Shown: positions 1 to 64,000 of the stretch, one piece after another
How positions within the stretch are numbered: position 1 is the stretch's first letter
How the letters are laid out: the number at the start of each line of letters is the position of its first letter
NCBI GenBank assembly: GCA_030390025.1
Contig: CM059432.1
Location: forward strand, 45,510,001-45,574,000
Length of the DNA stretch: 64,000 bases
Direction: 5' to 3'
DNA from: Squalus acanthias
Lineage: Eukaryota
Position numbers and translations under genes: made by a program
Notes under the pieces: generated by a model
Seen by the model: the letters and a program-made list of their open reading frames with translations, nothing else
Databases searched by the model: none
What the model was told of the DNA's origin: nothing

Positions 1-357
1 TTTGAAGGACTGGCTTTCCTACTGATGACATAGACCATCAGGAAAATATATCTATGACTAAAGTGCATGCTAATTTAATGCTTGGCCTTTTTCAAAGAAA
101 AACATATGTTCAGCCAGGCTTTAAACAATTTTTTGTATTAATATGTCTGAAGAGTAGAAATATGCAGAAGTCAATTCTTAGAATCCAGATCCAAGAAGAA
201 CCTTTCGATTAACTACACATTACTAGACATTTCATTTGGGTTAACAGTTGACAGAGCTTTCATTTTCTACAAAGGGTACACTTCCCCATGTACAAAATTA
301 TCTTAAGTACTACTTTGAAGAGATTTTCTTGGCAAATATTTTACAAATTATTTGTAC

Positions 358-449
358 CTCCATTTATTGTTGGTCCAGTCTTTCAATTTCAATCCAGGTA
401 GCTCCATCCAGTTGTCCAGACTAATCGTTAACATGGACCCTTTCATTAC
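358..449 (-). CDS. OSGIN2: OSGIN2 coding exon (VMKGSMLTISLDNWMELPGLKLKDWTNNKW(R)); the final exon lies outside the window
   Basis: Acceptor TTTTTTTAG| at 450 and donor AG|GTAC at 357; 92 nt. Matches the OSGIN2 GSMLTIS..WMELPGLK segment. Absent from the ORF track; translated by hand. Confidence 0.9.
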
Positions 450-744
450 CTAAAAAAATGTAACATTATTTTTATTGAGAGACCAAGTGAAGGGCCAGAC
501 CTGTAATGGAGATAGCACTAAGGTTGAAAAAAGTAAGAGATCAAGTAAATTATAAAAATATTCATCAAGTGATGCCAAGCTTGGGTTTTAGAAGCCTGAA
601 AGTTGGAGGAGGAAGGAAATACTAAGAGAGGTAAGGAGTTACACTAAAAGTTTTGAGGACCTAAGAATGAATGAGTTACAGTAGGAGGCTATATTATAAA
701 TCTTGATTTCAACATGGAAAATATAGGCCAAGATATCTGCTCCC

Positions 745-1035
745 ATCTAATTCTGGTCTCTTGAGCATCCCTGATTTAAATCGTTCAACCATTGGTGGCC
801 ATGTCTTCAAATGCCTAGGCCCTAAGCTCTGGAATTCCATCCCTAAACCTCTCCGCCTCTCTCTCCTCCTTTAAGACACTCCTTAAAACCTACCTTTTTG
901 ACCAAGCTTTTCAACATCTGCCCTAATTTCTCCTTAAGTGGCTCAGTGTCAAATGTTCTTTTATCACACTCCTGTGAAGCGCCGTGGGACATTTTAATGT
1001 ACTATGTTAAAGGCATAACATGAATACAAGTTGTA
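745..1035 (+). mobile_element. L2-type LINE 3' end fragment
   Basis: Aligns by eye to the 3' ends of the L2 copies at 15370-15660 and 38100-38410. Confidence 0.8.
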
Positions 1036-1779
1036 GGAGGAACAACAGTGTGTAGAATGGAAAGAGGTGTGAGAGCAATATTAAAAGTTTGGCAGACTTG
1101 GGTTTTATAAAGAGTTAAGGGTTGTGAGGGAAAAGAAGTATTTAGAACAAAAGAAGAATTTTAGTAGTGGAGGATACACGAGAGTTCCATTTGAGGTTGA
1201 GTAGATAATACAGCCAAAAATGTTGATAGATGAAGAAGGACTAAGAGTGGACCCATCAAAGGTGGGAAACAATAGCTGTTGGTTAGAGATGCAAGAAACT
1301 GAAGGGAACCAGGGAACCAATATTCTGCATCCCTTCTGACATGCTCCCATCATAAATCCAGTGGGAGTGCAACAGAATGGCTGTTAATTAGGCTGAATAC
1401 ATTGATCCTGGCCTTTCTCAGCAGTTTCCATGCAGACTTGATTGGGTCAGAGCCTCCACATCTCCAAAATACAGAGTCAGAGGGGGTGTGGCTGAGGAAA
1501 GGGAATTAAAAGCTTGCTTGTGTGGCCCACCTGGAGCTCCAGGCATGGGACATAGCCTGGATCCCAAAGACTTTAAAACTATCTGGCAAATTTGCAGCTC
1601 CTTTATAAAGGGGGCTGATGAACACACTGGCAGCAACTTTCCTACACTCCGCATTAATATTCCTGGCCTCGCCTCTCTGACAGGTGGCCAAGATATCTCC
1701 GTAATGGAGCAGCCACCTACCACAGGCATTATAATGAGTATATTTCAGTGGGAACAACACCAGAGGTAACCAGTGGGTT

Positions 1780-2120
1780 GTTCCAAGCACTTAAGCTGGG
1801 GTAAAAGGCTACAGATTTTTGAGACACAGTTTTTCATTGACCCATTGTAGAAAATCAAGATGCAATGATTCAGCCATTTCACTGCAAGGGGACTGGAGAC
1901 CGTTAATACAGATAAATGTAGCATGATGCACTGGGTAGGAGCAACTCCACGCATGTGTATACCAAGCAGGGTTGTGTGGTCAAGATTGCTGAGCGGGTGA
2001 AGGACCTGGGGGTTATAGATCACAAATCATTGAAGGTCCATGATCAATGCCGTGAGGCTGTTGCAAAAGCAAATACGGTGTTAGGATATATTGTCAAGAC
2101 ATTCAAATATAAAACTAGAA
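1780..2120 (+). mobile_element. Old degraded CR1-type RT fragment
   Basis: Peptide VKDLGVI..SLKVHDQCREAVAKANTVLGYI resembles the CR1 post-RT region. Confidence 0.6.
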
Positions 2121-2129
2121 ATACTACCC

Positions 2130-3050
2130 TTTCTGGCACTGAAACCCTTATCCATGCTTTTGTCACCCCAGGCTTGATTACTCAAATGTTCTTCTTGCTT
2201 ATCCATCACCTCCATCTTCAATAACAACACTGGCTCCCTTTCCCCAATTCATTCAATTTAAAATCCTCTTCCTTGTCTTCAAATCCATCCACTCTTCTCT
2301 ATCTCTGTACTGTCCTCCAGGCTTACATCGCAAAGTTATTATTCTTCGATTTCTGGACTCCTGTGCATCTCTCCCTCTACCTGCCCCACCAGGGCCTTGG
2401 TGAGACCACACCTTGAGTACTGTGCAGTTTTGGTCGCCTTATCTGAGGAAAGATGTTCTTGCCATGGAAGGAGTTCAGCGAAGATTCACAAGGCTGATAC
2501 CTGGGATGCCAGGAATGATGTATGAAGAGAGATTGGGTCGATTGGGCTTATATTCGCTGGAGTTTAGAAGAATGAGAGGGGATCTCATTGAAACTTATAA
2601 AATTCTGACAGGACAGGACAAACTAGATGCAGGAAGGATGTTCCCGATGGTCGGGGAGTCCAGAACCAGGGGTCACAGTCTAAGGATAAGGGGTAAGCCA
2701 TTTAGGACAGAAATGTGGAGGAATTTCTTCACCCAGAGAGTGGTGAACCTGTGGAATTCTCTGCCACAGAAGGCAGTAGAGGCCAATTCATTAAATAGAT
2801 TCAAGAAGGAGTTGGATATATTTCTTAAGGCTAAAGGGATCAAGGGATATGGGGAGAAAGCAGGGACAGGGTACTGAATTTGGATGATCAGCCATGATCG
2901 CATTGAATGGCGGAGCAGGCTAGAGGGGCCGAATAGCCTACTCCTGCTCCTATCTTCTATGATTCTATGATTCTATGATTGATGACAGAGCTTTCAGTTG
3001 CTCTTTGGAACTCCGTCCCTAAATCCTCTCACCGTCTACTTCTGTGCCTG
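2130..3050 (+). mobile_element. Degraded L2 3' fragment interrupted by a CR1 insertion at 2391-2980
   Basis: ETLIHAFVT motif and HWLP-like DNA; L2 sequence resumes after the CR1 tail (gatgacagagctttcag). Confidence 0.6.
2391..2980 (+). mobile_element. 5'-truncated CR1 LINE (3' end)
   Basis: ORF2 C-terminus VQFWSPYLRKD...WNSLP, 3' UTR hairpin and (TTCTATGA)n tail; near-identical to 22893-23475. Confidence 0.95.
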
Positions 3051-3222
3051 TTGTGTGAAGTTCTGTGCTGGGAGTGCTAATTCATAAAATCTACTCTTAT
3101 ATTCCACATTCCCACTGTGACCTAAGCAATATCTTCCACATTCATTATAGTAACTTCAGTATATCTAATTATCATTCGATATGCTATCAAATATTATGTT
3201 GCTTTGAAAATAAGATACTAAC

Positions 3223-3414
3223 ATGCCATGCACCACCAGGTGGCCCCTTTCCCAGCACTATATGAGGAATGCTCTTGTGATTTTCTAGTTTCCACTGTAG
3301 GACTGATGGGTAGTCAAACCTAAAGTCTGCATCAGGGTGAAGAAGGGTGTCAAAGAGCAGTGCCACAGGGTTAGATGACCTGCCTTCAAGACCTTCGGAT
3401 AGGTATTCCAAATC
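3223..3414 (-). CDS. OSGIN2: OSGIN2 coding exon (DLEYLSEGLEGRSSNPVALLFDTLLHPDAD...GKGPPGGAWH)
   Basis: Acceptor TTTCAG| at 3415 and donor |GTTAGT at 3222; 192 nt, phase 0/0. Diagnostic OSGIN peptide. Confidence 0.95.
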
Positions 3415-4109
3415 CTGAAAAAGGGAAAGATATATCGATCATCCGTCAGGATCCTTCTTATACCAGCACCCCATTATTAGCCATTTATCCTTTTACATTG
3501 ATTATTATATACTCATGCCCCAGTCTCCTCATGCCCCACACTTTTCCTTAGTTGAGAGATGGACCAGAGACCTGCTCCATGCCTCTGTCAGTGATTTTAT
3601 GGCCAGCCACCAAGAGATATGTCCTGGGATAACTGGACTTCTGGTTTTCTCTCACTCTATATGAGGAAGTGCTTGTCACCCACATAGTGCTCCTCCAAAA
3701 TAGCATTCTTGAGACTGAGAATGAATTTGGAAACCAGTTAACATGAACTCTATGGTGTGACATGTAGGTGCTCCAATGTGCTGTACTGCCATGCTTAACA
3801 AATTTAACACGGACACAGGTAATGTGAATGCTTTTCTAAAATCCTTAAAACATTCCACAAGTACAGTTTCTTATTTTTAACAAATAATACTATTTGCAAT
3901 TAAGTCTTTCATATGCAAGCTTTTGCTGATGCTATACATTCCATACTACTTGGGGCATTTCAAAGCAGAAATTAAGTATGCATTAAAAGAAGATTGTATT
4001 TTAGTATATTTGATAAGCTCTTTAAATTAAGGCCAATCTTAGGGATACTGAATAAAAAAGAAACAAAATTGAATGCATAAATACACAATATGCTGACAAT
4101 ACAACTGAC

Positions 4110-4246
4110 CTGATCTACAATAGAAAAATGTCTTCCTTCTTCCAGCTTGTTATGGAGGATTGGGTTTGGATGTACAGCTCCCGGTGCCATGTATGGTCTA
4201 TATCCAGAGAGCAGGTAGGAAAGACACATCCCAGAGGGACCATTTC
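4110..4246 (-). CDS. OSGIN2: OSGIN2 coding exon ((G)NGPSGMCLSYLLSGYRPY...RHFSIVDQ)
   Basis: Acceptor CCAG| at 4247 and donor |GTCAGT at 4109; 137 nt, phase 1 to phase 0. Completes the IGNGPSG (GxGxxG) dinucleotide-binding motif. Confidence 0.95.
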
Positions 4247-4352
4247 CTGGATTAATAATTTTCGCAAAATTGTTATATTAACATAATGTTTCTAAAACAA
4301 ATTTAAAAATGCAATGGGGTCATGTTAACTTAACCCACCCCATGGGTTCTAG

Positions 4353-4882
4353 TAAGGAGTGTGATGGAATACTCTCCACTTGCCTGGATGAGTGCAGCTC
4401 CAATAACACTCAAGAAGCTCGACACCATTCAGGACAAAGTAGCCTGCTTGATTGGCACCCCATCCACCACCTTAAACATTCATTCCCTCCACCACTGGCG
4501 CACCGTGGCTGCAGTGTGTACCATCTACAAGATGCACTGCAGCAACTCGCCAAGGCTTCTTCGGCAGCACCTCCCAAACCCGCGACCTCTTCCACCTAGA
4601 AGGACAAGGGCAGCAGGCGCATGGGAACACCACCACCTCCAAGTTCTCCTCCAAGTCACACACCATCCTGACTTAGAAGTATATCGCCGTTCCTTCATCG
4701 TCGCTGGGTCAAAATCCTGGAACTCCCTCCCTAACAGCACTGTGGGAGTACCTTCACCACACGGACTGCAGCGGTTCAAGAAGGCGGCTCACCACCACCT
4801 TCTCAAGGGCAATTAGAGATGGGCAATAAATGCTGACCTTGCCAGCGACGCCCACATCCCATGAACGAATGCTAAAAAAAAA
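4353..4882 (+). mobile_element. 5'-truncated copy (Z0) of the CR1/Zenon-like single-ORF LINE
   Basis: MEYSPLAWMSAAP...KKAAHHHLLKGN* followed by a 3' stem-loop and A tail; same family as 26285-32603. Confidence 0.9.
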
Positions 4883-4884
4883 AT

Positions 4885-5035
4885 GGGTAATTGACCGGTG
4901 CTGGTAAGCAGCCCACTTTATACTTAGTGTGACTTTACTCTCCATCTAAGTCAATGGAAAGTAAAATCGCGCAAAATGTGAAACGGGGGGGGAACTGCTC
5001 AGTTTTCCACCAAACGGGTAAGTTAAAATGACCCC
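4885..5035. mobile_element. Degraded MITE with GGGTAATT-type ends
   Basis: Ends gggtaatt...aaaatgacccc; internal similarity to 6502-6642. Confidence 0.45.
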
Positions 5036-6237
5036 TTAAATCTTTCCAAATCTACACGTTCAAATAATATGACAATTTTAATAACTCAAATGTGAAATTA
5101 GAGAATTAAATCAACAATAACAATATAAACCTAAAAATTTCTATTTGTGGTATAACTGCAAGAATAATTAAGCCTTTCATGTAACCAAGGCTTAATCCAT
5201 TAAAATAAACATTAAGACAGTCCCCACCGCTTATAGCAGGCGCATTCGTGCAAACGTGATTTACCCGCAATATGCGATGGCCGGTATAACGTGTGATAAT
5301 GACAGAGTTTGAGCCGACAGTTATATTTAAAATATCAAGCCAGTCTTTACATTTGACTCTATACTTCCGGTAATGGTTAATGTGCTCCTGGTTATGCCTT
5401 TCCCATTTTGAATGTAGGTTTGACTGACTTCCAGAAGACATTTTCTACCAAAGAATTGACAAGAATTCAAACAACTGTGCCCCATGACTGCAACATAACA
5501 TTGCATCTGAGACTGCATCAAGACTGGGTATCGTTTAAAAAAGCAACTGAATTTAGACCATTGATGTAGCTTCTTATTTTCTGGAGTAGTTATCTGACCA
5601 AAAGGAGAAAAGAATTAAATTAAACAAACACTTTAAATTCATTAGCTCATGCAGTCATTTGGCTATTGGTAGTAGTCTTGTACCATGTTAATCTTTGATC
5701 TCAAAGAACAGTTGGAATCTTGGAGGTTCTGTATTTCATGTACATTATCCATTTGCATTAACATCAATTTAAAGCGGTGCCTGTGTATGTAGCTCCACCG
5801 CTTTAATACTGGTTGTTTTATTCACTTCTTCAATTACTGTGCAGCTAACACACTTGTTCTAATTTGATCTAAGGTGGTAACAGTGGCTTGTGCCAGTCTA
5901 ATGAGCTGATTATTGCCTGGTTGAGCGAACCAGTGAGTAAGCACAGCTGTTTCTGCCCAAAATAAACTGAGCACTTAAGACACTATAACCGACAACTTTG
6001 AAATTGACTTTACTGCAAATGAATACTGGTTATCCCTTTTTGGCCAATAGAAGTGACGGCCCATTTTAAAAGTGGTGGGGACGACTAGAAGAATGAGTAC
6101 AGTAGCCAAAATTGTGATCCTAAAAATCCCACTTCAATTAGAGGAGTGTAAAAACCTGGCAGAACCATGTATGAAGGAATAGAAGAATAAACGAAAATAC
6201 AAGAAGTGTTTAGTGTGGCTTATTTTCAACTGACAAA

Positions 6238-6362
6238 GGGGGTCTTTGGGTGATTGTGTAAAATGGGCAATATTGGATCAGCAGCCCATTATACATCTAT
6301 CTTGATGTCCATTTCCGTTGAAGTCAAGGTTTACACTATCACCCAAAGTCAAAATTACCCCC
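6238..6362. mobile_element. Degraded MITE
   Basis: Inverted repeat ctttgggtgattgtgtaaa / tttacactatcacccaaag ending in aaaattacccc. Confidence 0.55.
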
Positions 6363-6501
6363 ACAGAAGCGACATAACTATTTAAAATTCAACCCCAAAT
6401 AAACTGCTATTTTTGATAATGATTCACATAGCAGATAAAATTCATGTCATTACAGTTGATGCTTATATCCTTTTTTAGAATCATACAATAATCCAGTTTC
6501 T

Positions 6502-6642
6502 GGGGGTATCTAATCCGCCTGGCAGGAAACTGACTGGTTCATATTGACCACCCGTTATACACCTCACCTGATTTCACTTTCCATTGACGTCAATTTCGAT
6601 TCTATCATTTTCCCGCCACATGGGTTAGGTTAAAATTACCCC
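6502..6642. mobile_element. Degraded MITE followed by a poly-C tract (to ~6663)
   Basis: ggggta..ctaatccgcctggcaggaaa / tttcccgccacatgggttagg..ttacccc imperfect TIRs. Confidence 0.5.
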
Positions 6643-6999
6643 CCCCCCCCCCCTCCCCCCCCCACAACATTTGGTATTGTAGCATTGCCTAGAGGCTCAA
6701 ACAGAAGCCCTTGTTACTATATTTAGTGTATTGGGTTAACAGGAGAAAACCATCTAATAAGCTTTCTGTTGTTTCTCCAGTCGGAGCACGAGCTCTCACA
6801 TGATCTTGATAATTGAAAAGTGATAGAATAAAGATTCTGCCAGAGAATGGTTTAGGTTAAAATCTATAGAGCAGGGTTATTAATAACTGATTATTAATAG
6901 CAACGACAATACAAAATGTTGGACTCATGCTCCCTGCCTCAGATAACAACAACAAAAAATAGTGAACGAAAGTGACACTACCTCTACTGATACTAAAAG

Positions 7000-7383
7000 A
7001 AAGGACTAACATTTAAATAGCACCTTTCGCAACCTCAGGACATCCGAATGCGCTTTACAGCCAATGAAGTAATTTTGAAATGTAGTCACTGTTGTAATGT
7101 AGGGAAACGCAGAAGCCAATATGCGCATAAGATCCTACAAACAACCCCCCTGCTCTTCTTCCAATAGTGCCATGGGATTTGTTTATGTCCACCTGAGAAG
7201 GCAGATGGGGCCTCGGTTCAACATTTCCTCTAAAAGACGACATCTCTAACAGTACAGCAATCCTTCAGTTCTGCACCGAGGTGTCAGCCGAGATCATGTG
7301 CTCAAGGCTCTGGAGTTGGGTTGGAAACCCACGATGTTCTGACTCAGGGACGAGAGTGCTACCACTGAGCCAAGACTGATACC
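7000..7383 (-). mobile_element. tRNA-derived DeuSINE (SacSINE1-like)
   Basis: Minus-strand head with A box TGGCTCAGTGG and B-box-like GGTTTCCAACCC, a Deu-like core (aaccgaggccccatctgcc..caggtggac) and an L2-like tail. Confidence 0.8.
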
Positions 7384-7839
7384 TAAGAATGTATGCATTC
7401 AGATAACACCTTTTACACCTTCAGGAGATTCACAGCTAATGAATTACTTTTTAAGTACAGTTACTGCTGTGGTAAAATGCAGCAGCCAATCTGCACACAG
7501 CAAGGTCCCACAAACAGCAATGAGATAAATGACCGAGTAATTCTTCACAGTTGGGACACTTTAAAAAATGTTTCAGCAAAAATGGCATACATTCCAATTA
7601 GGTTAGATGTCCTCAATATGGTGATCAAGAAACTCAGGTATTCTAACAGATCTCGTAACATGAAGGCCAATAAACAGCAGGAGTGCTGGTGTTAAACTAC
7701 TGCATGGCCAATTAAAAATCCTCCTATCCTGTATATATACTCACATCTGTATCCGGTTACTTGTGAATTGTGCTTGTGCTGGGATTCATAATGATTATAA
7801 ATATTTGGGAATGTGGCAAAAAAGCAGGGGGGAACTTAC

Positions 7840-7906
7840 CTATAATTATGACAGGTACATTTAATGAGAGGTCTCCAAGGAGAGTGGTTTCTTCCAGTAA
7901 TGGCAT
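7840..7906 (-). CDS. OSGIN2: OSGIN2 first coding exon (MPLLEETTLLGDLSLNVPVIIIG); the exon probably starts at the acceptor at 8002
   Basis: ATG at 7906-7904. The peptide matches my recollection of the vertebrate OSGIN2 N-terminus (MPLVEETSLL...PVVIIG). Donor G|GTAAGT at 7839. 67 coding nt leave phase 1, matching the next exon. Confidence 0.9.
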
Positions 7907-8473
7907 CGCAATCTTGCTGGAACAATAACTGGGCAGTGCTTCTCCTACTGTTTCATTTTCCACGCTCAAGCTTCTTAAGTCTCAATTCTGTTGTGGTTCA
8001 GACTAAGTGAAAGTAAATAAGATGCTTTAATTACAGTGTATTTTTCTCTCTAAGGTAAGCTTCAGTCTTTTAAGCACACGTGGCAAACTTTCAGTGTCAA
8101 AGGAAGTTTGTTTTAAAGTGCAATTAAACAGTAATTAGAATGAATATATATTCACAATATATCTTTGTTATAAAAGTCAATGCTTTCAGTTGAATGTAGC
8201 CCAAGGTGATAAATGGAACAGAACGAAAGTGATCGCCTAAATTTTAAAAGAGGAGAAAGAGCCACCCAGTATTTATTAGTAGAGTTTTGGCTTTTCAACC
8301 AATGTCGTGAACTGAGGTCCCAGCATCAGATTTTTCAGACTTTCCTGAGCAGATTGGCTGAGTTTTAGCGCTTTTCAGTTCACCTAGGTAATGGAGCACT
8401 AAATAACAGTTATCAACCTGTTTCCTAGAGCAGTAGGGGGCAGAAAAACATAATGTGATCCCTTACAAGACAT

Positions 8474-9830
8474 AGGCGTTGAATTTCCTGGACATTTCCA
8501 GCATTGAATGCCGTTGGTAATTTTTTTCAGCGAGGAAACGAATGGGGAAGTCGTTTCCGCCACTTGTGCACCTTTAAATGGCTTCCCTCAAGTTTCCTTG
8601 TGATCGGAGAGCCATTCTGCAATCTGTCCACTAGTGGCTATTGGCCTTGTTCACATTCGCTGCCTGTCAGCCAGTGGTGATGTAGATGAGAGTTTCCTGG
8701 ACTTACCCAGCTAGTGCACTCGGGGGGTAAGGTACACCTGTTTGTATTAGGTGCAGCAGCTGTCAGGAACAGCTGTGAAAGGTGGAAGTGAGGAGTTCCT
8801 GACAGAGAAGAGCCTGCAGATCTTTTATTGAAGATCGCTAATGGTATGAAACAAAGGTTTTTTTTTGCATTCTGCCTACAGACATCCGTACTCATTTCTG
8901 ACTGCTTCCCAGAGGGTCAGAGTGACGGCATTTTGGACACGGCCAATTCTCCACCCCACCCAAAGTCAAGGATACTCAGCAGGAGGCATGGTATTCCCTA
9001 TGGGCACCTATTCTCATGCTTCGTCTTGGCATCACCTGAAGGCAGGATCGCGGGAGATGGTTGGCTCCGTGTCCTACACAGAAGGGACATGGGACCAATG
9101 GCTCACATCCCATGACAGATGGCTCCTGGCATGGAGCCGTTGTTGGCTGCATCTCTGGAGGGTGCTCCTGTTTCACTGGCATGGTGCTCTGAGGGGGTCA
9201 GCTGGAGACATGGCATGTGCTGCTGTCCTGAGGGATAGCATAATCATGCAGCTGCGAATCCTGGGTGGCCTGGTCCTCATCATCCTCTTCAGCATCATCT
9301 TCCTCCTCTTGTGCTATCTGCTGCTGTGGTGGATCTGCGTGAAAGGAGAGTAGAATCTAAGAATGAGTGACCATCACCCACTTTGGATTGAGGAGACAGA
9401 GAATGGGGTGGTAGGTTCTGTCTGTGAGGTGCTTCACATGGATGCCAGGGCGACAGTGCAGTTGTTCAGTCAGTAACCACACACTGGCAGGATGCCAACT
9501 TCAGCATTTCCCAGGGCAAGAGCTGCGTGCCTACCCGCAAGCTGCCTGGCCTTGTCCTTGAAGGGGGTGAGGGGTTTAAAGATGGGAAAGCCCCTTTTGG
9601 TGGCCTGCTTTTGGCAGTCATTGTGCGGCAATTTCTCTTGCAAAGAGATAAGTAAATGAAGGTAAGGCTGGCAATTAAAGAGTATGTGGCAAGTGGCATA
9701 GGTGAGGTGAAGTAATAGAAGTGAGGGTGTGAGGGTGTGAAAGCAGAAGATGGGACATTAGAGTTGTGCAAGGCAGCTGTTGTGTGTTAGGTGAGCTGTA
9801 TAGTCATAATGCAGGACAGGGAGTTACACT
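8474..9830 (-). mobile_element. Degraded PIF/Harbinger remnant (Myb/SANT gene exons 2-3)
   Basis: Exon-2-like EKLPHNDCQKQATKRG (compare KVAHNRREQQQTDGG) and an acidic exon-3-like segment after the acceptor at ~9337; TIR-like ggcgttgaattt at the left end. Confidence 0.5.
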
Positions 9831-9889
9831 AGGGACGAGTTACTAAGTCCAATCACTGTGCAGTGATCCATGCTGTAAAAGTATAAGCT

Positions 9890-10030
9890 TTCAAGACAGA
9901 TTGATAGATTTTTGTTAGTTAGGGGTATCAAAGGATATGGAGCAAAGGCAGATAAATGGAGTCGAGGTACAGATCAGCCATGATCTAATTGAATGGCGAA
10001 GCAGGCTTGAGGGTCTGAATGTCCTACTCC
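9890..10030 (+). mobile_element. CR1 3' tail fragment
   Basis: agatcagccatgatctaattgaatggcg...cctactcctgttcct tail motif. Confidence 0.8.
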
Positions 10031-10177
10031 TGTTCCTAATGTTCCTATGTATGTGTATGGATATTGGGTGAGGACTGGATTAGACCTGGGTGTGATGCCT
10101 CTCATGGATAAGCACTCACTGGCTAGGCTCACAGGTGAAGAACATTTGAATGAGGTACCAGTGGGTTGCTGTTACTT

Positions 10178-10680
10178 AGAATCGTAGAAATTTATGGCAC
10201 AGAAGGAGGCCATTCGGCCCATCGTGTCGGTGCTGGCCGAAAATGAGTTATCCAGCCTAATCCCACTTTCCAGCTCTTGGTCCATAGCCTTGCAGGTTAC
10301 AGCACTTCAAGTGCATATCCAAGCACTTTTTAAATGCGATGAGGGTTTCTGCATCTACCACTCTTTCAGGCAGTGAGTTCCAGACCCCCACCACCCTCAG
10401 TGAAAAAAGTTCTCCTCAACTCCCCTCTAATCCTTCTATCAATTACTTTAAATCTATGCCCCCTGGTATTGACCTCTCTGCTATGGGAAATAGATGCTTC
10501 TTATCCACCCTATCTAAGGCCTCTCATAATTTTATACACCTCAATTAAATCTCCCCTCAGCCTCCTCTGTTCCAAAGAAAACAACCCCAGCCTATTCAAT
10601 CCTTCCTCATAGCTAAAATTCCCCAGTCCTGGCAACATCCTCGTAAACCTCCTATGTACCCTCTTTAGTGCAAGCACATC
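10178..10680 (-). mobile_element. CR1 3' fragment
   Basis: The reverse strand encodes the CR1 ORF2 C-terminus and 3' UTR; same family as 45830-46020. Confidence 0.85.
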
Positions 10681-11389
10681 TTACTTCTGGAACTGTCTTC
10701 ACGTGAGAAGAGGAAAAATTGAAGCAGCTATTAAAATCATTTTAGCTTTTAAAGGACAGTTAGAAATGCTTACCTTCACTAATAGTGGGTTGATCAACAG
10801 CTGAAAGAAAAAATAGATTAACATTTCAGGTATAACCCTTCACCATCAGCAATTTTGTTTTTATTTTAGATTTCCAATATTCTCAGTTCTCTTTTTATTC
10901 AGAGTTTAATTAGTGTCACTTTGGGCTCGATTTTTATAGAGGAGGCAGGTTGAGGGCGGGTCCGCTGCTTGGCAGATTTCGGACCCGCTCCCGGATGCCA
11001 CCGGCCCGCAGTTCTGATTTTTGCTCGATTGGCCTCCTTACGGCTGACGTGTTGGTCCCTCCAGGCAATTGTTTGGAGCATGTCAGATTCTCGCCTCTGA
11101 CTACGCGTTTTTGGAGTAAAAATTTAAAGGGGCCATGTCCCCTTTGCAAAAAATGTAACTGGAATGGCTTGGTGCTGTATTATCTAGAAAGGGGAGTTGA
11201 CAGTGGCTGGTGTGAACACAAATAATTGAATGAAATTGCTGGTCATATTATTCCAGAAAGACATTTATGATTTTTTAATCTATCGATGTAGTATGTGACT
11301 AAGAAATGAAAAATATGCCAGATGTGTTCCAATGATTGGCTTAATAAAATTAATGCTTTTTTCTCTTAAAAGTGCCGGCTGCTGCAGGA

Positions 11390-11630
11390 ATGACAGCCCC
11401 AAAAACTAAGGCTGCACCCAGGTTTAATGAGGGCTCTCTCCATGCTCTTGTGGAGGGAGTTAGAGGACGTCAGGACGTCCTCTTCCCTGGAAACGGAAGG
11501 AGGAGGCCTCCTCAGCAAACCAAGGCAGCTTGGCTGCAAATTGCTGAGGAGGTGAGTTCTAGGTCTGTGTGCAGACGCACATGGGTTTAGTGTCGAAAAA
11601 GGTTTAATGATCTGCTGAGATCACCTAAAG
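11390..11630 (+). pseudogene. Harbinger Myb/SANT-like protein exon 1 (premature TAG at 11588)
   Basis: APRFNEGSLHALVEGV...AAWLQIAEEVS...RTWV*CRKRFNDL, a typical Myb/SANT-like helix pattern. Confidence 0.8.
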
Positions 11631-11933
11631 TGTGGCCTCTGTGTTCTGGGAAATGGAAATTCAAGAGTGAGGGCTCAGGGTGAATGCCATGTAGAATGTT
11701 GGTGGTGACACTGAGCGCTTTAGTAGACAGATGATGCCTGGGGTTTTGAGGATGTCAGACGTATATTCCTCCATGTGCCAGCCACCTGTGGTTGAAGCAT
11801 AAGCTTACGCGAATCTGGCATGGATGAGTGCATCCCTTGCCTGACAGCCAGCAATGTGTTCACCTGCTGCTGGATTGACCACATCCGGCCCCGCAAAGCG
11901 TCACTTCACGTCCTTCTCCTCCTCCTCTTCCTC

Positions 11934-13034
11934 TTAGGAGGCTGTGCGCTGAGCCATTTGTTCATCCGGCAGCACTAAGCCGCGCTGCTGTGCGATGTTG
12001 CGCAGGGCACAGCAGACCACGACGATTCTGGACACCCTGGCTGGTGCATACTGCAAGGCTCCTTCAGATCTGGCTAGGCATCGGAAGTGCATTTTGAGCA
12101 AGCTGATGGTTTGCTCGATGATGCTTCTGGTGGAAATGTGACTCACATTGTACCTCTCCTCAGCCTCGTTTGTTGGCCTCCTCATCGGTGTCATAAGCCA
12201 CTTTTTCAGGGGATAGCCCTTGTTGCCAAGAAGCCATCCTGAAAGTTGGGTTGGCGGATGGAAGAGCTGAGGCACAGTAGACTGGCGCAGGATGAAGGAG
12301 TCATGGTAACTGCCAGGGTACTTTGCGCAAACATGCATGATGATCTTCCTGTGGTTACACACCAGTTGGACATTAAAGGAGTGGAATCCCTTGCGGTTGA
12401 TAAATACAGCTGGGTTGTGATAGGGGGCCCTAATGGCTACATGTGTGCAGTCAATGACACCCTGCACCATTGGCAAGCCAGCCATATTGGCAAAGCCAAC
12501 TGCACGCGCTGTCACACTTGGGCCATCCGTGGAGAAGTGAATATAATTGTGGGCCTTTGCAAAGAGGGCATCAGTGACCTGCGTGATGCAGGTGTGTGCG
12601 GCCGACTGGGAGATGCCGCTGATGTCTGCAGCTGATCCCTGGAAGGAGTCCGAAGCAAAGAACTTTAGTGCGATGGTGACTTTGACAGCCACAGGTAAGG
12701 AGTGTCCACACGCTCCTATGGGCTCCAGGTGTTGGTGCAGCATTGCGCAGATGTCAGCGACTACGTCTCTCGAAAGTCTCAGCCTCCTTTGGCACTGCTG
12801 CTCAGTCATGCTGAGGAAGCTGATCCTCTGCCTGTAAACCCTGTGTTGGGGGTATCTCCTGCGGCGAGGTGCAGCCCTGCACTGAGGCCCTCCACCCTGT
12901 GCATCATCAGGCGGCTGAGGAGAAGGTTGGCGCTCCTGGTGCTGGTGCTGCTGTTGTGGCTGGTTGTGATGCTGCCGCGGCTACTCTTCCTCCGAATCTG
13001 ACGACCAGGATGAGAGGATACAAATGTTTCCCAT
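11934..13034 (-). pseudogene. HARBI1-type DDE transposase of H1 (defective)
   Basis: IDCTH, NRKGFHS, YPGSxHD and IEQTI motifs; ATG at 13034 is followed by an in-frame TAG at 12983-12981; GDKGY has changed to GNKGY. Confidence 0.9.
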
Positions 13035-13724
13035 CCTGTAGCTATAGATTTCACTTGAGGCAAGAAGCTTGCAAGCGCACACTAGAAGTGGCCTAAAATT
13101 ATTCCTATCAGGTCACACTGCAAATGGTTGTCGGCTTAAATGTCAAGGTCAGTAGATTTGCAAAATCTTATCCCAAACCTCCAACAACAAGGTTGTTGCA
13201 TTTGAATGTCAGCCATGTTACAGGAGCGCTTTTAAAGTGCTGCACCAATGACTACAAATCATGTCCTCCAGCAACTTGTCTCCTTGCAGCTGGCCTGTTT
13301 CTGACAAGACAGGAAGCAGGAGCCAGATGCACGAAAATGGGAAACCACTATCAAAATAGGATTAGCAACGCAGTTAACAGGCTCTTAACTGCTTTAACTA
13401 CCTGTCCCACCGGTTCCAGTCGGGTCAGTTTGGGAGCGGTTGACCCGACACTCACGAAAATCAGGGTGGGGGTGGGATGGAGGTGGGTTGACAGTCTGAA
13501 GCCACTTTTTCCGATTTTCGCTGCTGACCCGCCTCCAAACCCGCCTCCTCAAGGCTATTAAAATCGAGCCCCTTGTGTCCGAATTTCCAATATGTGTTGC
13601 AAACAGGCAAGGACCCCATCAATGGCACAAACTTATAAAATCATCTCTGAGATATTAAACTATGATCTGTGTGCCAATTTAAATGGAAGGTGAAGATTAC
13701 ATGACACTATACGAAAAGAAAGAG

Positions 13725-13922
13725 AAGCTGTGTTAGTGTCCTGGCCAACATTCTTCCCTCCGTCACCATCACCAAAATAGATGAACTGGTCATTCATCTT
13801 ATTCCTGTTTGTGGGTGCCACATTTGCTTACATAATAACAATCAGCGCACTGCAAACAAACTGTGCGTGAAACACTTTGAGACATTTCTGAGAAATGTGA
13901 TAAGGTGCTATATAAATCCAAA
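13725..13922 (+). mobile_element. DeuSINE-like 3' fragment
   Basis: gtgtcctggccaacatt...gaaacactttgagacatt...gctatataaat, similar to the copies at 7000 and 17983. Confidence 0.6.
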
Positions 13923-14596
13923 TTTTCAAGGGAGAAGGATTTTTTTTTAGGAGCCATTAAACTGAAGTTTAAATGTTTGAAATTTGTAACCTGTTGGGTC
14001 TCAAACAGTTCCCTGTATCCAATTGGATTGTTCCAGCTATTATTTGCCTGCAGAACATGGTTGCTCTAGCAAGCTACTGATAATTAATAACAATTACACT
14101 GCTGCACAGGTAAACAATTGTTCCCAATTGGCCAGGAATGATGGAAGTTAAAAACAATGGATAGCTTCTGTGGATATAAGTAATAAAGCTCACGGTGTCT
14201 CAAGACTAAGCCATTTGATCATCTGGGTTTGTACACAACGCTGAAGGTCACATATTTAGGATTATTAACTCTCACATGAAAATGGATTGAAAGTACTTAG
14301 CACAGTATGATTCTCTGGCACTCAGTTATTTTTATCATTGCCTAAATCTGCATAGTTCATCATTTAAAGCTCTCATTGTGTACTAACAATAAACCTTTTT
14401 TTATCATGTGTCCATGTGTTCAGCAATTCTTTTATCTGTGCTACCAATTATCTTGTATAGTCCTGCACTGTGACACCTACCGAAATATTGTTCTGGGGCT
14501 CCTGTTTTACAGATTCTGTCCGACTTTCTCGCTAGACCTGTAAATAGAATAGCTTTGCCTAGAGGTGGTGATGAGGATGGGCAATATGCTCCCACA

Positions 14597-15661
14597 TCGT
14601 TACCTCTGGTGTCCCCCCAAGGATCTATCCTTGGCCTCCTCCTATTTCTCATCTATATGTTGCCGCTTGGCGACATCATCCAAAAACATAGCATCAGTTT
14701 CCACATGTACGCTGACGACACCCAGCTCTACCTCACCACCACTTCTCTCGACCCCTCCACGGTCTCTAAATTGTCAGACTGCTTGTCCGACATCCAGTTC
14801 TGGATGAGCAGAAATTTTCTCCAATTAAATATTGGGAAGGCCGAAGCCATTGTTTTCGGTCCCCGCCACAAACTCCGTTCCCTAGCCACTGACTCCATCC
14901 CTCTCCCTAACATCTGTCTGAGGCTGAACCACTCTGTTCGCAACCTTGGTGTCATATTTGACCCTGAAATGAGCTTCCGACCACTTATCCGCAGCATAAC
15001 TAAGAATGCCTATTTCTACCTCCGTAACATTGCCTGTCTCCGCCCTTGCCTCAGCTCATCCGCTGCTGAAAGCATCATCCATGCCTTTGTTACCTCTAGA
15101 CTTGACTATTCCAACGCACTCCTGGCTGGCCTTCCACATTCTACCCTACGTAAACTTGAGGTGATCCAAAACTCGGCTGCCCGTGTCCTAACTCGCACCA
15201 AGTCCTGTTCGCCCATCACCCCTGTGCTCGCTGACCTACATTGGCTCCCGGTTAAGCAACGCCTCGATTTCAAAATTCTCATCCTTGTTTTCAAATCCCT
15301 CCATGGCCTCGCCCCTCCCTAGCTCTGTAATCTCCTTCAGCCCCCCCCTCCCCCCGAGATATCTGTGCTCCTCTAATTCTGCCTTCTTGCGCATCCCTGG
15401 ATTATAATCGCTCAACCATTGGTGGCCGTGCCTTTTGTTGCCTAGGCCCTAAGCTCTGGAATTCCCTGCCTAAAACTCTCTGCCTCTCTATCACTCCTTC
15501 CTCCTTTAAGATGCTTCTTAAAACCTACCTCTTTCCTGCCCTAATTTCTCCTTATGTGGCTCGGTGTCAATTTTTTGTCTTATAATACTCCTGTCTTATA
15601 ATACTGCCTTGGGACTTTTTACTACGGTAAAGGCGCTATATAAATGCAAGTTGTTGTTGTT
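14597..15661 (+). mobile_element. 5'-truncated L2 LINE
   Basis: PQGSILG, YADDTQLY and RLDYSNALL motifs; (GTT)n tail. Confidence 0.95.
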
Positions 15662-16477
15662 ATGTCATTTTGATTGGCTGGAAATGCAATGTGAATTAGA
15701 ACTGATGCAGCATTATTAAAGCCTAGCTTCAAGATGGTCTGTGCCCAAGTTAACCCTTTGATGACTGCAGCAGCATAACTGTATATTGATACAGTTTGTC
15801 ATTGCTAATATAAAGAACAGAATAATTGAGAAACAGTATCTGCACTGGACATTTCTCTCCTATTACTTTAACACTTACTGCTAGGCTGGTGAGTTATCCT
15901 GTCCAGACATAATCAGACCACAGGAACTGGAGACCAAGTGACTCATTCTGTAGTTGTGAGCTTGGTTTGTCCGCTTGGAAATCACTTCAAAGGTTGGTTG
16001 AGACTATGCAGCAATATCAAATCATTAGACTGGTTGTAAAACAATCTTGACGATTCCTTTGCAGCCAATCAGAGGCTATTTTTTCGAATTGGAAGGCACT
16101 GGATGAAAAGTAAGGAAAGTATAGGTTAGAATTGGGTGTATTTAAAATAATGTAAAAGTACGCTTGAAATACAGAATAAGGATAGAAAGAGGAAAATAAA
16201 ATGGAGGAAGGGAAGGAAGGGAAATATGTTTTGTTTATTTTAGTGTATATCTCAGCACTAATTCGATCACAATTAGAAAGTCACAAAAATAAGTTTACAG
16301 TCTGTTAATATTAAAAGCATTTCAGTGCACAAACTTTTAAGATTTAAAATCAGAATATAAATATTTTTTAGGCAAGTAATATCTTTACAGAAACTTCACA
16401 CGAGTATTGACACATTAAATCCGCTAGGGTGGTGTGGGTCTGTGTCTCAGACTTTAGTCGCTGACTGCAGCATTCAC

Positions 16478-16576
16478 CTGCTTATTGCAGGAGGTCCCAC
16501 GATTGCGTCCTGATTGAAAGGGGAGGAGGCGCCAGACCCAGGGTCCCCTTTCTTTGTCTATGTCACTGTCTATGAT
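16478..16576 (-). other. Candidate 99-nt 5' UTR exon of OSGIN2
   Basis: Pyrimidine tract plus CCTAG| acceptor at 16577 and CAG|GTGAAT donor at 16477. No homology support. Confidence 0.25.
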
Positions 16577-16792
16577 CTAGGAAAACAAAGTATTCTACTT
16601 TTTTTTACATTAACTAAATCAAATCTAAATGATCGTACTAAATACATATAAAACCTATATTAATATTTACTATTATCCTGAAACATCTGTCATGCAAAAT
16701 AATCAACTAAATAGCTTCTGCAGAATTAAAGCTACAAATGGCAGTTCAGGCATTAAGAAATGAAAAGTTTGCAGTGAGGTGATTAAACTGAC

Positions 16793-17050
16793 CTGATCGA
16801 ATTTGATTTCTTGTGCTGTCGATGATGAAGCTCAGGACCGTCCTCTGCTCCAGCCGTTGCACAAGGTATACCCGCCTGGCCAGGGATTAAACTCAGCCGA
16901 TCCTGCAGGGAGGAGCCCTTATTCTGCCTGCCCGCAAGGAGATGACCTAGACCCAGCAGGGTTCGTGCACGAAGAAACCTGAAGCATTTCTTCCGAGTTT
17001 TCTGCTCCCCCTGCCAGTGTGACACGGCTGGAGGCGGAGTTCTGATGTAA
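16793..17050 (-). other. Candidate non-coding first exon / promoter region of OSGIN2
   Basis: Non-repetitive, locally CpG-richer segment ending at a CAG|GTCAGT donor (16792). The 5' boundary is undefined. Confidence 0.35.
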
Positions 17051-17369
17051 TTTCTGCAGATCACACTATTTAAAATATTCGACCCAAAGTCAAGAAACTT
17101 CATGAACATTTCAACAGCAGTGCCCTAGATATCAAATTAAATAATGAAGAAATTCCGACGTACAACTGCTTTCAAGTGAGCCAGAGTGTTGGCATCGAAT
17201 CAATGTTTGATTGGGAGCTCCAACCGGTGGTGGGTCCTAGCCCAGGACACCCTTTTTGATAAGTAATCTGAAGGTGGCATTTGGTAACTGGGCTGTTGGG
17301 TCCCATTTGAGGAACTTGTACTTTAGAGTCCTGGGAAGTATACCAATAACCTCTACTTCCAACGTGCAC

Positions 17370-17900
17370 AAACAACAACAGCTTGTATTTATATCGCGCC
17401 TTTCACAAAGTAAAACGTCCCAAGGCGCTTCACAGGAGCAATTATCAAACAAAATTTGACACCTAGCCGCAGAAAGACATATTAGGACAGGTGACCAAAA
17501 GCTTGGTCAAAGAGGTAGGCTTTAAGGAGTATCTTAAAGGAGAGAGTGGTAGAGAAGCGGAGAGGTTTAGGGAGAGAATTCCAGAGCATAGGACCTCGGC
17601 AGCTGAAGGCATGACTGCCAATAGTGCAGCAGAGAAAATCAGGGATGCACAAGTGGCCAGAATTGAAGGAGCGCAGAGATCTCAGAGGGTTGTAGGGCTA
17701 GAGTAGGTTACAGAGCTAGGGAAGGGGCGAGGTCATGGAGGGATTTGAACACAAGGATGAACATTTTAAAATCGAGGTGTTGCTGGATTGGGAGCCAATG
17801 TGGGTCAGCGAGCACAGGGCTGATGGGTGAACGGGACTTGGTGCGAGTTAGGATAACGGCAACAGAGTTTTGGATGAGCTTAAGTTTGCGGAGGGTGTAA
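17370..17900 (-). mobile_element. L2 LINE 3' fragment
   Basis: Reverse strand encodes LIQNSVA..TRTKSRSPISPVLADPHWLP; (AAC)n tail at the left end. Confidence 0.9.
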
Positions 17901-17982
17901 TGGTAATATGTACAGAGGACTAGAGAGGAGTACTGTATATATTCATGTACAGAACTAGAAATTTGGGTCAATGATGAGAAAA

Positions 17983-18415
17983 TAACTTACATTTAAACAG
18001 TGCCTTTCAGGTCTTAAGGGCATCTCAAAGTGCTTCACAGCCAATGAAGTACTTTTGACATGTGGTCACCGTTGTTATGTAGGCAAACATGGCAGCTAAT
18101 TTTGTGCATCTAGGTCCCACAGACTGCACGTGAGATAAATAACCAGTAAATGCTTTGGTGGTGTTGGTTGACGGATAAATGTTGGCTAAGACACCAAAAG
18201 AACTCTTCTTCAAATAGCCTCATAAGATCTTTTACATCCACCTGAGAGGGCTGATGGGCCTATGGATTACCATCTCATTCAAAAGACAGCACCTCTGACA
18301 ATACAGTACTCTCTCAGTATCACGCTAAAATGTAAGCTGAAGTGATGTGTTTAAGTCCTGGAGTGGGGCTGTAACTCGCAATCTTTTGACTCAGGTGACA
18401 CTGAACCAAGTAACA
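17983..18415 (-). mobile_element. DeuSINE (SacSINE1-like), degraded
   Basis: Colinear with 7000-7383. Confidence 0.75.
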
Positions 18416-20932
18416 GTGCATGTGGTGGGGGAGTTATCTTTAACATGAGTCATTGTTGCGGATATTACTGTCACTCACTCTGGTTGCCTGCTCCTTATCA
18501 ATTGTAGCACATTAGAATCAAATTTCTTGCTTTCTGGGGAGTTAATATGACCTTTTAATTGTGCCATTGATTTTGTTCAGAGTTTTTTGCTAGAAAGTAA
18601 GGGGCTCACCTTATACATTGGTCACCTTATATACACAAGTACTTAACTATAAGGATCTATTTTCAAGATTCACTTTAATGCATCGAAAATTGTGGGCTGG
18701 CAAGTGTAGAAGTGGAATTTTTACTCCATTATCCTTTGTTCCATCTAATGAAAACCTGCACAACCTGCTGCAACATAAGTGCTTACGAGATATGTAGGCT
18801 GTAATTCTCCTGCATGATCCCGCCCAAAATCGTGACAGAATGAAAGAAAATGCAAGTGGATAGGCCAACTGCCTCCCTCCATCCCCGTCAAAATTTCCGC
18901 TGGCCTCTCCTTCGGTGCATACCACGTGAAAATGGCTGCAGGGGTGCAGTGGGGCCTGTGTTACTGCTGCTTCCAAGGGTCACCATGCGGAAGGTGGTGG
19001 TCGGCCCTGGGAAGCGTCGCTAAAGGCCCCGAGTCTCCCCATGAAGAGAGAGGGTATTGTAGCACCCTCCTCTCCCTCAAGTCTGACCCCCAACACTTAC
19101 CTGCTGAAGGCCTTGGTTTCAACTGAGGCATTCAGTGATACAGCTGGTCTGCTCTTTGGGGAAATTCTTTAAGGTCCCTCACCAGCTTTTCTGGTGCTGC
19201 AGCAGTGTCACCCCACACTGGCAGGCTCCCTCTTGGTGGTGGGAATCCTGCTGAGAGTCCCCAGTGCCCTGACCTCAGGGTTCAGGAAGATTTGGAATGA
19301 TAGGCATAAATCTTGCTTCACTGCAACTCTGCCCCGAAGTGCAGAATCTCAATAAGAGTATCCATGCATGTGTTTGGGTGGGTGCACTGAGTTCAACCAT
19401 CCCCTACTTAACAGTAATGTGATTGGACAGCACAATCAGCGTACTCCATTAGCATCACAATTAAAAGTACACAAGGCTTCATTGGCTGGTGCTAATATGA
19501 GCATCATAATCATGTGATAATCCAATTAATACAATGCTGTCAGTGTGATATCCTCTATTTAATCAGTGCCTCTGGTTGGATTAAAGTGGGACTAAAGCCT
19601 TTTTTTTCATATAAAGCTTGTGCAGACATATCCTCCTGCTTCACCATCTCTGGGTTTTTTAAGTTTCTGAAACAATAAACAAATAAACCCTTCTATAAAA
19701 TAGTAATTATTATCCAGTGCAAGGGCTAAGTTTTGAATGTTGTGTAGATCTTACGTTGGAATATCAGTACAAGACAAGAGTTATTAATAGTCTCAGTCAT
19801 TTGTGTGAGCTTGATGGTGCAAAAATCAAGAGTTGTAACAACTACTGTTGTTTTAATGTGTAAGTATTACATATGGGTAGCAAATTTACATATGGGTACC
19901 TGCCTTGGTTCCGTAATCCTTAATACCCTTGCCTAACAAAAATCTATCAATCTCAGTTTTGAAATATTCAATTGACCTAGCTTCAACAACTTTTTGGGGG
20001 AGAGAGTTGCAGATTCCCACTACCCTTTGTGTGAAGAAGTGCTTTCTGACATCACCTCTGAATGGCCTAGCTCTAATTTTAAGGTATTCCCCTTTGTTCT
20101 GGACTCTCCCACCAGAGGAAATATTTTCTCTCAATCTACCTATCAAATCTTAAATACTTCAATTAGATCATCCCTTAATCTTCTATATTCAAGAGAATAC
20201 AAGCCTAGTGTATGCAAGCTGTCCTCATAACTTAACCCTTTTAGCCCTGGTATAATTCTAGTGAATCAGCACTGCATCTCCTCCAAGGCCAATATAGCCT
20301 TCCTGAAGTGTGGTGCTCAGAACTGAATGCAATACTCCAGATGGGGTCTAACAAGAGCTCTGTACAGCTGTAACATAACTTCCACCCCTTTGTATTGCAG
20401 CCCTCTTGAGATAAAGGCCAACATTCCATTAGCCTTTTAAATTATTTTTTCTACCTGTCCACCAGCATTTAGTGATTTCTGTACTTGGACCCCTAAATCT
20501 CTGCTCATTCTCAGTTCCTAGCGTCTCGCCATTTAGAAAATACTCTGATCTATCTTTCTTAGATCCAAAGTGGATGACCTCACACTTTCCCACATTGAAT
20601 TCCATCTGCCACAGTTTTGCCCACTCACTTAATCTATCAATGCCCCTTTGCAACTTTCTGGTCCCATCTATACTAGTTACTGTGCCACCTAACTTGGTGT
20701 CATCAGCAACCTTTGATATATGCTTCTCTATTCCTTCATCCGAGTCATTTATCAAAAGCTGTGGCCCCAGTACAGATCCCTGGGGGACACAACTAGTCAC
20801 ATCCTGACAATTTGAGTACATACCCATTATCCCTACTCTGTCTCCTGCCTCCTAACCAATTCCCTATCATAGCCAATAGGTTGCCTCTAATTCCATGCGC
20901 TCTAATTTTTGTTAACAGTCTCTTATGACAAC

Positions 20933-23475
20933 AAACGGCATTAAACGGGAAATTAGAGACGCGTGCAATAAGGGCACAGCAATCATCATGGGTGACTTCA
21001 ATCTACATATAGATTGGGCTAACCAAGTTAGTAACAATACTGTGGAGGAGGAATTCCTAGAGTGTATACGGGATGGTTTCCTGGACCAATATGTCGAGGA
21101 ACCAACTAGAGATCAGGCCATCTTAGACTGGGTATTATGTAATGAGAAAGGATTAATTAGAAATCTTGTTGTGCGAGGCCCCTTGGGGAGGAGCGATCAT
21201 AATATGATCGAATTCTTCATTAAGATGGAGAGTGAAGTAGTTGACTCAGAGACTGCGGTCCTGAATTTAAATAAAGGAAAGTATGAGGCGCGAGTTGGCT
21301 AGGATGGATTGGGGAGCGTTACTTTAAGGGTTGACGGTGGATAGGCAATGGCAAACATTTAAAGATCGCATGGATGAACTACAGAATTTGTTCATCCCTG
21401 TTTGGCATAAAAATAAAACAAAAAAGGTGACTCAACCGTGGCTAACAAGGGAAATTAGGGATAGCATAAGATCCAAGGAGAGGACATATAAATTGGCCAG
21501 AAAAAGCAGCAAACCTGAGGATTGGGAGCAGTTTAGGATTGAGCAAAGGACGACAAAGGGATTAATTAAGAGGGGGAAAATAGAATATGAGAGTAAGCTT
21601 GCAGGGAACATAAAAACTGACTGTAAAAGCTTCTATAGATATGTGAAGAGAAAAAGATTGGTGAAGTCAAGCATAGGTCCCTTGCAGTCAGAATCAGGGG
21701 AATTTATAATGGGGAACAAAGAAATGGCAGGCCAATTAAATACATACTTTGGTTCTGTCTTCACAAAGGAGGACACAAATAACCTCCCAGAGATGTCGGG
21801 GAACATAGGGTCTAATGAGAGGGAGGAATTGAATGAAATCATTATTTGTAGGGAAATGGTGTTAGGGAAATTGACGGGATTGAAGGCCGATAAATCCCCA
21901 GGGCCTGCTAATCTACATCCTAGGGTACTTAATGAAGTGGCACTAGAAATAGTAGATGCATTGCTGGTCATCTTCCAAAATTCTATAGACTCTGGAACAG
22001 TTCCCATGGATTGGAGGGTAGCTAACATAACCCCACTCTTTAAAAAAGGTGGTAGAGAGAAAACAGGGAATTATAGACCGGTAAGCCTGACATCAGTAGT
22101 GGGGAAAATGCTAGAGTTCATTATAAAAGATGTAATAGCAGAGCACTTGGAAAACAGTGACAGGATCGGACAAAATCAACATGGATTTACAAAAGGTAAA
22201 TCATGCTTGACTAATCTACTGGAATTTTTTGAGGATGTAACTGGTAGAATAGATAAGGGAGAACCAGTGGATGTGGTGCATTTGGACTTTCAGAAGGCTT
22301 TTGACAAGGTCCCGCGTAAGAGATTGGCGTGCAAAGTTAAAGCACATGGGATTGGGGGTAAGGTACTGACTTGGATAGAGAACTGGTTGGCAGACAGGAA
22401 GCAAAGAGTTGGAATAAACGGGTCTTTTTCCGAGTGGCAGGCAGTGACTAGTGGGGTACTGCAGGGATCGGTGCTAGGACCCCAGCTATTCACAATATAT
22501 ATTAATGATCTAGACGAGGGAACTAGATGTAATATCTCCAAGTTTGCAGACGACACAAAGCTGGGTGGGCGTGTGTACTGTGAGGAGGATGCAGAGAAAC
22601 TCCAGTATGATTTGGACAGGTTGGGTGATTGGGCAGATGCATGGCAGATGCAGTATAATGTGGATAAATGCGAGGTTATCCACTTTGGTGGCAAAAACAG
22701 GAAGACAGATTATTCTCTGAACGGCAATAGATTTGGAAAAGTGGAAGTGCAACGAGACCTGGGTGTCCTTGTGCACCAGTCGCTGAAGGTAAGTATGCAG
22801 GTGCAGCAGGTGGTTAAGAAGGCAAATAGTATGTTGGCCTTCATAGCGAGAGGATTCGAGTACAGGAGCAAGGATGTCTTGCTGTAGTTGTACAGGGCCT
22901 TGGTGAGACCACACCTTGAGTATTGTGTGCAGTTTTGGTCGCCTTATCTGAGAAAGGATGTTCTTGCCATGGAGGGAGTGCAGCGAAGATTCACCAGACT
23001 GATACCTGGGATGGCAGGAATGACGTATGAGGAGAGATTGGGTCGATTAGGCTTATATTCACTCGAGTTTAGAAGAATGAGAGGGGATCTCATTGAAACT
23101 TATAAAATTCTAACAGGACTAGACAGACTAGATGCAGGAAGGATGTTCCCGATGGCGGGGGAGTCCAGAACCAGAGGTCACAGTCTAAGGATAAGGGGTA
23201 AGCCATTTAGGACTGAGATGAGGAGGAATTTCTTCACCCAGAGAGTGGTGAACCTGTGGAATTCTCTACCACAGAAGGCAGTTGAGGCCAATTCATTAAA
23301 TATATTCAAGAAGGAGTTAGATATATTTCTTAAGGCTAAAGGGACCAAGGGATATGGGGAGAAAGCAGGGACAGGGTACTGAATTTGGATGATCAGCCAT
23401 GATCTCATTAAATGGCGGAGCAGGCTCGAGGGGCCGAATGGCCTACTCCTGCTCCTATCTTCTATGTTTCTATGT
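20933..23475 (+). mobile_element. CR1 LINE (B): partial APE plus RT, with a frameshift near 21.3 kb and TAG at 22885
   Basis: GDFN and SDHN (APE), NYRPVSLTS and FADDTK motifs; TTCTATG tail. Confidence 0.95.
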
Positions 23476-24253
23476 AACATCTTATATTATATAGCACCTT
23501 TAACGCAGTAAAACATCCCAAGGTGCTTCACAGGAGTGTTATCAAACAAAATTGGACACATAAGGCGATATTAGACAGATAACCAAAAGCTTGATCAAAG
23601 AGGTAGTTTTTAAGGAGTGTCTTAAAGGAGGACAGAGAGATAGAGAGGCAGAGATGTTTAGCGAGGGAATTCCAGAGCTTAGAGCTTAGGCAGCTGAAAG
23701 CATGGCTGCCAGTGGTGGAACGATTAAAATCAGGGATGCGCAGGAGGCCAGAATTGGAGGAGCGCAGAAATCTCAGAGGGTTGTAGGGCTGGAGAAAGTT
23801 ACAGAGATAGGGTGGGGCGAGGCAATGGAGGGATTTGAAAACAAGGATGAGAATTTTAAAATCGAGGCATTGCCGGATGTAGCCAATGTAGATCAGCGAG
23901 CACAGGGCTGATGGGTGAACAGGACCTGCTGTGTGTTAGGATATGGGCAGCAGAGTTTTGGATGAGCTCAAGTTTACGAAGGGCGGAAGATGGGAGGCCA
24001 TCAGGAGAGCATTGGAATAGTCAAGTCTAGATGTAACAAAGGCATGGATGAGGGTTTCAGTAGCAGATGAGCTGTGGCAGGGTGGAGTCGGGCTTTGTTA
24101 TGGAGGTAGATATAGGCAATCTCGGTGATGGAGAAGATATGTGGTCGGAAGCTCATCTCGAGGTCAAATACAACACCAAGGTTGCGAAAGGTCTGGTTCA
24201 GTCTCAGACAGTGGCCAGGGAGAGGGATGGAGTTTGTGGCTAAGTAACGGAGT
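23476..24253 (-). mobile_element. L2 LINE 3' fragment (its ACAACAA tail remnant at 20928-20934 is separated by CR1-B)
   Basis: Reverse complement matches the L2 at 14870-15660. Confidence 0.85.
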
Positions 24254-24331
24254 TATGTGGAACCTTATATGGAACCTTGTTAAATGCCTACTGGAAGTCC
24301 ATATAAATAACATCGATAGATACTCCCTTAT

Positions 24332-25830
24332 CTCGGGAACAGTGCCCATGGATTGGAGGGTAGCTAACGTTACCCCACTATTCAAAAAGGGGGGTAGGGA
24401 AAAAGCAGGTAATTACAGACCTGTAAGCCTTACATCAGTTGTGGGCAAAATGCTGGAGTCCATCATTAAGGATGAAATAGCGGAGCACTTAGCAAATGGG
24501 GACAGGATAGGACAGAGTCAACATGGATTTACAAAGGGTAAATCGTGCTTGACTAATCTATTGGAATTTTTTGAGGGAGTAACTGGTAAAATAGATGGGG
24601 GAGAGCCAGTAGATGTGGTGTACCTGGACTTCCAAAAGGCCTTCGACAAGGTCCCACATAAAAGATTAGCATGGAAAATTGAAGCTCATGGGATAAAGGG
24701 GAAAGTATTGACGTGGATAGAGAACTGGCTGTCAGATAGAAAACAGAGAGTTGGAATAAACGGCTCATTTTCTGAATGGCAGGCAGTAACAAGTGGGGTA
24801 CCGCAGGGATCTGTCCTGGGTCCCCAGCTGTTCACAATTTACATTAATGACCTGGATCAGGGAGTCGGATGCAGCATTTCCAAATTTGCAGACGACACTA
24901 AACTAGTAGGGGGGGTGGGCTCAGAGGAGGAGACCAGGAAGCTCCAGAGCGATTTGGACAGACTGGGTGATTGGGCGGATAAATGGTAGATGCACTATAA
25001 TGTGGACAAGTGCGAAGTTATCCACCTTGGGTGCAGGAACGGGAGGGCAAATTATTATTTAAATGGCAATAAATTGGGAGAGGGGGAAGTACAGAGAGAC
25101 CTGGGTGTTCTTGTACACCAGTCACTGAAGGCGAGCATGCAGGTGCAACAGGCGGTCAAGAAGGCAAACGGTATGCTGGCCTTCATAGCAAAAGGGTTGG
25201 AATACAGGAACAGGGATACCTTGCTGCAGCTGTACAGGGCACTGGTGAGACCACACCTCGAGTACTGTGTACAGTTTTGGTCGCCTCATCTGAGGAAAGA
25301 TGTTCTTGCCATGGAGGGGGTGCAGCGGCGATTCACCAGGCTGATACCAGGAATGGCGGGATTGACCTATGAGGAGAGACTATGTAGTTTAGGGATGTAC
25401 ACACTGGAGTTTAGAAGATTGAGAGGGGACCTCATAGAAGTGTATAAAATTCTGACAGGTCTAGACAGACTAGATGCAGAAGGAATGTTTCCCTTGGCGG
25501 GTGAGAACAGAACTAGAGGACATAATTTAAGGATAAGGGCTAAACCATTTAGGACAGAAATGAGGGGGAATTTCTTCACTCAGAGGGTGGTGAACCTGTG
25601 GAATTCATTGCCACAGAGAGCAGTGTACGCCAGCTCATTAAATATATTTAAGAGGGAATTAGATATATTTCTACAGGCAAAAGGGGTTAAGGGTTACGGA
25701 GAGAAGGCGGGGACGGGATACTGAATTGGAGGATCAGCCATGATCTCATTAAATGGCGGAGCAGGCTCGAAGGGCCGGATGGCCTACTCCTGCTCCTATC
25801 TTCTATGTATCTATGTATCTATGTATGTAT
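24332..25830 (+). mobile_element. 5'-truncated CR1 LINE (C), single nonsense codon at 24987
   Basis: Continuous RT frame across one TAG; (TCTATGTA)n tail. Confidence 0.95.
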
Positions 25831-26284
25831 CTATCACGTTCGTTGCCTTCTCAAAAATTCAACTAGGTTCGTTAGACATAATTTACAATTTACAAAATCC
25901 ATGCTGGCTCTCCCTGATCAACTCATATTTGTCCAAATGGTGTCATTCAGTCCCAAATAACAGATTCTAGTAACTTCCCCAAAACTGACATTAGACTAAT
26001 AGGCCTACAATTTTCTAGTTTATCTCTCTTACCCTTCTTAAATAGTGGAGTGACATTGGCAATTTTCCAATCCCAGGGGACAATTCCTCATTTTGAGGTT
26101 TTTGGAATCTTCAACATAGAGAAATTTTGTTAGGTTGAGGATATCTTTAGTACAGTAATATCCCTGGTAGAGATGAGCAATTGGATTCATTTGGACTTGA
26201 TGTTTGGATTCAGCCGTAGTGGACTCAATGGTCCATTTTATTTAACATAAGTGAAACTATAACATTCTAGGATGCTATCACTTG

Positions 26285-29200
26285 TTTTTTTTGATTCGTT
26301 TTTATGGGATCTGGGTGGCACTGGCAAGGCCAGCAATTATTGCCCATCCCGAATTGCCCTTGAGAAGGTGGTGGTGAGCCGCCTTCTTGAACCGTTGCAG
26401 TCCGTGTGGTGAAGGTACTCCCACAGTGCTGTGAGGTAGGGAGTTCCAGGATTTTGACCCAGCGACGATGAAGGATCGGTGATATACTTCTAAGTCAGGA
26501 TGATGTATGACTTCGAGGGGAACTTGGAGGTGGTGGTGTTCCCATGTGTCTGCTGCCCTTGTCCTTCTAGGTGGTAGAGGTCACGGGTTTGGGAGGTGCT
26601 GCCGAAGAAGCCTTGGCGAGTTGCTGTAGTGCATCTTGTAGATGGTACACACTGCAGCCACGTTACGCCAGTGGTGGAGGGAGTGAAGTTTAAGGTGGTA
26701 GAGGGGATGCCCATCAAGTGGGCTGCTTTGTCCTGGATGGTGTCGAGCTTCTTGAGCGTTGTTGGAGCTGCACTCATCCAGGCAAGTGGAGCGTATTCCA
26801 TCACACTCCTGACTTGTGCCTTGTAGATGGTGGAAAGGTTTTGGGGAGTCAGGAGGTGAGACACTCGCCACAGAATACCTAGCCTCTGACCTGCTCTTTT
26901 AGCCACAGTATTTATGTGGCTGGTCCAGTTAAGTTTCTGGTCAATGGTGACCCCAGGATGTTGATGGTGGGGGATTCGGCGATGGTAATGCCGAACAGGA
27001 CGGTTTGCACCTGAACCAGAGTGGCACCAATATCCTGGGAGGGAAATTCGCTACGGCTCTTCGGGGGGGTTTAAACTAATTTGTCAGGGGGATGGGAAAA
27101 AGGGCTGTAGTCCAGGAGCCAGTGGTGAGTGTAGGGAGGTACTGAGGAGGGTATCAATGTCGCAGGAATGTACCGGCAGACAGGAAGATGGCTTGAAGTG
27201 TGTCTACTTCAATGCAAGGAGCATCCGGAATAAGGTAGGAGAACTTGGAGCGTGGATTGGTACTTGGGACTACGATGTGGTGGCCATTACGGAGACATGG
27301 TTAGAACAGGAACAGGAATGGTTGTTGGAAGTTCCGGGGTATAGATGTTTCAGTAAGAGTAGGGAAGGTGGTAAGAAAGGTGGAGGAGTAGCATTGTTAA
27401 TCAAGGATAGTTTAACAGCGGCAGAAAGGCAGTTCGAGTGGGATCTGCCGTCTGAGGTAATATGGGCTGAAGTTAGAAATAGGAAAGGAGCGGTCACGTT
27501 GTTAGGAGTTTTCTACAGGCCCCCAAATAGTAATAGAGATGTGGAGGAAGAAATTGCAAAGCAGATTATGAATAGGTGTGGAGGTCACAGAGTAGTTGTC
27601 ATGGGTGACTTCAACTTTCCAAATATTGATTGGAACCTTTATAGGTCAAACAGTTCGGATGGGATAGTTTTTGCACAGTGTGTGCAGGAGGGTTTCCTGA
27701 CACAATATGTGGATAGGCCGACAAGAGGTGGGGCCACATTGGATTTGGTACTGGGTAATGAACCAGGCCAAGTGTTTGATTTGTATGTGGGAGAGCACTT
27801 TGGAGATAGTGACCACAATTCGGTGACTTTCACTATTGCAATGGAGAGGGATAGGGCCATGCGGCAGGGCAGGGTTTATAATTGGGGGAGGGGTAATTAT
27901 GATGCGATTAGGCAAGAATTAGGGAGCATAAGATGGGAACAGAAACTATCAGGGAAAGGCACAAACAAAAAGTGGAGCTTTTTCATGGAGCAATTACTGC
28001 GTGTCCTTGATAGGTATGTCCCTGTCAGGCAGGGAGGAAATGGCCGAGTGAGAGAACCATGGTTCACAAAAGAGGTTGAATGTCTAGTCAAGAGGAAAAA
28101 GGAAGCGTATGTAAGGATGAGAAAACAAGGTTCAGTTGGGTCGATTGAGGGGTACAAGGTAGCAAGGAATGAGCTAAAAAAAGAGCTTAGGAGAGCTAGG
28201 AGGGGGCATGAGAAGTCCTTGGCGGGTCGGATCAAGGAAAACCCCAAGGCTTTTTACTCTTATGTGAGAAATAAAAGAATGACCAGGGTGAGGGTAGGGC
28301 CGGTCAAGGACAGTAGTGGGAACTTGTGCATGGAGTCAGAAGAGATAGGAGAGGTGATGAATGAATACTTTTCGTCAGTGTTCACCGAGGAGAGGGGCCA
28401 TGTTTTTGAGGATGAGAGTGTGATAAAGGTGGATAGGCTGGAGGAGGTAGATGTTCTGAGGGAAGATGTTTTAGCAATTTTGAAGAACCTGAGGGTCGAT
28501 AAGTCCCCTGGGCCAGATGGGATATATCCTAGGATTCTTTGGGAGGCAAGGGAGGAGATTGCAGAGCCTTTGGCTTTGATCTTTGGGTCCTCACTGTCCA
28601 CGGGGATGGTGCCAGAGGACTGGAGAGTGGCGAATGTTGTTCCTCTCTTCAAGAAAGGAAATAGGAATGACCCTGGTAATTATAGGCCGGTTAGTCTTAC
28701 TTCGGTGGTTGGTAAGATAATGGAAAAGATCCTGAGGGATAGGATTTATGACCATTTGTAAAGAGGCAACTTAATCCGGGATAGTCAACACGGATTCGTG
28801 AAGGGTAAGTCTTGCCTAACAAATTTGATTGAATTCTTTGAGGAGGTAACTAAGTGTGTAGATGAAGGTAGAGCAGTTGATGTCGTATACATGGATTTTA
28901 GTAAGGCGTTTGATAAGGTTCCCCATGGTCGGCTCATGAAGAAAGTAAGGAGTTGTGGGATAGAGGGAAATTTGGCCGATTGGATAAGTAACTGGCTATC
29001 TCATAGAAGGCAGAGGGTGGTGGTGGATGGAAAATTTTCGGACTGGAGAGACCAGTTACCAGCGGTGTGCCACAGGTGTCGGTGCTGGGTCCTCTGCTGT
29101 TTGTGATTTTTATCAATGACTTGGAGGAGGGGACTGAAGGGTGGATCAGTAAATTTGCTGATGACACCAAGATTGGTGGAGTAGTGGATGAGGTGGAGGG

Positions 29201-32200
29201 CTGTTGTAGGCTGCAAAGAGACATTGATAGGATGCAGAGCTGGGCCGAAAAATGGCAGATGGAATTTAACCCTGATAAGTGCGAGGTGATTCATTTTGGT
29301 AGGGCAAATTTGAATAAGGATTACAGGGTCAACGGCAGGGTTCTGAGGAACGTGGAGGAACAGAGGGATCTGGGGGTTCATATCCACAGATCTCTGAAGG
29401 TTGCCACTCAAGTGGATAGAGCAGTAAAGAAGGCCTATAGTGTGTTAGCGTTTATTAACAAGGGGTTTGAGTTTAAGAACCGTGAGGTTATGCTGCAACT
29501 GTACAGGACCTTGGTGAGACCACATTTGGAATATTGTGTGCAGTTCTGGTCACCTCACTATAGGAAGGACGTGGAAGCATTGGAAAGAGTGCAAAGGAGA
29601 TTTACCAGGATGCTGCCTGGTTTGGGGGGGAGGTCTTATGAGGAAAGATTGAGGGAGCTAGGGCTTTTCTCTTTAGAGCAGAGGAGGATGAGAGGCGACT
29701 TAATAGAGGTTTATAAGATGATGAGGGGGATAGATAGAGTGGATGTTCAGAGACTATTTCCTCGGGTGGATGTAGCTGTTACAAGGGGGCATAACTATAA
29801 GGTGCATGGGGGGAGATATAGAAGGGATGTCCGAGGTAGATTCTTTACTCAGAGAGTGGTTGGGGTGTGGAATGGACTGCCTGCTGTGATAGTGGAGTCG
29901 GACACTTTAGGAACTTTCAAGCGGTTATTGGATAAGCACATGGAGCACACCAGAATGATAGGGAGTGGGATAGCTTGATCTTGGTTTCGGACAATGCTCG
30001 GCACAACATCGAGGGCCGAAGGGCCTGTACTGTGCTGTACTGTTCTATGTTCTATGTTCTATGAATGTCAAGGGGTGGCATTTAGACTCTCGCTTGTTGG
30101 AGATAGTCATTGCCTGGCACTTCTGTGGTGCAAATGTTACCTGCCACTTATCAGCCCAAGCCTGAACGTCGTCCAGGTCTTGTTGCATGCGGGCATGGAC
30201 TGCTTCATTATCTGAGGAGTTGTGAATGGCACTGAACACTGCACAGTCATCAGCGAACATCCCCATTTCTGACCTTATGTTGGAGGGAAGGTCATTGATG
30301 AAGTAGCTGAAGATGGTTGGGCCTAGGACACTGCCCTGAGGAACACCTGCAGCGATGTCCTGGGGCTGTGATGATTGATCTTCAATTACCACAACCATCT
30401 TCCTTTGTGCTAGGTATGACTCCAACCAGTGGAGAGTTATCCCCCCGATTTCCATTGACTTCAGTTTTATTCGGGCTCCTTGATGCCACACTCGGTCAAA
30501 TGCTGCCTTGATGTCAAGGGCAGTCACTCTCACCTCACCTCTGGAATTCAGCTCCTTTGTCCATGTTTGGACCAAGGCTATAATGAGGTCGGGAGCCGAG
30601 TGGTCTTGGCGGGACCCAAACTGGGCATCAGTGAGCAGGCTATTGGTGAGCAAGTGCCGCTTGATAGCACTGTCGATGACACCTTCCATCACTTTGCTGA
30701 TGATTGAAAGTAGACTGATGGGGTGGTAATTGGCCGGATTGGATTTGTCCTGCTTTTTGTGGACAGGACATACCTGGGCAGTTTTCCACTTTGTCAGATA
30801 GATGCCAGTGTTGTAGCTGTACTGGAACAGCTTGGCTAGAGGCGCGGCTACTTCTGGACCACAAGTCTTCAGCACAATAGCCGGGATGTTGTCAGGGCCC
30901 ATAGCCTTTGCTGTATCCAGTGCGCTGAGCTGTTTCTTGATATCACGTGGAGTTAATCCAATTGGCTGAAGACTGGTTTCTGTGATGGTGGGGACCTCAG
31001 GAGGAGGTCGATATGGATCATCCACTCGGCACTTCTGGCTGAAGATGGTTGCAAACGCTTCAGCCTTGTCTTTTGCGCTCGCGTGCTGGGCTCCACCATC
31101 ATTGAGGATGGGGATATTCATGGAGCCTTATCCTCCCGTTAGTTGTTTAATGGTCCACCACCATTCAAGACTGCATGTGGCAGGACTGCAGAGCTTTGAT
31201 CTGATCCGTTGATTGTGGGATCACTTAGCCCTGTCTATAGCATGCTGCTTCTGCTTTTTAGCATGCATGTAGTCCTGTGTTGCAGCTTCCCCAGGTTGGC
31301 ACCTCATTTTTAGGTACGCCTGGTGCTGCTCCTGGCATGCTCTTCTACACTCCTTATTGAACCAGGGTTGGTCCCCTGGCTTGATGGTAATTGTAGAGTG
31401 AGGGGTATGCTGGGCCATGAGGTTACAGATTGTGGTGGAATACAATTCTGCTGCTGCTGATGGCCCACAACGCCTCATGGATGCCCAGTTTTGAGCTGGT
31501 AGATCTGTTCTGAATCTATCCCATTTAGCACGGTGGTAGTGCCACACAACACGATGGAGGGTGTCCTCAGTGTGAAGACGGGACTTCGTCTCCACAATGA
31601 CTGTGCGGTGGTCACTGCTACGAATACTGTCATGGAGAGATGCATCTGCGACAGGTAGATTGGTGAGGATGAGGTCAAATAGGTTTTTCTCTCGTGTTGG
31701 TTCTCTCACCACCTGTCGCAGGTCCAGACTGGCAGATATGTCCTTCAGGACTCGGCCAGTAGTGGTGCTACCGAGCCACTCTTGGTGATGGACATTGAAG
31801 TCCCCCCACCCAGAATACATTCTGTGCCCTTGCTACTCTCAGTGCTTCTTCCAAGTGGTGTTCAATATGGGGGAAGTACTGATTCATCAGCTGAGGGAGG
31901 GCGGTAGGTGGTAATCAGCAGGAGGTTTCCTTGCCCATGCTTGACCTGAAACCATGAGACTTCATGGGGTCCAGAGTCAATGTTGAGGACTCCCAGGGCC
32001 ACTCCTTCTCGACTGTACACCACTCCTGGGTGGTACAGGACATACCCAGGGATGGTGATGGAGGAGTTTGGGACATTTGCTGAAAGGTATGATTCTGTGA
32101 GGATGACTATGTCAGGCTGTTGCTTGACTAGTCTGTGGGACAACTCTCCCAATTTTGGCACAAGTTCCCAGATGTTGGTGAGGTTGGACTTTGCAGGGTT

Positions 32201-32603
32201 GACTGTGCCATTGCCGTGTCCGTAGCCGGTGCCGGGTGGCCCATCCGGTTTCATTTTTATTATTTTGTTTCGTAGCGGTTTGTTACAACTGAGTGGCTTG
32301 CTAGGCCATTTCAGAGGGCAATTAAGAGTCAACCACATTGCTGTGGGTCTGGAGTCACATACAGGCCAGACCAGGTAAGGACGGCAGATTTCCTTCCCTA
32401 AAGGACATTAGGGAAACAGATGGGTTTTTATGACAAAATGATTGTTTCATGGTTACCATTGCTAATAATTATTCCAGATTTATTTAATTAACTGAATTTA
32501 AATTTCCCAGCTGTCGTGGTGGGATCTGAACTCACGTTTAACTGGATCATTAGTCCAGGCCTCATGAATTACTAGCCCAGTGACATTACCACTACGCTAC
32601 CGT
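26285..32603 (-). mobile_element. Full-length CR1/Zenon-like single-ORF LINE (Z1) with a tRNA-derived head, interrupted by CR1-D
   Basis: Head 32510-32603; APE (PDIVILTESYL, YRPP, GDFN, SDH); RT (NYHPISLLS, PQGSVLGP, FADD); 3' stem-loop and A tail. About 3.25 kb without the insert. Confidence 0.9.
26993..30063 (+). mobile_element. CR1 LINE (D): end of ORF1 plus near-complete ORF2 (27157-29978)
   Basis: DGLHLN esterase-type ORF1 end, APE and RT; TAA at 28759 and a 2-nt slip near 29048; (TTCTATG)n tail. Confidence 0.95.
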
Positions 32604-32789
32604 TTTCTTGTGTTAAATATCATGGATAAAAACTGTTACCATTTTAACTTGTATAACATGAGTAATCACCTTGACCTTCTTCACTATCGGTCTACCAGGG
32701 ATCAGTTACATGAATACGCATCATGAGGCCACATATCCCACCAGCTATCATCTTTATTTAATCACACTATAAAATCACAGTTTCCCATG

Positions 32790-33640
32790 CATTAGACAAA
32801 TGCATGTCCATCATATCCCCTCCCCTAAACCACTGGGTTCTCAATAAACATCAAGTCATAACTGAGCCAGAGTTTCATCCAATTTAACAGTGGGATGACT
32901 GAAGCCATTTTATTTGCCTCCCGTCAAAGATTCAATACCCTTGTCCATGAGTCCATCCTACTCCTTGGCTGCTACTCGTGTCCTGTTCAACCCTGAGCAG
33001 ATTTTCAAACTCATACCCTATCCATCACTAAGGCCGCTTACTTTCACCACTGCAATCTGGCTGAAACCCTTGTATGATTTTGCTACCTCCGGATTTCATT
33101 TCTCCAACATTTTCCTCCTGAGTTCTGCCTACACAAACTCCAATTCATTTAAAATGTTGCCACTCCCATCTTGTGCCACATAAAGTCTCATATGCCCAAC
33201 ACTCCTATTCTCACTGACCTCAAAGAGTCATACAGAATCATATAAATTAAATCACAGAAGGAAATTATCTGGCCTTCCTATTGCCCCTGGCTCCCAATGC
33301 TTTGAATTCAACATCACCATCCCCAAATTCTCCATGGCCTCACCCTACTTAACCTCTGCAACCTCCTCCTGCCCTACATGCCAGCCTACATGCTCTTTGA
33401 TCCTGCAACTCTGGTCTCCTGTGCATCCTCCCTGCTCCCCGAAGCCACCTTGGTTCCACTCCCTAGAAATCTTTCCCTAAACCACTCTGCCTTGCTGCTT
33501 CTCTCTGAACGTTTAACAGTCCTCTAAAAACCTACCTTTCAGCCATGTTTCAAGTTACCTCTTCACTTTGTTACTACTGTCCAGCAACTATATTGTCTCT
33601 GTGAAACACTTAGAGACATTTTCTGCATTAAAGCAGTGGT
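32790..33640 (+). mobile_element. Highly degraded L2 fragment(s)
   Basis: Residual similarity to the L2 3' half (gaagccattt, ctccatggcctc, gtgaaacacttagagacattt). Confidence 0.55.
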
Positions 33641-35371
33641 GAAAGTAAGCGCTCTTAGTGATGGATAGGGTATGCTACTGTTGGTTCTCAGTCTCTCAAG
33701 CATTTCAAAGTACTTCACATGCAATAAATTTCTTTGAAATGCAGCAATTGTTATTATGTAGGCAAACATGGTAGCCATTTTGTGCACATCAAGATCAAAT
33801 GGTAATGAGTTTCATAACCTGTTATCTGTTGGCTGAAAAAGGAATGTTGACTGATCATGGAGAGAGTTCCCTATGCAATGTCATATTTAGAATTTTCATA
33901 CCCACATGCCATTTGATAAAAGTATCTCTGTATCAGCATAATTAATGAGCCATTTTTGGTGAAATATAATTCACAAAAAGCTTATTATAGCCATACAGCT
34001 ACATTCAAAACTTATGTATATCCCTACCTCAGTGATTAGGCTCTTTGAGCCCCCCATGTAGGCAGTATAGAGCAGTACACCCTTTTTTTACACTCCTTGA
34101 TGAGTTGCTAAGGCTCATTAGAAATTCATAGCTGTCAACCTTATTCAAAATATAACATATTCATGACTGAACCAATTACTATATATTTATATTTATTTGA
34201 AAATCGTGAATTAGACTCCATCTCAAGATCGTTACTAGGGACACAGCAAAAACTTTTTTTTTATTCGTTCATGGGATGTAGGCGCCGCTGGCAAGGCCAG
34301 CATTTATTGCCCATCCCTAATTGCTCTTGAGAAGGTGGTGGTGAGCTGTCTTCTTGAACCGCTGCAGTCCGTGTGGTGAAGGTACTCCCACAGTGCTGTT
34401 AGGGAAGGAGTTCCAGGATTTTGACCCAGCGACGATGAAGGAACGGCCAAAAATTTCCAAGTCAGGATGGTGTGTGATTTGGAGGGGAACTTGCAGGTGA
34501 TGGTGTTCCCATGCACCTCCTGCCATTGTCCTTCTAGGTAGTAGAGGTTGTGGGTTTGGGAGGTGCTGTCAAAGAAGCCTTGGCAAGTTGCTACAGTGCA
34601 TCTTGTAGATGGTACACACTGCAGCCATGGTGCGCCGCTGGTGGAAGGAGTGAATGTTTAAGGTGGTGGATGGGGTGCCAATCAAGCGGACTGCTTTGTC
34701 TTGGATGGTGTCGAGCTTCTTGAGTGCTATTGGAGCTGCACTCATCCAGGCAAATGGAGAGTATTCCATCACACTCCTGACTTGTGCCTTGTAGATGGTG
34801 GAAAGGTTTTGGGGAGTCAGGAGGTGAGACACTCGCCGCAGAATACCCAGCCTCTGACCTGCTCTTGTAGCTACAGTATTTATGTGGCTGGTCCAGTTAA
34901 GTTTCTGGTCAATGGTGACCCCCAGGATGTTGACGGTGGGAGATTTGGCAATAGCAATGCTGTTGAATGTCAAGGAACGGTGGTTAGACTCTCTCTTGTT
35001 GGAGATAGTCATTGCCTGGCATTTGTGTGGCGCGAATGTTACTTGCCACTTATCAGGCCAAGTCTGAATGTCGTCCAGGTCTTGCTGCATGCGGGCAAGG
35101 ACTGCTTCATTATCTGAGGAGTTATGAATGGAACTGAACACTGTGCAATCATCAGTGAACACCCCTACTTATGACCTTATGATGGAGGAAAGGTCATTGA
35201 TGAAGCAGCTAAAGATGGTTGGGCCTAAGACACTGCCCTGAGTAACTCCTACAGCGATGTCCTGGGGCAGAGATGATTGGCCTCCATCAACCACAACCAT
35301 CTTCCTTTGTGCTAGGTATAACTCCAGCCAGCAGAGAGTTTGCCCCCTGATTCCCATTGACTTCAATTTTA

Positions 35372-36515
35372 ATGTGCAACATTAAAGCACATGGGATTAG
35401 GGGTAATATACTGGCATGGATTGAAAATTGGTTAACAGACAGGAAACAGAGAGTAGGAATAAATGGGTCTTTTTCGGGGTGGCAGGCGGTGACTAGTGGG
35501 GTACCGCAGGGATCAGTGCTTGGGCCCCAGCTATTCACAATATATATCAATGATTTAGATGAGGGAACCAAATGTAATATTTCCAAGTTTGCTGACGACA
35601 CGAAACTAGGTGGGATTGTGAGTTGTGAGGAGGATGCAAAGAGGCTTCAAGGTGATTTAGACAAGTTGAGTGAGTGGGCAAATACATGGCAGATGCAGTA
35701 TAACGTGGATAAATGTGAAGTTATCCACTTCGGTAGGAAAAACAGAAAGGCAGAGTATTATTTAAAGGGTGATAGATTGGGAAATGTTGATGTACAAAGG
35801 GACCTGGGTGTCCTTGTACACCAGTCACTGAAAGCAAACATGCAGCTGCAGCAAGCAGTTAGGAATGCAAACAGTATGTTGGCCTTCATTGCAAGAGGAT
35901 TTGAGTGCAGAAGCAAGGATGTCTTAATACAGTTATACAGGGCCTTGGTGAGACCACACCTGGAGTAGTGTGTGCAGTTTTGGTCTCCTTACCTAAGAAA
36001 GGATGTACTTGCCATAGAGGGAGTGTAACGAAGGTTCACCAGACTGATTCCTGGGATGGCAGGAGAGATTGGGTCGACTAGGCCTGTATTCAATAGAGTT
36101 TAGAAGAATGAGAGGGGATCTCATTGAAATGTATAAAATTCTGACAGGGCTAGACAGACTGGATGCAGGGAGGATGTTTCCCCTGGCTGGGGTGTCTAGA
36201 ACGAGGGGTCACAGTCTCAGGATATGGGGTAGGACATTTAGGACTGAGATGAGGAGAAATTTCTTCACTCAGAGGGTGGTGAACCTATGGAATTCTCTAC
36301 CACAGAAGGCTGTGGAGGCCAAGTCACTGAATATATTTAAGAAGGAGATAGATAGATTTCTAGACAGAAAAGGCATCATGGGGTATGGGGAGAGAGCGGG
36401 AATATGGTATTGAGATAGAGGATCAGCCATGATCATATTGAATGGTGGAGCAGGCTGAAAGGGCCGAATGGACTACTCCTGCTCTTATTTTTCTATGTTT
36501 TCTATGTTTTTTCTT
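35372..36515 (+). mobile_element. 5'-truncated CR1 LINE (E)
   Basis: RT motifs PQGSVLGP and FADDTK; several stops; TTCTATG tail. Confidence 0.93.
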
Positions 36516-37101
36516 CTAGGGCTCTTTGATGCTACACTCAGTCAAATGCTGCCTTGATGTCAAGGGCAGTCACTCTCACCTCACCTCTGGAATTCAGTTC
36601 TTCTGTCCATGTTTGGACCAAGGCTATAATGAGGGCTGGAGCCGAGTGGTCCTGGCAGAACCTAACTGAGCATCAGTGAGCAGGTTATTGGTGAGCAAGT
36701 GCCGCTTGATAGCACTCTCGATGACACCTGCCATCACTTCGCTGATGATTGAGAGTAGCCTGATGGGGCGGTAATTGGCCGGATTGGATTTGTCCTACTT
36801 TTTGTGGACAGGACATACCTGGGCAATTTTCCACATTGTCGGGTAGATGCCAGTGTTGTAGCTGTACTGGAACAGCTTGGCTGGAGGCGCAGCTAATTCT
36901 GGAGCACAAGTCTTCAGTACGACAGCTGGGATGTTGTCTGGGCCCATAGACTTTGCTGTATCCAGTGCGCTCAGCCGTTTCTTGGTATCACGTGGAGTGA
37001 ATTGAATTGGCTGAAGACTGGCTTCTGTGATAGTGTGGCCTTCAGGAGAAGTCCGAGCTGGATCATCCACTCGGCACTTCTGGCTGAAGATGGTTGCAAA
37101 C

Positions 37102-38410
37102 AGTACTGAAACTGCTCTTACCAAGGTCACAAATGACATTCTAATTGACTGCGACAAAGGTAATCTATCCCTTCTCGTCCTTCTGGACCTGTCTGCAGCC
37201 TTTGCATGGTTGTCCACAAAATTCTGCTCCAATGCTTCTCTACCGTCATCAAGCTGAATGGGACTGCACTCGCCTGGTTTCATTCCTATCTTTCTAACCG
37301 TAACCATAGAATTACCTGCAATGGCTTCTCTTCCCAATCCCGCGCTGTCACCTCTGGTGTCCCCCAAGGATTTATCCTTCGCCCCCCTCTTATTTCTCAT
37401 CTACATGCGGCCCCTCGGTGACATCATCCGGCAACTCAACGCAAGTTTTCACATGTATGCTGATGATACCCAGCTCTACCTCTCCTCCACCTCTCTCAAA
37501 CCTTCCACCATCTCTAGACTATCAAACTGCTTGTCCGACATCCAACAATGGATGAGTAGAAATTTGCTCCAATTAATTATCAGGAAGACCGAAGCCATTG
37601 TCTTCGGTTCACGCTACAAACTCCATTCCCTTTCCACTGATTCGCCCTCTCGCCCCGGCAACTGTCTGAGGCTGGCCAAGTCTGTTCGCAACCTTGGTGT
37701 CATATTTGATCACGGATTGAGTTTCCTACCTCATATCCATTCTATCACTAAGACTGGCCATTTCCACCTTTGTAATATCACCCATCTCCACCCTTTCTTC
37801 AACTTATCTGCTGGTGAAACCCTCATCCATGCCTTTATCACCTCTAGACTTGATTATTCCATTGCACTCCTGGCCGGCCTCCCTAGTTTTACCCTCCATA
37901 AACTTGAGGTTATCCAAAACTCTGCCGCCCGTGTGCTAACTCGCACCAAGTCCCGTTCACCCATCACCCCTGTGCTTGCTGACCTACATTAAGCTACGCC
38001 TCGATTTAAAAATTCTCATCCTTGTTTTTAAATCTGTCCATGGCCTCATCCCTCCTTATCTCTGTAATCTCCTCCAGCCCTATAATCCCTCGAGATCTCT
38101 GCACTCCACCTATTCTGGACTTTGGAACATCACCGATTTTAAATGCTCCACCATTGGCAGTCGTGCCTTCAGCTGCCTAGGTCCTAAGTTCTGGAATTCA
38201 CTCCCTAAATCTCTCCAGCTCTCCACTTCTCTTTCCTCCTTTAAGATTCTCCTTAAAACGTACCTCGTCGACAAAGCTTTTGGTTCTCTGCCCTAACATC
38301 TCCTTATGTGGCTCGGTGCCAAATTTGATAACACTCCTGTGAAGCGCCTTGAGACGTTTTATTATGTTAAAGGCACTATATAAATATAAGTTGTTGTAAT
38401 TTGTTGTTGT
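37102..38410 (+). mobile_element. 5'-truncated L2 LINE
   Basis: STETAL, LDLSAAF and YADDTQLY motifs; (GTT)n tail. Confidence 0.93.
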
Positions 38411-39495
38411 TCAGCCTTGTCTTTTGCACTCGCGTGCTGAGCTCCACCATAATTGAGGATGGAGATATTCATGGAGCCTCCTCCTCCCGTTAGTTGTTTA
38501 ATGGTCCACCACCATTCATGACTTGATATGGCAGGACTGCAGAGCTTTGATCTGATCCGTTAATTGTGGGATCGCTTAGCCCTGTCTATAGCATGCTGCT
38601 TCCGCTTTTTAGCATGCATGTAGTCCTGTGTTGCAGCTTCCCCAGGTTGGCACCTCATTTTTAGGTACGCCTGGTGCTGCTCCTGGCATGCTCTTCTACA
38701 CTCCTTATTGAACCAGGGTTGGTCCCCTGGCTTGATGGTAATTGTAGAGTGAGGGATATGCCGGGCCATGAGGTTACAGATTGTGGTGGAATGCAATTCT
38801 GCTGCTGCTGATGGCCCACAGTGCCTCATGGATGCCCAGTTTTGAGCTGCTAGATCTGTTCTGAATCTATCCCATTTAGCACAGTGGTAGGGCCACACAA
38901 CACGATGAAGGGTGTCCTCAGTATGAAGATGGGACTTTGACTCCACCTCATAATACAGTATATGTAATGATGCAGGACTGAGGCTGTGTAGGTGTCTTTT
39001 TGAACTCTCAAACACCGTGCCTGATTTAATGGGGCAGCTGCCAAATCAAACAAATAAAGACAGAACCACTTCATATTTGTCGTATGTTATTGCTGAGCCT
39101 CAGATAGGAAGTACGGAACACTGCTGCCGGAAAGATTTTCACCACCTCTCAAACTCAAAGCACACTTAATCCAATCATCCCTATCCTGCATGGTGTTGAG
39201 TGCCGGAGGACCTTTAAGAAAGCAGATGTTTCTCTGAATGGCTTACAGGGACCCATCTCCAAATTGGTAGGCATTACCTACCATCTTGCTTGGTAACTTG
39301 GGCTTTACAAAAGGCAAGATATAGGTCAAGGTAATAATAATGAAGGCCATTGAATTCCAGTTTTCACGGAAAAATGGAAAATGCTGTAGAATTCGATCCT
39401 AAAAATATTGGCAACTGTCCCAAAATACCATATAATAAAAATGCAATTTGACTTATTCAGTCATCACAAGCCAATAGTTCTGGTAATGATACATT

Positions 39496-42400
39496 GGGCA
39501 AAAAATTTGGGGGCTTTACACAACCCGTTACCACCAAAAAATGGCGAGAAGATTTTCTGATGCAGCGCTGTAGCCCTTGGTCCTGGGGGTTCAAAGAAGC
39601 CGTCAGGTCCTCTACCCGCAGGGGGCAGGAAGCCTTCAAGGAAGTACAGCAGAAGGCTGTGGGAGAAGATGGCTGAAGCCGTCAGTGCGACAAGTGTCTT
39701 CTCCAGGACCTGGATCCAGTACCGCAAAAAGTTTAATGACCTCACACGAGTGGTCAAGGTCAGTGAATGCATCTTCAAATGCCATATCCCACCATCTGCA
39801 CCACAAGCCTCACACACTGCTCAATGCACCACACTTCCATCACTCACCTACCAACAATCTCTAGCAATCACCACTCATATCTCATAATCATAGCTTCACT
39901 TCACCCTCACACATGTACCACTGCTGCAAGACTCACACCCACATCTCATACCTTGCACACACTGCAAGCTACTCAACCATGATAGACACATCACCCAAAC
40001 ACATTGCACCACACTCACTGACAGACTTCACTGTCCCTTGCAGGCAAAGGTGGCTCATAACCGCCGGGAGCAGCAGCAGACGGATGGAGGGGAAACCCGA
40101 CTGCAGAACCTAACAGAGCTGGAGGAAGCAGTGCTGGAGATCATTGGAGGAGCTGTCACAGAGTCTGTGGTGAGCGGCGATGTTGAAAGCATTGCTAATG
40201 ATGACGGTATGCTCATACCTAATCCTTTATCTCACATCCCACATCCTCCTCATCCCACAATCTCTTCTCACTTACAAGCTGCTGATGGTGTATGCATGGA
40301 TATCTTGCTTTCCCCACCTCCCCTCACCACAGCCTGACCCTTGTGCTTTTCTCCTTTCAGAGACCCAAGATGTCCCACCAGCACAGCCTGTCCCTGAAAT
40401 GATGGAGGAGGAAAGTGAAGGAGAAGAAGAGGCACTGCCACTGAATCTGACACTCGCAGGCACCAGCTCAGAAAATGGTAGTGCACGGACTTTAGAGGGT
40501 AGTATAGAAGCGTGATCCGTACTTGCTGAGTCACCAGGCTCGAGTGGGCTGCAGCCAGGCCAGGGGAAAAGAATAGCTCGTGGGCCAGCTCCTCGGAGGG
40601 CGAGTTCGCACACGAGTTCTGCTGCATAAGACTCATATGATAACCTCGATGGGGCGGCCTTCAGAAGAAGGGTGATGGGCATGCTAGGTGCAAATACAAG
40701 CCTGCCAGAGAGCCTCTTGTCAGTGCCAAGAAGCATGGAGGAGTCCGGCTCCAACATTGCACGGGGTTTTGCACAGAGCTTGGAGCCCATGATTTCAAGG
40801 TGGGAAATGATGGGCAACTCCAGGAAAGACCTTGTGGACCCAACCATGATGCTGTGTGCGATGGGTGATGTAGCAGCTTCCATTGCAGCACAGGCAGAAG
40901 TGACCCAATGTCTCAGTGCTGCAGTAGAAGCTCAGACGGCTGCCATCGTGGCTGGGTTTACGAGTGTGGAAAGGGGCTTCCAGGGTCTCACAGCACTCCA
41001 GCAATCTGTCCCCCAACAAATGGTTAGGAATGCTGAGGGGTTGGCAGTGGCTCCATGGAGCAAGAACCTGCTGTCCTCTCTCAGGATGACAGCATTCGTA
41101 CTCCCACCACTGCCACTCCACCAGAGCCCTTGCTGAGCCCAGACCAGACTGCTGCTGCCCATGCCGTGGTGGTGCAGTCTGCAGCCGGGCCTTCTAGGCT
41201 CAGAGCTGCTCGAGGTTGTCCTGCAAGGCCATCTGCAGTCTCCCCCACTGAAAGTCAGCAGCCTTCCACCAGCCATGCTGCAGCCACTGAGGGAGCACTT
41301 TGTAGGAGCACTAGAGTAAGTAAAGGATCATGAAAGGCAGACACTAAGGGAGTGCACAAGGATGATTAGTTGACGTTGTTGTTTCAATATTGATTTGATA
41401 AATTTATAAATTATGTTTTGAATGTTTGTTTTGTGGTGGTTCTCAATTCCGCTTTGTGCCCAGGTGGATGCCGCGCTGTGATGTTCTGTGACAGAGGGAT
41501 GGTAAGATGGTGAGCAACGGGGATCTGGGGTTTCATTTATTGAAACCGGAGTCTGATGAGGTGCTCACAGATAGCCCGTCCAGAACGGGGATCTGCTGCC
41601 CCACCTCCTCCTCCTGAGGTGGTCCCAGAACCCGTGGTGGCAAGGGCCCCGCCCTCATGTTGGCCAAGTTGTGGAGCTTGCAGCAGACCACCACAAAATG
41701 GGACGCCCGCTCCGGCATGTACTGGAGGGCTCCTCCCAACCAGTCAAGGCAGCAGAACTGTTGCTTGAGCACACTGATGGACTGCGCGGTGATGTTCCTC
41801 GTGGCATGGCTCTCATTATACGATTGCTGGCCACGAGTGGTGGGGATGTGGATGGGAGTCATCAGCCACGTGCAGAGCGGATAGCCCTTATCTCCGAGCA
41901 GCCACTCTTGGGTTTGACGTAGTGGCTGGAAGATTCCTGGCACACCTGACTAGCACCAGATGAAGGCACCATGACTGCTGCCAGGATACCGGGCATTCAC
42001 TATTACGATGTGCTGGGTGTGGTCGCACAACGACTGCACATCAAGTGAGTGGCAGTCTTTGTGGTTACGGAACATCTGAGGATTGGTTTGTGGTGCCAGC
42101 AAAGCCATGTGTGTGCAGTCGATGGCGCCATGCACCATGGGGAAACCCGATATCCTGGCAAAGCCACATGCGCGCTCCTCCTGCTTCTCTCTGTTTAGAG
42201 AGAAGACAATGAAGTCCCTTCTTCTGGACTACAGAGCCTCTGTGACCTCCCGGATGCAGCGATGGACGGCGAACTGGGAGATGTTAGCTATGTCTCCTGC
42301 TCCAGACTGGAAGGATCCGGTGGTGAAAAAATTGAGGGCCATGGTTACCTTGAGGGCCACTGGCAGCGCCGTTGACGCCCTGCTCTGAGGCTGCAAGTCT

Positions 42401-43146
42401 GGTTGCAGGAGGTGGCAGAGTTCTGTGACCACCTCCTTGGTGAAGTGGAGCAACCTAATACACTGCTCCTGGCTTAAGTGCAGGTAGGAGAAGTGCTCTC
42501 GGAGCACCCTAGGTGGGTAAGGCCTCCTGCTGAGGGCCCTTTTGCCCCTCCTCCTCCTCCCTCTGGGAGCATTTTGTCCTCTTCTTTGCTGCCGCCACTC
42601 CATCTCCCTGTCATACTCAAGCACAAGGGGGACTGCAAGTAGAGCCCCCATGACCGGGAGCAAGTGGTATGAGCAGAACCCTTTAAATGAGAAACAAGAC
42701 GTTCGCCACTTGCAGCAACACTCCCTGTCACCACAGCAACTCTAAATAACTGTAGAAAACTCCAAACAGTTGCACAAACTTACCAGTAGAAAAGAAAAAG
42801 CAAATCAGCTGCAAGTTGTTAATGATCCCTTTAAATAGCGTTGGTGGGTTGTCCTTCCTGCTGCTGAACGCATGTTCAGCTGGTCGTGATTTGGAGAGAA
42901 CATTAAAAGGTGCAACAACGTCCAAAGTGGCAGATCATGTGTCAAATCAGCGTCAGACACTCGTTGACGTCACGATCTGCCTCATTTTCATACCTACAAT
43001 GAGCGCAGGCAACGACAGTGCTGCCAACGTGCCCAAAATGGCACCCACCGCGGGACCTGCTGGAAGTGAGCAGAAGTGTGGCGGCTACCAATTTTTCTTC
43101 CAAACTGGCCTTAACGGCTAACGCAAACGAGTCTAATTTCCCGGCC
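39496..43146. mobile_element. PIF/Harbinger transposon H2
   Basis: Ends GGGCAAAAAATT / AATTTCCCGGCC. Myb/SANT gene (+) with exons ~39540-39758, 40044-40206 and 40361-~41333; transposase (-) 42651-41533. Confidence 0.85.
41533..42651 (-). pseudogene. HARBI1-type transposase of H2 (stops; catalytic E lost)
   Basis: MGALLAVPL..., IDCTH and GDKGY motifs; NITAQSI at the IEQTI position. Confidence 0.88.
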
Positions 43147-43149
43147 AGT

Positions 43150-43295
43150 TTCTCTACCTTATCAAACACCTTCTTAATTTTAAAGACCTCTATTAGGTCA
43201 CCCCTCAGCCTTCTCCTTTCTAGAGAAAAGAGCCCCAGCCTGTTCAGTCTTTCCTGATAGTGATAACCTTTCAGTTCTGGTATCATCCTTGTAAA
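43150..43295 (-). mobile_element. CR1 fragment
   Basis: MIPELKGYHYQERLNRLGLFSLERRRLRGDLIEVFKI. Confidence 0.8.
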
Positions 43296-43826
43296 CCAGA
43301 AGATCTGTGTTTATCCTACAGACATTTTTTACTAGTATGAGAAGCCATTACCCCTAACTCAGACCATTTAGAATCACAACTAATGGAGCATAAAAATGTC
43401 ACATATCCCCATTTGTATGAAAAAAACTCTTCAGAAATCCAAGATTGATAGCGAAAAAGCTATAAGGTTTGTTATGCTGGGGGTAAAGCCATACCCCAGT
43501 GACACAATGACAGTCACAGGACTCCACAGTTATCAGGTTTGATTGACAAAAGGGGGAGGGGGGAGACCTTCTGACACATGTGTCACTCTGATTGGTTAAT
43601 TGAATATAGGGCGATCTCCCTCCAAAATGAGGATCTAACAATAGAGTGTGCTGCACCTGCCGAGCAATCAGCAGTGGACAATCTGTAGTAACCTTTGTGG
43701 AGTAGCAAACAGTCTGGAGTAGTATCTCTCTCTTTGTCTTTGTAGAAGTAGCGGTCTCTCTGTTAGAAATGAAAACAGAAAATGCTGGAAATACTCAGCA
43801 GGTCAGGCAGCAGAAACAGAGTTAAC

Positions 43827-45605
43827 AGCCGCGAATTTGCTGGCGCTCAAGGGACGGTTTTGGAGGCGGGTCCGCTGTCAAAATAGCAAAGATTGACAGC
43901 AAGTAAGAAACCCGCTGTCAACCCGCCTCCACGCGAGTCTCCCAGGTGTCGGGTCTGTCAGCGCAGAACTGACCCGACACCAAGTGGCGGGGGATACAAT
44001 TGAGCTACTTAAATGGCTTGTTAAGAGTCAATTTAAGACTATTTTGAGGCTTTCTTCTAATTTTACGTTCTCCCCCACGGGTTACCCGCAGTTCGGGGAA
44101 CACACCAGCTCACCCTGGCGTGTTTTGAGTCTGCTCTGATGTTTCTGAAAAGCTGACAGCTGCAAAAGTGGTGTAAAGGATGCCATGTTGCAGATGGTGA
44201 GTTTCAGAGCACAGAAAATGTTGGTTACTGCACTTTTAATACAAAAAGAGATTTCTTTAGCTTACAAGTTTTTAGATCTAACTGTATGTCCAGTGCCACC
44301 TCATTGGGAGAACCTCTCTCACCATTGACAGATTGCTTCTGTCATCGCACCTGCAGCTGCCATCTATTGCAGCAACATCGGAGCCATTGAAAAAATCAGA
44401 CCTCGGTCCTCCGAGTCCTTCCACAATCAGCCCCAACACCAACATCACCAGGCACACCAACATCACCAACAACATCACCAACCTTCTCCGCCATCACCTG
44501 ATGCTGCACTGGACACAGGGCATCAGCCCCTGACAACATTGCTGCCCAGGAGGCCAGCGATGGCATCACCATAGCCAGATTTACTTCACATGGCGCTGTA
44601 AACCCTGGCTGCCACATGATGCGCCAGGTTGACACCATCTCACACCAGCACCGTGAAGCATCCCTTTAATGTCCAAGCCATTCCATGCACACTCATCACT
44701 ATAGCGTGGGGGGGAGAGTTATGTCTGAACAATCACTGGAACTCAGTAAGACACTTCTCAAGGTGCGCTCAGATCTGTCCAATAAGGGGCACTTTTGGAA
44801 AAATAGATTTCACTGTATGACAGCACATTACCTGAAACTTCACATGGACATTGGCTAAACCTCTCAAGTGCCTGCCCTTGTGTGTTGTTATTTGGTATGC
44901 TTGCAGTAGGATGAGGGTGAGTGTGAGTGTGAGGGGTGGCTAGTGAGATGGAGAAGTGCTAAAGTAGATAGAGAGAGTTGGGTGGAGGTGCAAGGTAATT
45001 TGGTGTGAGTAAGGATGTGCAGGAGAAGGGTATGGAAGCCAGAGTGATGGGGATGTGTTGGGTGGCACAGCAGGTTGAGTTTGAGTGTGGCTTTGCAGTA
45101 ACGTTTCGTGATCCATTGAGATCATTGAAAGGTTGGCGCCACTGCATTCAGGGACCCCTGACGACATCCCTGCTTGTGCCTTCCTGTGCAATGTGCAACC
45201 AGGCTGCGTTGGTGTCCTGGGGAGGTCTCTTCTGCCCTTGGAAGGGAAGAAAACCTCCTTGCATGCTGTGACTCCCTCCATAAGCATATGGAGGGAGTCA
45301 TTGGAGAACCTGGGTACAAGCGTCCAACTTTGTGCAGTGCTTGTCAGTGTTCGCAGCACCTCAATGCTGCAGAACACTGACAGCACAACTGTCAAACTCA
45401 GTGTGGATGTGGTCCCTTTAAGGAAACCGGCTGATGATGTCATCAGACCCGCTTCCTGTTAATTGGCCAGGAAGCCCGCAGGGCGGGCTTAACAAGGCCA
45501 ATCAAGGGAAAATCCTGATTACAGAGCAGCTGCAGCCAGGTTCGTGTCTGGAACCCGGAAACCGGCTCACGCCACCATCCTGCCTCCGCTGGGAAATTCG
45601 TGGCC
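43827..45605. mobile_element. Internally deleted Harbinger H3 with a perfect AAC target-site duplication
   Basis: TIRs AGCCGCGAATTT / AAATTCGTGGCC; AAC at 43824-43826 and 45606-45608; Myb exon 1 on the minus strand (PRFSNDSL...FNDL); left end resembles the right end of H1. Confidence 0.88.
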
Positions 45606-45640
45606 AACGTTTCAGTTCGATGACCTTTTCATCAGAACTC
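45606..45640 (-). ncRNA. Minimal hammerhead ribozyme core of a Penelope-like pLTR fragment (the remainder lies at 43770-43826)
   Basis: Minus strand reads CTGATGA-a-aggtc(atc)gaact-GAAACGTT. Confidence 0.7.
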
Positions 45641-45829
45641 TTCTACTTTGGGGTGGGGGAGCCATTTTCTGTTCAGCTGTGGTGGCTCTGGGGTCAGATG
45701 CCTTGTTTCCTGCTTGTAGATTAACTTAACAGTGATTATTACTGGTCTCCATTGACTGGATGGCTTTAGTGACTACCAGCAATAGTTAAAACCTTACAGA
45801 GGCTAAATAAGGGGCAATTTGAAAGAAAT

Positions 45830-46020
45830 TTAGAAATTTACATCACAGAAGGAGGCCATTTGGCCCATTGTGTCTGTGCTGACTGAAAAAGAGCTATCCA
45901 GCCGAATCCCACTTTCTAGCTGTTGGCCTGTAGCCCTGTAGGTGACGGCAGTTCAAGTGCATATCCAAGTACTTTTTAAATGCGATGAGGGTTTCTGCCT
46001 CTACTACCCTTTCAGGCAGT
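45830..46020 (-). mobile_element. CR1 3' tail fragment
   Basis: Matches 10178-10376. Confidence 0.8.
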
Positions 46021-46422
46021 GATAACTGTCTAAAGTGCCTAACCACAGAGAAGTCTAAAAATAGGATCCTTCGGCACTCGCCTGCAACTGCTTTTACTAA
46101 TTTCGCCTTCACACACTAACTTCTCTGCTTCAATCTTAGGCTTCCATTAGTGACAAAGAACAATACTTTGGAACAGATCCCTGTCACTCATGATCAACTG
46201 GAAATGTTCTTTTCCTAAGAAGAATACAGCCTCAAACTGCTAATACATGTAAATTACAGCCTTAAGCAACCCACATGCAAGTCCTCTTGTAAAGTTTAAT
46301 GGTTTCAGGTTATTTTGTGCCTGTGCGTGTGTGTATATAAATTGTGTAGAGTTTTGTTTGAAAATTACATCTCACTGTAAAGCTGCACCACAAATAGACT
46401 TAATAATAGCATTAAACACTGT

Positions 46423-46978
46423 GGCCCTGAAAATCCACATTCCAGCATTAAGTGCCAAGATGCATCCACTGCCACTTATCTGTGGGGTCAGGGGAAGGCC
46501 CCACAGTTTCATTTTTTTTGGCAGGCCAAGGGGCACATGTGGTGCTGCCCCGTTGCCAAAGAGCTGACAATCTGGCCAAAGAGTCCTAAGCTGGAGGGAG
46601 GAATTCTGGGTCCCTCCCTGGAAACATCTTGCAACTGTCCTGCACTGTAAAATGATTATTAATTAAAAAAATATTCTTCAAGAGTCATCTTGTCTCAAGA
46701 GGACCCCACTTACACCAATTGTTGCGAACTACTCCTGATCTGACCAGGCATATTTCTTCTGCTGACTATACAAAGGGTTCCACTGAAGGCCAGGGGCACA
46801 GGAGATCCCGGTGTACAAATCCCCGTCTCCATCGCCACCCTCCCTTACATCGACGCCCCCAATACAGCATCCCGTAAAGTCTGTCACTAGGTCAGGACCT
46901 GGCATAACTGTATCGCAGCATACCTTCCAGCCATTTTATGTTGGGAGTACACCGGAACGGCTACAGATTTCTAGGGTC
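46423..46978. mobile_element. Harbinger-type MITE with TGT TSD
   Basis: Ends GGCCCTGAAAATC / GATTTCTAGGGTC, flanked by TGT on both sides. Confidence 0.7.
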
Positions 46979-47160
46979 TGTAAAATTAGACAGATTGGGT
47001 CATCCAGAGATTCCTGGTCTTTAGGTTGATTCTTCTGTGTTACATAAATATACTTGAGATTTGATATAAGATATACGTAACGGTGACTTCTAACTCATTG
47101 TTAATGTACCATCCTTATTCCTTTATGCACAAACTCTTCCCCAAACGGCACAAACTTAAA

Positions 47161-50100
47161 TTTTTTTTTTTTTATTATTCGTTTATGGGATCAGGGCATC
47201 GCTGGCAATGCCAGCATTTATTGCCCATCCCTAGTTGCCCTTGAGAAGGTGGTGGTGAGCCACCTTCTTGAACCGCTGCAGTCCGTGTGGTGATGGTACT
47301 TCCACAGTGCTGTTAGGTAGGGAGTTCCAGGATTTTGACCCAGCGCCGATGAAGGATCGGCGATATACTTCTAAGTCAGGATGGTGTGTGACTTGGAGGG
47401 GAACTTGGAGGTGGTGGTGTTCCCATGCGGCTGCTGCCCTTGTCCTTCTAGGTGGAAGAGGTTGCGGGTTTTGGAGGTCCTGCCGAAGAAGCCTTGGCGA
47501 GTTGCTGCAGTGCATCTTGTAGATGGTACACACTGCAGCCACGGTACGCCGGTGGTGGAGGGAGTGAATGTTTAAGTTGGTGGATGGGGTGCCAATCAAG
47601 CGGGCTGCTTTGTCCTGGATGGTGTTGAGCTTCTTGAGTGTTGTTGGAGCTGCACTCATCCAGGCAAGTGGAGAGTCTTCCATCACACTCCTTACTTGTG
47701 CCTTGTAGATGGTGGAAAGGCTTTGGGGAGTCAGGAGATGAGACACTCGCCGCAGAATACCTAGCCTCTGACCTGCTCTTGTTGCCACAGTATTTATGTA
47801 GCTGGTCCAGTTAAGTTTCTGGTTAATGGTGACCCCCAGGATGTTGATAGTGGGGGATTCGACGATGGTAATGCCATTGAATGTCAAGGGGAGGTGGTTA
47901 GACTCTCGCTTGTTGGAGATAGTCATTGCCTGGCACTTCTGTGGCGCAAATTTTACCTGCCACTTATCAGCCCAAGCCTGAACATCGTCCAGGTCTTGTT
48001 GCATGCGGGCATGGACTGCTTCATTATCTGTGGAGTTGTGAATGGCGCTGAACACTGTGCAGTCATCTGCGAACATCCCCATTTCTGACCTTATGTTGGA
48101 GGGAAGGTCATTGATGAAACAGCTGAAGATGGTTGGGCCTAGGACACTGCCCTGAGGAACTCCTGGGGCTGTGATGATTGACCTTCAACCACCAAAACCA
48201 TCTTCCTTTGTGTTAGATATGACTCCAGCCAGTGGAGTGTTTTCCCCCTGATTCCCATTGACTTCAGTTTTACTGGGGCTCCTTGATGCCACACTCGGTC
48301 AAATGCTGCCTTGATGTCAAGGGCAGTCACTCTCACCTCACCTCTGGAATTCAGCTCTTTTGTCCATGAGTGGACCAAGGCTGTAATGAGGTCTGGAGCC
48401 GAGTGGTCTTGGTGGAACCCAAACTGGGCATCAGTGAGCAGATTATTGGTGAGTAAGTGCCGCTTGATAGCACTGTCGATGACACCTTCCATCACTTTGC
48501 TGATGATTGAGAGTAGACTGATAGGGTGGTAATTGGCCGGGTTGGATTTGTCCTATATTGTCGGATAGATGCCAGTGTTGTAGCTGTACTGGAACAGCTT
48601 GGCTAGAGGCGCGGCTAGTTCTGGAGCACAAGTCTTCAGCATGATAGCCGGGATGTTGTCGGGGCCCATAGCCTTTGCTGTATCTTGATATCACGTGGAG
48701 TGAATCGAATTGGCTGAAGACTGGCTTCTGTGATGGTGGGGACTTCGGGAGTAGGCCGATATGGATCATCCACTCGGCACTTCTGGCTGAAGTTGGCTGC
48801 AAACACTTCAGCCTTGTCTTTTGCACTAACGTGCTGGGCTCCCCCATCATTGAGGATGGGGATATTCTTGGAGCCTCCTCCTCCCGTTAGTTGTTTAATG
48901 GTCCACCATAATTCATGACTGCAGAGCTTTGATCTGATCCGTTGATTGTGGGATCGCTTAGCCCTGTCTATAGCATGCTGCTTCTGAGCATGCAGTCCTG
49001 TGTTGCCTATTTTAAGGTACGCCTGGTGCTGCTCCTGTACACTCGTTGTTGAACCAGGGTTGATCCCCTGGCTTGGTGGTAATGGTTATGCCGGGCCATG
49101 AGGTTACAGATTGTGGTGGAATACAATTCTGCAGCTGCCCCACAGCACCTCATGGATGCCCAGTTTGGAGCTGCTAGATCTGTTCTGAATCTATCCCATT
49201 TAGCACAGTGGTAGTGCCACACAACACGATGGAGGGTGTTTTCAATGTGAATACGGGACTTCATCTCCACAATGACTGTGCGGTGGTCACTGCTGCTCTG
49301 GACAGATGCATCTGCAACAGGTAGGTTGGTGATGACGAGGTCAAGTAGGTTTTTCCCTCGTGTTGGTTATCTCACCACCTGTCGCAGGCCCAGACTGGCA
49401 GTTACATCCTTCAGGACTCGGCCAGTAGTGGTGCTACCGAGCTACTCTTGGTGATGGACATTGAAGTGTTCCCCCCCCCCCAAGTACATTCTGTGCCCTT
49501 GCTGCTTCTTCCAAGAAGTGTTCAACATGGAGGAGTACTGATTCATCAGCTGAGGGAGGGCGGTAGGTGGTAATCAGCAGGAGGTTTCCTTGCCCCTGCT
49601 TGACCTGAAGCCATGAGACTTCATGGGGTCCGGAGGCAATGTTGAGGACTCCCAAGGGCACTCCTTCCCGACTGTATACCACTGTGCCACCACCCCTGGT
49701 GGGTCTGTCCTGCCGCTGGGACAGGACATACCCAGGGATGGTGATGGAGGAGTTTGGGACATTGTCTGAAAGGTATGATTCTGTGAGTATGACTATGTCA
49801 GGGCTGTTGCTTGACTAATCTGTGGGACAGCTCTCCCAATTTTGGCACACGTCCCCAGATGTTGGTGAGGAGGACTTTGCAGGGTTGACTGGGCTGGGTG
49901 CGCCGTTGCCGTGTCTGTAGCCGAGGTCGATGCCGTCCGTCCAGTTTCATTCTTATTATTTTGTTTCGTAGCAGTTAGTTACAACTGAGTGGTTTGCTAG
50001 GCCATTTAAGAGGGCAGTTAAGAGTCAACCACATTGCTGTGGGTCTGGAGTCACATATAGGCCAGACCAGGTAAGGACGGCAGATTTACCATTAGTGACC

Positions 50101-50295
50101 CAAATGGATTTTTACGACAATCCGATAGCTTTATAGTTACCATTACTGATACTAGCTTTTTATTCCAGATTTATTTAATTAACTGAATTTAAATTCCCCA
50201 GCTGCCGTGGTAGGATTGGAACTCACGTCTCTGGATCATTAGTGCAGGCTTCTGGATTACTAGCCCAGTGACATTACCACTACACTACCGTTCCC
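47161..50295 (-). mobile_element. Full-length uninterrupted Zenon-like single-ORF LINE (Z2) with a tRNA-derived head; many small deletions
   Basis: Colinear with Z1 from head to A tail; A box 50287-50277 and B box 50224-50213. Confidence 0.92.
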
Positions 50296-50944
50296 TTTCT
50301 TAGTGCAGGCTTTGTTACATATACTAACTGAGAATGGACAACTCAGGCTCAAAAATATTATTGGCCTCATTTTCACGGGTACTCAGTTAATAGTTTTGCA
50401 CACATACAAAATAGTTATTGTGTCTAATTTTCTCTAATCAAAAAATGTGACTTTATTCTGAAACAACATTCTGTTGATAACTCATAACCCCCACCTTAAA
50501 CAAAACAGAAGCGTATAGTAACTCAAGGCTCTCAGGAAAGGCAATATTTACAGTTTCAATTTTCCACAGCCAAATGTTTCCCATAAAGAAAAATGCAGAC
50601 TTTAAATATAGTCTTGATATTCAGATAACCGAGCACTTATTTATTGTCATCTATGATATAGGTGGTTCTGGCACAGAGGCATTGACGGCCTTGGCCTGCC
50701 TGTGGGAGTGGAATTCCGGACAATGGTCCCCAGGAGGCGAAAAGCTAATGCACCAATAGTACAAACAAACAGAGCAACTACTGGCAACAATTATAAAAAT
50801 ACAGGTTCACTTAAGACAGGAGAGCAACATGGCAACCGGGTATCCCATGCAGTGTCTATTTTAAAAGTGTGTCTTTGATGTAGGGAAAGATTTGAATACA
50901 TTTTTTCTGTGTTTATATTGTGAATTCTGGGAGATTCTCTCACA

Positions 50945-51068
50945 GCTACTCTACCTGAGGAAGGAGCGACAGCTCCGAAAGCTTGTAATTTTAAATAAAT
51001 CTGTTGGACTATAACCTGGTGTTGTGCGACTTCTCATTTTTGTCCACCCCAGTCCAACGCCGGCATCT
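50945..51068 (+). mobile_element. Penelope-like pLTR fragment containing a minimal type I hammerhead ribozyme (50955-50984)
   Basis: CTGAGGA-A-GGAGC(GACA)GCTCC-GAAAGCTT followed by AATAAA and a pLTR-like tail. Confidence 0.78.
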
Positions 51069-53304
51069 CCACATCATATTTTAAATGGCACTGAGCATTG
51101 GAATGCGGACTGCTTTATGGGACTATAGACTGATTAACAAATCTTTGGAGTCTTACTGAGCCTAGTACATTATACAGTGCTATGTGGCACTGTGTGCTGA
51201 TCAGGCCTCAGGCTCAGCGTCTAATTATACTGGGTGTCGGTGTCTGATACAGAAGTGTTGCTATGGATGCCGAACACCCTATGAGTCTCATAAAGTTAAA
51301 TGAAACAATAAAACCCTTAAAGAAAATCCTATCAGTATTTGTAGCACATTTTCTGTTTTGATAAAGATTTGTCCAGATTGTATCTGAGAAACCGATTCAC
51401 AGCCACAAACAAACTCTTCTGTATATTCCATCTAAAAAAGTTAGTATTTTATAAGAATGAAAAAATGGAGACAAGGTATAATCCAATGCTCTTAAACACG
51501 GTGGTGCAAATAAATCATTACTCGTTCCTTGAACAATTCAGAGTTTTCTTTGTTTCATGACCTAGTTACAAAGCAGCAGCACAGCTCAATTTACCAATGC
51601 TTTTGCAATGCTTTTAATAAGGAAGTGTGCAGTCATATTAGAAAACATCATAGCAACAAAATACAAACCTCTTGTTCTGCCGTTAACACACTATAAGTGC
51701 GCCACGCATCAAATAAGTTGCTCACTAACAGCAATAGTTGTTCAGAAAATATCCAAACATGAACAGTGTATTAGCCCAAAGGGCACCAGCGGCCCTCAGG
51801 AGCTCTGGAGCTAGAGCACTCCTGCTCCTCCAGGCTCCGTGAGAAGGTTTTTTAAAACATACTTTTGGGTGGTGGTCCCTGCTTAGGCTGCAGCGACCTG
51901 TGAAGACCTCAGCTCATCGCTCACCAATTCAGCCAAGGGGTCCTGAAACAAGTGTTAGGCCCCTGATTTACATATGTACGGGGCCCAATACCTGTTTCAG
52001 GTAGGGACCACAGGCGCCAATATGGCGATGCCCATACCCCTGGCGCTGATCGGGCACAGGACGTTGCTCGCCAAAACTGCCCATCATTGCGCCCATTTTG
52101 CGCCTGTAGTGGAAAAGCTTGCTATGAATTCTGTGAATGTAAAAGTTAAATCTGGTTGATACACAACAGAAAACGTTCCATCCCTTCTGGCATGTACTTT
52201 TATGGTGCCCATATCCAGTACTGTTCAAAGCCTGATAATATTTTCTGTGACGGCGACTAGACAAGTAATTATCATTCACTGAAAAACGTAGTATATTCCT
52301 TTCACTCAGGAACAGATAAACTAGCTTCTGGATTGCAAATGACAAAGTTTACCCATAAAAGGGGAAGCAGACAAGCATTTTATCAGTCTTCTCTGGAGGT
52401 ATACATGGCAAAGAGTAAGCAATGATTTGACATTTCTTGACAAGTGCTGCAAAAGGTACCTCTGTCCCTTTTTTCCACTTATTGTCCGATGTGAACATTC
52501 TACTGTTTCCTTTAATATAGAAGAAAGCTCAAATATTAATCAAAAGGTAACTTTCCAGCTTCCTAACAACTTACAAAAGTAATCGGCCTAGAAATTGGTT
52601 ATGGCCCAAAAACGGGTGGTGTCATGGCCCAGCGCTATTTAGCTGCGACCGATCAAACTGGTCTTGGTAGCATGCAAAATTCGTGCTCAGTGCTCATTAA
52701 CATGATTATAGTGCTGGTTTCAGTGCTAAAACCTCTGCTCATTGGCTTACCGCTCAACAGGAGGGCCAATATTGGGTGCAGTCTAATTCCAAGTTATGGT
52801 TGGCCTAGTCTTTATCCACTACTTAAAGGGGAGTTGCATTGGTGCAACAGCACCCCATTGTCATTCCATTTGGAGTGCCACTTGGAAGCACAAGCAACTA
52901 GGAAGAGATGGCTGAGCGGCAGCAGAGGAAGAGAGCAAGACGCTTCTCAAACGTGACTCTGGAGTCACTGGTGGTGGCCGTGGAGAGGAGGCGGGCTGTC
53001 CTCTTCCCACAAGCCGGTAGGAAGCCATCGGTCCATACATGCAGAAGGCTGTGGCATGAGATATCTGATTATGTGAGGGCCAACAGTATAGCCCCAGGTC
53101 CTCCATCCAATGCCACAAGAAGTTTAATGACCTCATACAGCAGGTCAAGGTGAGTGAAGGCTTCAGCAAATGCCATATCCCACCATCTGCACCACACCCC
53201 CATCACTCACCTACCAACAATCTCTAGCTATCACCACTCAGACCTCACAATCATAGCTTCACTTCACTCTCACAATCTTACCACTGCTGCAACACTCACA
53301 CCTA

Positions 53305-54219
53305 CATAGAATCATAGATTGGTTACAGCACAGAAAAAGGCCATTTGGCCCCTCGAGCCTGTGCCGGCTCTCTGCAAGAGCACTTCAGCTACTCCCACTC
53401 CCCCGCCTGTTCCCCGTAGCCCTGCAAATTTTTTTCCTTCAGGTACTTATCCAATTCCCTTTTGAAAGCCACGATTGAGTCTGCCTCCACCACCCTTTCA
53501 GGCAGTGCATTCCAGATCCTAACCACTCGCTGTGTAAAAAAGTTTTTTCTCATGTCGCCTTTGGTTCTTCTGCCAATCACCTTAAATCTGTGTCCTCTGT
53601 TTCTCGACCCTTTTGCCAATGGGAACAGTTTCTCTCTATCTACTCTGTCCAGACCCCTCATGATTTTGAACACCTCTATCAAATCTCTCTCAATCTTCTC
53701 TGCTCTAAGGAGAACAACCCCAGCTTCTCTAGTCTATCCACGTAACTGAAGTCCCTCATCCTTGGAATTATTCTCGGAAATCTTTTCTGCACCCTCTCTA
53801 AGGCCTTCACATCCTTCCTAAAGTGCACTGCCCAGAATTGGACACAATACTCCAGTTGAAGCCGAACCAGTGTTTTATAAAGGTTCATCATAATTTCCAC
53901 GCTTTTGTACTCTGTACCTCTATTCATGAAGCCCAGGATCCCGTAAGCTTTTTTAACTGCTTTCTCAACCTGCCCTGCCACCTTCAACGATGTGTGCACA
54001 TATACCCTCAGGTCTCTCTGTTCGGGCACCCCCTTTAGGATTGTACCCTTTAGTTTATATTGCCTCTCCTCATTCTTTCTACCAAAATGTATCACTTTGC
54101 ACTTTTCTGCGTTAAATTTCATCTGCCACGTGTCCACCCATTCCACCAGGCTGTCGATGTCCGCTTCAAGTCTATCACTATCCTCCTCACTGTTCACTAT
54201 ACTTCCAAGTTTTGTGTCG
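53305..54219 (-). mobile_element. 5'-truncated CR1 inserted in intron 1 of the H4 Myb gene
   Basis: DTKLG...EYCVQFW...WNALP; flanks rejoin to the intron sequence seen in H2. Confidence 0.9.
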
Positions 54220-55932
54220 CACCTCACACTTTGCACACACTGGCAGCTATTCAACTATGGCAAGCACATCACCCAAACATATTGCACCACACTCACTCAC
54301 ACACTTCCCTTTCTCTTGCAGACCAAAGTGGCGCACAATCACCAGAAGCAGTGGCAGACAGGCGGGGGACAAGCTGTGATACAGGCCTTGAGCCAACTGG
54401 AGGAGACGGTGCTCGACATCATTGGAGGGGAAATCACCGAGCCCGTGGCAACGGGCGAAGTTGAAACCCTTGGGGATAATAACGGTATCCTCATTCCTAA
54501 TCCTTCTTCTCACATCCCACTTCCCCCTCATCTCACAATCTCTTCTCACTTACAAGCTGCTGATGCTGTATGCACAGATATCTTGCTTTCCCCTGCTCCC
54601 CTTAACCTAAACTGACTCTTGTGCCTTTCTGCTTTCAGATAACCAAGAACAAGCAGCAGCACAACTTGTCCCCGAGGCAGTGGAGGAGAGCGAGGGGGGA
54701 GAAGAAGAAGACGCAGCATCACTGCATCTGTCACTCAAAGACACCAGCTCAGAAACTGGCATTGCGCGTAACTTAGATGGTAATGTAGATGCGGGATTTG
54801 CATAGGGTGAGGCACTGGGCTCAGGTGGGCTGCAGCAATGCCAGGAGAATGGGGTAGCTTGGGGGCCAGCTCCGTGGAGGGCGAGTTCTGCTGCACACGA
54901 CTCAGTTGAGGAGCTCAATGGGGCGGCCTTCAGAAGAAGGGTGATGGGCATGCACACCGAATTGCTAGGTGCAATGGCAAGCTGGCCAGAAGCCACTTGG
55001 CAATGTCAAGGAGCATGGAGGAGTCTGCCTCCAACATTGGACAGGGCTCTGTGCAGAGCTTGGAGCCCATGATTTCCATGCTGGAAATGATGGAAAACTC
55101 CAGGAGATACAGTGTCGACCCAGACATGATGCTGTGTGTGATGGGCGATGTCGCGGCTGCCATTACAGCACAGGCGGAAGCGACCCAATGTCTTAGTGCT
55201 ACAGCGGAAGCTCAGACCCCTGTCCTGCAGTCTCAGCTTGCTGCCACGTAAGATCAGACTGCTCTCATGCAGGCTGAGCTTGCTGCCACCCAAGCTCAGA
55301 CTGCTGCCATCGTGGCTGGGTTTACCAGTGTTGAATGCGGCTTGCAGGGTGTCGCAGCAGGCCAGCAAACTGTCCTCCAACAAATTGCTAGGAAGGTTGA
55401 GGTGCTGCCCCGGGGGAGTGGCAGTGGGTCAGTGGAGCAGGACCCTGCTATCCTCTCTCAGGATGACAGCATTCCTGTACCCACCACTCTCACTCTGCCA
55501 TCACCCTTGTTGCTGCCTGTCAGCCAGTAACCCAGACTGCTGCCGCCCATGCTGAGGTGCTGCAGTCTACAGCCGGGTCTTCTAGGTCCAGAGCTGCTCA
55601 AAGTCATCCTGCAAGGCCATCTGCATTCTCCCCCACACAAACTCAGCAGCCTTCCACCAGCCATGCTGCAACCACTGGGGGAGCACTGCGTAGGAGCACT
55701 AGAGCAGGAAAGGGCACTCGAACGACAGATCGCACAAGGGTGATTAGTTGATATAATACGTTTCAACTGATTCTTGATAAATTTTATAATTTTGTTTGGA
55801 ATCTTTGTTTTGTGGTGGCTCTCATTTCAGCTTTGTGCCCAGGAAGACGCTGTCTAATTCCGTGACAGGAGGATGGTATGAAGGGGTGTGGTTGATAAGG
55901 ATGTGCTGAGCAACAGGGATCTGGGATTTCAT

Positions 55933-57104
55933 TCACTGGAATCGGAGTCTGATGAGCCGTTCATGGACAGCCCGTGCCGAAGGGGGATTTACTGCCTGCC
56001 TCCTCCCTTCCTCCTCGTCTTCCTCCTCTTCCTCCTCGCTTCCTCCTCTTCCTTTTCCTCTTCCTCCTCCTCCTCTTCCTCTTCCTCTTCCTGAGGTGGT
56101 CCTGCAATCCCTGCTGACAAGTGCTGCGCCCTCATGATGGCCAAGTTGTGAAGCTTGCAGCAGACCACCACAAAATGGGACACCCGCTCCGCTGAGCACT
56201 TGCGGGCTCCTCCTGAGTGGTCGAAGCAGCAGAACCATTGCTTCAGCAGCCCAATGGTCTGCTTGATGATGTTCCTGGTGGCAGCATGGTTCTCATTATA
56301 TGAGTGCTGGGCACGAGTGTTGGGGTTGCGGAGGGGAGTCATGAGCCAGGTGCAGAGCGGATAGCCCTTGTCTCCGAGCAGCCACTCTCAGGTTTGACAT
56401 GGTGGCTGGAAGATTGTTGGCACACCGGACTGACGCAGGATGAAGGCATCATGAGTGCTGCCAGGATAGCGGGCATTGACCATCAGGAAGCGCTGGGTGT
56501 GGTTGCACAACAAATGCACGCTAAGTGAGTGGTAGCCTTTGTGGTTACGGATTATCTCAGGATTGTTTTGCGGTGCCAGCAAAGCAGTCGATGGCGCCCT
56601 GCACCATGGGGAAGCCCGCTATCCTGGCAAAGCCACATGCGCGCTCGTCCTGCTTTCTCTTTTCAGAAAGAAGAAAACGTAGTCCCTTCTCCTGGTGTAG
56701 AGAGCCTCAGCGACCTCCTGGATGCAGCGATGGATGGTGAACTGGGAGGTGTTAGCTATGTCTGCTGCTGCAGACTGGAAGGATCCACTGGCGAAGAAAT
56801 TGAGGGTCACGGTGACCTTGAGGGCCACTGGGAGAGCCGTGGTCGCTCTGCTCTCAGGCTGCAGGTCTGGTTGCAGGAGGTGGCAGAGTTCTGTGACCAC
56901 CTCCTTGGTGAAGTGGAGCCGCCGAACACACTGCTCCTCACTTAAGTGGATATAAGAGAAGTGCTCTCTGAGGACTCTAGTTGGGTAAGGCCTCCTGTTG
57001 AGAGCCCTCCTTCCTCTGTGTGCATCTTCTCCTCATCTTTGCTGCCTTCGCTCCCTCTCCCTAAGATATTCGAGTGCAAGGGGGACTGCCAGTTGAGCCC
57101 CCAT
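55933..57104 (-). pseudogene. HARBI1-type transposase of H4 (frameshifted)
   Basis: LPVALKVT, YPGSTHDAFIL and GDKGY motifs; IKQTIG at the E position; poly-Glu C-terminus. Confidence 0.88.
56002..56092. repeat. (TCC/TCT)n polypyrimidine microsatellite encoding poly-Glu in the H4 transposase
   Basis: Directly visible. Confidence 0.9.
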
Positions 57105-57651
57105 GAATGTGAGCAAATGGTGTGAGCAGAAGCCTTTAAATAAGAATGAAGGCATTCAGCTGCAAGCTGTTGGTGATGATCCCTTTAAATAATGCTGCTG
57201 GAACCTCCTTCCTGCTTGTCAACGCTTGCTCAGCTGGTTGCAATTAAGACAGGCTGGTAAGTGGAGCGGCGAAGTTGAAAATTGCAGTTCGGGCGTCAAG
57301 TAAGCGTTGCACACTCACTGACATTACGATCTACATAATCTCCATAATTCTCGTGAGCGCGGACATCCGCAGCGCCGCTGCCCAACCCAAAATGGCGACT
57401 GTCGCGGGACCCGCCAGCAGCAAGCGGAAATACAGCAGCTGCCATATTTTCCCCTGAATCGGGCGGTAATGGCCGGCGTTAAACCGTCAAATTTCTAGGC
57501 CATAGTTTGTCAATAATGCAGAATGAAGTTAAAAGCTCAGTTACAAATGTTATCTCTGTGCCGTTAGGGTTTAAAGGAAAACAAATCTATTGCAGTAAGT
57601 CAAACATCTCCGTGAGTACCGTTCTGTTGCTGAATTAGCTGGAGACACATC

Positions 57652-57805
57652 GGAGCAGATTTTCAACTTGCCACCCAGGTGCAAAACTGGCATTGCGGGC
57701 AAAATAATTTATTTAATTGGAAATAAAAATCGATCGTTTTCTATAACGGGCGGCTGATCGGCAACACTAGTTTTATGCCTGGGTGGCAAGTTGAAAATCT
57801 ACCTC
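57652..57805. mobile_element. MITE with ~37-bp TIRs
   Basis: agattttcaacttgccacccagg / cctgggtggcaagttgaaaatct. Confidence 0.85.
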
Positions 57806-57987
57806 AGCATGTCAGCCAAATGAACACCATTACTAGCTGCAGTAGTAAAACATTGCAACAGCAACTTAGTAAAAGATTCTTCACAAAATAGATGTTATGG
57901 TACAGAGGAATCCGGCAGGGCACTTCTTTGTTGAGCATTAAGTTAGATGTCGAACCATACTAGATAACATGGCAGGTGAGCGCAGGT

Positions 57988-58372
57988 TAGGGTTGGCAAA
58001 CCTCCAGGATTGTCCTGGAGTCTCCAGGAATTCAAATTTAATCTCTTGCACACCTCTGCGAGCAACCCGGGAGAAAAATTATTGGGGCATTAAAAAAAGT
58101 GTTTTTTTTCATTTCTTTGATCACGTTCCTTTATTAGATATAAAATATTGGAGATGGGGGAAAAGGCCATTTGATTGAAAGTCAAGGACCATCCAATCGG
58201 ATAATGAAGAGTCTGCTCGCTTTTCAACTGGCGTGGGGGGGGCGGTGCCCCGTAAGGATGGACCTGTTGGGCGACCAATGGCCGGAGCGTGGGGGCGCGG
58301 GGTGATTGGAAGCGAGAGGTCATATGATGAAACATCCAGGGATACAATCAACCCTCGGAGTTGGCAACGCTC
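57988..58372. mobile_element. hAT-like MITE carrying CCAAT and GC boxes
   Basis: Ends TAGGGTTGGCAA / TTGGCAACGCTC; TSD poorly preserved. Confidence 0.55.
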
Positions 58373-59004
58373 GAGTAGAGAGGACTTATCATTCATTACT
58401 TGCTCCAATGACTTTTCATCAAACCATCCATTCTACCAAAAATAACTGCATCATTGTACTTTGAACTTTTCGGTTTAATCAAAATGTTCATCTCTATTAA
58501 ATGCTGAAGGGTTCATTTGCCATGAAAGACTAATGGTGATTCAATAATCCAGTAGGATCTGATGGAGCCAGATTCAGCAGTATTAAACAAATAAACCAAA
58601 TGACCAATCAGACAGACTAACTTTACAATTCTTCTATTAATAAAATAACATAATGAAATCGTTAATGCTTCACTACGTTCTGTCAAGTCAATTTTGATAA
58701 TTCACATCATAATGTGAGAGCTTTTTTGTCTCTAAACAGATGAAGGAACTTTATTTGAATAAAGGCATAACTTTATCATTCACAAAAGCAAGTTATTATA
58801 ACTTATGCATTGATTCTTAATCAGTGATGTAGTATTCTCATTTTGTGTCCTTCTAAATCATTATTTTAAAATTGCTCTATCATGTTGTAATACAAAGTAA
58901 ATGCACTAGAGATAAAACTTAAAAATTATAAATAGAACTGATTTTCATTTAGATTCAGATCTGGAAAGTACATGGGCTTAAAAATCCGCCTTGGGTCTGG
59001 GCAC

Positions 59005-60590
59005 CTTTTTTTAAATTCGTTCCTGAGATGTGGGCATTGCTGGCAAGGCCAGCATTTATTGCCCATCCCCAATTGCCCTTGAGAAAGTGGTGGTGAGCCG
59101 CCTTCTTGAACCGCTGCAGGCCGTGTGGTGAAAGTACTCCCACAGTGCTGTTAGGGAGGGAGTTCCAGGATTTTGATCCAGCGATGATGAAGGATCGGCG
59201 ATATACTTCCAAGTCAGGATGGTGTGTGACTTGGAGGGGAACTTGGAGGTGGTGGTGTTCCCATGTGCCTGCTGCCCTTGTCCTTCTGGGTGTTAGAAGT
59301 TGCAGGTTTGGGAGGTGCTGCCGAAGGAGCCTTGGTGAGTTGCTGCAGTGCATCTTGTAGATGGTACACACTGCAGCCACATTACGCCGGTGGTGCAGGG
59401 AATGAATGTTTAAGGTGGTATATGGGGTGCCAATCAAGCGGGCTGCTTTGTCCTCGATGGTGTCGAGCTTCTTGAGTGTTGTTGGGGCTGCACTCATCCA
59501 GGCAAGTGGAGAGTATTCCATCACACTCCTGACTTGTGCCTTGTAGATGGTGCAAAGGTTTTGGGGAGTCAGTAGGTGAGACACTCATCGCAGAATACCT
59601 AGCCTCTGACCTACTCTTGATGCCACAGTATTTATGTGGCTGGTCCAGTTAAGTTTCTGGTCATTGGTGACCCCCCAGGATGTTGATGGTGGGGTATTTG
59701 GCGATGGTAATGCCGTTGAATGCTAACGGGTGGTGGTTAGACTCTCGCTTGTTGGAGATAGTCATTGCCTGCCACTTGTGTGGCGCGAATGTTACCTGTC
59801 ACTTATCAGCCCAAGCCGGAACGTCATCCAGGCCTTGTTGCATGCGGGCATGGACTGCTTCATTATCTGAGGAGTTGCGAATGGCACTGAACACTATGGA
59901 GTCATTAGCAAACATCCCCATTTTTGACCTTATTTTGGAGGGAAGGTCATGGATGAAGCAGCTGAAGATGGTTGGGCCTAGGACACTGCCTTGAGGAACT
60001 CCTGCAGCGATGTCCTGGGGCTGTGATGATTGACCTTCAACCACCACAACCATCTTCCTTTGTGCTAGGTATGACTCCAGCCAGTGGAGAGTTTCCCTCC
60101 TGATTCCCATTGACTTCAGTTTTACTAGGGATCCTTGCTGCCACACTTGGTCAAATGCTGCCTTGTTCAAGGGCAGTCACTCTCACCTCACCTCTGGAAT
60201 TCAGCTCCTTTGTCCATGTTTGCAACAAGGCTGTAATGAGGTCTGGAGCTGAGTGGTCCTGGCGGAACCCAAACTGGGCATCAGTGAGCAGGTAAATGCT
60301 GCTTGATAGCACTGTCGATGACACCTTCCATCACTTTGCTGATGATTGAGAGTAGACTGATGGGGCGGTAATTGGCCGGATTGGATTTGTCCTGCTTTTT
60401 GTGGACAGGACATACCTGGGCAGTTTTCCATATTGTCGGATAGATGCCAGTGTTTTAGCTGTGCTGGAACAGCTTGGCTAGAGGCGCAGCTAGTTCTGGA
60501 GCACAAGTCTTCAGCACGATAGCCGGGATATTGTCAGGGCCCATAGCCTTTGCTGTATCCAATGCGCTGAGCCGTTTCTTGATATCACGT
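59005..60590 (-). mobile_element. 5'-truncated Zenon-like LINE (Z4)
   Basis: RT through C-terminus, colinear with Z1 and Z2. Confidence 0.92.
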
Positions 60591-61173
60591 CATCGCCGTC
60601 ATAAATACTGGGAAGGGTTCAAAAATGGGGATGGAACTTGGTTCTGTTGGGATCCCACCCCGTGATGAGGAGGGCGGGGAATTCTGGTTGGTGGAGAGAA
60701 CAGGGGCACAAAATTGGGATCGTTAGTGCCTGGTTTTTGGGTGCTACGTGTGCCCTTAGAGCTCCAAAATGGCATCCGTGGTGAATGTGCACACTCTTGG
60801 GGAGAATTGTGCCAGACGCCATATTGGTGCAGGCGTTAGCACGTGCACATTGAATATCCGTTGGAAGTATGCAGAGCAGACAGATCATGAAGTCAATCAG
60901 CATGCAATGTTGATTTGATGCCAGCAGTGCCATTTTAGAGCTCAACATTCCAGCTAATGTATTCTCTTAACCTCACATTGCTGAACATGCTTTCAGCAGC
61001 AGGAAGGACCCCCCACCTGTACTAATTAAAGGGATCATCAAATACTTACAGGTTAATTGCTGGTTGATTTCCTCTGGGGTTTAGTATGGTTCTACATATG
61101 TTTGGTGCTTTCTATAGTTGTTTCAAGTTGCCAAGACAACAGGGAATGGTGTGGCAAGTGCTGAAGAACCTTT

Positions 61174-61292
61174 ACAAAAGCAAAATACTGTGGATGCTGG
61201 AAATCTGAAATAAAAACAGAAAATGCTGGAAATACTCAGCAGGTCAGGCAGCATCTGTGGAGAGAGAAGACTCTGTTTCTCTTTCCACAGAG
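61174..61292. mobile_element. Penelope-derived short insert with an inverted end, inside H5
   Basis: Same aaatgctggaaatactcagcaggtcaggcagc motif as 43780; flanked by a GCTGAAGAACCTTT direct repeat. Confidence 0.7.
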
Positions 61293-61348
61293 GCTGAAGA
61301 ACCTTTTCCTGACTAAAAGGCTTCTGCAGTAACTACTTGCTGCCAGAC

Positions 61349-62477
61349 ATGGGTGCACTAGTAGGAATTCCACTTGGAACCCAGCATGACTTGGAGAATG
61401 AACAGAGGCCATGCAGAGCAGAACAAGCTACTGGAAGGTGGAGGAGGAGGAGGAAGAGAAGGGCTCTCAGCAGGAGGTCATACAGCCCAGGGTGTTCAGG
61501 GAGCAATTCTCCTATCTGAACCTCAGCGAGGAACAATGTGCGAGACCTCTGCGCTTCAGTAAGGACGTCCTCACTGAAATCTGCCACCTGCTGCAGACAC
61601 AACTGCAACCTCAGAGCAGGACAGGAATCGCATTGCCAGTGGCTGTGAAGGTGACCGTGGCAGTGAACTTTATTTGTTGGGCTCCTTCCAGGCTGGAGCT
61701 GGAGATATTTGCGACATCTTGCAGACTTCCGTCCATTGTTGTGTAAGTGAGGTCACTGACGCTCTCTATTCAAAGAGAGGTGACTAAATTCCATTCTCTC
61801 TTACCAGAGACCAGCAGGTGGAGCGAGCACATGGCTTTGTGAGGATTGCAGGCTTCCCCATGGTGCAGGGTGCCATTGACTGCACGCACATCGCTATGCA
61901 GCCGCCGCATGTCGACTTTGCCATATACCGGATCCGAAAGGGATTCCACTCCCTCAACGTCCAGCTGGTGTGGGACCATAGGCAGCGACTCATGCAGGTC
62001 AATGCCAGGTATCCAGGCAGCCGTCATGATGCCTTCATTCTGTATCAGTCCGCTGTGCCAGCTGTATTCCAGCCACCAGGGCAAACCAAAGGGTGGCTAC
62101 AGGACGACAAGGGCTATCCATTAACGATATGGCTCATGACTCTGGAGCGCAACTCACGCACACATGGGCAGCATGCGTACAATGAAAGTCATGCTGCCAC
62201 ATGAAATGTGATAGCGCAGACAATTGGCGTGCTGAAACAACGTTTCCGCTGCCTGGACCACTCTGGAGGAGCCCTGCAGTACTCGGCAGAGTGGGCGTCA
62301 AGATTTGTGGTGGTCGCCATCATGAAGGCACAGCCCTTGCCACCAGCTATACAACGAGCAGCTAAGGAGGAGGAGGAGAAAGAGGAAGAGGAGGAAGCGG
62401 AAGGGAGGAAGCAACCTAGATAGTCCCTTTCTGCTCGGGCTGTCTGTGAAGAACTCATCCGAGTGCGATACCAGTAA
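61349..62477 (+). pseudogene. HARBI1-type transposase of H5 (frameshifts and stops)
   Basis: MGALVGIPL, IDCTH, RKGFHSLNVQ, YPGSRHD and DKGY motifs. Confidence 0.9.
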
Positions 62478-63449
62478 ACACAACCCCAATTCCCCATTCA
62501 CCAACAGTCCCACACCTTATCTTCCCTCTGTCAACTGACCAGCAGAAAGTCCGCTTGGCCACAATGCAAAAGTAAACACCACCACAACATAAACATTCCC
62601 AACCAAATTTATAAATCAAATCATGCCATATTGTATAAAAGCATGAACTAATCACCCTTGTGCATTCCCTTAGTGCCTGTCTTCCCTGTGCCTTTGCCTG
62701 TCTTAGTGCTCCTATTAAGTGCTACCCCAGTGTCTGCAGCATGGCTGGTGGAAGGCTGCTGACTTTCAGTAGAGGAGACTGCAGATGGCCTTGCAGGATG
62801 ACCTCGAGCAGCTCTGGGCCTAGAAGGCCCGGCTGCGACTGCGTCATCGCGACATGGGCGGGGTGGTTGACAGGCAACAGCAAGGGCACTGGCAGAGTGG
62901 TGGGGTGGGAGGACGAATGCAGAGAGAGGACAGCAGGTTTGTGCTCCATGGAGCCACTGCCACTGCCACTCCCCCGGGGTGGCGCCTCAACATTCCTAGT
63001 AATCTGTTGGAGGGCAGATTGCTGGACTGCTGTGACACCCTGCAAGCCCCTTTGAAGACTGGTATCCACAGCCATGATAGCAGAAAGCTGAGCTTCCACT
63101 GCAGCACTCAGAATGTGGGTGGCTACTGCTTGTGCTGCAAAGGAAGCTTAGACATCGGCCATCAGACACTGCATCATGGTTGGTTCTGCAAGTGTGCTAA
63201 TTGAGTTGGCCACCGTTTCCATACTGGACAGGATGGGCTCCAAGCTCTGCGCAAAGCCCTGTGCCAAGTTGGTGCTGGACTCCTCCAAGCTCCTTGACAT
63301 TGCACGCAGGCTTTCTGGCAGGCTTCCCAATGCATCAAACATTTCATTGTGCATACCCATCAGAGTTCTTCTGTAGACCGCTACTTGCCTTGCCCTCTGT
63401 CGAGCTGGCACCTGCGCTAACCTTGCCCCCTGCTCTGGCTGCAGGGCAC

Positions 63450-64000
63450 TGTAGAATTCGCAAAATTATCGCGATTTTATAAAATAAGAAGAGACATAAA
63501 GTTTCGTACAAACAGCTTTATTTCAGCAGAATGCTGTCAGGTTTTCAAAGCGGACACAAACAGCCTGTAAAATGGCCACCACGCCTCGTGGCAGAACGTT
63601 CTAGACTTTCAATGAGCAGACAAGATGGCGTTCCAATAAACATTTGTGCAAGATCGTACAGGACTCAGCACATTTGAGATAATTGACAAGACATAATGGG
63701 TTTGCATTTTATACATAAATACTGGAATCGGTCTCCCAGGTGCGAATAAGGGCTATTGTACCGAGCGATCAAGAACCCATCCAAAGACATTAATATGCAA
63801 AATCCCCACGACTCTACGATGAGAGAGCCGTTTGCGGGTAGTTACAGAAAGCATTTGGAAGCCCCAAAACCCCTCCAGGGAGACTACTAGCCGGTTACAC
63901 AATGGGAGAAGTATTAACGGGTACTCAGACAGTTACAAGTATCACCGAAACCCATTAAAACGGAGATCACCCTATACAAGAAGTTTGAGCGCCAAAACCC
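63450..64000. mobile_element. Probable LTR inserted in H5, running off the window
   Basis: Abrupt switch from Harbinger sequence to a non-coding, CpG-retaining segment starting TGTAG; the other end is not visible. Confidence 0.4.

Follow-up and report, generated by a model that had tools for sequence, protein, structure and literature searches.

A LINE family of Squalus acanthias with a tRNA-like head and a sense strand free of shared Pol III terminators

LINEs are regarded as Pol II genes and SINEs as their Pol III parasites. A 64,000-nt stretch of the Squalus acanthias genome (assembly GCA_030390025.1, contig CM059432.1, positions 45,510,001 to 45,574,000; hereafter the window) raises the question of whether this division holds for a LINE family, here called Z, which begins with a tRNA-like head and is nearly devoid, on its sense strand, of runs of four or more T (T4+). 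The first-pass annotation had attributed this scarcity to selection for read-through by Pol III, a reading that our analysis partly supports. Indeed, the depletion of T4+ is real, ancestral and strand-specific, and is absent from other LINEs; its cause has to be weighed against several alternatives.

Anatomy of the Z family

The Z family is a ~3.25-kb LINE with one ORF of ~2.9 kb encoding endonuclease and reverse transcriptase (EN+RT). Self-BLAST placed five copies in the window, amounting to 10,738 nt of sense strand. Z1 (26285-32603, minus strand, 5′ end revised to ~32607) is interrupted by a nested 3,068-bp insert (26993-30060), an unrelated EN+RT LINE lying antisense within it, with Exo_endo_phos and RVT_1 matches in ORFs of the plus strand. 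The 5′ part of Z1 (30061-32607, minus; self-BLAST and Pfam) carries the tRNA-like head, the leader and ~2.2 kb from the beginning of the ORF, with a presumed start codon at 32252-32254 (ATGAAACC...), and the 3′ part (26285-26992, minus) contains the ORF C-terminus, a short 3′ end and an A-rich tail. A second full-length copy, also headed and on the minus strand, occupies 47168-50295 and starts with GGGAACGG. Two further minus-strand copies are 5′-truncated, one of them continuous (59006-60590) and the other split by insertions (34254-35371, 36509-37101 and 38410-38946), and a 530-bp 3′-terminal fragment lies on the plus strand (4351-4880).

By its reverse transcriptase domain, its endonuclease domain and the shared 3′ end of its 5′-truncated copies, the family is an APE-type non-LTR retrotransposon. 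Pfam RVT_1 was detected on the genomic copy L001 (1784-3391, E=1.6e-35) and in the window (30048-31127, minus, E=1.1e-35), and Exo_endo_phos_2 in the window (31224-31832, minus) at 32.3 bits for a cut-off of 27.4; the latter match is weaker on L001, under the cut-off, and homologues of the family have PF03372/PF14529. The 5′-truncated copies share one 3′ terminus, which is A-rich rather than a microsatellite. CR1 elements, the clade named with Zenon in the first-pass annotation, have a microsatellite-type 3′ end. A target-site-duplication search of 21 copies yielded longest flanking repeats of 4-9 nt in an inconsistent pattern. The closest full-length relatives show 36-37% identity, and 29 of the 30 loci taken from the matches of a Pfam RVT_1 search of the genome belong to the family. 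The copies examined are all decayed, the longest clean stretch of the family ORF being 756 codons; a 971-aa open frame in copy L071 was rejected as an intact element, the family ORF running there in frame into an unrelated nested LINE.

The tRNA-like head of Z1 (32520-32607, minus) has its A box at 32589-32599 and its B box at 32522-32531, and is separated from the ORF by a leader (32255-32519, minus) with eight upstream ATGs and two AATAAA motifs common to most copies. This head is recognized only below threshold: the Rfam tRNA model matches that of L001 at 22.3 bits (E=0.025, model positions 7-64), under the gathering score, and scans of the window for tRNAs by ARAGORN and by Rfam at gathering thresholds were empty. 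No ribozyme was found in the window by Rfam at gathering thresholds. A regular expression for the A and B boxes nevertheless matched 10 of 12 Z copies, and ARAGORN called a tRNA in one of eight Z loci. Full copies (21 compared) begin with GGGA+ACGG, 8 nt 5′ of the A box and ~4 nt beyond the limit set earlier (~32607 in Z1, 50295 in the second full copy). Judging from these copy ends, transcription from a type-2 Pol III promoter would be expected to initiate here, and the two boxes together with a start just 5′ of the A box suggest a type-2 Pol III unit. Processing of the head by RNase P/Z was considered and rejected, as the Rfam match spans model positions 7-64 only and the complement of the acceptor stem appears not to be visible.

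The head is an integral part of the LINE: each of the 20 loci picked by their head continues into the ORF and, conversely, 12 of 20 loci picked by their endonuclease region reach position 15 or lower, three end within the head, four end at 259-342 and one leaves the fetched piece; no alternative 5′ end was found among these 20. A SINE-like deletion derivative was also detected, in which the leader serves as body and is joined to the last ~70-100 nt of the element (joints from ~484-524 to ~3307-3342 of copy L016, in short contigs of ~130-200 nt from four runs of unrecorded library type). By analogy, this derivative would be the usual sort of Pol III-driven partner. Z elements thus share with SINE2 elements a 5′ tRNA-related head with A and B boxes (at a sub-threshold Rfam match), but at 3.25 kb and with an EN+RT ORF they are neither short nor non-coding, and only the deletion derivative fits that class in full. 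At the other end, an AATAAA lies ~55 nt 5′ of the 3′ terminus in 20 of the 21 copies.

Scarcity of T runs on the sense strand

The initial scan had found only three sense-strand T4+ runs in roughly 10 kb of family sequence, and this count proved exact: the 10,738 nt contain three, versus 54 A4+, 36 C4+ and 25 G4+. They correspond to plus-strand A runs at 32435-32438 (in the leader of Z1, unshared in the 21-copy alignment), 34449-34453 (a T5 in the split copy) and 48194-48197 (in the second full-length copy), each private to one copy; the 3′ part of Z1, the continuous truncated copy and the 530-bp fragment contain none. Two accompanying remarks also held, namely that the sense strand is rather T-poor (T=0.19-0.22 in the window copies) and that even TTT is scarce (T3+ 13 in Z1, versus A3+ 52, C3+ 50 and G3+ 34).

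The proposal that the consensus lacks T4+ was likewise borne out beyond the window, as no T4+ site is common to at least 50% of 21 aligned genomic copies, versus 15 sites for A, 11 for C and 9 for G. Among these near-full copies, 12 have no T4+, seven have one, one has two and one has three. Nine of the ten T4+ sites in the alignment are private to one copy, and neutral decay does create such runs. Over all the Z sense sequence analysed (198.9 kb), T4+ occurs 24 times, versus 920 A4+, 674 C4+ and 479 G4+. Termination measurements described in PMC8466645 give TTTT, TCTTT, TATTT and TGTTT (TTTT/TVTTT) as minimal Pol III terminators. None of these occurs at a site shared by the 21 copies, versus 28 AAAA and 8 AAAVA complements on the same strand, although seven shared TTT sites persist. 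The family therefore displays the type-2 unit feature of having no internal T4+ or TVTTT before its 3′ end.

The T4+ count alone is, however, underpowered and not significant, whether dinucleotides are preserved (~2 expected in the Z element, P(0)~0.10) or codons (1.2-2.3 expected, P=0.06-0.25), so that the suggested depletion against shuffles keeping composition or protein did not hold for T4+ taken alone. It did emerge from extended-motif and codon-junction tests, which were selected in the course of the analysis. In a dinucleotide shuffle of the whole element, TTTT/TVTTT motifs were 0 versus 4.59 expected (P(0)=0.0074), whereas antisense-equivalent motifs were close to expectation (21.3 versus 24.6). 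In two Z pieces, which count as one test rather than two since they stem from one ancestor and are partly the same sequence, CpG-aware synonymous shuffles gave 0 terminator motifs versus 3.43 (P=0.017) and 1 versus 3.24 (P=0.07); T|T at codon junctions showed a ~2-fold deficit (7 versus 15.2, P=0.0065; 11 versus 21.8, P=0.002), and T3+ runs were reduced as well (5 versus 9.2 and 6 versus 11.0, P about 0.015). The avoidance is thus visible at the synonymous level. The signal sits in the avoidance of TT, as a low TT frequency makes run lengths fall roughly geometrically, and this avoidance could have another cause than Pol III.

No avoidance of T runs or terminators was seen in comparator LINEs, which comprised 19 non-family LINE ORF pieces from the same genome and 30 distant relatives without detectable head, the loci of the latter gathered by a search with a 4-row alignment. 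These comparators are distant, at 23-38% amino acid identity in the case of the metagenome relatives and ~25% in that of the single same-genome piece so compared. The same-genome pieces, 5′-truncated fragments that may derive from headed or headless elements, had 54 T4+ versus 47.9-53.8 expected, 230 T|T versus 222.7 and 84 terminator motifs versus 84.9. Their observed/expected ratio for TT was about 1.0-1.2, versus 0.63-0.80 in the Z family. Headless relatives, proposed from the start as a control, are not equally depleted overall (T4+ 321 versus 285.8 and motifs 516 versus 481.6 in 75 kb), but three very T-poor ones, L100-L102 (T=0.13-0.18), carry only 0-2 T4+, so that composition alone can nearly clear a LINE of terminators. 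When the counts of the 49 ORFs are regressed on T content (Poisson model, overdispersion 1.3-1.4), the T content of Z calls for 7.3-8.8 T4+ and 9.7-11.9 motifs, from which Z deviates at P about 1e-3 to 1e-5. The LINE nested in Z1, initially labelled CR1-D, had already been cited for its more than ten runs; the 11 runs counted are confirmed, but they lie on its antisense strand, since its sense strand is the plus strand of the window, and its own sense strand has 13.

Read-through by Pol III and its alternatives

In our view, the depletion is best explained by selection for read-through by Pol III, a reading with about an even chance of being correct; the absence of terminators fits transcription by Pol III, ordinarily a maker of small RNAs only, but does not prove it. 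The retrotransposition-competent Z RNA would start at +1 of the tRNA-derived head, most likely being made by Pol III from the internal A/B-box promoter, and the active lineage would have been held clear of the four terminators on its sense strand, allowing the polymerase to cross ~3.25 kb. This clearing would be mainly synonymous, through low T, low TT, a preference for TTC over TTT and the avoidance of T-ending codons before T-starting ones, and dead copies would afterwards acquire T runs randomly. The ORF would then be translated cap-independently behind a leader with eight upstream AUGs. Against this, the AATAAA shared near the 3′ end is compatible with 3′ processing of the ordinary Pol II type, but according to PMC8466645 T+ SINEs use AATAAA as well.

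An unlikely but not negligible alternative is that composition explains everything: a T- and TT-poor, C/A-rich strand would reflect a codon or mutational bias of the lineage, transcription would be by Pol II, either through host read-through or from an internal promoter with its start at +1, and the head would descend from a SINE/LINE template switch, amplified along with the LINE as a relic. LINEs are established as Pol II-transcribed, and the AATAAA, the T-poor headless relatives and a T4+ count within chance when dinucleotides or codons are kept all agree with it. Codon usage, however, cannot yield the T|T junction deficit, as the shuffles keep protein and codon usage; A runs on that strand occur about as often as expected, for which reason a strand-symmetric mutation bias was rejected; and the other LINE ORFs predict, at equal T content, 7-12 sites, those of the same genome having TT ratios well apart from those of Z. 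Furthermore, a promoter 3′ of the head would give headless full-length copies, none of which was seen among the endonuclease-picked loci. Pure chance, in which one ancestral 3.25-kb sequence happened to be free of T runs and passed this state to its copies, is highly improbable: all copies come from one lineage, making the effective sample a single sequence, and P(0) for T4+ is about 0.10 under dinucleotide shuffles, but junction T|T, extended motifs (P=0.007-0.017) and the comparator regression all point the other way.

It is also improbable that U runs are avoided for an RNA-level reason apart from Pol III termination, for instance because internal U runs would affect RNA stability, pair with the A-rich tail that the element needs for priming, or act as U-rich processing signals. 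Such a cause would suit an effect that is specific to the sense strand, visible already at TT and TTT, and wider than the avoidance of T4 strictly needs. Nevertheless, T|A junctions are not depleted after CpG correction (40 versus 35.9; 47 versus 52.7), which led us to reject evasion of UU/UA-type nucleases, and neither are C|C, C|T and T|C, which led us to reject avoidance of pyrimidine tracts; comparator LINEs with A-rich tails show no such avoidance, and the tRNA head at +1 would be left unexplained. Self-targeting by a T-run-specific endonuclease was rejected too, as both strands would be affected.

Relation to known elements and significance

Of the known systems, those tRNA-derived SINEs (SINE2) whose tail comes from a LINE resemble Z in their A/B-box head at the exact 5′ end, their 3′ tail shared with a LINE, their absence of internal T4+ and the leader or body common to the SINE-like and LINE forms. 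The difference is that the Z head sits, besides on a short non-coding derivative, on a full-length LINE with its EN+RT ORF. In the bipartite model, which includes SINEs with a LINE 5′ UTR body, the head joins a LINE with an internal deletion, and Pol II is assumed to transcribe the LINE proper (Kojima 2018, PMC5786205). The T+ SINEs (B2, Dip, Ves), like Z, have an AATAAA shortly before an A-rich tail, accompanied in their case by a Pol III terminator (PMC8466645); the Z 3′ end has neither TCTTT nor T4+, so that Pol III would have to terminate in flanking DNA.

The R2 and L1Tc LINEs carry a 5′ HDV-like ribozyme, and the 5′ end of R2 RNA is cut from a 28S rRNA co-transcript (PMC3414825, PMC3185411). 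As would be the case in Z, the 5′ end of these LINE RNAs is set independently of a cap and of a Pol II promoter of the ordinary kind, though by ribozyme cleavage of a co-transcript rather than by the presumed internal Pol III promoter. As to the ORF, R2 is a precedent for the translation of uncapped LINE RNA. Template-switch chimeras of the U6/L1 type likewise have a Pol III-type small RNA sequence 5′ of LINE sequence. The junctions of these chimeras vary, and the chimeras are not known to propagate, whereas all full-length Z copies sampled inherited one fixed order of head, leader and ORF.

Taken as a whole, the Z family may be an autonomous LINE that Pol III transcribes from a tRNA-type promoter, that is, the source of a natural, terminator-free 3.25-kb coding Pol III transcript translated without a cap behind its eight-AUG leader, with deletion products that are ordinary tRNA-SINEs; we give this sequence-based picture a chance just short of even. 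Against it stands that Pol III is not known to make RNAs of about 3 kb in nature. In the literature searched, whose scope left subscription papers and Repbase reports outside, we found no autonomous LINE described as carrying a tRNA-derived head. If the picture is true, a LINE with a SINE-type promoter, rid of Pol III stop signals, would make the line between LINEs and SINEs less sharp, and a natural long protein-coding Pol III transcript would make cap-independent translation testable. SINE heads and bodies could then arise together by internal deletion of a headed LINE, and a single Pol III unit would exist in two lengths, a short SINE and a long LINE.

A headed LINE family and its surroundings

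Self-comparison of the window identified a repeat family of approximately 3.25 kb on the minus strand, present in five copies. Two are full, namely Z1 (26285-32603, minus), interrupted at 26993-30060 by a nested insertion of 3,068 bp, and a second copy at 47168-50291 (minus); the others comprise a truncated copy (59006-60590, minus), a fragmented truncated copy (34254-35371, 36509-37101 and 38410-38946, minus) and a 530-bp 3' fragment (4351-4880, plus). All five copies, four minus and one plus, lie within 64 kb (4351-60590). The ORF pieces of the family encode RVT_1 together with an apurinic-type endonuclease domain, and it is therefore a single-ORF LINE. The leader contains eight ATGs upstream of the ORF start, common to most copies, and AATAAA lies approximately 55 nt before the 3' end in 20 of 21 copies.

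The element begins with a tRNA-like head, which in Z1 displays an A box at 32589-32599 (minus; TAGCGTAGTGG) and a B box at 32522-32531 (minus; GTTCAGATCC). ARAGORN and Rfam at gathering thresholds detected no tRNA in the window; the Rfam tRNA model matched the homologous head of L001, a fetched genomic locus, at model positions 7-64 (22.3 bits, E = 0.025, below the gathering score). The majority of full copies open with GGGA immediately 5' of ACGGTAGCG, 8 nt upstream of the A box. Z1 has GAAA where other full copies have GGGA, and its start is accordingly placed near 32607.

This head is part of the LINE genome-wide. A first look at the 3.7 Gb assembly gave at least 7,934 candidates for the head query and at least 3,962 for the endonuclease-region query. 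Twenty loci were selected among the best head matches, and all of them run on into the ORF (12 contiguous full elements, four interrupted or rearranged, four broken off part-way through the ORF before the fetched piece ends). Among 20 loci picked by the endonuclease region alone, none had an alternative 5' end: 12 extend to family position 15 or less, three end inside the head (67, 84 and 93), four end at 259-342 and one leaves the fetched piece after an insertion.

Every copy is decayed (mean pairwise identity 91-94%), the longest unbroken family ORF stretch being 756 codons, at locus L071. There, a seemingly intact 971-aa frame (L071:1826-4738, minus) is a chimera in which these 756 codons happen to continue in frame into the endonuclease domain belonging to an unrelated LINE nested there; all three of its sense-strand runs of four or more T (T4+) fall within the foreign part. 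Z1 and the L071 copy are independent, and in both a member of one and the same other LINE family is inserted close to the RT C-terminal region, the two insertions being oppositely oriented. Elsewhere, an older head and leader copy (L054:871-1198, minus; 76% identity) has a tandem duplication of approximately 22 nt within the leader and an insertion of approximately 745 bp ahead of the ORF start, and the 5' end of another copy carries head positions ~23-62 a second time in inverted orientation, resembling a 5' inversion (L032:446-520). A SINE-like deletion form, with the leader fused directly to the final ~70-100 nt, adjoins locus L016 (L016:3530-3790). Contig joints linking L016 ~484-524 to ~3307-3342, which denote a SINE-like or short internally deleted form, occur as several junction variants in four public runs from different organisms.

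The window also holds ORF pieces of a PIF/Harbinger-type transposase (DDE_Tnp_4), one long (348 aa, E = 1.9e-35) and three fragmentary, at 11937-12980, 41536-41949 and 55992-56387 (minus) and 61788-62201 (plus), and fragments of other endonuclease- and RT-bearing LINEs at 20916-25721, 35351-35965, 37258-37989 and 14474-15319 (plus) and 20432-20851 (minus). Among these, the fragments akin to the nested insert show a sense strand rich in G and poor in C (G approx. 0.33, C approx. 0.14), a skew opposite to that of the headed family.

T runs and minimal terminators on the sense strand

The first-pass annotation had reported only three sense-strand T4+ in the family, each private to one copy. Both points hold: the 10,738 nt of family sequence in the window contain three T4+ (32435-32438, 34449-34453 and 48194-48197, one copy each), versus 54 A4+, 36 C4+ and 25 G4+. 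Its contrast with more than ten T runs in the LINE nested within Z1 also stands, but the 11 runs then counted were antisense, since the sense strand of that LINE is the window plus strand; the sense strand has 13. Among 21 near-full genomic copies, T4+ number zero in 12, one in seven, two in one and three in one. Their alignment bears out the proposed T4+-free consensus, as no T4+ site is common to at least half of the copies (versus 15 for A, 11 for C and nine for G) and nine of the 10 T4+ sites each occur in one copy only. Across the 198.9 kb of sense sequence gathered for the family, we counted 24 T4+ (0.12 per kb) versus 920 A4+, 674 C4+ and 479 G4+. T4+ sites being nearly all private and none common to half of the copies, the active ancestor lacked them and dead copies gained them randomly.

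The depletion of T4+ itself did not prove significant against composition- and protein-preserving shuffles. Base composition alone predicts approximately 4.8 T4+ (regional iid sums), the sense strand is TT-poor (observed/expected 0.63-0.80), and dinucleotide-preserving shuffles predict approximately 2.0 per copy (P(0) approx. 0.10). Synonymous shuffles keeping protein and codon usage give 1.7 for the 756-codon L071 piece (P = 0.13) and 2.3 for three L001 pieces (P = 0.06), or 1.2 and 2.1 (P = 0.25 and 0.09) when codons before G are fixed as a control for CpG decay. A single 3-kb sequence offers too little power. Absence of T runs by mere chance, which these values would tolerate, is in our view very improbable given the counts that follow.

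Avoidance is indeed visible at synonymous level. T-ending codons before T-starting codons (T|T) number 7 versus 20.2 expected and 11 versus 26.0 in the L071 and L001 pieces (0 of 1,000 shuffles each), and, with the CpG control, 7 versus 15.2 (P = 0.0065) and 11 versus 21.8 (P = 0.002); runs of three or more T follow (5 versus 9.2, P = 0.0175; 6 versus 11.0, P = 0.015). The two pieces share one ancestor and partly overlap, so that they amount to one junction test, and this test, like that on minimal terminators, was picked in the course of the analysis. After CpG, no junction dinucleotide is depleted as strongly as T|T, and A|A falls just slightly short of expectation (z about -1.6). T|A junctions are not depleted, which argues against evasion of UU/UA nucleases, nor are T|C, C|T and C|C, which argues against pyrimidine-tract avoidance.

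In the part of the source consulted, TTTT is described as terminating Pol III on approximately 65% of transcripts of B2 constructs, TCTTT on 50%, TATTT on 42% and TGTTT on 20%, TTTT reaching approximately 95% in a tRNA gene and TTT and TCTT being minor terminators (PMC8466645). Taking these rates as a prediction, we counted the sites common to family copies: TTTT, TCTTT, TATTT and TGTTT have none, and TTT retains seven. On the same strand, the complementary motifs are present (AAAGA 1, AAATA 3, AAACA 4, AAAA 28). The absence is thus strand-specific: whole-element dinucleotide shuffles predict 4.59 terminator motifs per copy (P(0) = 0.0074), versus 21.3 observed and 24.6 expected for the antisense-equivalent set. 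CpG-aware synonymous shuffles give 0 versus 3.43 (P = 0.017) and 1, private, versus 3.24 (P = 0.07).

Other LINEs as comparators

From the window and the flanks of fetched loci, 19 non-family LINE ORF pieces (15.2 kb, truncated, so that possible heads would not be visible) show no T-run avoidance: T4+ 54 versus 53.8 expected (47.9 with the CpG control), T|T 230 versus 222.7 and terminator motifs 84 versus 84.9. Loci were also sought with an alignment built from the family protein plus its best relatives; this yielded 31 metagenome contigs that encode relatives (23-38% identity). ARAGORN found a tRNA in none of the 31, Rfam (E <= 0.1) had no match in the 18 loci scanned, and the A..B box pattern was seen in none of the 31, versus 10 matches in the positive control of 12 family copies. 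About half of the contigs, no more, have at least 250 nt upstream of the ORF, so that a head could escape detection in the others. These relatives with no detectable head are not equally depleted, a result favourable to the first-pass proposal: 30 ORFs (75.4 kb) have 321 T4+ versus 285.8 expected, 1,563 T|T versus 1,431.6 and 516 terminator motifs versus 481.6. None of at least 2 kb lacks T4+, and those of similar T content (0.21-0.23) have 1 to 18 apiece. When counts in the 49 comparator ORFs are regressed on T content (Poisson), the family would be expected to have 7.3-8.8 T4+ and 9.7-11.9 terminator motifs, P(0) being approximately 7e-4 to 7e-6 (overdispersion 1.3-1.4).

Three distant relatives of very low T content (T = 0.13-0.18), contigs L100-L102, have just 0-2 T4+, matching their own shuffles, so composition alone can approach zero. 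No tRNA head was detected in these three, whose sense strand is rich in A runs (22-43 A4+ per locus).

The best full-length protein relatives are 36-37% identical to the family. Fragments at 70-86% identity occur within annotated proteins of two shark species, and the family is therefore present in several related species. Four shark gene models (P0003, P0030, P0031 and P0039) join 10-28% of the LINE protein to host proteins, among them aldo-keto reductase and an anoctamin-7-like protein; these fusions are probably annotation artefacts.

Possible transcription by Pol III

The first-pass annotation had proposed selection for read-through by Pol III. Junction and terminator tests, together with the comparators, make this case stronger than T4+ counts alone did, so that the proposal is partly supported, with Pol III as the candidate polymerase. 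The AATAAA near the 3' end speaks against Pol III, and we know of no natural 3-kb Pol III transcript. A lineage-specific composition combined with Pol II transcription is possible but less likely, as such an account leaves both the T|T effect at codon junctions and the head-bearing 5' ends unexplained. Avoidance already at the TT level, broader than the T4 rule requires, is a further point against Pol III; that U runs are avoided for some other RNA-level reason nevertheless seems quite improbable to us.

Both ends of the family behave like those of a tRNA-derived SINE, whereas its middle is LINE-like. The nearest idea described is that SINE bodies have a bipartite-LINE origin (PMC5786205); as far as the portion consulted goes, the head there joins a LINE that has already undergone deletion, and no autonomous LINE with a head is mentioned. 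From the consulted portions of reports on R2 and L1Tc, LINE RNA 5' ends can form without a Pol II promoter (PMC3414825, PMC3185411).

As full-length copies keep the head and start there, the template RNA must begin at its first base. Type-2 (A/B-box) promoters position Pol III initiation at such a start, and Pol III could thus initiate at the first base of the head. Selection would have purged the 3.25-kb unit of all minimal terminators, strand-specifically and via synonymous sites, permitting read-through; Pol III would then stop in flanking DNA, and the ORF, behind its leader with eight ATGs, would be translated cap-independently. Read-through of this headed LINE by Pol III is the likeliest of the readings, though to us an even call; such a unit would require the strand-specific purge of terminators, which is absent from 49 other LINE ORFs.

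What the first reader, a model, noticed from the sequence alone, without database searches (positions are those of the whole stretch)
47161..50295. Autonomous-type LINE with a tRNA-derived Pol III head fused directly to a single APE-RT ORF
Seen: two independent full-length copies (Z2 here; Z1 at 26285-32603) start with the same tRNA-like head on the minus strand. The A boxes are TAGTGTAGTGG and TAGCGTAGTGG (50287-50277, 32599-32589). The B boxes are GAGTTCCAATCC and GAGTTCAGATCC (50224-50213, 32533-32522). A colinear leader of about 250 nt runs straight into the endonuclease motif (NIW.LVPKLGELSHRLVKQQPDIVILTESYL), then RT, with no ORF1; total length is about 3.2 kb. Established: tRNA-derived A/B-box heads define non-coding SINEs, whereas CR1-clade LINEs normally use Pol II-type 5' UTRs. 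Inference: this is a protein-coding retrotransposon that moves as one unit with a SINE-type promoter, a SINE-LINE hybrid. I cannot confirm that it is absent from Repbase or Dfam, and terminal TSDs are only weakly visible (cttgt around Z1).
Basis: partly seen in the sequence, partly recalled or inferred. Interest (0 to 1): 0.9.

Follow-up and report, generated by a model that had tools for sequence, protein, structure and literature searches.

The report
Shark LINE carrying SINE-type tRNA head
An old, abundant jumping gene in this shark-type genome encodes its own copying enzymes yet begins with the tRNA-like promoter module normally seen only on small non-coding SINEs, and the genome's SINEs look like shortened versions of it.

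Summary
Z2 (47161-50295, minus) and Z1 (26285-32606, minus) are decayed copies of a ~3.2-kb family with one APE-RT ORF. In 40 fetched genomic copies the only shared 5' end is a ~95-nt tRNA-like head with A and B boxes. A ~250-nt body follows, then the ATG. Shorter copies are truncated within this unit, no copy extends further 5', and two clear TSDs enclose head plus tail. Diverged LINE lineages (64-82% identity) carry the same head. Co-resident SINE families consist of this 5' module plus the last ~100-160 nt of the LINE, with at least three different junctions, one of which keeps the LINE's ATG. Their 5' sequences change in step with the LINE's, so the SINEs look like internal-deletion derivatives. 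The sense strand almost lacks T4+ runs, the Pol III terminator: 2 observed against 72 expected in 16 full-length copies. Other LINEs match expectation (70/60 and 121/126). This suggests, but does not prove, Pol III transcription of the whole element. All 16 full-length copies examined have broken ORFs. I obtained no RNA evidence, could not search Repbase or Dfam, and found no description in print in the searches I ran.

The parts
47161..50295 (-). Z2: full-length but decayed copy of the headed LINE (3135 nt)
   Evidence: It is colinear with 40 genomic copies.
50201..50295 (-). tRNA-derived head (element nt 1-95), with a duplicated anticodon-arm-like segment
   Evidence: Rfam tRNA scored 14.5 bits here and 26.3 bits (gathering score 29) on the homologous head of L006, with a 22-nt insert. 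ARAGORN called tRNA-Ile in 1 of 27 family loci.
50277..50287 (-). A box TAGTGTAGTGG
   Evidence: The family majority is TAGCGTAGTGG.
50213..50224 (-). B box GAGTTCCAATCC, mutated relative to the family majority GAGTTCAAATCC
49951..50200 (-). Body of the 5' module. It is the rest of the 5' UTR and is shared with the SINE families.
49948..49950 (-). ATG of the single ORF, in frame with the APE N-terminal motif
   Evidence: Read. One SINE subfamily retains this ATG.
47231..49950 (-). Remnant of the single APE-RT ORF, broken by stops and frameshifts. The stop TAG is at 47233-47231.
49250..49870 (-). Endonuclease (APE) region; the limits are approximate
   Evidence: Placed by homology to L017:1377-2480, which hits Exo_endo_phos_2 (E 1e-12) and Exo_endo_phos (E 1.1e-11). 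Z2's own pieces gave no Pfam hit.
47825..48549 (-). Reverse transcriptase domain
   Evidence: RVT_1 E 1.1e-15 and 6e-17 on Z2's own ORF pieces.
47161..47320 (-). 3' tail shared with the SINEs: the last ORF codons, the 3' UTR and the A-rich end
26285..32606 (-). Z1: second full-length copy, of a different subfamily (84.8% identity to Z2 over q9-2423)
26993..30061 (+). Unrelated LINE-like element nested in Z1's RT region; not part of the family
   Evidence: Gap in the Z1/Z2 alignment. tblastn RT-like hits at 27067-29966 on the + strand.
4351..4883 (+). 5'-truncated copy (q2605-3137)
34254..38946 (-). 5'-truncated, interrupted copy (q1031-3133 in three pieces)
59006..60559 (-). 5'-truncated copy (q1617-3134)

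Best explanation
Z1 and Z2 are dead copies of an old, abundant non-LTR retrotransposon family of about 3.2 kb with a single APE-RT ORF of CR1/L2 type.

Shown: the true 5' end is a SINE-type module of a ~95-nt tRNA-derived head with A and B boxes plus a ~250-nt body. The ORF's ATG follows directly. The whole unit, head to A-rich tail, was retrotransposed as one RNA.

Shown: diverged lineages of the same LINE also carry the head. The genome's SINE families consist of this 5' module joined to the LINE's last ~100-160 nt.

Inferred, about 0.75: these SINEs arose, probably repeatedly, by internal deletion of the headed LINE. In that case LINE and SINE form one evolving lineage that shares both ends.

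Inferred, about 0.45: the head worked as a portable internal Pol III (type 2) promoter for the LINE too. It would fix the RNA 5' end 8 nt upstream of box A wherever the element lands. The near-absence of T4+ terminators over 3.2 kb would be the footprint of selection for Pol III read-through.

How the ORF was translated is open. The RNA might be uncapped Pol III RNA, or a separate Pol II or read-through transcript might supply the protein.
For: Architecture:
- Of 20 loci picked by APE N-terminus similarity, 10 reach the head start. L008 and L009 are one duplicate, so this is 9 of 19 independent loci. The other 10 are truncated at q36-392, inside the head or leader.
- No alternative shared 5' sequence exists.
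- Of 20 loci picked by head+leader, all 20 run on into the ORF and 16 reach q>=3109.
- All full-length copies start GGGAACGGTAGCGTAGTGG, or a close variant of it, next to unrelated flanks.

TSDs: 2 of 22 elements have a 13-nt exact or a 20-nt (2 mismatches) duplication enclosing head plus tail. Both exceed all 462 mismatched-pair controls.

Antiquity:
- Headed LINE copies exist at 80-82% identity (L049, L053, L062) and 64-70% identity (L043, L069).
- With an L043-type query, 5 of 39 further hits run from the B-box region into APE. With an L069-type query, 32 of 39 run from the body into APE.

SINEs:
- In 359 kb of fetched DNA, 12 copies have the 5' module followed directly by the tail.
- Three junction types are amplified. 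Non-self hits spanning the junction number 26 of 39, 31 of 39 and 3 of 39; the last type keeps the LINE's ATG.
- Old, middle and young SINEs share head-arm number and indels with the old, middle and young LINEs respectively.
- Contigs of 3 of 4 public runs join the 5' module to the tail across about 2.7 kb.

Promoter:
- The strict A+B box pattern is found in 21 of 70 loci against 0.02 expected per 64 kb.
- The boxes persist through a 22-nt duplication that breaks the cloverleaf.

T4+ runs on the sense strand:
- 0 in 14 of 16 full-length copies, with 2 observed against 72 expected.
- 18 observed against about 202 expected over 143.7 kb, at scattered, mostly private sites.
- A4+ runs are normal, 216 observed against 235 expected.
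- Controls match expectation: other LINE-like regions of this genome 70 against 59.9, and 14 related LINE ORFs of other organisms 121 against 126.
Against: - There is no expression evidence. No listed run is on record as RNA, and all the runs laid were contigs.
- Against a dinucleotide-shuffle null the T4+ deficit is weak. It is 0.125 observed against 1.9 per copy, so P(0) is about 0.15 for one master. The copies share ancestry, so they are not independent samples.
- Part of the element (5' module and tail) is shared with SINEs, where T-run avoidance is expected anyway.
- Pol III is regarded as too poorly processive for long elements, and autonomous elements are assumed to use Pol II (Kojima 2018 PMC5786205, introduction and discussion read; Kojima 2024 PMC10886601, passages read).
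- Pol III RNA is uncapped, and the 345-nt leader holds 8 upstream ATGs (my count on the L038 copy). Translation from such an RNA would be poor.
- tRNA detectors mostly fail on the head. ARAGORN called 1 of 40 own-genome loci and none in the window. Rfam stayed below threshold, and gave 0 of 5 on older heads.
- All 16 full-length copies have broken ORFs, with a longest open stretch of 453 aa, so nothing can be tested on a living copy.
- The lockstep change of the 5' regions could also come from recombination or template switching between SINE and LINE RNAs.
- Sampling was limited to the 40 best-scoring hits per search.
Confidence: 0.55

Rival explanations
1. The head is a passenger or a Pol II element. 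A CR1/L2-like LINE lineage once picked up the 5' part of an abundant SINE, for example by template switching at the end of reverse transcription, and kept it as an ordinary 5' UTR. That UTR may contain a Pol II promoter. The LINE was transcribed by Pol II, and the A and B boxes mattered only for the SINEs. The similarity of SINE and LINE 5' regions was maintained by recombination with the far more abundant SINE RNAs.
For: - LINEs are generally Pol II-transcribed, and Pol III processivity is thought to limit element length (PMC5786205, PMC10886601, passages read).
- The ORF needs translation.
- The T4+ deficit is only P about 0.15 against a dinucleotide null.
- In contigs of four runs, depth is much higher over the 5' module and tail than over the ORF, consistent with abundant SINE forms that could serve as recombination partners.
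- From recall, not from any call: mouse B2 SINEs can supply Pol II promoters, and L1 lineages have repeatedly replaced their 5' UTRs.
Against: - It does not explain why the 2.7-kb coding part lacks T4+ runs. Thirteen other LINE-like regions of the same genome and 14 related LINE ORFs elsewhere have the expected number.
- The head has stayed at the exact 5' end through LINE lineages only 64-82% identical.
- One SINE subfamily contains the LINE's ATG, and all contain its last codons, so sequence flowed from LINE to SINE at least sometimes.
Confidence: 0.3
2. The head is an RNA-processing signal. The tRNA-like fold recruits RNase P (or RNase Z) to cut the element RNA out of read-through Pol II transcripts at a precise 5' end. 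This would be the job done by HDV-like ribozymes at the 5' ends of R2, RTE and other LINEs.
For: - Every full-length copy has a uniform 5' end exactly at the start of the tRNA-like sequence.
- Ribozyme-defined 5' ends are known for six LINE clades (discussion of PMC5786205, read).
- Old heads show a plausible acceptor-stem pairing (my reading sequences, not computed).
Against: - The young lineage carries a 22-nt insertion in the variable region. By my reading its acceptor-stem pairing is poor, while the A and B boxes are kept.
- tRNA models mostly fail on the heads.
- T-run avoidance is not explained.
Confidence: 0.07
3. The LINE is site-specific and lands inside SINE copies. The head+body upstream and the tail downstream would then belong to a target SINE, not to the LINE.
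For: The SINE equals the sequence on both sides of the LINE's middle part.
Against: - 5'-truncated copies lack any SINE 5' part upstream. Ten of 20 APE-seeded loci are truncated inside the module and abut unrelated DNA. The three truncated copies in the window have no head nearby.
- The ORF's last codons and stop lie inside the 'tail'.
- TSDs enclose the whole unit.
Confidence: 0.02
4. The arrangement is chance adjacency, segmental duplication or an assembly artefact. A SINE happened to insert just upstream of a LINE, and the locus was duplicated.
For: L008 and L009 are 100% identical over 600 nt of flank, so some duplicates do exist in the assembly.
Against: More than 40 copies on many contigs have unrelated flanks and an identical junction. 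No SINE tail or A-run lies between the body and the ORF.
Confidence: 0.01

Closest known systems
HE1 SINE / HER1 LINE pair of sharks and rays. Ogiwara et al. 1999 is recalled, as the paper is not held. The pair is listed as V-SINE HE1 with partner HER1 in Table 1 of Ohshima 2013, PMC3747384 (passage seen).
   Same: Both are an elasmobranch tRNA-derived SINE of about 400 nt that shares its 3' tail with a CR1-like LINE. This may be the very same pair.
   Different: The published model, as I recall it, is a tRNA-derived promoter fused to a LINE tail, with only the 3' end shared. Here the LINE itself carries the head and body, so both ends are shared. Identity with HE1/HER1 could not be tested because no reference sequence is held.
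Bipartite non-autonomous LINE derivatives, and SINEs that contain LINE 5' parts: Bov-B/Bov-A/Bov-tA, Ingi/RIME, L1Tc/NARTc, Vingi (Kojima 2018, PMC5786205, introduction and discussion read).
   Same: The short elements are made of the 5' and 3' ends of an autonomous LINE, generated by internal deletion.
   Different: In those cases the LINE 5' end is not a small-RNA head, and the tRNA head of Bov-tA and similar elements was added to the deletion derivative afterwards. Only the RTE and Vingi clades were found to contribute 5' parts to SINE bodies. Here a CR1/L2-like LINE already has the head.
TRIMp3: Cassandra, Helenus and Ajax, which are LTR-retrotransposon derivatives with 5S- or tRNA-derived Pol III promoters (Kojima 2024, PMC10886601, passages read).
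   Same: A small-RNA-derived Pol III promoter is built into a retrotransposon other than a classical SINE, and its A and B boxes are conserved.
   Different: Those elements are short (311-1263 bp) and non-coding, and their autonomous partners are argued to need Pol II. Here the protein-coding 3.2-kb element itself carries the promoter.
LINEs with a 5' self-cleaving HDV-like ribozyme: R2, R1, R4, RTE, Ingi, LOA (cited in the discussion of PMC5786205).
   Same: A structured RNA module at the extreme 5' end gives the element a defined 5' end independent of where it lands.
   Different: The mechanism there is cleavage of a co-transcript. Here it would be an internal promoter or, less likely, RNase P processing. 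No ribozyme family was detected at gathering score in the window.
U6/L1 and tRNA/L1 chimeric retrocopies made by template switching (recalled, no call).
   Same: A small Pol III RNA sequence is joined 5' of LINE sequence in one insertion.
   Different: Those are one-off dead chimeras with variable junctions and usually truncated L1. Here one fixed junction defines a whole family and its diverged lineages.

Membership tests
Non-LTR retrotransposon (LINE) with APE and RT | Apurinic-type endonuclease domain | tested here: met
   Exo_endo_phos_2 E 1e-12 and Exo_endo_phos E 1.1e-11 on L017:1377-2480. Z2's own two pieces gave no hit.
Non-LTR retrotransposon (LINE) with APE and RT | Reverse transcriptase domain | tested here: met
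   RVT_1 on Z2 pieces, E 1.1e-15 and 6e-17, and on L027 pieces.
Non-LTR retrotransposon (LINE) with APE and RT | 5'-truncation series with a common 3' end and an A-rich or simple tail; TSDs variable | tested here: met
   Start points run from q5 to q392 in 20 APE-seeded loci. The window holds copies starting at q1031, q1617 and q2605. Clear TSDs occur in 2 of 22 elements.
   The nearest proteins (44-47% identity, 934-948 aa) carry no names, and no reference RTs were available. ORF1 is absent. The 3' end is A-rich, not an obvious microsatellite.
SINE2 (tRNA-derived SINE) | 5' head derived from tRNA with box A and box B | tested here: met
   The strict A+B pattern is found in 21 of 70 loci against 0.02 expected. 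The Rfam tRNA match of 26.3 bits is just below the gathering score of 29. ARAGORN called 1 of 27 loci. The consensus motifs used are recalled.
SINE2 (tRNA-derived SINE) | Short (about 100-700 bp) and non-coding, dependent on a partner LINE | tested here: not met
   The element is 3.1-3.3 kb with an APE-RT ORF. It is therefore not a SINE, although its deletion derivatives are.
Bipartite internal-deletion derivative of a LINE (applies to the co-resident SINEs) | Consists of the partner LINE's 5' end and 3' end with the middle missing | tested here: met
   5' q1 to about 325-365 is joined to 3' q about 3135-3196 through the end, with three amplified junction types.
HE1 SINE / HER1 LINE; V-SINE superfamily | Sequence identity to the published HE1/HER1; a V central domain followed by a (TG)n tract (recalled from the 2002 abstract) | not testable with these tools
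   The papers are not held, and no Repbase or Dfam library is available. I saw no (TG)n tract in the copies printed, but I did not search for the V domain.
Pol III type-2 transcription unit | Box A and box B at permissive spacing, no internal T4+ terminator, Pol III/TFIIIC occupancy, 5'-triphosphate RNA | tested here: inconclusive
   The boxes are present and span 75 nt, or 54 nt in older single-arm heads. T4+ runs are nearly absent. Occupancy and RNA chemistry cannot be tested here, and no RNA evidence was obtained.

The most novel reading that the evidence does not exclude
An autonomous LINE lineage is transcribed over its full 3.2 kb by RNA polymerase III from a tRNA-derived internal promoter. 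Its coding strand has been purged of T-run terminators. It sheds SINEs simply by internal deletion. On this reading some classical tRNA-SINE families, and perhaps their conserved 'bodies', are mini-LINEs rather than tRNA-to-LINE-tail fusions.
Probability: 0.4. Interest if true: 0.9.

Novelty: new variant of a known kind. Interest (0 to 1): 0.78.

Why it matters
Textbook and current specialist accounts separate the two classes. LINEs are Pol II-transcribed and coding. SINEs are Pol III-transcribed and non-coding, made by fusing a small-RNA head to a LINE tail. Kojima (2018, 2024) states that autonomous partners must use Pol II, and that no LINE source is known for the widely conserved SINE bodies.

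A LINE that carries the SINE head and body at its own 5' end gives three things:
- A one-step route to SINE birth by internal deletion.
- A concrete LINE origin for a SINE body.
- A natural test case for whether Pol III can make a 3-kb RNA that serves as template and perhaps as message.

It also warns annotators. The 5' 345 nt of these LINEs will be masked as SINE, so full-length copies will look like a SINE next to a truncated LINE.

Tried and rejected
RNA evidence: the look-up of sequencing runs listed no RNA holder. The four runs laid were contigs of unknown RNA/DNA status, so starts, strand and expression cannot be read.

Relatives in other organisms: 42 metagenome loci were fetched with the nearest named-length homolog. 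ARAGORN found no tRNA in 12 of them. The 750 nt upstream of the best one (L071) showed no obvious head by eye. Element boundaries there are unknown, so this says little.

tRNA identity of the head: ARAGORN gave Ile(aat) for one copy only. By eye the first arm reads AGT (Thr) and the duplicated arm AAT (Ile). I left this unresolved.

Older SINE and LINE heads: ARAGORN found 0 of 13 and Rfam 0 of 5.

Literature: Ogiwara 1999 and 2002 are not held. Six full-text searches turned up no paper describing an autonomous LINE with a tRNA-derived head. Repbase, Dfam and subscription journals were not searchable.

I used only the hit tables.

First version of the A/B regex: it had a mistake in the B box and was replaced.

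A weak sR23 snoRNA match at 49853-49890 (E 0.015, 19 bits against a gathering score of 45): treated as chance.

Earlier notes of this scan: none bears on this element.
Full report
**What is in the window.** Read on the minus strand, Z2 starts at 50295 with GGGAACGGTAGTGTAGTGG and ends with an A-run at 47161.
- The ATG at 49950-49948 is in frame with the LTNIWG.VPKLGELSHRLV endonuclease N-terminus. The 5' UTR is therefore 345 nt and there is no room for an ORF1.
- The ORF remnant ends at TAG 47233-47231, about 70 nt before the A-run.
- Z2's own ORF pieces hit RVT_1 (E 1.1e-15 and 6e-17).
- Z2's two APE pieces are too broken for Pfam. The homologous stretch of a better copy hits Exo_endo_phos_2 and Exo_endo_phos.
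- Z1 (32606-26285) is colinear with Z2 at 84.8% and 92.1% identity. It is interrupted by a 3069-bp foreign insertion at 26993-30061.
- Three more copies in the window are 5'-truncated at q1031, q1617 and q2605.
- ARAGORN finds no tRNA in the window. Rfam gives nothing at gathering score and a weak tRNA match on Z2's head (14.5 bits).

**Is head plus ORF one mobile unit?** The window lies in a 3.7-Gb assembly. I took two samples of that genome.

Sample A was seeded with the APE N-terminus only (3143 first-look candidates, 40 scored). I fetched the 20 best non-self places with 1.5 kb upstream.
- Ten loci reach the start of the head: L001, L003, L004, L006, L008, L009, L013, L016, L017 and L020. 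L008 and L009 are one duplicate. L008/9 and L020 carry indels in the head.
- Ten are truncated at q36, 50, 86, 97, 245, 254, 262, 314, 317 and 392, inside the head or leader.
- Their upstream flanks share nothing that could be an alternative 5' UTR or an ORF1.

Sample B was seeded with head plus leader (8329 candidates, 40 scored). I fetched the 20 best.
- All 20 continue into the ORF.
- Sixteen reach q>=3109, eleven of them in one uninterrupted alignment.

All full-length copies begin GGGAACGGTAGCGTAGTGG, or a close variant, next to unrelated DNA.

Of 22 elements with both ends, two have unmistakable target-site duplications that enclose head and tail. L033 has 13 nt exact. L026 has 20 nt with 2 mismatches. 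Both score above all 462 mismatched-flank controls. One more element (6 nt) is above the controls' 95th percentile. The rest, including Z1's 5-nt ACAAG, are at chance level.

This is the pattern of a LINE RNA that includes the head. It rules out a SINE that happened to sit upstream. It also rules out a LINE that targets SINEs, because truncated copies abut unrelated DNA rather than a SINE 5' half.

**The head.**
- The family-majority boxes are TAGCGTAGTGG and GAGTTCAAATCC.
- A strict box A / 25-60 nt / box B pattern is present in 21 of 70 fetched loci. Nineteen are at LINE heads, one is at an old SINE head, and one was not examined. The expectation is 0.02 per 64 kb. The consensus motifs are recalled knowledge.
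- Z1 and Z2 fail the strict pattern because their B boxes have mutated.
- The Rfam tRNA model aligns the D arm, anticodon arm and T arm of the L006 head at 26.3 bits (gathering score 29). It shows a 22-nt insert in the variable region that duplicates the anticodon arm.
- ARAGORN calls one head tRNA-Ile, out of 27 loci. It calls none among 13 older copies.
- The head is therefore a typical degenerate SINE2-type head. It is not a tRNA gene.

**Relation to SINEs.** Fragments of the leader turned up elsewhere in the fetched DNA. They proved to be old SINE copies.

A search with one of them returned both SINEs and diverged LINE copies. The SINEs are the LINE's first ~325-365 nt joined to its last ~100-160 nt. 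In 359 kb of fetched DNA, 5' modules reaching q>=300 are followed by the ORF 51 times, directly by the tail 12 times, and by neither 7 times. That sample is biased by how the loci were chosen.

There are at least three junction types, and each is amplified.

| Junction type | Non-self hits spanning the junction | Note |
|---|---|---|
| L066 type | 26 of 39 | |
| L061 type | 31 of 39 | |
| L045 type | 3 of 39 | Retains the LINE's ATG and first codons |

All types include the LINE's last codons and stop.

An alignment of 33 5' modules shows three grades.
- Old SINEs and old LINE copies (L043, L069) share a single-arm head and one body variant.
- Middle SINEs and LINEs share the duplicated arm.
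- Young LINEs and one young SINE copy (L056) share a further 23-nt insert.

Hit tables show that the old lineages are families, not single chimeras.
- With an L043-type query, 5 of 39 hits run from the B-box region into APE, and 14 more run from the body into APE.
- With an L069-type query, 32 of 39 hits run from the body into APE.

Contigs of three of four public runs, from differently coded organisms, join the 5' module to the tail across about 2.7 kb at several junctions. No contig covers the window's unique flanks.

The simplest reading is one lineage in which the LINE carries the head and repeatedly sheds short deletion derivatives. Recombination between SINE and LINE RNAs could produce the same lockstep. 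I cannot exclude an original capture of a SINE 5' half by a head-less LINE.

**Does the head work for the LINE?** One sequence footprint bears on this. T4+ runs, the Pol III terminator, are almost absent from the sense strand.

| Sequence set | T4+ observed | T4+ expected (base composition) |
|---|---|---|
| Headed family, 16 uninterrupted full-length copies (51.4 kb) | 2 | 72 |
| Headed family, all 76 alignments >=400 nt (143.7 kb) | 18 | about 202 |
| 13 other LINE-like coding regions, same fetched DNA (19.7 kb) | 70 | 59.9 |
| 14 related LINE ORFs from other organisms (33.8 kb) | 121 | 126 |

- Fourteen of the 16 full-length copies have no T4+ run at all.
- The 18 runs in the larger set lie at scattered sites. 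Fifteen positions are hit, and three of them in two copies each. The masters therefore had none.
- A4+ runs in the family are normal, 216 observed against 235 expected.
- Some of the related ORFs from other organisms have the same T content, so the composition null is well calibrated for such genes. For one master, P(0 | 4.5) is about 0.01.
- Against a dinucleotide shuffle the expectation is only 1.9 per copy, so P is about 0.15. The copies are not independent.
- The diverged copies L049, L053 and L062 (80-82% identity) also have none in 0.6-1.8 kb each. The oldest copy, L069, has three.

Several points fit a Pol III type-2 unit:
- The boxes are conserved across lineages.
- The duplication keeps the boxes but spoils the cloverleaf.
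- The 5' end is fixed 8 nt upstream of box A.

Several points argue against it:
- There is no RNA evidence.
- Pol III is held to be poorly processive (PMC10886601, passages read).
- Pol III RNA is uncapped, and the leader has 8 upstream ATGs (my count).

I put Pol III transcription of the full LINE at about 0.45, a passenger or Pol II role at about 0.3, and an RNase P-type processing role at under 0.1.

**State of the family.** All 16 uninterrupted full-length copies have broken ORFs. The longest open stretch is 453 aa, against about 950 aa expected. Copies are roughly 85-95% identical to one another. The family is old and, in this sample, dead.

**Comparison with what is known.**
- The nearest proteins in the large database are unnamed 934-948-aa single-ORF proteins at 44-47% identity, on 3.2-4-kb contigs. 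Clade assignment (CR1, L2 or Rex1) was not tested.
- By host, SINE size and CR1-like partner, this may be the HE1/HER1 pair. That pair is listed in Ohshima 2013 (table passage). A 402-bp HE1 consensus is mentioned in PMC2911107 (passage). The original papers are not held, and as far as I recall they describe only a shared 3' tail.
- Kojima 2018 (introduction and discussion read) found LINE 5' parts in SINE bodies only for RTE and Vingi. That paper assumes bipartite LINE derivatives are Pol II units to which heads are added later.
- Kojima 2024 (passages) states that non-LTR retrotransposons are Pol II-transcribed, and that autonomous partners of Pol III-headed elements must use Pol II.
- Six full-text searches found no description of an autonomous LINE with a tRNA-derived head. 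Repbase, Dfam and subscription journals could not be searched, so prior curation cannot be excluded.

**Verdict.** It extends to three points: the arrangement is ancient, it holds across the family, and the co-resident SINEs are best read as its deletion derivatives. Pol III use is a well-motivated but untested inference. I rate this a new variant of a known kind, with interest 0.78.

Noticed in passing
window 26993-30061 (+): A ~3.07-kb element of another LINE-like family sits inside Z1's RT region in the opposite orientation. It has RT-like tblastn hits at 27067-29966, is C-poor (13% C), and has 13 T4+ runs on its sense strand, unlike the headed family.
   Followed up: partly
window 14423-15570, 19904-25709, 35315-36380, 37254-38269: These are further LINE-like coding remnants of other families. 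I used them only as T-run controls, and their family and strand assignments were not checked further.
   Followed up: partly
L008 (G000:C16:5043687-5048687) and L009 (G000:C16:4680367-4685367): Two places about 360 kb apart on one contig hold the same LINE copy with 600 nt of 100% identical upstream flank. This is either a recent segmental duplication or an assembly duplicate.
   Followed up: no
L026 4400-5001 and 1204-1263: A full-length copy inserted into the head of another copy in the opposite orientation. It is flanked by a 20-nt TSD made of head sequence.
   Followed up: partly
window about 50087: Z2 lacks a ~23-nt segment (cctttagggaaggaaatctgc...) that most young copies have. Contigs of all four public runs laid show it as loose ends at this place.
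   Followed up: partly
L029 (501-2165) and L023 (2284-4501): These are head-bearing copies of 1.66 kb and 2.2 kb with large internal deletions (q975-2468; q585-875 and q1873-2615). They may be intermediate-size deletion derivatives or post-insertion deletions. L029 has a 6-nt candidate TSD.
   Followed up: no
window 49853-49890 (+): Weak match to the archaeal-type C/D snoRNA family sR23 (19.3 bits, gathering score 45, E 0.015), on the antisense of the ORF start. It looks like chance.
   Followed up: no
L050 697-751 (-): This is a further strict box A / box B match (55-nt span), outside the SINE copy for which the locus was fetched. It is probably the head of another SINE copy.
   Followed up: no
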